Below are positions 1 through 32,573 of a stretch of DNA of 32,573 nucleotides, in pieces. Below the pieces are notes generated by a model. That model saw only the letters and a list, made by a program, of their open reading frames with translations. It did no database searches and was not told the origin of the DNA. The position numbers were made by a program, and so were the translations under genes. Every line of letters begins with the position of its first letter. Position 1 is the stretch's first letter. Location: contig JBFZBV010000156.1 of the NCBI GenBank assembly GCA_041308285.1, forward strand, positions 1 to 32,573, in the 5' to 3' direction. The DNA is from Planctomycetota bacterium (GTDB lineage: Bacteria; Planctomycetota; JAKEIC01; DYIT01).

Positions 1-2653
1 TGTAGTAGGTCGGGAATTCCGGGTCCATCCGGACCGCCTCGTCGTGATTCCTCACCGCCTTCTCGAAGCTCTGGATCGAATCGGCTCCAGCCTGCGACTC
101 GGCCTCGCCCATCGCCGCCCATGCGGTCCCGAGGTTCAAGAAGGCCGGCGAATATCGGGGATTCATCTTCACCGCGGCCGCGTAATCTTCAATCGCCCTG
201 GCGAGGATTGGCCTGGGGTCCTCCCCCCTGTCGGCCGCCGCCCCGGCAAGAGCCTGGCCCGCGTTCCCCCGGTTGTTGCGCGTGAGCACGTCCCCGGGAT
301 CAGCCTCGAGGACCAGGCCGAATTCGGCCAGCGCTTTCCCGAGGCTTCCGGTCGGGTCGACTCCGCGGGCGGCCTCGGCTTCGCCGAGTCCCAGGAAAGC
401 GAGCCCGAGTATTCTCCGGAGTTTCAGGGTGACTGCCCCGCCTTCCAGGGCCGATTCCGCAGCCTTGACAGACGCCTCGAAGTCCGGCCTCGGGTCGCCC
501 CCCGCCGCCGCGACCATCACGCCCATCGAATGGTGGAAGACCCCCATGCGCTCCTTGATGCGGAGGTCCGCTCCGAACCGGCTCTGGTACAGCTTCCCGT
601 CGGCGAGCGCGCCGTCGAAGTCCTTCATCCAGTATCTTGCGACCGCCCTGCCGAAGATGAATTCGTCCCTCATCCACGACAGCTCAGGTATCTCCATGGC
701 GTCGGCGAGGCCTTTCTCGGCCGACTTCCAGTCCGCCCTGCAGATTCCCCCGAGAAGGGCGAACGCCGCCTTGATGTCCTCCCCCGCGGATCCGCCCCAT
801 GCCCCGGCCTTCAGCGCTGCGTCGAGAAACATCTCGAACTGCTTCCTGGCGGTCGACTCCCGCTCGCTTTCTTCGGGCTTCTCCTCGAAATCCAGCCCCA
901 GCCCGGACGCGCTCCCGACGGAAGGAAGGTCCTGGTAGCCCAGGTAATCCGACAGGTAGGCAAGGGCCAGGAAGAGCAGGCCCCACGGCGACTCCGGATC
1001 GGTCTCGTGCGACTCCTTGAAAGCCTTCCGGGCCTCTTCCATGTAGCATGCCAGCCAGAGGAGCCAGGCTTTCACCGCCAGCATGGTGGATTGGGACGAG
1101 GCGTCGGCCGGCACGCCGCGGCAGAACTCCTCAATCTCGGCCCTGTGCTCCTCGAAGACCTGCTGCTTCTGCTCGACAGGCATCGTCCGGTCGAACTTCG
1201 CCTTCTTGAGAGCGTCCTGGGCGGCCTGCAGCCTGGACACCGCCTTGATGAAGACCCGGTATGCGTGCTCGCCCTTCTGCTTGAGCCTCACCATCTCCTG
1301 GGCCCTGTCGCGCTCGATTCCGGCCTCCGCCGCCTTCTCACCCTTCTCCAGCTCGCTTTTCCTGCTCTGGGCGACCATTATCGCCGCAGCCACGCCCACT
1401 GCGGCCAGCACCGCAACCGCGGCAAGGGAAGCAGCGACCGCGGTCTTGTGGCGTCCGGCCCTCCTCGCGATTCGCCGCAGGAATCCTACGGGCCGGGCTT
1501 TGACCGGTTCGCCGCTGAGGTACCTCTGCAGGTCCTCCGCGAGATCGGCGGCGGTCGCGTACCTGAACCTCGGCTCCTTGGAGAGGCACTTGAGGCAGAT
1601 GTTCTCTATGTCCCTGTCCGCGGACCGGTTCGCATTCCTCACCGGCGGGGGGTCCTCGTACAGAATCTTGTGTATGAGATTCACCGTGGTCTCCGCCTCC
1701 AGCGGAGGCCTGCCGGTCAGCATCTCGTAGAGCGTGGCGCCGAGCGAATACACGTCCGAACGCCGGTCGAGGTCCTTCACGCGTCCGTCCGCCTGCTCGG
1801 GGGGCATGTAGTGCAGCGTCCCGAGCGCCATGCCCGTGCGCGTCATGGTCGAGTCGGATTTCGCGTCCTTGGCGATTCCGAAATCCGTGAGCATCGGCTC
1901 CCATTCGACCGTGCCGGGACGAGCCTCCTGCGCGGCGGCCGCGCCGACCGGCTGCGGCTGAGCCGCCGCCGCGTTCCCCTGCGCCCCGGCGCCGGGCCCT
2001 TCCGCCTCGGCCGGCACGCTTCCGGATCCCGCGCCCTCCGCCCCGGGTCCCTCTCCCTTCTTCCCAATGAGGATGTTGGCGGGTTTGATGTCCCTGTGCA
2101 GGATGCCGTTGGCGTGGGCGTGCTCGAGCGCGACCGCAACTTTATGCGCCACAAAAGCCGCCTGGCCGGGGTTCATGCCGCCCTGGGGAATCAATTTGTC
2201 CAGGGACTTCCCTTCGACGAAATGCATGGCGAAGAAATGCAGCCTTCCGTCGCACCCGATGTCGTAGACCGGGACTATGTTGGGATGGTGCCCGAGCCGG
2301 GCCACCGCCTCGGCCTCGCGGTGGAACCGGGCTATGGCCTCGCTGGAGGCGTCCTCTCCGGCAATCAGGACCTTCAACGCGACAATGCGCTTGAGCGCCT
2401 CGTGGCGCGCCTTGTACACGACGCCCATTCCGCCGCGGCCGATTTCCGAGACAATCGTGTACGGCCCCAGGCGGTCCATGCCGAGCACGACCGCCTTGTG
2501 CGTCCCGCCGGCCTTGTTGACGTCCAGCGTGTCGGCCTCGGACCCTTCGCCCGGGCGGCGGCCCGACGGTGTCCGCTCGGGTCCGCCGGCCATCGTACGC
2601 TCATCCTGAGCCGGAACCGGGTCTTCTTCTTTTCCGGGAGTCTTCTCGTCCAT
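1..2653 (-). CDS. Hanks-type Ser/Thr protein kinase: N-terminal kinase domain, one TM helix, C-terminal TPR-like helical repeat region. Partial, because the 3' end runs off the window.
   Basis: It is absent from the ORF track because it has no stop inside the window. Reverse-complement translation from the ATG at 2653-2651 gives MDEKTPGKEEDPVPAQ... Motifs read directly are GRGGMGVVYKA (Gly loop), VALK, HRDIKPANILI (2098-2066) and DFG (1885-1877). These are followed by the hydrophobic segment AAVAVLAAVGVAAAIMVA and a long helical repeat region in frame down to position 2. Confidence 0.85.
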   Translation of the reverse strand, partial: MDEKTPGKEEDPVPAQDERTMAGGPERTPSGRRPGEGSEADTLDVNKAGGTHKAVVLGMDRLGPYTIVSEIGRGGMGVVYKARHEALKRIVALKVLIAGEDASSEAIARFHREAEAVARLGHHPNIVPVYDIGCDGRLHFFAMHFVEGKSLDKLIPQGGMNPGQAAFVAHKVAVALEHAHANGILHRDIKPANILIGKKGEGPGAEGAGSGSVPAEAEGPGAGAQGNAAAAQPQPVGAAAAQEARPGTVEWEPMLTDFGIAKDAKSDSTMTRTGMALGTLHYMPPEQADGRVKDLDRRSDVYSLGATLYEMLTGRPPLEAETTVNLIHKILYEDPPPVRNANRSADRDIENICLKCLSKEPRFRYATAADLAEDLQRYLSGEPVKARPVGFLRRIARRAGRHKTAVAASLAAVAVLAAVGVAAAIMVAQSRKSELEKGEKAAEAGIERDRAQEMVRLKQKGEHAYRVFIKAVSRLQAAQDALKKAKFDRTMPVEQKQQVFEEHRAEIEEFCRGVPADASSQSTMLAVKAWLLWLACYMEEARKAFKESHETDPESPWGLLFLALAYLSDYLGYQDLPSVGSASGLGLDFEEKPEESERESTARKQFEMFLDAALKAGAWGGSAGEDIKAAFALLGGICRADWKSAEKGLADAMEIPELSWMRDEFIFGRAVARYWMKDFDGALADGKLYQSRFGADLRIKERMGVFHHSMGVMVAAAGGDPRPDFEASVKAAESALEGGAVTLKLRRILGLAFLGLGEAEAARGVDPTGSLGKALAEFGLVLEADPGDVLTRNNRGNAGQALAGAAADRGEDPRPILARAIEDYAAAVKMNPRYSPAFLNLGTAWAAMGEAESQAGADSIQSFEKAVRNHDEAVRMDPEFPTYY

Positions 2654-2838
2654 GTCCGCCCTGCAACGCCGACCTCGGATATCATGGTCTATTTCGCATA
2701 TTTCATCAACACGAAGAAGAAGCGCAAGGACGGCCGGCCTCGGCTCGAAGCCAGCCATGCCTCCGCCCCTCGAAGCGGAATGTTCTCGCACGGTCTCTGC
2801 GCCGGATACGGCCTGGAGATTGGGAAACGTCATCACGG

Positions 2839-2871
2839 AAAAAAAAGAAGGGGCGCTTTGCGCGCCCCTTC
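2839..2871 (-). terminator. Rho-independent terminator of gdhA
   Basis: A perfect 10-bp stem pairs gaaggggcgc (2847-2856) with gcgccccttc (2862-2871), with a 5-nt loop. On the minus strand it is followed by a run of 8 T (A-run 2839-2846 on plus). It lies 28 nt after the gdhA stop. Confidence 0.8.
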
Positions 2872-2898
2872 CGTGAAGTTCCCATCCAGGCACAGGAT

Positions 2899-4257
2899 TC
2901 AAACGAGTCCGTAGGCGTACATGGCCCTTGCGACCTTGAGGAATCCTGCGATGTTGGCCCCCATGGGGTAGTTGCCGGGCTGGCCGTAGGCCTGCGCCGC
3001 GTCGATGCATGACTTGTGGATGCTCTTCATAATCTGAAGAAGTCTCGCGTCCACTTCTTCGCGGGTCCAGGAGAGCCTGAGGCTGTTCTGGCTCATTTCC
3101 AGGCCGGATGTGGCTACGCCGCCTGCGTTCGCGGCTTTAGCAGGCCCATAGAGCATCCTGTGCTCGAGGTACACATCGACGGCTTCCGGTGTGGAGGGCA
3201 TGTTCGCTCCTTCGGACAGGCAGAAGCAGCCGCTCTTGACGAGCGCCTGCGCGAGAACCCCGTCTATTTCGTTCTGCGTGGCGGAAGGAAGGGCGATGTC
3301 GATCTTGAGGTTTTCCTTCTTGATGACATCCCAGACGCTCATGCCCGCGTAGTAGGAGGCTTTCTTGTACTTCTCCGTGTACTCCTTGATTCTCCCCCTG
3401 CGGTTGTTCTTGAGGTCCATTACGAAATTCCACTTCTCGCCTTTGATTCCGTCCATGTCGACGACTGCGCCTTCGGAGTCGGACATGGTGATTGCCTTTC
3501 CGCCGAGCTGGTTGACCTTCTCCACGGCATATTGGGCCACGTTGCCGGACCCGCTTACCGCGCATATCTTGTCTTTGACGTCTTTGCCGCGCGTGGCGAG
3601 CATTTCCTGCGCGAAGTACACCTGGCCGTATCCCGTGGCTTCGGGCCGGATGAGGCTTCCGCCGTACTCCAGTCCCTTTCCGGTGAGAACGCCCGTGTGC
3701 TCGTTTCGGATCTTCTTGTAGTATCCGTACATGTAGCCGATTTCACGGCCCCCCACCCCGATGTCTCCGGCAGGCACGTCGACGTCCGCGCCGACATACC
3801 GGAAGAGCTCGCGCATGAAGGCCTGGCAGAACCTCATCACCTCGTTATCCGACTTGCCTTTGGGATCGAAGTCCGATCCGCCCTTGCCGCCGCCCATGGG
3901 CAGCGTGGTGAGGGAGTTCTTGAAAATCTGCTCGAATCCGAGGAACTTTATGATTCCCAGGTTGACGGACGGGTGGAAACGCAGGCCGCCCTTGTAGGGC
4001 CCGATGGCATTGTTGAACTGGACCCTGAAACCGCGATTGACGTGGACATAGCCGTTGTCGTCCATCCAAGGCACCCTGAACAAAACCGCACGGTCAGGTT
4101 CCACGATTCGCTCGTAAATACCTGCTTTCACGAACTCCGGGTGCTTGGCGACTGTCGGTTCGAGGGTGTTGAACACCTCCTCGACCGCCTGAAGGAATTC
4201 TGGCTCTGCTGGGTTCTTCTCCTTCACTTTCTGGCACAGGTCTTTGATGTACGACAT
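2899..4257 (-). CDS. gdhA: NADP-specific glutamate dehydrogenase
   Basis: The 452-aa ORF carries hallmark hexameric GDH motifs: LPMGGGKGGSDFDPKGKS, GPYKGGLRFHP, AGDIGVGGREIGY and the dinucleotide fold VSGSGNVAQYA. An AAGGAG RBS (4270-4265) sits 7 nt before the ATG. Confidence 0.97.
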   Translation of the reverse strand: MSYIKDLCQKVKEKNPAEPEFLQAVEEVFNTLEPTVAKHPEFVKAGIYERIVEPDRAVLFRVPWMDDNGYVHVNRGFRVQFNNAIGPYKGGLRFHPSVNLGIIKFLGFEQIFKNSLTTLPMGGGKGGSDFDPKGKSDNEVMRFCQAFMRELFRYVGADVDVPAGDIGVGGREIGYMYGYYKKIRNEHTGVLTGKGLEYGGSLIRPEATGYGQVYFAQEMLATRGKDVKDKICAVSGSGNVAQYAVEKVNQLGGKAITMSDSEGAVVDMDGIKGEKWNFVMDLKNNRRGRIKEYTEKYKKASYYAGMSVWDVIKKENLKIDIALPSATQNEIDGVLAQALVKSGCFCLSEGANMPSTPEAVDVYLEHRMLYGPAKAANAGGVATSGLEMSQNSLRLSWTREEVDARLLQIMKSIHKSCIDAAQAYGQPGNYPMGANIAGFLKVARAMYAYGLV

Positions 4258-4293
4258 ATATATCTCCTTAAACAGGTGAGTGTTGAACCAGTC

Positions 4294-4321
4294 TTATATA
4301 TTCGTCGATATGGGTGTCAAG
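4294..4321 (-). promoter_or_regulatory. Candidate sigma-70 promoter for gdhA
   Basis: On the minus strand the -35 is TTGACA (4321-4316), followed by a 16-nt spacer and the -10 TATAAG (4299-4294). The element lies ~35 nt upstream of the gdhA ATG. A second TTGACA lies 17 nt further upstream. Confidence 0.45.
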
Positions 4322-4604
4322 TGATTTCAAATGTCAACAGCGAGGGGGTAAGATACCCCAGGCAGCTTCATTCGCTGGCCGAAATCGCCCCGCTTCTTCC
4401 CTGATTCATAATTCATTGCGCAGCTGTATGTTACGGCAATCCATCCCATTCTCGCGACGTTAAGGCCCATGTTTCATGTTTCTAGAGGCTGAAAAAAAAC
4501 CGTCTTTGCGCCCTGAAACTATTGGCGGCTGTCGTCGATTTTTGTGAAAATCGGCGCTTTGAAGCCCTGAAAACGCAAAGCTGTCTTCTTTCTGCAGCAC
4601 GGCA

Positions 4605-6347
4605 ATGGAAAAACCTGAAGACCTGACTTACGACCCTGAAGGATCGGGCAAGAAACAGCTCGATGATTTCCAGCATCTGACCCGGGAGCTGGTCGGAATC
4701 ATCCGGCAGGGAAGATCTGAGTCCGAATTCATGCCCGGCGTGCTTCGGCTTTTGCTCAACTACTCCGGCAGCGACGAGATATCCTTGCTTCTGGCGCCCG
4801 GCGAAGGTTCCACGAGCTGGACTGCGCGGTGGAGAAACCTGCGGTTCTTCTATTGCGAAGCGATTGCTGCCTCAAAAGCCGCGAAAATCTGGGGGGGAAC
4901 TGAGGGCGTCCACAGCCCGGAATCTCTCAAGGAAATAGTTTCGACCTGCAATGCCGGCCTCGTATCGTCTTGTTTCACGGACAAAGGCAGTTTCTATACC
5001 GGTGATGCAAACGCTCTTTGCGAGTCAATGCCCGATTTGCGCCTCATCTGCGGCGAATTATTCCCCGCCTCGGGAATCAAACCGGGGTCAATCGCCCTGG
5101 TCCCTCTTGCCGCCGGGGAGAAAGAGGCCGGGACGCTGAGATTCGTCGCTCATGAGAAGAATTTCTACTCCAGACCGGAAGTCGAATTCTACGAAAGCCT
5201 GAGCCAGGTTCTTGGCGTTCTCTTCGCTAGCACCAGGACTCAGGCTGCTTTGAGCGAGCGTCTGAAAGAGCTCACCTGTCTATATGGCATTTCAAAGGTC
5301 CTGGAGCAGAAAGGCCTCCTGCATGACCAGGCCCTCAAGCAAATCGCCGACCTTCTGCCTCCTGCCATGCAGTACCCTGAAATAGCCTCGGCAAGGATTT
5401 CCCTCGACGGATTAATCTTTTCGACCAGCGGCTTCAGCTTCGCCAAGGACGTCCTTCCGGCCGACATCATCGTGGGCGGGGAGAGGCGGGGGCTGGTTGA
5501 AATCGCCTATACGGAAATCAAACCCGTTCTTGCCGAAGGCCCGTTCCTGAAGGAGGAGCGGAGTCTCATCGACGCCGTGGCCCGGGAGATTACCTTTTTC
5601 CTGGACCGGAAGAAGGCCGAGGATGACAAAGTCAGCATTCAGAACCATCTGAGGCAGGCCGACAGGCTGGCTACGGTAGGCCAGATTGCCGCGAGCATCG
5701 CTCACGACCTGAACGAGCCGCTGAGCAACATCCTCGGATTCGCGCAACTCGCCGAAAAAGCCAACAACCTGCCGGGACAGGCCGACAAGGACATCAGGAA
5801 AATAATTGAGGCATCTCTGTACGCAAGGGGGATAGTCAAAAAGCTTCTGGGGTTCACCCGACAAGTCCCGATTACCAAAGTCCGGCTGGATCTGAACAAG
5901 GTCATCGACGACAGCCTGTTCCTTTTCGAAAAACGCTGCATGACCGAGGGGATCGAACTTGTGAAGGAGCTGGCCTCGGCGCTCCCGGAAGTCGAGGCGG
6001 ACCAGGTCCAGGCCAACCAAATCCTGGTGAACCTGATGGTCAATGCGATTCAAGCCATGCCTGACGGTGGGAAACTCACCATACGCACGGGATGCCATCC
6101 GGAGCATGTGTTCCTATCGGTCGAGGACACCGGCATCGGCATGGACGATGAGACTCTGAAACACATATTCAATCCTTTTTTCACCACCAAGGAGAAAGGC
6201 GAAGGCACCGGCCTGGGCTTGCCCATGGTTCAGGACATCGTGAAGTCGCACGGCGGGACGATTAAGGTCGATAGCAAGCCGGGGCAGGGATCGAGGTTCG
6301 AGGTGCGTCTTCCCATATTTCACCCCCAGGCAGCGTCGAATCCTTGA
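4605..6347 (+). CDS. Cytoplasmic sensor histidine kinase: GAF-like N-terminal region, a sensor domain with an ELTCLYGIS motif, then HisKA and HATPase_c
   Basis: The H-box is ASIAHDLNEPLSNILGF, the N-box is NLMVNAIQAM, and the G-boxes are EDTGIGMD and GEGTGLGLPMV. I see no obvious TM helix. The start is uncertain because there is no clear RBS. Confidence 0.85.
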   Translation: MEKPEDLTYDPEGSGKKQLDDFQHLTRELVGIIRQGRSESEFMPGVLRLLLNYSGSDEISLLLAPGEGSTSWTARWRNLRFFYCEAIAASKAAKIWGGTEGVHSPESLKEIVSTCNAGLVSSCFTDKGSFYTGDANALCESMPDLRLICGELFPASGIKPGSIALVPLAAGEKEAGTLRFVAHEKNFYSRPEVEFYESLSQVLGVLFASTRTQAALSERLKELTCLYGISKVLEQKGLLHDQALKQIADLLPPAMQYPEIASARISLDGLIFSTSGFSFAKDVLPADIIVGGERRGLVEIAYTEIKPVLAEGPFLKEERSLIDAVAREITFFLDRKKAEDDKVSIQNHLRQADRLATVGQIAASIAHDLNEPLSNILGFAQLAEKANNLPGQADKDIRKIIEASLYARGIVKKLLGFTRQVPITKVRLDLNKVIDDSLFLFEKRCMTEGIELVKELASALPEVEADQVQANQILVNLMVNAIQAMPDGGKLTIRTGCHPEHVFLSVEDTGIGMDDETLKHIFNPFFTTKEKGEGTGLGLPMVQDIVKSHGGTIKVDSKPGQGSRFEVRLPIFHPQAASNP

Positions 6348-6374
6348 CCGGAGGGGCAAAGCGGAGGAATCCAA

Positions 6375-7721
6375 ATGGCGACTCAGGCGGCCCGGGAGAA
6401 GATTCTCATTGTCGACGACGCCGCGGATACCCGCGAGGTGGTCCAGCGGAACCTGTCCGCGGAAGGATATGAAACCTATTCCGCATCCGGCCCGGAGGAA
6501 GCCCTCGCCTTCCTGGATCATTCGCATGTGGACCTCGTGATAACGGATTTGAAAATGCCCGGAGCCTCCGGGCTGGACATCGTGCGGCACGTCCGCGAGA
6601 ACCTGCCGGGCACTGAAGTCATGATGATTACGGGCTATGCGACAATCGAAGGCGCCGTCGTTGCGGTCAAGACGGGCGCCGAGGAGTACCTGGCGAAGCC
6701 CTTCACGTCCGAGGAGCTTATTGCCGCTGTCCGGAGATCCTTCGCAAAACTGCATCTCAGAAAAGCAGGAAGCGTCCCGGGAGAGAAAAGCATCTCGTCC
6801 ATGTACGGCCTGCTCGGCGCTTCCGATGCGATGAAGGGCGTGTACGGGGCCATCGCCAAGACCGCGCCGACGAACGCCACAATCCTCATCACGGGCGAAA
6901 GCGGCACTGGCAAGGAGCTCGTGGCGAGGGCGATTCACTACTCGAGCCCCAGAGCCTCAGGCCCGTTCGTGCCGGTCAACTGCGGCGGAATCCCGGAGGG
7001 ACTCCTCGAAAGCGAGCTTTTCGGCCATGTGAAGGGCGCTTTCACCGGAGCAGTCGAGTCAAGGGCAGGTTTCTTCCAGACTGCCGAGGGAGGATCAATC
7101 TTCCTGGACGAAATCGGCGAAGTGAGCCTCGCGATGCAGGTGAAACTGCTTCGGGTCCTGCAGGACAGGGAAGTCTGCATGGTGGGCGCGACCAAATCCA
7201 GGAGAGTCGATCTCCGGGTAATCGCCGCGACCAACAAGGACCTGCTCGCCCTCATCAAGAAAGGGATCTTCAGGGAGGACTTGTACTTCAGGCTGAACGT
7301 CATCAGCATCGCCATCCCTCCGCTCAGGGAGAGAGGGGACGACGTGCTCCTCCTCGCCGGCCATTTCTCCAGGAAATTCTCCGAGGAACTCGGCAAGCCT
7401 CCGGCCAGGTTCTCGGATTCCGCGCTCGCTGCCCTGAAGAACTACGACTGGCCGGGGAACGTCAGGGAACTCGAGAACGTGATTCAGAGAGTCGCCCTCT
7501 GGAGCGAGAACAGGGAAGTCAACGCATCTGATCTCCCCTCGCTGATGCGCTTCACCGCCGGCAAGGGCCTGAGCCCCCACCGGACCCTCTCCGAAATGGA
7601 AGCCACCCATATCGCCAACGTCCTGTCGTCGCTGGGCGGAAACAAGACCAGAGCCGCTGAAGTCCTGGGCATAGACAGGAAGACGCTCCGCGAGAAGATG
7701 AAAAGGTACTTGCTCGAATAG
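6375..7721 (+). CDS. Sigma-54-dependent response regulator (NtrC family: REC + AAA+ + Fis-type HTH)
   Basis: The REC domain shows ILIVDD...DLVITDLKMPG. Walker A is GESGTGKE, the GAFTGA loop reads GHVKGAFTGA, and Walker B is FLDEIGE. The C-terminal HTH reads GNKTRAAEVLGIDRKTLREK. A GGAGGA RBS lies 6 nt upstream of the ATG. Confidence 0.93.
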   Translation: MATQAAREKILIVDDAADTREVVQRNLSAEGYETYSASGPEEALAFLDHSHVDLVITDLKMPGASGLDIVRHVRENLPGTEVMMITGYATIEGAVVAVKTGAEEYLAKPFTSEELIAAVRRSFAKLHLRKAGSVPGEKSISSMYGLLGASDAMKGVYGAIAKTAPTNATILITGESGTGKELVARAIHYSSPRASGPFVPVNCGGIPEGLLESELFGHVKGAFTGAVESRAGFFQTAEGGSIFLDEIGEVSLAMQVKLLRVLQDREVCMVGATKSRRVDLRVIAATNKDLLALIKKGIFREDLYFRLNVISIAIPPLRERGDDVLLLAGHFSRKFSEELGKPPARFSDSALAALKNYDWPGNVRELENVIQRVALWSENREVNASDLPSLMRFTAGKGLSPHRTLSEMEATHIANVLSSLGGNKTRAAEVLGIDRKTLREKMKRYLLE

Positions 7722-7930
7722 CCGGTTTTCCCGCCTTTCCCCACACGCCTTGGCCGGGGAGTTTCTACCCGCTGGAGAGCAAATCCCCGGCAGAAACACC
7801 TTCCGAACGTCGGTTGAATTCCATCATCCTCGCTCAGGCAGGCGCGCTTCGAAGCCTCAAGTCCCTGATATGAAACGTGATCCGTGGCTGTCCATCTCCC
7901 GTCGGAATCTGCCGCCCGGAAAAAAACTTT

Positions 7931-7946
7931 TGGCGCGCCGCGTGCA
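7931..7946 (+). promoter_or_regulatory. Candidate sigma-54 (-24/-12) promoter for the 8069-14874 operon
   Basis: The sequence is TGGCGCGCCGCGTGCA. GG and GC sit at exactly the spacing of the consensus TGGCACG-N4-TTGCA. It lies 123 nt upstream of the first ORF and directly downstream of a sigma-54 activator gene. Confidence 0.5.
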
Positions 7947-8068
7947 ATGTACATCCCCGTTGGAATCAAGACGAACGAGAAATCCGATCGGATGCTTGAA
8001 AGCTTGATTCAAAGGTCTCCCGGGTTCAGAAAACACGAAGGCAATAGTTGAAATTATGAGGGGGTATT

Positions 8069-8392
8069 ATGAGTGCCATATTCTCAATGGAGGGCCCAAG
8101 CGTGTCCGCTTCAAGGAAAATGCCGGGAATTTGCCAAAGCTGCCTTTTCTTCCCTGAGTGCAGCTTGAGGCGGGACAAAGAGACGCCCGTATGTTTCTGC
8201 GAATTGTTCGAATGCACAAGCGATGTCGAATCGAGCGCCAGGGAAATCGATCTCGACCACTGCCCCGGCGATTCCAATCCCGAGTTCTGCGACAGGAGCC
8301 TGAAGGGGCTTTGCATGAACTGCGAGAACAGGACAACCTGCAGGTATCCTCGCCAGGAAGGCGGCGTGTGGCACTGCTCGGACTATAAATAA
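8069..8392 (+). CDS. Small Cys-rich protein (107 aa) with an internal duplication of a G-[IL]-C-x2-C-x5-C-x10/11-C module; putative metal or Fe-S binding
   Basis: A GAGGGGG RBS lies 5 nt before the ATG. The two modules are GICQSCLFFPECSLRRDKETPVCFC and GLCMNCENRTTCRYPRQEGGVWHC. It is the first gene after the -24/-12 element. Confidence 0.6.
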   Translation: MSAIFSMEGPSVSASRKMPGICQSCLFFPECSLRRDKETPVCFCELFECTSDVESSAREIDLDHCPGDSNPEFCDRSLKGLCMNCENRTTCRYPRQEGGVWHCSDYK

Positions 8393-8417
8393 GCGATACC
8401 GCCTGGCGATACCGCCT
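8393..8417. repeat. Tandem direct repeat of a 12-mer, gcgataccgcct, x2 with a 1-nt spacer
   Basis: Exact copies lie at 8393-8404 and 8406-8417, starting immediately after the stop codon (8390-8392) of the Cys-rich ORF. Confidence 0.7.
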
Positions 8418-8450
8418 TCACAACTTTGACGCGATTGGGGTGTTTCAGAA

Positions 8451-9305
8451 ATGAACAAAGAAACAATCGACGGCATCATCGAGAAGCACAAGCACGACAT
8501 GGGCGGCTTGATTTCCGTGCTGGAAGAGGTCCAGGCCAAGTTCGGATATCTCCCCGAAGAATCCCTCCAAGCCGTTTCGGAGGCGTTGAACCGCCCCCTG
8601 GTGGAGGTGTACGGCGTCGCGACTTTCTTCAGGGCTTTCAGCCTCAAGCCCAGGGGAAAGCACCTGGTCTCGGCCTGCGTCGGGACCGCCTGCCACGTGC
8701 GCGGGACCCAGGCGGTCGTGAGGGAGCTGCAACGCGTGCTGGGCGTGAAACCCGGCGAAACCACTCCGGACAAGGAGTTCACCCTGGAGACCGTCGCCTG
8801 CCTGGGCGCATGCGCGCTCGGCCCGATGGTCGTGATTGACGGCCATTTCTTCTCCAAGATGAACCCCTCCAAGGTCAAGGGCGTCATCGAAAAGGCCAGG
8901 GCGGGCCTGGACGCGCCCGAAGGGGGCGAAGACGAAAAGGTCTTCCCCCTCGTGGTCAGATGCCCGCGCTGCAACCACAGCCTCATGGATTCAAGGCACC
9001 CCATCGATGGAAAGCCGTCGATAAAGATCACGGTTTCGTTCGGCGGAAAGCACGGGTGGATTAGGCTGTCGAGCCTCTACGGCAGCTACAAGGTCGACTG
9101 CGAATTCGAAATCCCTTTCGAAACGCTCGTCAATTTCTTCTGCCCCCACTGCCATGCGGAACTGAACGGATCCCAGGAATGCGGCGATTGCAGGGCTCCG
9201 ATGGTGCCTCTCATCGTGGAGGGCGGCGGCATGGTCCAGATTTGCTCCCGCCGCGGCTGCAAATCGCACATGCTCGATCTCGACGGAGTCAATTTCGACA
9301 TGTGA
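8451..9305 (+). CDS. NuoE/HydC-type thioredoxin-like [2Fe-2S] subunit with a ~120-aa C-terminal multi-CxxC (zinc-ribbon-like) extension
   Basis: The N-terminal ~150 aa carry SACVGTACHVRG and VACLGACALGP, the Cx4C...Cx3C cluster ligands of 24-kDa-type subunits. The extension (8943-9302) contains CPRC, CPHC, CGDC and CSRRGC. Confidence 0.85.
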   Translation: MNKETIDGIIEKHKHDMGGLISVLEEVQAKFGYLPEESLQAVSEALNRPLVEVYGVATFFRAFSLKPRGKHLVSACVGTACHVRGTQAVVRELQRVLGVKPGETTPDKEFTLETVACLGACALGPMVVIDGHFFSKMNPSKVKGVIEKARAGLDAPEGGEDEKVFPLVVRCPRCNHSLMDSRHPIDGKPSIKITVSFGGKHGWIRLSSLYGSYKVDCEFEIPFETLVNFFCPHCHAELNGSQECGDCRAPMVPLIVEGGGMVQICSRRGCKSHMLDLDGVNFDM

Positions 9306-9357
9306 TTCGACCCTGTGGCTTTCGCCGGGTCTCTCAACTGTAAGGAAAAGGACTGAC

Positions 9358-12300
9358 ATGGAAATGCTGAAAAGCCCGTTGGATTTCAAGATAATGAGCG
9401 AGCGCGTCAAGGCGGGCGTGGACCCCTCCAAGCCCGTCCTCGTCATCTCCGCCGGCACTTGCGGGCAGGCCTCGGGCGCGAACGACCTGATTAGGATAGC
9501 CAAGAAGGAGTTCCTGAAGCGCGGTCTCGCGGAAACCATGGGGCTCAGGATAACCGGCTGCCAGGGCTGGTGCGAAATGGAGCCCTCGATTCTGGTCGAG
9601 CCGCAGGGGTACTTCTACCCAAAGCTTTCTCCCGGGTCCGTGCCGGAAGTCATCGTCGCCGCGGCGAAGGGCCAGGCTGCGGAAGACCTCGTCTACGCCG
9701 ACCCCGAGACAGGGAAGAGGATTCCCCTGCAGAAAGACATCCCGTTCTTCGCGAACCAGACCAGGCTGATAATCTCGCGCAACGAGAAGGTCGACCCCAT
9801 CCGGATGTTCAACTACGTCGAGACCGGCGGGTACTCATCCCTCTGCAAGGTGATTGAGAAGAACGACAGGAAGTGGGTCGTCGACGAGATAAAGGCGTCC
9901 GGGCTGCGCGGGAGGGGCGGCGCCGGCTTCCCCACGGGCGTCAAATGGGAGCTGCTGAGGGCCCAGCCCGGCGACCGCGGCAAATACATCATCTGCAACG
10001 CCGACGAGGGCGATCCCGGCGCGTACATGAACAGGGCGGTCATCGAAGGCAACCCGCACAGCGTGATAGAAGGCATGATCATCGGCGCGTTCGGCACCGG
10101 CGCGGACCGCGGCATCATCTACGTCCGCGCGGAGTACCCCCTCGCAATCAAGCACCTGATTATCGCCCTCAGGCAGGCGAGGGAGCTCGGCCTCCTCGGC
10201 AAGAACATCCTCGGGTCCGGCTTGGATTTCGACATCGACATCGTCAAGGGGGCGGGCGCGTTCGTGTGCGGAGAGGAGACCGCCCTAATCGCCTCAATCG
10301 AGGGGAGGATGGGCGAGCCGCGCCAGAGGCCGCCGTTCCCTGTGCAGAGGGGCGTGCACGGCAGGCCCACGGCCATCAACAACGTCGAAACCTGGGCGAA
10401 CGTGCCGATAATATTCGACATCGGCGCCGCCGGGTTCTCCAAAATCGGAATGCCGTCGAGCCCGGGCACGAAGATATTCAGCCTCGTCGGAAAGGTCCGG
10501 AACACGGGGCTCGTCGAGGTCCCGCTGGGAATCTCCATCGGGAAAATCATCTACGACATAGGAGGCGGTTCCCGCGGGCCCGGCAGGATAAAAGCCGTGC
10601 AGATGGGCGGGCCTTCGGGAGGCTGCATCCCCTCGGAGAAATTCGACCTCTCCATCGACTACGAGACCATCAAGGCCGCGGGGGCAATCATGGGCTCCGG
10701 CGGCATGATTGTGATGGACCAGGACTCCTGCATGGTGGACCTCGCGAAATACTTCATGAACTTCCTCAAGGACGAGTCCTGCGGGAAGTGCTTCACGTGC
10801 CGCAAGGGCACGCAGCGCATGCACGAAATCATCGACGACATGTCCAGGGGCGAGGGCTCCGAGGCCCGAATCGACCTGCTCGAGGACCTCGCGCTCACGG
10901 TCAGGGACACCACCATGTGCGGCCTCGGGCAGTCGGCTCCCAACCCGGTCCTGAGCACGCTCAGGTATTTCAAGGACGAGTTCAGGAAGCACATCGCCGA
11001 GAAGCGCTGCGATTCCTTCGTGTGCAGGGACCTCACCGGCGCGCCGTGCCAGGCCGCATGCCCCCTCGGCACCGAGCCATGGAGGTACGTGGCATGCATC
11101 GAGAAAGGCGACGTCGAAGGCGCGTGGCTCGCAATCCGCGAACCCAACCCGATGCCGTCCGTGTGCGCGCGCGTCTGCAACCACCCATGCGAAAGCCGCT
11201 GCAGGCTGGGCACCACAGGCTCGGAGCCGATTGCAATCAGGGCGCTGAAGAGGTTCGTCACCGACTCTTCCGACCCGTCGTCGTACACCCCTCCGGACGT
11301 CAGAAAACCCGGATCCTCCGGACGGAAGGCCGCGGTCGTGGGAGGAGGCCCCGCCGGGATTTCCGCGGCCCACTACCTGTCCATCAGGGGCCACGCGGTC
11401 ACGATTTTCGAGGCCGAAGACCGTCTCGGAGGCATGCTCGCATGGGGAATCCCGGAATACCGCCTGCCCCGGGGCGTTCTCGAGAAGGAAATCCAGGCGC
11501 TGCTCCGCAACGGCGTGAAAACGGAGACCGGAAAGGCCCTGGGCCGCGATTTCACCCTCGACTCCCTCGCGAAGGACGGGTTCGACGCCGTGTTCCTCGC
11601 CTTCGGCGCCGGAAAAAGCAGGAAACTCGGTATTCCGGGCGAGGACGCGGACGGCGTCGTGGACGCCCTGGACTTCCTGAAGGCCCACAACCTCCGCGGC
11701 GAGAGCCTCGCAAAAGGCAGGGTCGGCGTCATAGGCGGAGGCAACGCGGCCGTGGACGCGGCCAGGGTCGCCTTGAGGATGGAAGGCGTCAAGTCGGTAT
11801 CGATTCTGTACAGGAGGACCACCGCCGAGATGCCGGCCTTCCGCGAGGAAATCCACGGGGCCCTGGCCGAAGGCGTCGCAATCGTCGAACTCGTCTCGCC
11901 GGTGGAAGCCGAAGCGAAGGGCAGGAACCCGAAGCTGGCCGGAGTGAAACTCCTGAAGAACTCTCTCGGCCCGGTCGATCGAAGCGGCCGCCGCAGCCCC
12001 GTGCCGGTGCCGGGCTCGGAATACAAGATGGCGCTGGACACCCTAATCGTGGCTGCCGGTGAAGAGACCGGGGCCGCGGATTTCCTCGCCAAATCGGTCG
12101 GGATTGCGCCGGGCGGCGCCGTGGCGGCCTCCCCGGACACATTCATGACGTCCAAGCCGGGCGTCTTCGCCGGAGGGGACGCCGCAAGAGGGCCGAGCAC
12201 CGTGGTGAACGCCCTGGCGGACGGCAAGAATGCCGCGGAGTGCATCGACAGGTTCCTCAGGGGCGAAAACCCCGCCATGGAGCGCAAGGCTCCGAAGCCG

Positions 12301-12537
12301 TCGGTCCGCATCGAAGCCCCCGCCTCGGCCGGCGGCGACGTCGAGCCCTCTCCGCGGGCGATTTCCAAGACGCTCGCGCCCAGGCAGAGGCAGGGGAATT
12401 TCAAGGAAATCGAAAAAACCCTCCGCGAGGCGGAAGCCCGCAAAGAGGCTGGGCGCTGCCTGCGCTGCGACCTCGAGTTCTCCGAGTGCACGGATAAAGG
12501 CCAACTGTGTAATGCTGTAGGAACTGAAAAGCCATGA
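9358..12537 (+). CDS. Fusion protein: thioredoxin-like 2Fe-2S domain, NuoF/HydB-type FMN/NADH/[4Fe-4S] domain, and GltD/NfnB-type Fe-S FAD NAD(P)H oxidoreductase
   Basis: NuoF motifs are GLRGRGGAGFPTGVKW, NADEGDPGAY, CGEETALI, ESCGKCFTCRKG and CGLGQS. GltD-type motifs follow: CQAACPLG, VCARVCNHPCESRC, the FAD fold VVGGGPAGISAAHYL and the NAD(P) fold VIGGGNAAVDAARVA. Confidence 0.9.
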   Translation: MEMLKSPLDFKIMSERVKAGVDPSKPVLVISAGTCGQASGANDLIRIAKKEFLKRGLAETMGLRITGCQGWCEMEPSILVEPQGYFYPKLSPGSVPEVIVAAAKGQAAEDLVYADPETGKRIPLQKDIPFFANQTRLIISRNEKVDPIRMFNYVETGGYSSLCKVIEKNDRKWVVDEIKASGLRGRGGAGFPTGVKWELLRAQPGDRGKYIICNADEGDPGAYMNRAVIEGNPHSVIEGMIIGAFGTGADRGIIYVRAEYPLAIKHLIIALRQARELGLLGKNILGSGLDFDIDIVKGAGAFVCGEETALIASIEGRMGEPRQRPPFPVQRGVHGRPTAINNVETWANVPIIFDIGAAGFSKIGMPSSPGTKIFSLVGKVRNTGLVEVPLGISIGKIIYDIGGGSRGPGRIKAVQMGGPSGGCIPSEKFDLSIDYETIKAAGAIMGSGGMIVMDQDSCMVDLAKYFMNFLKDESCGKCFTCRKGTQRMHEIIDDMSRGEGSEARIDLLEDLALTVRDTTMCGLGQSAPNPVLSTLRYFKDEFRKHIAEKRCDSFVCRDLTGAPCQAACPLGTEPWRYVACIEKGDVEGAWLAIREPNPMPSVCARVCNHPCESRCRLGTTGSEPIAIRALKRFVTDSSDPSSYTPPDVRKPGSSGRKAAVVGGGPAGISAAHYLSIRGHAVTIFEAEDRLGGMLAWGIPEYRLPRGVLEKEIQALLRNGVKTETGKALGRDFTLDSLAKDGFDAVFLAFGAGKSRKLGIPGEDADGVVDALDFLKAHNLRGESLAKGRVGVIGGGNAAVDAARVALRMEGVKSVSILYRRTTAEMPAFREEIHGALAEGVAIVELVSPVEAEAKGRNPKLAGVKLLKNSLGPVDRSGRRSPVPVPGSEYKMALDTLIVAAGEETGAADFLAKSVGIAPGGAVAASPDTFMTSKPGVFAGGDAARGPSTVVNALADGKNAAECIDRFLRGENPAMERKAPKPSVRIEAPASAGGDVEPSPRAISKTLAPRQRQGNFKEIEKTLREAEARKEAGRCLRCDLEFSECTDKGQLCNAVGTEKP

Positions 12538-13211
12538 TTAAACTCTGGATTAACGATTTGCCGGTGGAAGTGGAGGAGGGGACGACCATCCTGGAGGCCG
12601 CCGATTTCCTCAACTTCCCCATACCGACCCTCTGCCACAAGGACGGCCTGTCCCCTTACGGCGCATGCCGGCTCTGCATGGTGGAAATCGGCGAAGGCGC
12701 CAGGGCGAGGCTCGTGTCCTCATGCACCTACCCGGCCGAGAACGGCCTCAAGGTGAGGACCGCCTCGGAGCGGGTGGTCAAGGCGAGGAAGATGGTCATC
12801 GAGCTGCTGCTCGCCACGTGCCCGCAGTCCAAGGTCATCCAGGACATCGCGTCGGAGTACGGCGTGAAGCAGCAGCGTTTCAAGCAGGAATACGACGACT
12901 GCATCCTGTGCGGGCTGTGCGTGCGCATGTGCAAGGAGCAGATGATGGCCGGGGCCATCGGGTTCCGCGGCAGGGGAGAACGGAGGAGCATCGGAACCCC
13001 CTTCGACCGGGCCTCGGAAATCTGCAGGCTCTGCGGCGGATGCATATACGTCTGCCCGGCCTGCACGCTCAGGTGCACCTTCACGGAACCCGAGAAGGCC
13101 GTGTGCGGCGGCTGCGCCAACCTCGAGCCGCCGTGCATCGAGAAGGAGCAGTTCCACGACATGATGTGCTACATGAAGCCATGCGTCGCCTGCGAGATAA
13201 AGAAGGAGTGA
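12534..13211 (+). CDS. NuoG/HydA N-terminal-like Fe-S protein (plant-type 2Fe-2S plus two CxxCxxCxxxC(P) 4Fe-4S motifs plus an extra C-terminal Cys cluster). No catalytic domain.
   Basis: The 2Fe-2S ligands are CHKDGLSPYGACRLC...SSC. The ferredoxin-type motifs are CILCGLCVRMC and CRLCGGCIYVCP. The tail reads CGGCANLEPPC...CYMKPCVAC. An ATGA overlaps the upstream stop (12534-12537). Confidence 0.85.
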   Translation: MIKLWINDLPVEVEEGTTILEAADFLNFPIPTLCHKDGLSPYGACRLCMVEIGEGARARLVSSCTYPAENGLKVRTASERVVKARKMVIELLLATCPQSKVIQDIASEYGVKQQRFKQEYDDCILCGLCVRMCKEQMMAGAIGFRGRGERRSIGTPFDRASEICRLCGGCIYVCPACTLRCTFTEPEKAVCGGCANLEPPCIEKEQFHDMMCYMKPCVACEIKKE

Positions 13212-13284
13212 AACGACCCCCTCCGGCAAGCGGAGATTGGGCGTATTCCGGATGTAAACCGCTCTAAATGGAGGATGATTGAAT

Positions 13285-14874
13285 ATGACCTCGCCAATTT
13301 CCAAAGTCAATTCATCGGCCGCCACGCTCACCAAGAACAGGACCGAAGGCTCCGTGGTCCCGGCGTCCGGCATGTGCGTCACCTGCGTCGACGGGTGCAT
13401 CGGCATGTGCGAAATCGGCAAGTCGGCGTTCAGGGGGCACGAGGTGATCTACCCCCAGCCGTTCGGAGTCATCACGACTGCCGGGGAGAAGCGCTACCCC
13501 GTCGATTACTCCCATTTCAACATAATGGGATCGTGCGTAGGCGCCCATGGAATCGAAGCGAGCAGCGAGAAGGCCATCTTCCCCGCCGTCAACCTGGAGG
13601 TCAGGTTCGGGCACGACAAGGGCATCAAGTTCCGCCTGCCTTGGATAATCCCGGGCATCGGATCGACCAACATCGCCAAGAACAACTGGGAAGGCATCGC
13701 CATCGGCGCCGCAACGGCAGGCGTTGGCCTCACAATCGGCGAGAACGTGGTGGGCATGGACCCGCAGGCGAAGTTCGAAAAGGGCAAGGCCGTGGATACG
13801 GCGGACCTCAAGCGGAGGGTCGCCCTCTACAAGGACAACCAGATTGACGGTTTCGGCGCGATTGTCGTCCAGGCCAACGTAGAGGACACCATGCTCGGCA
13901 CCCAGGAGTACGCAATCAAGCACCTCGGCGTCCAGTGCGTGGAGCTCAAGTGGGGCCAGGGCGCGAAGGACATCGGCGGCGAGGTGAAGATTAAGGAGCT
14001 CAAGAAAGCCCAGCTCCTGCAGGAGAGGGGATACATCGTCCTGCCCGACCCCACGGACCCGAACGTGATAAAATCCCACGAAAGGGGCAGTTTCAAGGAA
14101 TTCGAGCGGCATTCCAGGGTGGGCATGGTCTCCGAGGAGAGCTTCGCCAAGAGGGTGGAGGAGCTGAGGAAAGCGGGCGCGAAGTACGTGTTCCTCAAGA
14201 CCGGAGCCTACAGGCCCGCCGATCTCGCACTCGCCGTGAAGTTCGCCTCCAAGTACAAGCTCGACCTCCTGACCGTCGACGGCGCCGGCGGCGGAACCGG
14301 AATGAGCCCGTGGCGCATGATGAACGAATGGGGCGTGCCGCCCGTCGAACTCCACTCGATGCTCTACTACTGCGCTAAGACCCTCGTCGACAAGGGCGAA
14401 TATCTCCCCGCCCTGGCCGTCGCGGGCGGGTTCACGTTCGAAGACCAGATATTCAAGGGCCTCGCCCTCGGCGCCCCGTACGTCAAGCTCGTCGGCATGG
14501 CCAGGGGCCCGATTTGCGCTGCAATGGTCGGCAAGACGATTGGCAGGGCCATCGAGGACCACCAGCTGCCCGTCTACGTGGAGAGGTTCGGCGGGAGCAA
14601 GGACGAGATTTTCGTCTCCGCCGGCGAGCTGAGGCACAAGCTCGGGGACGACAAGTTCGAAAAGATGCCTCCGGGCGCAATCGGACTCTACACCTACTAC
14701 GAGCGCCTCGCGCAGGGGCTCAGGCAGCTCATGGCAGGATCCAGGAAATTCGGCCTCGAGCACATGACCCGCAATGATCTGGCGTCCCTGACGGTCGAGG
14801 CCTCGGAAATATCCGGAATCCCCTACATCATGGACCTCGACAAGGCGGAGGTAGAGAAAATCCTCTCGAAATGA
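13285..14874 (+). CDS. GltB-domain-2-type FMN-binding 'glutamate synthase family' subunit with an N-terminal CxxCx3Cx3C motif
   Basis: ELKWGQGAKDIGGE and LTVDGAGGGTGMSPW match the FMN-domain motifs of glutamate synthase large subunits. The N-terminal Cys motif is CVTCVDGCIGMC. The ATG at 13285 lies 9 nt after GGAGGA. The ORF track starts 6 nt earlier, at TTG 13279. Confidence 0.85.
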   Translation: MTSPISKVNSSAATLTKNRTEGSVVPASGMCVTCVDGCIGMCEIGKSAFRGHEVIYPQPFGVITTAGEKRYPVDYSHFNIMGSCVGAHGIEASSEKAIFPAVNLEVRFGHDKGIKFRLPWIIPGIGSTNIAKNNWEGIAIGAATAGVGLTIGENVVGMDPQAKFEKGKAVDTADLKRRVALYKDNQIDGFGAIVVQANVEDTMLGTQEYAIKHLGVQCVELKWGQGAKDIGGEVKIKELKKAQLLQERGYIVLPDPTDPNVIKSHERGSFKEFERHSRVGMVSEESFAKRVEELRKAGAKYVFLKTGAYRPADLALAVKFASKYKLDLLTVDGAGGGTGMSPWRMMNEWGVPPVELHSMLYYCAKTLVDKGEYLPALAVAGGFTFEDQIFKGLALGAPYVKLVGMARGPICAAMVGKTIGRAIEDHQLPVYVERFGGSKDEIFVSAGELRHKLGDDKFEKMPPGAIGLYTYYERLAQGLRQLMAGSRKFGLEHMTRNDLASLTVEASEISGIPYIMDLDKAEVEKILSK

Positions 14875-14959
14875 CGGCCGTCGGCCGGATGCGTCGATTG
14901 CGCGGCCGGCACGGAGAAAATCGCATCAAAATACAGGTGAGTGGTAGTTTGATGCTCGG

Positions 14960-14987
14960 GGGGCGGCGAAAGCCGCCCCTCTTTTTT
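14960..14987 (+). terminator. Rho-independent terminator of the 8069-14874 operon
   Basis: An 8-bp GC stem pairs ggggcggc (14960-14967) with gccgcccc (14972-14979) around a GAAA tetraloop. A T6 run follows at 14982-14987. Confidence 0.8.
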
Positions 14988-15139
14988 CCCCCGGCCGGAC
15001 CGAATATAATCGCGGCGCGATGCAGGCTCGAATCGGGCGGCCGGCCGGTCCGCCGCCTGCGCAGCGTTGCCGCTCCCGGGAGCGCGTTCGCCGGCCCGGC
15101 GGCCGCCCGGAGGCCGGCGGCTTCGGAGGATTCCTTCGC

Positions 15140-16408
15140 GTGACGTTCAACGCCGTCGCAATCGCGGTACTCGCGGCCGTGCTCGCTGATTTCGCCGTCC
15201 GGAACGCGGCGCTCGTGCTCAACCTGCGAGGATTCCCTGCCGGGATTCCCCCCGAGATTGGGGGCTTCGTCGACCCGGAGACGCACCGCAGGACGGGCGA
15301 ATACCTGGCCGTGAAGATGAAGTATCTGCTCGCCTCCTCGGCCTTCGACACGGCGCTGCTTCTCTGCTTCTGGTTCGCCGGGGGGTTCGGGATTCTGGAC
15401 ACGCTCGTCAGGAGCCTCGGAGCGGGATCGGTGGTCTCGGGCGTCCTGTACATCGGCGCGCTGTTCGCGGGGCAGCAAATCGTGTCGCTGCCGTGGGGCG
15501 CCTACTTCACGTTCGTAGTCGAAAACCGCTTCGGGTTCAACAAGTCGACCCGTGCGACCTTCGCAGGCGACTTCCTCAAGGGCGCGGCAATCTACGCGGT
15601 CATCGGCGTTCCCGCACTGGCCGGGGTGCTCGCCATCTTCGAGTACGCGGGCGGCTGGGCCTGGGCCCTCTGCTGGGCCGCCACTTCGGCCTTTTCCCTC
15701 GCCTTCGGCTTCGTGTATCCCGTTCTTATTCTGCCCCTGTTCAACAGGCTCACTCCCATGCCCGAGGGGCCCTTGAGGAAGGGCATACTGGATTACGCCG
15801 CCCGCACGGGATACGCGGTCAGGGACGTATTCGTGATGGACGGATCCAGGAGATCAGGCCACACCAACGCCTTCGTCGTCGGATTCGGCAGGTTCCGCAA
15901 AATCGCCCTGTTCGACACGATGATAGCGAAGCACGAGATCCCGGAGCTCGTGGGAATCGTCGCGCACGAGGTCGGGCACTGGAAGCTCGGGCACGCCAAA
16001 AGGCACATGGCCGTCGGATTCGTCCGGACCGGAATCATGTTCCTGCTGCTCGGACTCGTTCTCGGGAGCAGGGAGCTTTTCTCCGCGTTCGGAATCGAGG
16101 CGCTCTCCGCCGGCGCGGGACTCGTGCTGTTCGGCATAGTGTTCTCCCCCGTGACGACCGCGACCGGCGTCCTGTTCAACGCAATGCGCAGAAGGCGGGA
16201 ATACGAGGCCGACCGCTTCGCGGGCCTCACCACCGGCGACCCGGAGGCGCTCGCGGCCGGTCTCGTCAAGATGAACGTGCACAACCTGTCGAACTTCTTC
16301 CCACACAGGCTAGCGGTCCTGCTCTACGGCACCCATCCGCCCACTCTCGACCGCGTCCGCGCCCTTCGGGCGCTCAGTACTCCTCCCCTCCCATCACTGA
16401 AACAGTGA
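15140..16408 (+). CDS. Ste24/CAAX-prenyl-protease-type M48 zinc metalloprotease (multi-pass membrane)
   Basis: The HEXXH motif is IVAHEVGHWKLGH, with EYEADRF downstream and several hydrophobic helices. The GTG at 15140 lies 9 nt after GGAGGA. The 40 upstream codons of the track ORF (from 15020) are Arg/Pro/Gly junk. Confidence 0.85.
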   Translation: MTFNAVAIAVLAAVLADFAVRNAALVLNLRGFPAGIPPEIGGFVDPETHRRTGEYLAVKMKYLLASSAFDTALLLCFWFAGGFGILDTLVRSLGAGSVVSGVLYIGALFAGQQIVSLPWGAYFTFVVENRFGFNKSTRATFAGDFLKGAAIYAVIGVPALAGVLAIFEYAGGWAWALCWAATSAFSLAFGFVYPVLILPLFNRLTPMPEGPLRKGILDYAARTGYAVRDVFVMDGSRRSGHTNAFVVGFGRFRKIALFDTMIAKHEIPELVGIVAHEVGHWKLGHAKRHMAVGFVRTGIMFLLLGLVLGSRELFSAFGIEALSAGAGLVLFGIVFSPVTTATGVLFNAMRRRREYEADRFAGLTTGDPEALAAGLVKMNVHNLSNFFPHRLAVLLYGTHPPTLDRVRALRALSTPPLPSLKQ

Positions 16409-19400
16409 ACTCGCTCCTCTCCTTGAGGACCGATCCGTCCTCGAGCGCCGCTTCAGCCTCGAGAACGTGCGATCCCAGGGCGAGCACGCGGTCGGGGAAG
16501 TATTTCGCGCATCCGCCGAACACGCGGCACGAGGAGGTTATTTCCGCGCCGTCGAGGAAGAGCCTCACGGACCTGGCCTTCCGCCCGGCCGCGCCCAGCA
16601 CTATCGCCGACATCGCCGGGGCGGAATCGAACACCCTGGCCCCGTTCTCGGGATAGAGCCAGAGCAGCTTCGCCTTCGCAGGGCCGTGGGCGAGCGAGAA
16701 AGGCGCGGTCTGCGTCTCTTCCCGGCCGCCCGACCGGAAGCGCACCTCGACCTCGAATTCCCCTTTCTTGAGCCCCTCCAGGGGAAGCGTGCCCCTGGCG
16801 GACAGCCCCCCGGCTGCCGGCTCGAGCGGCTTCCAATCCCCGGTCGGGCCTCCCCCCTTGGCGCGGCACCTGGCCTCGGCCGCTTCCAGGACCCGCCCTC
16901 CGAGCCCCTTGATGACTACCGTCAGGCTCTTCTCGCCCTCCGCGAGCGACGTCTCGATGCCGATCGGCATGTAGGCGGTCCTGAAAGTCCACGACGCGCG
17001 GTCCGCCAGGCCCGCGGCGGTCCGCGCCTCGATTTCGACCCGCACCTCCCTGTCGCGCTCCACCCCGTCCAGGGGCAGCGACACGGAGCCGCCGCCGATT
17101 CTCGCCCGCGAAGTCATGTCCCTGCCGTCGATGAGCACCCGCACTCCGGACGCATCGAGCGCCTGACCGGCGGCGAAGACGGCTCCGATTTCCACCGATC
17201 CGGACGGGACCGTGCCGAGCGGGCGGATGTCGGTAATGAGGACCGGGTCCCAGTCGAAGGACAGGAACACGTCCAGGAGCGCGAAGCGCGATTCCCTGGC
17301 GAAAGCGTCCGGGCTGAGGGCGAGGAGCTTCCCCGCAGGCATGCCGTCGAACCGGGCGCCGCCGCCCGTGCCGGGCCTCTCCTTCACCTGCCACCCCTGG
17401 CAGTGCAGCCAGTAGACTCCTGCAGGCGGGTCGTCCAGGGCGATCTTCTCGGCGGCTTCCGGCGTCGTGGATTTGGCCTTCTCCTCCCCCATCCCGTCGA
17501 GCTTCCGGTTCCCGTTCTTGTCGTGGAACAGGAACATGTCCATGTCGAACTCCGCGTCCCCGCTTCTGCTCCGGATTCCGATGAAGCGCTCCCTGCCCCT
17601 CAAGGTGAACGGCCCCAGCACCCAGGACGATTTGGGCAGGGGCGAATCGGGATTGTCCTGGAAGACGGCCTGGCTCAGGAAACTGCGGCCGCCCTCGAGG
17701 ACCAGCGTCTTCGCCGGAGTGGCGCTCGCCAGGCCGGATCCGTCGGTTGCGCGGAAGAGCACGGCGCGTTTCCCCGGCAGCGCGGGCCCGCCCTCGCCCG
17801 TGCGCCAGCAGAAGCGGAAACGGCCCGTGGAACGGTCGAGGGATTCGGTGGCGTCCTGCCACGACGCACCGCCGTCCGGGGAGAACTCGAGCTTCGCTAC
17901 GTGCAGGTTGTCCTCGGCCCGGCCCTCGAACACGAGCGTTTCGCCGGCCGTCCCCCGTTCGGGCGCGGCCTCGAGCGTGATTTCCGGCGCCGAAGCCTCC
18001 GCGTAGACCGCGACCTCGACCCGGAACCGCACGTGCGTGAACCTGTTCGGGTTGACGAAGAGCGCGACCTGGCCCCGCTCTCGGGAATAAGGGGCGGATA
18101 TCGATCCATCTACGAGGCGCCTGGCAGTCGGTATTTCGCAGAGCGGCCCGAATCCGCCCAGGCTCTTCAACCTCTCGAACTGGTCCGCCGCCAGGATTGC
18201 AGCCTCGACCCCCCTCTTGACCCGGTTCGGGTGGCCGTACCACAGGATGCCGCAGTACCCCGTTTTCCTGTAGAACTCGGTCTCCTCCTTGGGCGGCTTC
18301 CGGGCCGTCTGCAGGTTCCGGGGCCGCTGCTCCTCCGATGAGACCTCGACCTTCGCTTCGAACGACGGGCCGCGGCTCCCGCCCCCCGTTCCGAAAGGCG
18401 CAGGCGCCTGTCCCGGCGGCCCGAACCTGCCGGGAAGGACGTAGGTCAGGAGGTGTTCCCCGTTCTCCTCCACCGGCAGGTGCGCGGTGCCCGTCAGACC
18501 CTGCTGAGCGACTATGTCAATCATGCATCTGCGCGCGGGGCGGCCGAGCTCGAGCACGCATTCGCCCGCCGGGTCCGTGTAATCCCAGACCGACGTCCGC
18601 CAGTACTGCTGGCAGTCGGACCTGACGACGACCGCCGCGCCCTCCACGGGCCTGCCGTCGGCGTCCACGACCCTTATTGCGACCCTTCCCACGTCCGTGT
18701 ACCCGGTCCCGGATTTCGTGGACCCGCAGCCGGGGGGCTGGGTCACCAGCGTCGTGGTAGCCTCCACCAGGTCGTCTCCCCTCCTGCGCGTCACCGTGAG
18801 GATCTGCGTGCCCTTGTGCTCGGCGCCCTCGCAGCATTCCCAGGGCCACCGGATTTTCGACGCCGCCGCGCACAGGTCCCAGGTCCACCACTTCCCGTCC
18901 ATCCAGAACTCGTTCCAGATGTGGTCCTCGCCGCCGCAGCCGGAGCAGCCTGCGGGGATGAGCATCGCCCGCGCGCACGCCGCGCCGAGGGTCGAGGCCT
19001 CCCCGCAGGAGCCGTAGTTCTTCTGGTAGATGACGTTCGGCTGCAGATCCTGGCTCTGGCGGCCGTACGTGAACCACGACTCCGGCATGGCCTGGGAGAC
19101 CCAGTCGCCGACGAGGTACACGGCTTCGAGCATCGTCTCGGCTCCCGCGGCCGCTTCCATCAGGTTCTTGCCGTACTTTCTGTCCTCGACGAGATAGCGC
19201 CGCCAGAAGGTCCCGCCCGCGGCCTTGCCGATTTCCTTCCAGTCGATTTCCCGCCGGTTCCAGGCCTCCTCCGACATGCCGTGCGCCGCCGCGTCCTTTT
19301 CCCAGAACGACGCGTTCACGCGGAGCGGGACCTCCGTGTACAGCCTCGGATGCACGATCCACCAGTAGTAGACGTCCCTGGGAAGCTCGGCGGCCGCGCC

Positions 19401-21464
19401 GCCCTTCCCGACGACGGAGAGCGTGGTGTAGCCCTCCTTTTCGACGATCTCCGCGTAGCGCACCTTTTCGGCGGTCTCGTAGATGCACTTCGCGTTCTCT
19501 ACGAGCACGTCGGCCTCGCCCGCCCGCGCCATCGCGCGGAGGACTTCCGTCGGCATGTGCGCTGCGGAGAAGGCGACCTCGTCGAAAAACCTGTCCTCGG
19601 CCCCGGCCAGGACCTTGCGCACGGCTTCGAGCGCCTCGTCGTCGTTCCTGCCCCTCAGATTCCCGGATTGGACGTGGCAGCGGTCGAAGTAGTCGGTCAC
19701 CTTTTCGAGGCCCATGGAAGGCTCGAAGCGCCACGCGCCTTTCTCAATCCACGCGCCCCCTTCGCGTTCGAAACCGATGAACCCGCCCTCGATTGATCCC
19801 ACCACGAGGTCCGGGTCGCCGTCCGAGTCCAGGTCCCCGATTGCCGGCGCGGAGTACGCCCCGGTCATCGAGACGCCGATGCCGGCCGGAGCCCGTTCCC
19901 AGGAAGGGCCGAGGAACAGGCGTATTTCGCCCGCGCGGTTGCCCGTGACCAGGTCGGTATCCCCGTCGCCGTCGGCGTCCGCGGCCGCCGGGTACGGGAA
20001 CGCGCCCGCGTCTACGGCCGCGAAGGCGCCCTCCTTCTCCTCGAAACGGTCTCCGAGATTCCTGAACAGGACAATCTTCCCGTCGCCGGACCCCGCGACG
20101 AGGTCGGCTCTCCCGTCGAGGTCGATGTCGGCGGCGCAGGGCGCGGCATAGGACGCGACCCGGAGGCCGCGGCTCCGCGCCTCGTCGGCCTTGAAGCCGG
20201 GAGCCATGAAGACCGCAATCGACCCGTCCGCGCCCCCGACCGCGAGGTCAATCCTGCCGTCGCCGTCGAAATCGCCTGTCGCGGGAGCCGAGGATCCCGC
20301 GGCCTTGACGCCACCGAAGAACCCGGCACGCTCTTCGAAGCCCGGACCGGGATAGAACCTGACCGTCCCGTCCTGGGATCCGCTTACGAGGTCCGCGGAT
20401 CCGTCGCCGTCCATGTCCGCAATCCTGGGTGTGGACATGAACCCGACGCTGCACTTGAACCTCGCGGGCGGGTCCTGCGAATACACCGCGAACCAGGGAT
20501 TGCCGCTGCGGCCCCGGTTGGGGAAGACGGATACGGTCCCGTCCGCGGACCCGACCACGAGCTCCGGCGCCCCGTCCCCGTCCAGGTCGTGGAAGACCGG
20601 GCGAGCATCACCCGCCACGCGCATGCGCCCGATCCCCTGCACGAGTTCGCGGTCCTTCTCGGAGAGCCCGGACGCCGAAAGGGTGCCGTCGCGCATGCCC
20701 GCGACCAGCAGGGTCCCGCCGGCCGGGGCGCCGGTCCAGGCGAGCGAGCCGTTGTCGCCGCACTTCACGCCGTCCGCGTCGCGGAATCCGGCCGGCGGCA
20801 CGTACTCCCAGGCCTTTCCCGCGGAATCGCACACGAGGAGCCTGCCGGCGGGCGAAATCGCCGGGCTGACCTGCCCGGAGAACGGAAGGTTCCCCGGGAT
20901 TGCGATCGCCTCTCCGCCCTTGAGCCGCCGGGCGCACAGGCCTCCGCAGGAGTCGCCCACAATCAGGTCGGGCGAGCCGTCCTTGTCCAGGTCGAAGAAG
21001 CACGGGACCGACGCGCCGGGCGCCTTGAAGCCGGCGAACACTGCCGAATCCTCGCGGAAATCCGGCGCGAGGAAGCAGCGGATTGCCCCGTCGCCCGAAC
21101 CCGTCACGAGATCGGCCCTCCCGTCGCCGTTCACGTCGTGGAAGACCGGCGCCGCCTTGGACGAGACGCGGACGTCGTCGAAGGCCAAATCCGCCAGCCG
21201 ATCAGCGAGGTCCTCGCGCAGCCAGCCCGGGGCCCGAAGCACCTGGAGGATTGCCTCCTTCCCGAGCCTGCTATAAGGCCGGTCAGGTTCCTCCTCGACG
21301 AACTCGCGGCGCTGAGGGTCGTATCTGACCGCGTAGTACTCTCCGGGCGCGAGCCTGATTTCGCGCTTGAAACCGCACGTCTCCCCGGCCAATTGCAGGG
21401 GCGCGGCCCCTGCTGCGGCCAGAAGCACAATCGGGAATACCGTCCATGCGTTTCTCGACAACAT
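16374..21464 (-). CDS. Giant secreted multidomain protein: signal peptide, FG-GAP/VCBS beta-propeller (at least 8 DxDxDG blades), transglutaminase-like Cys-His-Asp core, carboxypeptidase-regulatory-like fold, PPC-like domain, and Ig-like C-terminal domains
   Basis: Blades include HDVNGDGRADLV, FDLDKDGSPDLI, HDLDGDGAPELV, ADMDGDGSADLV, GDFDGDGRIDLA, ADIDLDGRADLV, ADADGDGDTDLV and GDLDSDGDPDLV (nt 19761-21158). The TGase core is YGSCGEAS (Cys 19007-19005), GEDHIWNEFW (His 18923-18921) and WWTWD (Asp 18878-18876). The PPC-like pattern is GDAEFDMDMFLF...AGVYWLHCQGW. I place the start at ATG 21464, 6 nt after GGGAGG. The track ORF begins at 21515. Confidence 0.85.
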   Translation of the reverse strand: MLSRNAWTVFPIVLLAAAGAAPLQLAGETCGFKREIRLAPGEYYAVRYDPQRREFVEEEPDRPYSRLGKEAILQVLRAPGWLREDLADRLADLAFDDVRVSSKAAPVFHDVNGDGRADLVTGSGDGAIRCFLAPDFREDSAVFAGFKAPGASVPCFFDLDKDGSPDLIVGDSCGGLCARRLKGGEAIAIPGNLPFSGQVSPAISPAGRLLVCDSAGKAWEYVPPAGFRDADGVKCGDNGSLAWTGAPAGGTLLVAGMRDGTLSASGLSEKDRELVQGIGRMRVAGDARPVFHDLDGDGAPELVVGSADGTVSVFPNRGRSGNPWFAVYSQDPPARFKCSVGFMSTPRIADMDGDGSADLVSGSQDGTVRFYPGPGFEERAGFFGGVKAAGSSAPATGDFDGDGRIDLAVGGADGSIAVFMAPGFKADEARSRGLRVASYAAPCAADIDLDGRADLVAGSGDGKIVLFRNLGDRFEEKEGAFAAVDAGAFPYPAAADADGDGDTDLVTGNRAGEIRLFLGPSWERAPAGIGVSMTGAYSAPAIGDLDSDGDPDLVVGSIEGGFIGFEREGGAWIEKGAWRFEPSMGLEKVTDYFDRCHVQSGNLRGRNDDEALEAVRKVLAGAEDRFFDEVAFSAAHMPTEVLRAMARAGEADVLVENAKCIYETAEKVRYAEIVEKEGYTTLSVVGKGGAAAELPRDVYYWWIVHPRLYTEVPLRVNASFWEKDAAAHGMSEEAWNRREIDWKEIGKAAGGTFWRRYLVEDRKYGKNLMEAAAGAETMLEAVYLVGDWVSQAMPESWFTYGRQSQDLQPNVIYQKNYGSCGEASTLGAACARAMLIPAGCSGCGGEDHIWNEFWMDGKWWTWDLCAAASKIRWPWECCEGAEHKGTQILTVTRRRGDDLVEATTTLVTQPPGCGSTKSGTGYTDVGRVAIRVVDADGRPVEGAAVVVRSDCQQYWRTSVWDYTDPAGECVLELGRPARRCMIDIVAQQGLTGTAHLPVEENGEHLLTYVLPGRFGPPGQAPAPFGTGGGSRGPSFEAKVEVSSEEQRPRNLQTARKPPKEETEFYRKTGYCGILWYGHPNRVKRGVEAAILAADQFERLKSLGGFGPLCEIPTARRLVDGSISAPYSRERGQVALFVNPNRFTHVRFRVEVAVYAEASAPEITLEAAPERGTAGETLVFEGRAEDNLHVAKLEFSPDGGASWQDATESLDRSTGRFRFCWRTGEGGPALPGKRAVLFRATDGSGLASATPAKTLVLEGGRSFLSQAVFQDNPDSPLPKSSWVLGPFTLRGRERFIGIRSRSGDAEFDMDMFLFHDKNGNRKLDGMGEEKAKSTTPEAAEKIALDDPPAGVYWLHCQGWQVKERPGTGGGARFDGMPAGKLLALSPDAFARESRFALLDVFLSFDWDPVLITDIRPLGTVPSGSVEIGAVFAAGQALDASGVRVLIDGRDMTSRARIGGGSVSLPLDGVERDREVRVEIEARTAAGLADRASWTFRTAYMPIGIETSLAEGEKSLTVVIKGLGGRVLEAAEARCRAKGGGPTGDWKPLEPAAGGLSARGTLPLEGLKKGEFEVEVRFRSGGREETQTAPFSLAHGPAKAKLLWLYPENGARVFDSAPAMSAIVLGAAGRKARSVRLFLDGAEITSSCRVFGGCAKYFPDRVLALGSHVLEAEAALEDGSVLKERSEFTVSVMGGEEY

Positions 21465-21744
21465 GCTCATCCTCCCGCAACAGCCAGGTCGTGGCGAATC
21501 GCCACGCAACGGCAATTCTACATATTAAAGGGCGTCAACCAGCCGCGAAATGTGCGTTCCGTGCTTCTGCGCCGGTCGGTCTCGCGGCCGGCGCTCTGTC
21601 AAAGCTCTGTAAAGAGCGCGGCGCCGCGGATGGCCGCCATGCCGGCCGCTGCGCAGGCCACAAACGCCTCGATTTCATGATGTTGCGTCGTAACGGCGCC
21701 CCCCGCCAGGCCCGCGCGCTCCCGCCGTCCGCACCCGCCGGCCC

Positions 21745-21773
21745 TTGAAACCTTCTGCTCCGGAGTATAGAGT
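21745..21773 (+). promoter_or_regulatory. Candidate sigma-70 promoter for the lipoprotein-msrA-arsC::mtnP unit
   Basis: The -35 is TTGAAA (21745-21750), followed by a 17-nt spacer and the -10 TAGAGT (21768-21773). It lies ~50 nt upstream of ATG 21822. Confidence 0.3.
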
Positions 21774-21821
21774 GAAATGGCTTTTTTCGCCGTGTTGGTC
21801 CAGTCCTTTAAGGAGTCCGAT

Positions 21822-24800
21822 ATGTCGAGGTCCGCCGCAATCGTGTGCGTCGCGCTGACGGCGCTGATGTTCGTGTCCTGCAGGGTCTATCCGCCCCCGC
21901 AGCCCACTCCGCAGCCCGCACCCCAGCCGGCTCCCCAGCCTGCTCCCCAGCCGGAACCGCAGCCTGCGCCGCGGGAACTGTCCCTCATCGAGAACTACCT
22001 CACCTCCGGCCGCGAATACGGCAACAACCCCAGGCGCAGCGAGGTGGCAAGGCCCGAGGAGGTCCTCTACTTCTACTACAAAGTGGCGAACCCCATGTAC
22101 GCGGAGAACGCCGGATCGTCGTACGACGTCCGCATGCAAATCTTCCTCGCCGGATCCCCGGTGCACGACACGGGTTTCAAGAGAATAGACTACATAAGGC
22201 CCAGGCCCGGCACGAAGACCCAGAATCTTTCCGCATACGAGGCCATGAAGCTCTCGTTCACCATGTCCCACGACATGCCGCACGGCGAGTACAAGGCCGT
22301 GATTACCCACCGGGACGCGCACTCGGGCAGTTCCATCGACATAACCTACCCCTTCTCCGTGCCCGAGACGAAGCTGCCGCTCGAAGTCCTCTCCGCTTTC
22401 GCCACCTCGCCGGACTCCTCCGCCGGCCAGGAGAAGCCGATGACCGAGCCGCTGTTCGGGGGCGACAGCATCGTGTTCTTCTTCAAGATTGCGAACCTGA
22501 GGTACAACAATGCCGCTGGGGCGCCCATACGCATGCGGCTCACCGGGAACCGCGGCACGACCCGCGTCCACGATTCGGGCTGGATTGACGAATCGGCCAT
22601 GGAGCCGAATCTGGGCGGCAACGACCGCTACGTCAGGGAATTCTCCCACCGGGGCTGCCGCCACGAAATCGGAACCGACTACGCCGAAGGCAGATACACG
22701 TTCACGCTCACCGTCGAGGACTTGAACACGGGCAGGACCGTTGAAATCCCGTACGAGGTGGACGTCGCAAAGCGCGAAATCACGGTCCTGGATTCGTTTT
22801 TCACGGCGCCGGTGCTGAAGACCTCCGAGGCGGCCCGCAGGACCGCGGAAATCCGGCCCGGGGAAGAGTTCGGCCTCTATTACAAGCTCGGCGGGATTCG
22901 GCACGTCCGCATGATGGGCGCCCCTTACAAGACCGCGCTCGTCCTCAAGAGGGGAGGCAGGGTCATCAAGGACTACGGATCCCGGAGCCTGAACGCAGTG
23001 CCTGCATCGGGCGTCTTCAAGCCGAGCTCGGTCCTCGCATCCTTCGAGTCCGTCACCTGGACCATCGCCGTCGGCGAGGACTGGATACCGGGGTCGTACA
23101 CGGCCGTCGTCTCCCACCACGACCTCAACTCGGGATTGATTCTGGAAATACCGTTCGAGTTCGCCGTCGCGGCCGACCAGCCTTCGCCGGGCCCGGAACC
23201 CAGGGCCGAGATGAAGCTGGCCGATTCGTTCCTCACGGCGCCCGTCACCCTTCCAGCCCAGGCCAAGGCCCGCGGGGAGACGGTGCAGAACGGGGAGACC
23301 GTCGCGTTCTACTACAAGCTTGCCGACATCGAGCACGTGGAGGGCGTAGGCGCGCCCTACTTCACGCGCCTCGTGCTCGCCCGCGGCAGGCGCGTCGTCA
23401 AGGACTTCGGATGGCAGAGCCGCAACGCCGTGCCGGCCCGCTACCTCCGCAGCCCCGGCATGACGATTGAAACCTGGGAAAACGCGGAGTGGACCCTGGC
23501 CGTGCAGGATTTCCTGCCCGGGGCATACTCCGCGACCCTGACGCACAAGGATCAGAACTCGGGTAAGGCCATCGACATAGCCTTCAAGTTCGTCGTCAAG
23601 GGAGAGGCCCCGGCTCCGCCTCCAGAACCCGAGCCCGCGCCCGAGCCCACCCCTGAACCGACTCCCGAACCCCCGCACGTAGGCACGCCCGTCAAGGTCA
23701 TCGAGTCCTTCATCACCTTCGAGGGCGAGAACAGGGGCAAACGCAGGGACAACGTCCTCAAGCACGGCGAAAAGCTGCGCCTGCACCTCAAGATGGCGAA
23801 CCTCCGCTACGAGAAGGACCGCGGCTCTTCCTTCAAGTACTGCGTCTACCTCTACCGCGGCGAGGACCTGATTAGGGAGTTCCCCTGGCTCGAAAGCGTG
23901 GTCAAGCCCAGACCGGGGTGGCAGAGCATGGACCTCCCTTCGGTCACCGACTCGGAATGGCTCATCGACACGGCCCAGATTGACCAGCCGGGTGACTACG
24001 AGGCGATTCTCTCCATCGTCGACAACATAACCGGCTACATGACGAACGCCAGCTACTATTTCCGCGTGATCCAGCCCGCACCGCAACCCGAACCGGGCCC
24101 CGCCCCGAGGCCGGATCCTATCCGTCTCCTCGCTTCGTTCATCTCGGCGCACACCGCGAAAGCCGCCGATGCCAGGCCGCGGAGCGCCGCCGTGAGCCGG
24201 GGCGAGAGGATTTGCTTCTACTACAAAGTGGGCGGCGTCCAGCACCGCAAGGGCGTCGGAGCGCCGTTCGAGACGCGCCTCTTCCTCAAAAGGGGCGGCA
24301 TGATTGTGGCGGACTACGGCCAGCAGGCCCAGAACGCCGTCCCCGCCGCCATGATCAACAACCCCGACTTCACGATGGACACGTACGAGAACTGCGGCTG
24401 GTACGTCACCCTCGGCCGCGACTTCCCCCCTGGAACGTATGCTGCCGTGGTCACGCACAAGGACCTCAACTCCGGCCAGACGCTGGAATTCGAATTCGCG
24501 TTCCAGACCTCTGCGGCGGAAGAACCTCCGCCCGTGCCCAAGCCCGAGCCCAGACCCGATCCCAAGCCACCCGCCGTGGGCAAGCCCGTGGCATTCCTCG
24601 AATCCTTCGTGACCTTCGACGGGCCTGACCGCGGCAAGCGCAGGAGCACGGTCGTCATGCAGGGCGAGAGCTTCCGCCTGCACGTGAGGTTCGCGAACCT
24701 CCGCTATGAAACCGACCGGGGTTCCCTGTTCAAGACCTCCCTCTGCCTGTACAGGGGCACCCAGCTGGTGAAGGAGTACCCCTGGAGGGAAAGCGTCATC

Positions 24801-25577
24801 AAACCCCGCCCAGGCTGGAAAAGCATGGACCTCGAGTCCACTACCGACTCGGAGTGGCTCGTCGCAATTGGGGACGACATCGTCTCGGGCGATTACCAGG
24901 CCGTGATTGTCGTGAAAGACATTATCACGGGCCACGAATCCAAGGTCGCTGTGGTGTTCAGGGTCGTTCCAAGGCCTTCGAAACCCGAGCCCAAACCCGA
25001 GCCCAAGCCGGAACCCAAGCCCGAGCCAAAGCCCGAGCCCAAACCGGAACCGAAGCCGGAACCGAAAAGAATCGTTTGGCAGCTCGCCGAGACGAAACTC
25101 GTCAGCAAGGGCCTGGATGACCGCGAGAAGGACAACGACCAGCACTCCATGACCGCTGAGAGCAAGCCGGGCGAGATTACAACCACGTGGGAATGGTTCC
25201 GCAAGGTGAAGAGGAAGTACTCGAAAATCTCGGAGCAGTTCACCTGGCCGGCCCTGCCGAACGAAATCGAGCCGGGCTCGCCGATGAAAATCCAGGGGAG
25301 CGTCAAGCAAATCGAGAAGACCGGGAATCCCCGCGTGGAATTCTGGTACATTGCGGACGCCATTTCCGACGAGAAAATCCAGCCGCACCAGGACGCCGAC
25401 CTGGGCATAATCGGAACCACGGACAGGAAGGGCGATACCAGGAACTGGACCGACCACCCGAAGGGCGAATTCAGGGCGCCCGTGCCCGGATCCCAGTTCA
25501 TCATCCGGGTCGGACTGGCGACCAGGTCCAGCGCCCACCATTTCTATTACTACATATACAAGGCGAGGGAGAAATGA
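21822..25577 (+). CDS. Large lipoprotein with seven tandem ~125-aa beta-rich modules joined by Pro-rich linkers, plus a unique ~170-aa C-terminal domain. Function unknown.
   Basis: An AAGGAG RBS (21810-21815) lies 6 nt before the ATG. The signal peptide and lipobox read MSRSAAIVCVALTALMFVSC, with the Cys at 21879-21881. The repeated modules and linkers are read directly from the translation. Confidence 0.85.
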   Translation: MSRSAAIVCVALTALMFVSCRVYPPPQPTPQPAPQPAPQPAPQPEPQPAPRELSLIENYLTSGREYGNNPRRSEVARPEEVLYFYYKVANPMYAENAGSSYDVRMQIFLAGSPVHDTGFKRIDYIRPRPGTKTQNLSAYEAMKLSFTMSHDMPHGEYKAVITHRDAHSGSSIDITYPFSVPETKLPLEVLSAFATSPDSSAGQEKPMTEPLFGGDSIVFFFKIANLRYNNAAGAPIRMRLTGNRGTTRVHDSGWIDESAMEPNLGGNDRYVREFSHRGCRHEIGTDYAEGRYTFTLTVEDLNTGRTVEIPYEVDVAKREITVLDSFFTAPVLKTSEAARRTAEIRPGEEFGLYYKLGGIRHVRMMGAPYKTALVLKRGGRVIKDYGSRSLNAVPASGVFKPSSVLASFESVTWTIAVGEDWIPGSYTAVVSHHDLNSGLILEIPFEFAVAADQPSPGPEPRAEMKLADSFLTAPVTLPAQAKARGETVQNGETVAFYYKLADIEHVEGVGAPYFTRLVLARGRRVVKDFGWQSRNAVPARYLRSPGMTIETWENAEWTLAVQDFLPGAYSATLTHKDQNSGKAIDIAFKFVVKGEAPAPPPEPEPAPEPTPEPTPEPPHVGTPVKVIESFITFEGENRGKRRDNVLKHGEKLRLHLKMANLRYEKDRGSSFKYCVYLYRGEDLIREFPWLESVVKPRPGWQSMDLPSVTDSEWLIDTAQIDQPGDYEAILSIVDNITGYMTNASYYFRVIQPAPQPEPGPAPRPDPIRLLASFISAHTAKAADARPRSAAVSRGERICFYYKVGGVQHRKGVGAPFETRLFLKRGGMIVADYGQQAQNAVPAAMINNPDFTMDTYENCGWYVTLGRDFPPGTYAAVVTHKDLNSGQTLEFEFAFQTSAAEEPPPVPKPEPRPDPKPPAVGKPVAFLESFVTFDGPDRGKRRSTVVMQGESFRLHVRFANLRYETDRGSLFKTSLCLYRGTQLVKEYPWRESVIKPRPGWKSMDLESTTDSEWLVAIGDDIVSGDYQAVIVVKDIITGHESKVAVVFRVVPRPSKPEPKPEPKPEPKPEPKPEPKPEPKPEPKRIVWQLAETKLVSKGLDDREKDNDQHSMTAESKPGEITTTWEWFRKVKRKYSKISEQFTWPALPNEIEPGSPMKIQGSVKQIEKTGNPRVEFWYIADAISDEKIQPHQDADLGIIGTTDRKGDTRNWTDHPKGEFRAPVPGSQFIIRVGLATRSSAHHFYYYIYKAREK
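21891..21971 (+). repeat. Gln/Pro-rich linker PPPQPTPQPAPQPAPQPAPQPEPQPAP immediately after the lipidated Cys
   Basis: Degenerate 12-nt (cagccNgcNccN-like) tandem units are visible in the DNA. The stretch encodes six Gln. Confidence 0.85.
21975..24968 (+). repeat. Array of seven tandem protein modules. Approximate bounds are 21975-22362, 22372-22767, 22779-23169, 23211-23597, 23691-24071, 24120-24509 and 24588-24968.
   Basis: A-type modules share L.SF.TAP...G[E]...FYYK[LV].....H..G.GAP[YF].T.L.L.RG...V.D[YF]G....NAVPA...PG.Y.A...H.D.NSG...[EI]..F.F. Examples are modules 3, 4 and 6. B-type modules 5 and 7 share ESF[IV]TF.G..RGKRR...GE..RLH...ANLRYE.DRGS.FK...LYRG..L..E[FY]PW.ESV[VI]KPRPGW.SMDL.S.TDSEWL. 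Confidence 0.8.
24981..25067 (+). repeat. (KPEP)7-K linker encoded by a 12-nt tandem repeat with scrambled synonymous codons
   Basis: The DNA reads aaacccgagccc aaacccgagccc aagccggaaccc aagcccgagcca aagcccgagccc aaaccggaaccg aagccggaaccg aaa. Confidence 0.95.
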
Positions 25578-26158
25578 CCGGACCGGACATGGAGCACCTG
25601 CCTTCGTCGCTGGACATCGCGGTCTTCGGAGGCGGATGTTTCTGGTGCCTCGAGGCCGTCTTCAACGAGCTCCGGGGCGTCGTCAGGGCCCTGCCCGGAT
25701 ACGCGGGAGGATCCGTCCCCAATCCGACCTACAAGCAGGTCTGCGCCGGGGACACCGGACACGCGGAGGTCGTCAAAATCACGTTCGATCCGCAGGCGAT
25801 ACTGTTCAAGGATCTCCTGTTCGTCTTTTTCCACACGCACGACCCCACGACGCCGGACAGGCAGGGCCCGGACGAAGGGTCGCAATACAGGTCCCTGGTC
25901 CTCTACAGGAGCGAGGAACAGAAGAAAGCCGCCGAGGACGTCATTGCCGAGCTGGAATCCGCAGGTCTCTGGGGAGGCGATCGCTTCGTCACCGAGATCA
26001 AGCCGTTCGAGGTCTTCTACGAGGCGGAGGTGTCGCACCACGACTACTTCAAGCTCCACCCCGAGAAACCGTACTGCAAAGCCGTGATTTCTCCGAAGGT
26101 AATCAAGCTCCACAAGCTCTTCTCGGACAGAATCAAGGGGCACGGTGAAAGGACTTGA
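25574..26158 (+). CDS. msrA: Peptide methionine-S-sulfoxide reductase
   Basis: Motifs are GGGCFWCLEAVF, GYAGG, PTYKQVCAGDTGHAEVV and HDPTT..RQG.D.G.QYRS. The ATG at 25574 overlaps the lipoprotein TGA (25575-25577) as ATGA. Confidence 0.95.
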   Translation: MTGPDMEHLPSSLDIAVFGGGCFWCLEAVFNELRGVVRALPGYAGGSVPNPTYKQVCAGDTGHAEVVKITFDPQAILFKDLLFVFFHTHDPTTPDRQGPDEGSQYRSLVLYRSEEQKKAAEDVIAELESAGLWGGDRFVTEIKPFEVFYEAEVSHHDYFKLHPEKPYCKAVISPKVIKLHKLFSDRIKGHGERT

Positions 26159-27519
26159 TTCCGCGCAAGGCCGCGGCCCGGGGAACGTGGCTTTCCCCCG
26201 GTTCGAGCCTCGCGGGATGCCGGCCCTTCCGGCCTCGGAAAGGCCCCGTGGAAAAAGGAGTCCTCTTCGTCTGCACGGGCAACGCGGCCAGGAGCCAATT
26301 GGCCGAGGGGATTGCAAAGGCCGTTCTTCCCCCCGGCCTCCCGGTATTCAGCGCAGGCACCAATCCCTCCACCCTCAGCCCTTTCGCGGTGGAAGCCGCC
26401 GCTGAAATCGGCCTGGACATCCGGGGCCGGCGGTCCAAGGGCCTTTCCGAAGTCCCCATGGAGAAGGTGGGGCTCGCGGTCACGCTGTGCGATTCCGCCG
26501 CGGCGGCGTGCCCGGTGATTCCCGGCGCGAAGCGCCTGCACTGGCCGGTCCCGGACCCGGGCGGCGCCGCCTCCGGACCCGCGGCTTTCCGGGCCGCCCG
26601 GGACGAGCTGCTGGCCCGCATCGCGGCCCTCGCGGCCGATTTCGCCCCCGAGCCGGCGGTCGGAGTCGTCGGAGGCACGGGATTCTACGACCTGCCCGGC
26701 CTCTCCGGCGCCGGCCAGGTCGAGGTCGACACCCCGTTCGGCAGGCCCTCGGCCCCGCTGATTGCCGGCCGCCTCGCGGGAAGGAGGGTCGTCTTCCTGG
26801 CCCGCCACGGTCCCTCGCACGGCCTCCTCCCGTCCGAGGTGAACGCCAGGGCCAACGTGTACGCGTTGAAGCGCATGGGCGTAACGAAGCTCATTTCAAT
26901 CTCCGCGGTGGGATCGCTGCGGGAGGAAATCGCTCCCGGCCACGCCGTGATTCCGCGCCAGTTCATCGACATGACTCGGGGAAGACCGGGCAGCTTTTTC
27001 GGCGGAGGCGTGGTGGCCCACGTCGGCATGGCGGAACCCGTGTGCGCCGGCCTCGCCGACGGTCTGGCGGAGGCGGCGGCGGGGCAGGGCTCCGCCGTCC
27101 ACCGTTCCGGCGTCTACCTCTGCATCGAGGGCCCCCAGTTCTCCACGCGCGCCGAATCCGCCCTCTGGAGGAGCTTCGGGGCTGACGTCGTGGGCATGAC
27201 CAACATGCCGGAGGCCAGGCTCGCGCGCGAGGCAGAGATGTGCTTCGCGACCCTGGCCCTCACGACCGACTACGACTGCTGGCGGGAGCGCGGCGGCAGC
27301 GTCAACGTGACCGACGTGATGTCCGTCCTCAGGGCGAACGCCGAGACGGCCAAGGCCGTCGTGGCGGCCGCGGTCGCCGAGGCGGACCCGGCCGCAGGAT
27401 GCGCATGCGGCAGGTCTCTCGACCGGAGCCTCCTCACGCCGCCCGCGTCCCTCGGCCCCGCGCAGTCTCTGCGCCTGCATGCGGTGCTCTCGCGCGTCCT
27501 CCGCTCAGCGCGGGCATGA
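26155..27519 (+). CDS. Fusion of a thioredoxin-coupled (LMW-PTP fold) ArsC-like arsenate reductase domain with S-methyl-5'-thioadenosine phosphorylase (MtnP/MTAP)
   Basis: The N-terminal domain (about 26257-26637) has the P-loop VLFVCTGNAARS and TLCDSAAAACP. The three Cys are spaced +72 and +79, as I recall for the staphylococcal pI258-type ArsC, and HWPVPDP is also present. The C-terminal domain (about 26656-27516) aligns along its length with MTAP: VGGTGFYD, VDTPFGRPS, FLARHG, SAVGSLREEI, MAEP, IEGPQFSTRAES, GADVVGMT and TDYDCW. The start is either TTG 26155 (TTGA overlap with the msrA stop) or GTG 26248. Confidence 0.85.
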   Translation: MIPRKAAARGTWLSPGSSLAGCRPFRPRKGPVEKGVLFVCTGNAARSQLAEGIAKAVLPPGLPVFSAGTNPSTLSPFAVEAAAEIGLDIRGRRSKGLSEVPMEKVGLAVTLCDSAAAACPVIPGAKRLHWPVPDPGGAASGPAAFRAARDELLARIAALAADFAPEPAVGVVGGTGFYDLPGLSGAGQVEVDTPFGRPSAPLIAGRLAGRRVVFLARHGPSHGLLPSEVNARANVYALKRMGVTKLISISAVGSLREEIAPGHAVIPRQFIDMTRGRPGSFFGGGVVAHVGMAEPVCAGLADGLAEAAAGQGSAVHRSGVYLCIEGPQFSTRAESALWRSFGADVVGMTNMPEARLAREAEMCFATLALTTDYDCWRERGGSVNVTDVMSVLRANAETAKAVVAAAVAEADPAAGCACGRSLDRSLLTPPASLGPAQSLRLHAVLSRVLRSARA

Positions 27520-28974
27520 CTCCTCCGGCCTCGATCGCAGGGCCCCGAGGCTGAGCATGAGCCCGGCCAGTATGATGGCCGCCGAAATCCAGAGCGTCCT
27601 GTGGAGCGACTCCACCTGCGCCCAGGCCGGCGCCGAGGTCGCCGCAGCCGTGGGACCCGTCCCGGATATGGATCCGACGCCCTGGGCCCACAGCGCGCCC
27701 ATGACCGCCATCCCCGTCGTCATCCCGAGGACCCGGGTCAGCGACAGCAGCCCCGAGGCCACTCCGAGGCTGTCCCGGTCGACTGATCCCATGATTGCGC
27801 TGTTGTTCGGCGACTGGAACAGGCCCGCCCCTATGCCGATGGGCAGGAACATGAGCACGTACTCCGCGGCCGTGGTACCGGCGCCGAGGGACTGGAGCCC
27901 GACGTAGCCCCCGAGCAGGACCGCAAGGCCAATCGCCGTGAGCGGCCGCGTCCCGAATCGGTCGGAAATCGATCCCGCAATCGGCGCGGTAATCCCCATG
28001 AGGAGCGGCACCACGGCCAGCAGGAGGCCGGCCTGGCTCGGGGTGTATTCCTTGATGTTCTGCAGGAAGAACGGCATGAGGAGCACCGTGGATTGCGCGC
28101 AGAAGAACGTCATGAACCCCGTAACGAGGTTCACCCTGAGCAGCCTGTTCCTGAACATGCCGAGAGCCAGCACCGGATAGGGCGTGCTCCGTTCGCGAAG
28201 CACGAAGAGCGCGGCCGCGGCGGCGGAGCCCGCGAAGAGGCAGATTGGCGCTGCGGACAGGAACCCAGCCCGCTGGCCGACGGTGAGCGCGAGCAGCAGC
28301 GCGGACAGCCCGCCGAGCAGGAGCGCGGCTCCCTGGTAGTCGAACTTCTGCGCGCCCCGGGGCTTGAGATGGGGTATGAAGCGCGCGGCCATCGCTATCC
28401 CTATGGCTCCAACGGGCAGGTTCACGAGGAAAATCCAGCGCCAGCTCAGGGAAGCCAGAATCAGCCCTCCCAGCGTGGGCCCGGAAACCAGCCCTATCGA
28501 AACCATGGTCCCGGTTATGCCCAGCGCCCTGCCCCGCTCGCTCGCTGGGAAGGTCTCCGTGACTATGGCCGCGCCGAGCCCGACCACCAGCGCGCCGCCC
28601 ACGGCCTGGATTACCCTGAAGGCTATCAGCCACGATATGCCCCACGAGAGCGCGCACAGGCCCGATCCGGCGGTGAACACCGCGAAGCCCAGTATGTACA
28701 GGTGCTTCTTCCCCAGCATGTCCCCGAGCCGCCCGGCTGCGGGCAGAAGGACCGTGCTGGCGAGCAGGTAGGCGAGAACCACCCACTGCACGGACGCGAA
28801 GTCCGCGCCAAGGTCGCGCTCCAGGACCGGCAGGGCTATGTTGACGATGCTCCCGTCGATGGTCCCGAGGAAGATCCCCGCGGACACCGAAGCCATGACC
28901 AGCCACCTGCGCGTCGCGGCCCCGCTTCCAGGGTCCTGCGGCGCCTGCGCCGGCTGCTGCACTGCGGTTTCCAT
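27505..28974 (-). CDS. MFS transporter, DHA2 (EmrB/QacA-like, 14-TMS) family
   Basis: The motif GRLGDMLGKKHLYILGF follows TM2, LDGSIVNIALP-like GTIDGSIVNIALP is present, and there are numerous hydrophobic helices over 489 aa. Confidence 0.85.
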   Translation of the reverse strand: METAVQQPAQAPQDPGSGAATRRWLVMASVSAGIFLGTIDGSIVNIALPVLERDLGADFASVQWVVLAYLLASTVLLPAAGRLGDMLGKKHLYILGFAVFTAGSGLCALSWGISWLIAFRVIQAVGGALVVGLGAAIVTETFPASERGRALGITGTMVSIGLVSGPTLGGLILASLSWRWIFLVNLPVGAIGIAMAARFIPHLKPRGAQKFDYQGAALLLGGLSALLLALTVGQRAGFLSAAPICLFAGSAAAAALFVLRERSTPYPVLALGMFRNRLLRVNLVTGFMTFFCAQSTVLLMPFFLQNIKEYTPSQAGLLLAVVPLLMGITAPIAGSISDRFGTRPLTAIGLAVLLGGYVGLQSLGAGTTAAEYVLMFLPIGIGAGLFQSPNNSAIMGSVDRDSLGVASGLLSLTRVLGMTTGMAVMGALWAQGVGSISGTGPTAAATSAPAWAQVESLHRTLWISAAIILAGLMLSLGALRSRPEESCPR

Positions 28975-29136
28975 GGCCGGGATGATTGCACGACGTAGGG
29001 GTTTTTCATAGAGGATTCATCCCGCTGCGCGTGTAACTTTCCGCCCTCCAGACCCGTTGAAACATGCGTCCCCCCTAATCCCTGCGGGCCGGCCGGCCGT
29101 CTGCCGCCGCCCCGCCGGCAACCCGAACCTCTCCTG

Positions 29137-30990
29137 GTGGCGCGCATGAATACCGTTAACAGCCCCGTCATCGCCCTGGTCCGGGCTCTCGCCGCAGGCA
29201 CCGCGACCGCTGCGGAGGGGGACTCGCCCGACGTCCGCAAGGCCTTCCTGGAAGCGTTGAACGCGCTGGAGTTCGGGCGTTTCGACGGCTTCGTCTCCGA
29301 TGTCCCCGTCAGGGAAGCGCTCAAGTTCGTGGCCTCCTCCGCGGGAGTCGAGCTGCCGCTCCCGGACGAAGCGGAGAAGAGGATGGCCAAAGACGAGGCC
29401 GAATCGGCGGCCATCCTCGCCCTCATGGACCGCCTGAGGTTCGCGCGCGAGAAGTTCGACTGGAAGGGCGTCCACCTCTCGGAGATCCTGAAGGACATCG
29501 GCAGGCGCCACGGGTTCCAGCCGGAATTCGACGCCGAAGCCCTCGAATCGCCTGGCGGGGGCGTGCCTCCAAGGGAATACGCCGACCTCGTCGCCAGGCT
29601 CGGCGCGCCGGTCAGGCTCAGCCTCAAGAAAGCGCTTCTCGATGAGGCCGTGAAGGCTCTTTCGTCGCAGGGGGGCGTCACGCTGAAAGTGGGCGACGAC
29701 GTGCACTACGACTCCAGAATCGCAAGGCGCAGCATCCTCACCGGCCGCATGCGCCTCGACGCGGCGCTCGACGCGGTCTGCGCTCAGTACGGCGTCCGCC
29801 TTCGCTACGAGAAGGGAAGCCTCGTCTTCTGCCGGGAGGCGGAGGAGCCCCTGCCCTGGGACCCCTCAGCCGGGAACGCGGGTTTCTGGGTGTCCTTTTC
29901 GGGCGAGGCTCCGGTCGAGGACGCCTTGCGCGCCGCGCTGGCCTCCTGCATGCCCCCCCTCGCCCTCAGGTTCAGGGCCGGCCGCTGGACCGTGGCAGTG
30001 TCGAACGGCGCGACGTTCCCCTGGGACGGCGAACTTCCGGGCTACATCCGCCGGGAGGAAATCAGCGGCGGAATCCTCGGCGCAGTGAATTCCATGCTCC
30101 AGGGATACGGGCTGGCCGTCGGATTCCCGGCCGGGAAGCCGGCGCTCGTGCAGGCCGACAAGGCGGAGGCTTCCGTGCCCCGCACCGGGATTGCATACCA
30201 CCTGTCCTTCCTCAAAGGCACGAGCGAGAATTTCCCCGGCCACTTCCCTGAGACGGGCGACGACCAGGCGGCAAGCCTGTGGGAAAAAGAAAGCGGGGAG
30301 CGGTGGTCGGCGATGGACATGCGCGAGAAAGTCCTCTACTACGTCCGCGACAACCTCCTCTGCAGGGGAAGCATGGGCCCGGACCTGAACGAGGCGGAGC
30401 TGTCCGGGAACGTGCTCACGGTGAAGGCCACTCCGGACGTGCACGAGAAAATCGCCGGCCTTCTGAACGGACTGGGTATGAACTGCCGCAAGGCGGTGAA
30501 GATTACCTTCCATTTCCTGCAGGCGGACTTGAGCCTGATGAAGGAGCTGTCTTCGTCGGGCGGGCTTTCGTGGGGCGGGCTCGAGCCCGTGCAGGTCGCC
30601 ATGATTGAGAAGGCCATCGCGGACAAGACCGCGTCCAGCCTCAAGAGGTCGAGCATCATCGCCTTCAACGGCCAGAAAGTCAACGCGTCCAGCGTCCGCC
30701 AGAGGACCTACGTGAGGGACTACGACGTGGAGGTCGCTCAGGGCGCCCAGATTGGGGATCCGATTGTGGGCATGATTAGGGAAGGCATGGTGTGCGAAGC
30801 CGTGCCCGTGGTCTTCGGCGGCGGCAGGATACTCGTCGACCTCAGGACCGCCGTCGCCAAGGTCGTGGAGCCCGTCGAGTCCTTCGAGACCCCCCACGGG
30901 GCCATCTCGATGCCCAAAATCGACTTCCAGCGCATCGCCACCTCGCTCTTCGTGAACGACGGGGGTTCCGTCCTCCTCGGAGGCACGTGA
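29137..30990 (+). CDS. Secretin-like outer-membrane protein, module 1: STN/N0-like repeats plus a secretin-like beta domain. It ends at an in-frame TGA inside the domain.
   Basis: N0/STN-like motifs are VSDVPVREALKFVASSAGVEL, WKGVHLSEILKDIGRRHGF and MRLDAALDAVCAQYGVRLRYEKGSLVF. The C-terminal region reads IIAFNGQKVNASSVRQRTYVRDYDVEVAQ...ISMPKIDFQRIATSLFVNDGGSVLLGG, which resembles secretin C-domain patterns. The start is uncertain (GTG 29137 or ATG 29146). Confidence 0.55.
   Translation: MARMNTVNSPVIALVRALAAGTATAAEGDSPDVRKAFLEALNALEFGRFDGFVSDVPVREALKFVASSAGVELPLPDEAEKRMAKDEAESAAILALMDRLRFAREKFDWKGVHLSEILKDIGRRHGFQPEFDAEALESPGGGVPPREYADLVARLGAPVRLSLKKALLDEAVKALSSQGGVTLKVGDDVHYDSRIARRSILTGRMRLDAALDAVCAQYGVRLRYEKGSLVFCREAEEPLPWDPSAGNAGFWVSFSGEAPVEDALRAALASCMPPLALRFRAGRWTVAVSNGATFPWDGELPGYIRREEISGGILGAVNSMLQGYGLAVGFPAGKPALVQADKAEASVPRTGIAYHLSFLKGTSENFPGHFPETGDDQAASLWEKESGERWSAMDMREKVLYYVRDNLLCRGSMGPDLNEAELSGNVLTVKATPDVHEKIAGLLNGLGMNCRKAVKITFHFLQADLSLMKELSSSGGLSWGGLEPVQVAMIEKAIADKTASSLKRSSIIAFNGQKVNASSVRQRTYVRDYDVEVAQGAQIGDPIVGMIREGMVCEAVPVVFGGGRILVDLRTAVAKVVEPVESFETPHGAISMPKIDFQRIATSLFVNDGGSVLLGGT
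30988..30990 (+). other. Single in-frame TGA separating two ORFs in the same reading frame
   Basis: 29137 and 31000 are in the same frame. The sequence across the stop reads ...SVLLGGT*SIEVGKNLLLLLTVSVIPD. Confidence 0.9.
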
Positions 30991-30999
30991 TCGATCGAG

Positions 31000-32046
31000 G
31001 TGGGGAAGAACCTCCTCCTGCTCCTCACGGTCAGCGTCATACCCGACATCCCCGACGAGAAGCTCAAGGCCACCTCGTGGCATCGCCGCGCCATCCGCGT
31101 CTTCGACATCCGCGACCTCACGCACGCCGTCCCCGACAGGCCCGGCCCGGAGGTGGGCATCACAATCAATACCGATGGAGGATCCTCTGTCCCGGTCTTC
31201 TCAGAGGACTACGTGCAGGCCGGCGAGATATTCGAGGCCGATCAGCTCGTCGACCTGATTCGCGGACGCGTCGACCCCCAGAGCTGGGAGGACGAAAAGA
31301 ACTCCATCAATCTCGTCCTGGGGTCAATCGTGGCCGTCAACCGGAAGGAAGTTCTGGACGAGGCCGCCGTGCTGCTGGAGGAGTGCCGGGGCAGGCGGAT
31401 GAAGGGCGTGGAAATCGTCACGAGGTTCCTGTCGCTGCCGGGCAAGGACCTCGCCGCCATCATCGGCAGCGACCCGAAGCGCGGATCGCAGCAGGAAATC
31501 GGCGAGAAGCTCGTCAGGGAAATCCTCGCCTTCGCGGAAAAGGACCCCAAGGCCGTGCTGTCGGTCTCGACCTTCTCCCAGCTCCACAAGCAGCGCGCTT
31601 CGATGCAGATCGGCAGGAACGTCCCCTACGTACGCGACGTGGACGTCGAAGTCGCCCAGCAGACTACCACCTCCGACCCGGTGACAGGCCAGCTCCTCGA
31701 GGGCGTGTTCCTGGACTTCCAGGTCGAAATCGACCCTGACAGCGACGACGTCACCCTCAACCTCAGGCCGACAATGGCGAGACTCAGGAAGATGTCCCTC
31801 TGCAGAATCGGGGGGGATGCCGGCCGGGACAAGGAAGAATCCGGCGGAGAAAAAGGCGGCCAGGAGCACGGAGGATCGAGCAGGATAATGCTCCCCGAAC
31901 TCGACCTGCAGAAAATCCGGACCACGGTGACTCTCAGGACGAACTCCAGCGCGATGGTTGTCGTCCCGGCCGAAGCGGGCGAGGAGACCGACCGCGACCT
32001 CGTGATGCTCGTGACCGTGCGGATCACCGGTGCGGCCGGGAAATAG
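31000..32046 (+). CDS. Secretin-like protein, module 2 (paralogous to module 1). Possibly a continuation of the upstream ORF.
   Basis: The region DLIRGRVDPQSWEDEKNSINLVLGSIVAVNRKEVLDEAAVLLEECR is followed by GRNVPYVRDVDVEVAQ...IMLPELDLQKIRTTVTLRTNSSAMVVVPAEAGEETDRDLVMLVTVRI. The nominal start is a GTG with no convincing RBS. Confidence 0.5.
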   Translation: MGKNLLLLLTVSVIPDIPDEKLKATSWHRRAIRVFDIRDLTHAVPDRPGPEVGITINTDGGSSVPVFSEDYVQAGEIFEADQLVDLIRGRVDPQSWEDEKNSINLVLGSIVAVNRKEVLDEAAVLLEECRGRRMKGVEIVTRFLSLPGKDLAAIIGSDPKRGSQQEIGEKLVREILAFAEKDPKAVLSVSTFSQLHKQRASMQIGRNVPYVRDVDVEVAQQTTTSDPVTGQLLEGVFLDFQVEIDPDSDDVTLNLRPTMARLRKMSLCRIGGDAGRDKEESGGEKGGQEHGGSSRIMLPELDLQKIRTTVTLRTNSSAMVVVPAEAGEETDRDLVMLVTVRITGAAGK

Positions 32047-32064
32047 GCTCGCTCCGCCTCGACG

Positions 32065-32090
32065 AGATTGCTTCGCTTCGCTCGCAATGA
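32065..32090. repeat. Short hairpin-containing element, gattgcttcgcttcgctcgcaatgac
   Basis: attgc (32066-32070) pairs with gcaat (32083-32087). The element translates as ...DCFASLAMT..., ...FARND... and, on the reverse strand, ...VIASEAKQS... From memory, these peptide strings recur in spurious hypothetical proteins of many bacteria, which suggests a dispersed short repeat. Confidence 0.3.
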
Positions 32091-32426
32091 CCCCATCAAT
32101 GCCCAATCCGTACTTCAGGCGAAACAATCTGCCGAAAGCCGAGGCAACATCCGCCTCGCTTCGCCAATCGGTCTGGGCGAGTGCTGCCTATATTGAGGCT
32201 GGCAGTCGCTGCCGGGAAGACTTTATCCTCTCGCCCGCTCGCCATGCCGGGCAGGAAGGGCATTGATCAGGAGAATCAGTCTGCCGCGCAGCGGCATCAG
32301 GAGAATCCTCCACCATTCAATTTCAAAAGCGAGCCCGCCGAAGCTTCAGCCCAGGCTCAGGAGCGAAGGCGGGATGTCGCAGAGCACGAGTCAGCAGAGC
32401 CCGCGGAGATGCTCTTTGATTCACCA

Positions 32427-32573
32427 GTAGAGTAGGAGAGGGCCCGGCCGTTAAGCCGGACGCCTCTCCCCTCATCGCACCGGACGTGCGGATTTCCCGC
32501 ATCCGGCGCTCCCCACCACCTTAATCAGGGGCTTGCACAGGCGACCAGCAGCACTTACAGGTACACGAGGCCC
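32427..32573 (-). mobile_element. 3' end of a group II intron (domains V and VI). The rest lies beyond the right window edge.
   Basis: On the minus strand, 32509-32477 reads GCGCCGGAU-GCGG-GAAAU-CCGC-AC-GUCCGGUGC. This gives a 9-bp lower stem with a central G.U, a 2-nt AC bulge on the 3' strand, a short upper stem and a GAAA-type loop. It is the same layout as canonical domain V (GAGCCGUAU GCGAU GAAA GUCGC AC GUACGGUUC), but with a CGC triad instead of AGC. A domain-VI-like hairpin (ggagagg/cctctcc, 32435-32469) follows, with an unpaired A (32433) a few nt before a ...UAC end (32429-32427). Confidence 0.6.

What the first reader, a model, noticed from the sequence alone, without database searches (positions are those of the whole stretch)
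8069..14874. Sigma-54-driven operon joins a NuoE/NuoF/NuoG-N electron-input module to GltD and a stand-alone GltB-type FMN subunit, with no hydrogenase, FDH or amidotransferase domain
Seen in sequence:
- Five same-strand ORFs have short gaps or an ATGA overlap (12534-12537). They are bracketed by a -24/-12 element (7931-7946) and a strong terminator (14960-14987).
- The products are a Cys-rich 107-aa protein, a NuoE-like 2Fe-2S protein, a NuoF::GltD fusion, a NuoG-N-terminal-like poly-Fe-S protein that ends before any catalytic domain, and a GltB-domain-2 FMN protein.

Established knowledge:
- NuoE/F/G-N modules are the NADH input or bifurcating module of complex I, HydABC hydrogenases and NAD-linked formate dehydrogenases.
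- GltD plus GltB form glutamate synthase, and GltD homologues form Nfn and sulfide-dehydrogenase-type enzymes.

Unusual points:
- The only candidate catalytic subunit is a GltB FMN domain.
- The glutamine amidotransferase and GXGXG domains that glutamate synthase needs are missing from the window.

Inference: this is a multi-flavin (FMN-FAD-FMN) Fe-S complex. It may couple NADH, NAD(P)H and possibly ferredoxin to a 2-oxoacid/imine-type reduction. That could be an ammonia-dependent or otherwise non-canonical glutamate-synthase-like reaction. The location next to gdhA and an NtrC-type pair fits a nitrogen-assimilation role. I do not know of a characterised enzyme with this exact subunit set.
Basis: partly seen in the sequence, partly recalled or inferred. 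Interest (0 to 1): 0.82.

Follow-up and report, generated by a model that had tools for sequence, protein, structure and literature searches.

The report
Bifurcase-type module wired to glutamate-synthase-like flavoprotein
This operon encodes an uncharacterised enzyme, widespread and very conserved in anaerobic sediment bacteria, that joins the NADH/ferredoxin electron-splitting module known from bifurcating hydrogenases to a stand-alone flavoprotein related to the glutamate-forming domain of glutamate synthase, so it may be an unrecognised route between ammonia, 2-oxoglutarate and glutamate.

Summary
**Observation.** It is confirmed. The five ORFs, their domains, the -24/-12 element, the terminator and the lack of amidotransferase and GXGXG domains are all real.

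**The NuoEFG-like genes.** They are Bfu/HydABC-type rather than complex-I type.
- ORF2 is BfuC.
- ORF3 is BfuB with the diagnostic B2-site ligands.
- ORF4 is a short BfuA of the WorA type.

**ORF5.** It is a remote relative of the GltS FMN domain. It keeps the QGAK and DGxGGTGxSP motifs, lacks the [3Fe-4S] cysteines, and has its own N-terminal four-Cys motif.

**Conservation.**
- The cassette occurs in at least 595 species genomes across many phyla.
- BfuC, BfuB, ORF4 and ORF5 are adjacent wherever the contig allows.
- ORF4 and ORF5 stay about 80% identical between phyla.
- Sigma-54 promoters and the kinase/regulator pair are also conserved.

The GltD module is optional: 14 of 76 loci carry a normal BfuB with a ferredoxin-like end. 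The BfuB::GltD fusion is already described for hydrogenases.

**Link to glutamate.** Glutamate dehydrogenase genes recur beside the cassette. They also sit beside an F420-module::ORF5-like fusion.

**Best reading.** A new Bfu-type enzyme that reduces 2-oxoglutarate plus free ammonia to glutamate, or runs in reverse. The chemistry is untested, and no paper describing this subunit set was found.

The parts
2899..4257 (-). gdhA, an NADP-specific glutamate dehydrogenase. It is an associated neighbour, not part of the operon.
   Evidence: - Pfam: ELFV_dehydrog 1.7e-83.
- NCBIfam NF006929: 734 bits against a cut-off of 536.
- GDH genes lie next to or inside the cassette in 9 of 82 related loci.
- GDH genes also lie next to the FrhB::ORF5-like fusion in L089.
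4605..6347 (+). Cytoplasmic sensor histidine kinase. It has a weak GAF domain, an unnamed sensor domain of about 125 aa (residues 209-337), and HisKA + HATPase_c.
   Evidence: - Pfam.
- Found upstream of the cassette in most related loci at 40-55% identity.
- The sensor domain is shared with PPDK_N proteins encoded downstream of ORF5 in other loci.
6375..7721 (+). Sigma-54-dependent response regulator (REC + AAA+ Sigma54_activat + HTH_8).
   Evidence: - Pfam: Sigma54_activat 1.5e-68.
- 60-68% identical upstream of the cassette in related loci.
- Below every NCBIfam equivalog cut-off, with AtoC and NtrC as the best matches.
7931..7946 (+). Sigma-54 -24/-12 promoter element, TGGCGC-N5-GTGCA.
   Evidence: - Read directly from the sequence.
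- Matches 9 of 11 consensus positions.
- Elements with 9 or more matches lie upstream of ORF1/bfuC in 40 of 56 loci, against 7 of 168 coding control windows.
8069..8392 (+). ORF1, a small Cys-rich protein with two repeats of C-x2-C-x5-C-x13-C-E-x-F/Y. It is probably a metal or Fe-S protein; its role is unknown.
   Evidence: - 48 homologues lie in the same position in related loci, and all eight Cys are conserved.
- No Pfam, NCBIfam or PDB match.
8451..9305 (+). ORF2, BfuC/HydC-type [2Fe-2S] subunit (Cys 76, 81, 117, 121) with an extra C-terminal double zinc-ribbon-like extension (residues about 170-284).
   Evidence: - Pfam 2Fe-2S_thioredx 8.7e-48; weak Zn-ribbon hits.
- Best PDB match is 7T2R_C, BfuC of the NiFe-Bfu enzyme, at 1.8e-44.
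- Cys positions.
9358..12537 (+). ORF3, BfuB/HydB-type NADH-FMN subunit. It has an N-terminal Trx-like domain, the B1 [4Fe-4S] motif and the B2 site (C458/S496/H545/C551/C556). Its usual C-terminal 2x[4Fe-4S] domain is replaced by a complete GltD/NfnA-type module (2x[4Fe-4S] + FAD + NAD(P)H sites).
   Evidence: - Pfam and NCBIfam.
- PDB: 7T2R_B 3.4e-193, NfnB 9N5U_B 4.4e-181, complex I NuoF about 1e-99. The GltD half is closest to NfnA/StnC (9BOV_A 1.8e-107).
- Ligand mapping from the alignment, combined with Schut 2022.
- Short variants end in a ferredoxin-like domain.
12534..13211 (+). ORF4, a short BfuA with no catalytic domain. It has a [2Fe-2S] site (C34/45/48/64), two [4Fe-4S] motifs, and a tail with 8 further conserved Cys. 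It is the likely adaptor to ORF5.
   Evidence: - Pfam Fer2_4 and Fer4_7.
- Best PDB match is 9MQX_A, the 247-aa WorA of WorABCSL, at 2.1e-37.
- 72-82% identical across phyla.
- Exactly 8 extra Cys in 59 of 62 homologues.
13279..14874 (+). ORF5, a stand-alone FMN TIM-barrel protein remotely related to the GltS synthase domain. The likely true start is the ATG at 13285. It has an invariant N-terminal C33-x2-C36-x3-C40-x3-C44 motif and is the presumed catalytic subunit.
   Evidence: - Pfam PF01645 1.3e-12.
- hhalign against 77 GltB FMN domains: probability 72%, E 3.4e-5, with the QGAK, DGxGGTGxSP and GG...LGA motifs aligned and the 3Fe-4S Cys absent.
- AF2 model with pLDDT 84.9. Foldseek hits FMN TIM barrels, including GltS 7MFM_G.
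- More than 8000 clusters (90%-identity protein clusters, the tool's scoring cap) match, and the 120 best listed are 77-89% identical.
14958..14991 (+). Intrinsic terminator closing the operon.
   Evidence: 10-pair stem (9 G-C), 4-nt loop, followed by TTTTTT.

Best explanation
**What the operon encodes.** ORF1-ORF5 form a sigma-54-controlled operon for a new member of the Bfu (HydABC-type) family of flavin/iron-sulfur electron-bifurcating enzymes.

**Shown by sequence and comparison**
- ORF2 is BfuC.
- ORF3 is BfuB. It carries the NADH/FMN site and the B1 and B2 sites.
- ORF4 is a short, catalytically empty BfuA of the WorA type.
- ORF5 is a stand-alone FMN TIM-barrel protein with the GltS-synthase motifs and an N-terminal four-Cys motif.
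- ORF4 and ORF5 are the invariant, most conserved pair.
- In this window, and in 62 of 76 related loci, the ferredoxin-facing 2x[4Fe-4S] end of BfuB is replaced by a GltD/NfnA-type FAD-NAD(P)H module. In the other 14 loci the normal end is kept.

**Inferred**
- *Assembly.* ORF5 docks on the Cys-rich tail of ORF4, as WorS docks on WorA.
- *Electron path.* Electrons pass between the BfuB FMN and the ORF5 FMN through the ORF4 clusters and the ORF5 N-terminal cluster.
- *Reaction.* The third substrate couple is 2-oxoglutarate + free NH3 / L-glutamate, via 2-iminoglutarate reduced by FMNH2, with no glutaminase step.
- *Electron donors.* The short form is driven by NADH plus reduced ferredoxin. The long form uses NADH plus NAD(P)H entering through the GltD module.
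- *Physiological role.* The likely direction is reductive (glutamate-forming, assimilatory). It would be switched on by the adjacent kinase/regulator pair and would work alongside NADP-GDH.
For: **Bfu identity**
- Best solved-structure matches are BfuB, BfuC and WorA rather than complex I.
- The B2-site ligands C458, S496, H545, C551 and C556 are present, and the H-x5-C-x4-C motif occurs in 59 of 65 homologues.
- Short variants have the canonical BfuB architecture.

**Evidence that the products form a complex**
- BfuC, BfuB, ORF4 and ORF5 are adjacent in every locus that is long enough.
- The ORF3/ORF4 stop and start codons overlap.
- ORF4 and ORF5 are both about 80% identical across phyla, while BfuC is about 57%.
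- ORF4 has 8 extra conserved Cys and ORF5 has four N-terminal Cys.
- In the WorA precedent, the C-terminal part of WorA recruits the next subunit (PMC12318220).

**GltS-like chemistry**
- Pfam PF01645 match.
- hhalign against GltB FMN domains over 394 columns, with QGAK, DGxGGTGxSP and GG..LGA aligned. QGAK is present in 74 of 74 homologues.
- The intermediate sequence P0230 carries QGAKPGMGGE.
- Foldseek hits GltS 7MFM_G with the highest TM-score normalised to the query.

**Link to glutamate**
- GDH genes lie inside or beside the cassette in 9 related loci plus this window, in at least three different arrangements and in several phyla.
- Two GDH genes lie directly upstream of a Fer4-FrhB::ORF5-like fusion.
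- This fits the earlier prediction of F420-dependent GltS in methanogens (PMC3448663).

**No glutaminase.** No GATase or GXGXG domain was found in the window or in 84 loci.

**Regulation.** Sigma-54 elements occur in 40 of 56 loci against 7 of 168 controls, and the enhancer-binding regulator is adjacent.
Against: **No direct evidence**
- There is no biochemical or expression evidence of any kind.
- The ORF5-GltS relationship is remote. Sequence and profile searches of the PDB find nothing, and hhalign probability is only 72%.
- Foldseek scores lactate and glycolate oxidases as well as it scores GltS, so the substrate could be another 2-oxo, 2-hydroxy or imino acid.

**Weak points in the GltS reading**
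- Alignment of the GltS substrate-binding Arg is ambiguous.
- The [3Fe-4S] site of GltS is absent.
- Canonical GltS uses tunnelled ammonia, and free-ammonia activity is normally poor (my knowledge).

**Weak points in the glutamate link**
- GDH adjacency holds for only about 13% of loci.
- An NADP-GDH next door would duplicate the proposed reaction.

**Weak points in the bifurcation reading**
- The 2-oxoglutarate/glutamate couple is much more positive than classical Bfu third substrates unless ammonium is scarce (inference).
- In the long form the B3/B4 ferredoxin branch is missing, so true bifurcation with ferredoxin is doubtful there.
- The N-terminal [2Fe-2S] (B5) site of ORF3 has only three Cys plus a Ser.

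**Sampling bias.** The 80 loci are those most similar to ORF5.
Confidence: 0.5

Rival explanations
1. The Bfu-type complex is the same, but ORF5 acts on a different substrate. Candidates are another 2-oxo acid or amino acid, a 2-hydroxy acid, a cyclic imine, or something unrelated. The GDH neighbours would then reflect only general amino-acid metabolism.
For: - Foldseek places FMN-dependent lactate and glycolate oxidases level with GltS.
- Only part of ORF5 matches PF01645.
- The substrate-binding Arg cannot be aligned with confidence.
- 87% of loci have no GDH nearby.
- Stand-alone relatives sit in unrelated contexts.
Against: - The motifs are of the GltS type: QGAK and DGxGGTGxSP.
- GDH is the only metabolic enzyme that recurs next to two independent ORF5-family architectures.
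Confidence: 0.25
2. The complex runs in the catabolic direction. ORF5 oxidises glutamate taken from peptide degradation and passes the electrons into the Bfu core, together with or in exchange for ferredoxin or NADP(H).
For: - The hosts named in the record titles are anaerobic sediment heterotrophs.
- Bfu enzymes are reversible (PMC9304861).
- Control by an inducible two-component system is typical of catabolic operons.
- In B. subtilis, GDH and GltS form a 'counter-enzyme' pair (7MFM; bioRxiv 10.1101/2021.04.12.439528, listed).
Against: - Glutamate oxidation cannot reduce both NAD+ and ferredoxin at ordinary concentrations (my thermodynamic estimate).
- The neighbouring GDH in this window is of the NADP-specific, usually assimilatory type.
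Confidence: 0.1
3. ORF5 is the FMN subunit of a split, archaeal-style glutamine-dependent glutamate synthase. Its amidotransferase and GXGXG subunits would be encoded elsewhere in the genome.
For: - Split GltS genes exist in archaea (my knowledge).
- FGltS was predicted as a glutamine-dependent enzyme (PMC3448663).
- The rest of these genomes could not be searched.
Against: - No GATase or GXGXG gene lies within 10 kb in the 84 loci or in the window, nor in L089.
- The cassette moves between phyla as a unit without such genes.
Confidence: 0.08
4. ORF2-4 form an Nfn/Stn-like NADH/NADPH (ferredoxin) transhydrogenase on their own. ORF5 would be merely a co-transcribed, independent enzyme.
For: - ORF3 carries both an NADH-FMN site and an NfnA-type NADP(H)-FAD module.
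- An NADP-specific GDH lies nearby.
Against: - 14 of 76 loci lack the GltD module yet keep ORF4 and ORF5.
- ORF4 and ORF5 are the most conserved and strictly adjacent pair.
- A BfuA with no catalytic domain needs a partner.
- The long form lacks the B3/B4 ferredoxin branch that Nfn-Bfu uses.
Confidence: 0.07

Closest known systems
Bfu (HydABC-type) electron-bifurcating family with a short BfuA and an extra catalytic subunit, e.g. WorABCSL (PDB 9MQX; PMC12318220) and NiFe-Bfu (7T2R)
   Same: - A BfuC + BfuB core with the B2 His/Cys site.
- A short BfuA carrying [2Fe-2S] and 2x[4Fe-4S] and a Cys-rich C-terminal part.
- The catalytic site lies on a separate subunit encoded downstream.
   Different: - The catalytic subunit is an FMN TIM barrel of the GltS type, not a tungstopterin or NiFe protein.
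- BfuC has a double zinc-ribbon tail.
- An additional small Cys-rich ORF1 is present.
- In this window BfuB has lost B3/B4 and gained a GltD module.
Nfn-Bfu / Stn transhydrogenases (NfnABC 9N5U, 9BOV; StnABC 8OH5)
   Same: A GltD-type FAD-NADP(H) module with 2x[4Fe-4S] is attached to a Bfu core. The GltD half of ORF3 is most similar to NfnA/StnC.
   Different: - In those enzymes GltD is fused to BfuA and is itself the third-substrate site.
- Here it is fused to the C-terminus of BfuB in place of B3/B4.
- Here it is optional (62 of 76 loci).
- Here a further catalytic subunit (ORF5) exists.
Sub-type I BfuABC [FeFe]-hydrogenases of Hydrogenedentota and other phyla (PMC11406978)
   Same: The same BfuB architecture: the B3/B4 domain is replaced by DPD_II (2x[4Fe-4S]) plus an FAD/NAD(P) domain.
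   Different: - Their BfuA carries an H-cluster, so they are hydrogenases.
- Here BfuA is truncated and the partner is ORF5.
- Neither system has been characterised biochemically.
NADPH-dependent glutamate synthase GltBD (and Fd-GltS)
   Same: - An FMN TIM-barrel synthase site with the QGAK / DGGTGxSP motifs.
- In the long form, a GltD-type NADPH-FAD-2x[4Fe-4S] input.
   Different: - No amidotransferase domain, central domain or GXGXG domain.
- No [3Fe-4S] motif.
- ORF5 has no sequence-level hit to any GltS structure.
- GltD is not required in the family.
Putative F420H2-dependent glutamate synthase (FGltS) of methanogens (PMC3448663), and the Fer4-FrhB::ORF5-like fusion P0230
   Same: - A stand-alone GltS-type FMN module is coupled to an exchangeable electron-input module.
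- P0230 is 39% identical to ORF5 and sits next to two GDH genes.
   Different: - The input module is an F420H2 dehydrogenase (FrhB type), not a Bfu core.
- It is also uncharacterised.
- It was predicted to be glutamine-dependent.
B. subtilis GltAB-GudB counter-enzyme complex (PDB 7MFM)
   Same: A functional pairing of a GltS-type enzyme with a glutamate dehydrogenase. 7MFM_G is the GltS structure hit by the ORF5 model.
   Different: - That is a physical complex of canonical GltAB with a catabolic GDH.
- Here only gene adjacency is seen, in about 13% of loci.

Membership tests
Bfu (HydABC-type) bifurcating enzymes | A BfuB that is closer to bifurcating HydB/BfuB than to complex I NuoF, with an FMN/NADH domain and the B1 [4Fe-4S] motif. 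| tested here: met
   - 7T2R_B 3.4e-193 against NuoF at about 1e-99.
- C475/C478/C481/C521 present.
Bfu (HydABC-type) bifurcating enzymes | B2 site: His plus Cys ligands (C438, C/T476, H525, C531, C536 in A. mobile numbering). The His is absent from non-bifurcating homologues. | tested here: met
   - ORF3 has C458, S496, H545, C551 and C556 at the aligned positions.
- H-x5-C-x4-C occurs in 59 of 65 cassette homologues.
- Ser occupies the Cys/Thr position.
Bfu (HydABC-type) bifurcating enzymes | B3/B4: a C-terminal 2x[4Fe-4S] ferredoxin-like domain on BfuB, which forms the ferredoxin branch. | tested here: not met
   - In this window the domain is replaced by the GltD Fer4_20 + FAD module.
- The feature is met in the 14 short-variant loci.
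Bfu (HydABC-type) bifurcating enzymes | B5: an N-terminal thioredoxin-like [2Fe-2S] on BfuB with four Cys. | tested here: inconclusive
   The domain is present, but only C35, C68 and C72 are found. Ser31 stands where A. mobile has the first Cys.
Bfu (HydABC-type) bifurcating enzymes | A BfuC with the C1 [2Fe-2S], and a BfuA N-terminal cluster domain. | tested here: met
   - ORF2 Cys 76/81/117/121; 7T2R_C 1.8e-44.
- ORF4 matches WorA 9MQX_A at 2.1e-37.
- ORF4 lacks the His-ligated cluster motif.
Bfu (HydABC-type) bifurcating enzymes | Tightly coupled three-substrate (NAD, ferredoxin, third substrate) bifurcating activity. | not testable with these tools
   Needs anaerobic enzymology.
Glutamate synthase (GltS / GOGAT) | An FMN synthase domain with the conserved FMN and substrate motifs. 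| tested here: met
   - PF01645 above its cut-off, but partial.
- hhalign E 3.4e-5 with QGAK, DGxGGTGxSP and GG..LGA aligned.
- The relationship is remote: no PDB sequence hit.
Glutamate synthase (GltS / GOGAT) | A PurF-type glutamine amidotransferase domain feeding ammonia through a tunnel. | tested here: not met
   Absent from ORF5, from the window and from 84 related loci.
Glutamate synthase (GltS / GOGAT) | A [3Fe-4S] cluster in the FMN domain, and a C-terminal GXGXG domain. | tested here: not met
   - No Cys at the aligned 3Fe-4S positions.
- No GXGXG (PF01493) match.
Glutamate synthase (GltS / GOGAT) | A GltD beta subunit as the obligatory electron donor. | tested here: not met
   A GltD module is present here as a fusion to BfuB, but it is absent from 14 of 76 loci with no GltD gene within 10 kb.
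Sigma-54-dependent operon with a cognate enhancer-binding protein | A -24 GG / -12 GC element upstream, and an adjacent AAA+ sigma-54 activator. | tested here: met
   - Element at 7931-7946.
- Conserved in 40 of 56 loci against 7 of 168 controls.
- Regulator Sigma54_activat 1.5e-68.
- Transcription itself was not tested.
NtrBC nitrogen regulators | Orthology to NtrB/NtrC. | tested here: not met
   - The regulator scores 433 bits against the TIGR01818 cut-off of 558.6, and AtoC scores equally well.
- The kinase core is AtoS/ZraS-like and its sensor part is unrelated to NtrB.

The most novel reading that the evidence does not exclude
The cassette encodes an electron-confurcating, ammonia-dependent glutamate synthase. 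Reduced ferredoxin (or NADPH) plus NADH would drive direct reductive amination of 2-oxoglutarate at low ammonium without spending ATP. That would make it a third route of ammonium assimilation beside GDH and GS-GOGAT, widespread in energy-starved anaerobic sediment bacteria, and a new third substrate for the Bfu family.
Probability: 0.3. Interest if true: 0.9.

Novelty: new variant of a known kind. Interest (0 to 1): 0.72.

Why it matters
**For the Bfu family.** Bfu enzymes are known to be modular. Schut et al. (2022) left 17 BfuB clades without an assigned function. This cassette gives one concrete unassigned type with a clear candidate catalytic subunit.

**Scale and conservation**
- It is present in at least 595 species-level genomes of Planctomycetota, Zixibacteria, Acidobacteriota, Bacteroidota/Ignavibacteria, Latescibacterota, Verrucomicrobiota, Desulfobacterota-type MAGs and an anammox MAG.
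- Its catalytic pair is conserved at about 80% identity between phyla.

**If the substrate couple is 2-oxoglutarate + NH3 / glutamate**
- It links low-potential electron carriers directly to the central node of nitrogen assimilation.
- It would change how nitrogen and redox budgets are reconstructed from anaerobe genomes, where the gene is currently labelled only 'FMN-binding glutamate synthase family protein'.

**A natural experiment.** The paired long (GltD) and short (ferredoxin-domain) forms show what the B3/B4 branch of Bfu enzymes does, which is an open mechanistic question.

Tried and rejected
**Searches that found nothing**
- Sequence and profile searches of the PDB with ORF5 found nothing meaningful.
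- tblastn with the four parts of E. coli GltB found nothing in the window or the loci. It did not even pick up ORF5, so it is only a test for canonical GATase and GXGXG domains.
- No NCBIfam model matches ORF5 or ORF1.
- ORF1, the ORF5 N-terminus and the ORF4 tail have no Pfam or PDB match.
- All ten allowed literature searches failed to find this subunit set. The supplement of Schut 2022 was also searched for glutamate and taxon terms, without result.

**Analyses that had to be redone**
- The first AlphaFold run, on 31 near-identical sequences, gave a poor model (pLDDT 58). Adding divergent relatives fixed it.
- Global hhalign of ORF5 against GltB failed. Single-sequence hhalign was weak. Only local profile-profile alignment worked.
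- A strict regular expression for the sigma-54 element found only 13 of 51 loci. It was replaced by a position-count score with coding-region controls.

**Uninformative or rejected**
- Genomic contexts of stand-alone divergent relatives (P0121, P0122, P0124, P0125, P0131, P0133) told nothing about function.
- An alpha-hydroxy-acid oxidase identity was considered and rejected because the motifs are of the GltS type. That the oxidases use a His-containing catalytic motif, SNHGGRQ, at the position of DGxGGTG is from my memory and was not tested here.
- A complex I NADH module and an NtrBC orthologue were also considered and rejected.

Full report
**1. Checking the observation**

- 8069-8392 (107 aa)
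- 8451-9305 (284 aa)
- 9358-12537 (1059 aa)
- 12534-13211 (225 aa)
- 13279-14874 (531 aa)

The gaps between them are 58, 52 and 67 nt, and ORF3 and ORF4 overlap by ATGA. The public record calls ORF5 as 529 aa, from the ATG at 13285.

The HMM scans support every domain call:
- ORF2 is a thioredoxin-like [2Fe-2S] NuoE/HoxE-type protein.
- ORF3 is NuoF (Complex1_51K + NADH_4Fe-4S) followed by GltD (Fer4_20 + Pyr_redox_2).
- ORF4 has a NuoG/HoxU-type N-terminal [2Fe-2S] plus two [4Fe-4S] motifs and nothing else.
- ORF5 matches Pfam Glu_synthase only over residues 283-404 (E 1.3e-12).
- ORF1 matches nothing.

The other stated features also hold:
- The -24/-12 element TGGCGC-N5-GTGCA lies at 7931-7946.
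- A strong terminator lies at 14958-14981.
- The upstream genes are a histidine kinase and a sigma-54 response regulator. gdhA lies divergently upstream and passes NCBIfam's cut-off for NADP-specific GDH.
- No amidotransferase or GXGXG domain occurs anywhere in the window.

**2. The cassette elsewhere**

ORF5 has more than 8000 database clusters as relatives (90%-identity protein clusters, the tool's scoring cap). The 120 best listed are 77-89% identical, and the organism names that accompany them span many phyla. A scan of one genome per species found at least 595 genomes with a relative. The best 80 are all MAGs:
- Planctomycetota, including an anammox Scalindua
- Zixibacteria
- Acidobacteriota
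- Bacteroidota, Ignavibacteria and Chlorobi
- Latescibacterota
- Verrucomicrobiota
- Deltaproteobacteria-type MAGs, including Smithella and Syntrophorhabdus

Using the window's proteins against 84 fetched loci gave these results:
- BfuC, BfuB, ORF4 and ORF5 are adjacent and in the same order wherever the contig is long enough.
- The kinase and regulator lie upstream in most loci.
- ORF1 has 48 positional homologues. Two C-x2-C-x5-C-x13-C-E-x-F/Y repeats are conserved.
- Sigma-54 elements with 9 or more of 11 consensus positions lie upstream of the operon in 40 of 56 loci, against 7 of 168 same-length coding control windows.

Conservation is very uneven across the cassette:

| Protein | Identity across loci |
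|---|---|
| ORF5 | median 81% between phyla, 83% within phyla |
| ORF4 | about 80% |
| BfuB N-terminal half | 67-72% |
| BfuC | about 57% |
| ORF1 | 25-40% |

So the ORF4 + ORF5 pair is the constrained core. The cassette also shows almost no taxonomic structure.

**3. What the 'Nuo' genes are**

Searches against solved structures place ORF3 with bifurcating BfuB/HydB, not complex I:

| Match | E-value |
|---|---|
| A. mobile NiFe-Bfu BfuB (7T2R_B) | 3.4e-193 |
| NfnB (9N5U_B) | 4.4e-181 |
| HydB | about 1e-175 |
| NuoF | about 1e-99 |

I mapped the alignment onto the ligands listed by Schut et al. 2022 (PMC9304861). ORF3 has the B2-site residues C458, S496 (the Cys/Thr position), H545, C551 and C556. 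According to that paper, the His is the mark of bifurcating BfuB.

The other two subunits fit the same family:
- ORF2 is closest to BfuC (7T2R_C, 1.8e-44). It carries an extra double zinc-ribbon-like tail.
- ORF4 is closest to 9MQX_A (2.1e-37). This is the 247-aa WorA of the tungsten aldehyde oxidoreductase WorABCSL. It is a short BfuA whose C-terminal zinc finger and helix recruit the next subunit (PMC12318220).
- After its second [4Fe-4S] motif, ORF4 has eight further Cys. They are conserved in 59 of 62 homologues.

**4. The GltD module is optional and not new**

In 14 of 76 loci the BfuB gene is only about 1.88 kb. There it ends in a canonical 2x[4Fe-4S] ferredoxin-like domain, and no GltD gene lies within 10 kb. 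In the window's long form, GltD therefore replaces the B3/B4 domain. Current models treat B3/B4 as the ferredoxin branch.

The same BfuB::DPD_II-FAD architecture has been described bioinformatically for 'sub-type I' BfuABC [FeFe]-hydrogenases (PMC11406978). The GltD half of ORF3 is most similar to the NADP(H) modules of NfnA and StnC.

**5. What ORF5 is**

ORF5 has no sequence-level hit in the PDB, even with a profile. An exhaustive search of 1.84 billion representative proteins found only 1068 related clusters, and only a handful of full-length ones at 30-54% identity. The family is compact and isolated in sequence space.

*Structure.* An AlphaFold model built with these divergent relatives is good (pLDDT 84.9). 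Foldseek finds FMN TIM barrels:
- Lactate monooxygenase and glycolate oxidase hit at about 1e-9.
- GltS (7MFM_G) hits at 3e-9 and has the highest query-normalised TM-score (0.48).

*Profile alignment.* Local profile-profile alignment against 77 GltB FMN domains gives E 3.4e-5 over 394 columns. The aligned motifs are:

| ORF5 | GltB |
|---|---|
| PGIGS..NWEGIAIGAA..GEN | MS.GALS.EAHEALA..GEGGE |
| KWGQGAKDIGGE | KVAQGAKPGEGG |
| TVDGAGGGTGMSP | IAGYDGGTGASP |
| AVAGGF...KGLALGA | QVDGGL...KAAILGA |

The GltB [3Fe-4S] cysteines have no counterpart in ORF5.

*Motif conservation.* QGAK is present in 74 of 74 cassette homologues. An N-terminal C-x2-C-x3-C-x3-C motif is present in 71 of 74. From memory, the Gln and Lys of QGAK are catalytic or substrate-binding residues of GltS. 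I could not verify the residue numbering in the papers I read.

**6. The link to glutamate**

I clustered all flanking ORFs of 82 loci. Besides the cassette itself, only two families recur.

*GdhA-type glutamate dehydrogenase* occurs in 9 loci, plus this window:
- directly downstream of ORF5 in three loci
- between the regulator and bfuC in four loci
- nearby in two loci
- divergently upstream in this window

This holds for both long and short forms and for several phyla. My rough estimate is that a single-copy gene would fall within 10 kb in about 0.4 of 82 loci by chance.

*PPDK_N-domain proteins* lie directly downstream in 11 loci.

An independent case points the same way. P0230 is a representative-library hit and a Fer4-FrhB/FdhB (F420 module)::ORF5-like fusion. 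It is 39% identical to ORF5 and carries the motif QGAKPGMGGE. Its gene is preceded by two GDH genes and a small ferredoxin, again with no GATase or GXGXG gene. This matches the earlier prediction of F420-dependent glutamate synthases in methanogens (PMC3448663). It also shows that this FMN module is used with interchangeable electron-input modules.

Stand-alone relatives at 40-54% identity lack any partner genes.

**7. Mechanism**

*Shown.* The operon encodes a Bfu core, a catalytically empty WorA-like BfuA and a GltS-like FMN protein. All are co-conserved and under conserved sigma-54 control.

*Inferred.*
- ORF5 docks on the ORF4 tail.
- Electrons flow between the BfuB FMN and the ORF5 FMN through the ORF4 clusters and the ORF5 N-terminal cluster.
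- The ORF5 site converts 2-oxoglutarate + free NH3 to glutamate through 2-iminoglutarate, or runs the reverse reaction.
- The short form couples this to NADH and ferredoxin. The long form couples it to NADH and NAD(P)H.

*A thermodynamic argument (my own estimate, not a tool result).* The standard potential of the couple, about -0.14 V, is far above the roughly -0.4 V typical of Bfu third substrates. With high glutamate and micromolar ammonium it falls towards -0.3 to -0.35 V. Confurcation of NADH and reduced ferredoxin could then give high-affinity ammonium assimilation without the ATP that GS-GOGAT spends.

This is attractive but untested. Section 8 gives the arguments against it.

**8. Arguments against**
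- The homology to GltS is remote.
- Hydroxy-acid oxidases match the fold equally well.
- GDH adjacency covers only about 13% of loci.
- An NADP-GDH next door would duplicate the proposed reaction.
- The long form lacks the ferredoxin branch.
- The N-terminal [2Fe-2S] site of ORF3 has three Cys plus a Ser.
- The kinase and regulator are generic NtrC-class proteins, not NtrBC orthologues.
- The sampled loci are those most similar to ORF5.

**9. Comparison with what is known, and novelty**

The system works like a Bfu enzyme with an added catalytic subunit, the WorABCSL or NiFe-Bfu style. It meets the BfuB, BfuC and BfuA tests and the B2 test. In this window it fails the B3/B4 test.

It is not a glutamate synthase in the family sense. 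The GATase domain, the [3Fe-4S] site, the GXGXG domain and an obligatory GltD all fail.

Ten full-text searches found no paper on this subunit set, and a search of the Schut 2022 supplement found nothing either. Schut et al. state that 17 BfuB clades have no assigned function.

**Verdict.** I rate this a new variant of a known kind. It has real interest because of its breadth, its extreme conservation and its position at the redox/nitrogen interface. I score interest at 0.72.

Noticed in passing
window 5229-5615 (kinase residues 209-337); L038 11734-12130; L001 11726-12140: An unnamed domain of about 125 aa, with the motif 'KELxCLY...LPP..Q.PE...ARI', lies in the kinase sensor region. It is shared with the N-terminus of PPDK_N-domain proteins (BLASTP 1e-18, 34% identity). 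Some of these also carry a C-terminal nucleotidyltransferase domain. They are encoded directly downstream of ORF5 in 11 related loci. The domain may be a common ligand sensor tied to this cassette.
   Followed up: partly
window 12534-14874 and loci L001-L084: ORF4 and ORF5 are about 80% identical between phyla, almost the same as within phyla (81.0 against 82.8% for ORF5). BfuC in the same operons is about 57% identical. No explanation was established. Possibilities are extreme constraint (large interfaces or an oligomer) and/or frequent transfer of the cassette between phyla.
   Followed up: partly
L089 4355-10403: An 800-aa fusion of a 2x[4Fe-4S] ferredoxin domain, an FrhB/FdhB F420-binding module and an ORF5-like FMN domain lies directly downstream of two GDH genes and a small ferredoxin. 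PylB/C/D-like genes lie upstream. It is a probable F420-dependent counterpart of the window's enzyme.
   Followed up: partly
window 8393-8418: Two tandem copies of a 13-nt unit (GCGATACCGCCTG / GCGATACCGCCTT) lie immediately after the ORF1 stop codon, in the ORF1-ORF2 spacer. The terminator scan flagged the region only on the minus strand.
   Followed up: no
window 8958-9305 (ORF2 residues about 170-284): The BfuC homologue carries a C-terminal extension of about 115 aa with CxxC pairs (weak double zinc-ribbon hits). Solved BfuC/HydC proteins (154-189 aa) lack it. It is conserved in the short-variant locus L034.
   Followed up: partly
window 12457-12511 (ORF3 residues 1034-1051): A further C-x2-C-x6-C-x6-C motif lies at the extreme C-terminus of ORF3, after the GltD FAD/NAD(P)H domains. 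It falls within the region that aligns to NfnA.
   Followed up: no
window 16374-21515 (-) and 21675-25541 (-): A 1713-aa protein with FG-GAP repeats and a transglutaminase-like core is followed by a 1288-aa ORF with no Pfam match. They are unrelated to the operon. In KSB1 locus L001 a transglutaminase-core protein also lies a few genes downstream of the cassette.
   Followed up: no
window 26155-27519 (+): A single ORF fuses a low-molecular-weight phosphotyrosine phosphatase / arsenate-reductase-type domain (LMWPc) to a PNP_UDP_1 nucleoside phosphorylase domain.
   Followed up: no
window 44-2914 (+): A 956-aa ORF in a 66% GC region has no Pfam match at E below 1e-5. It was not checked whether this is a real gene.
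   Followed up: no
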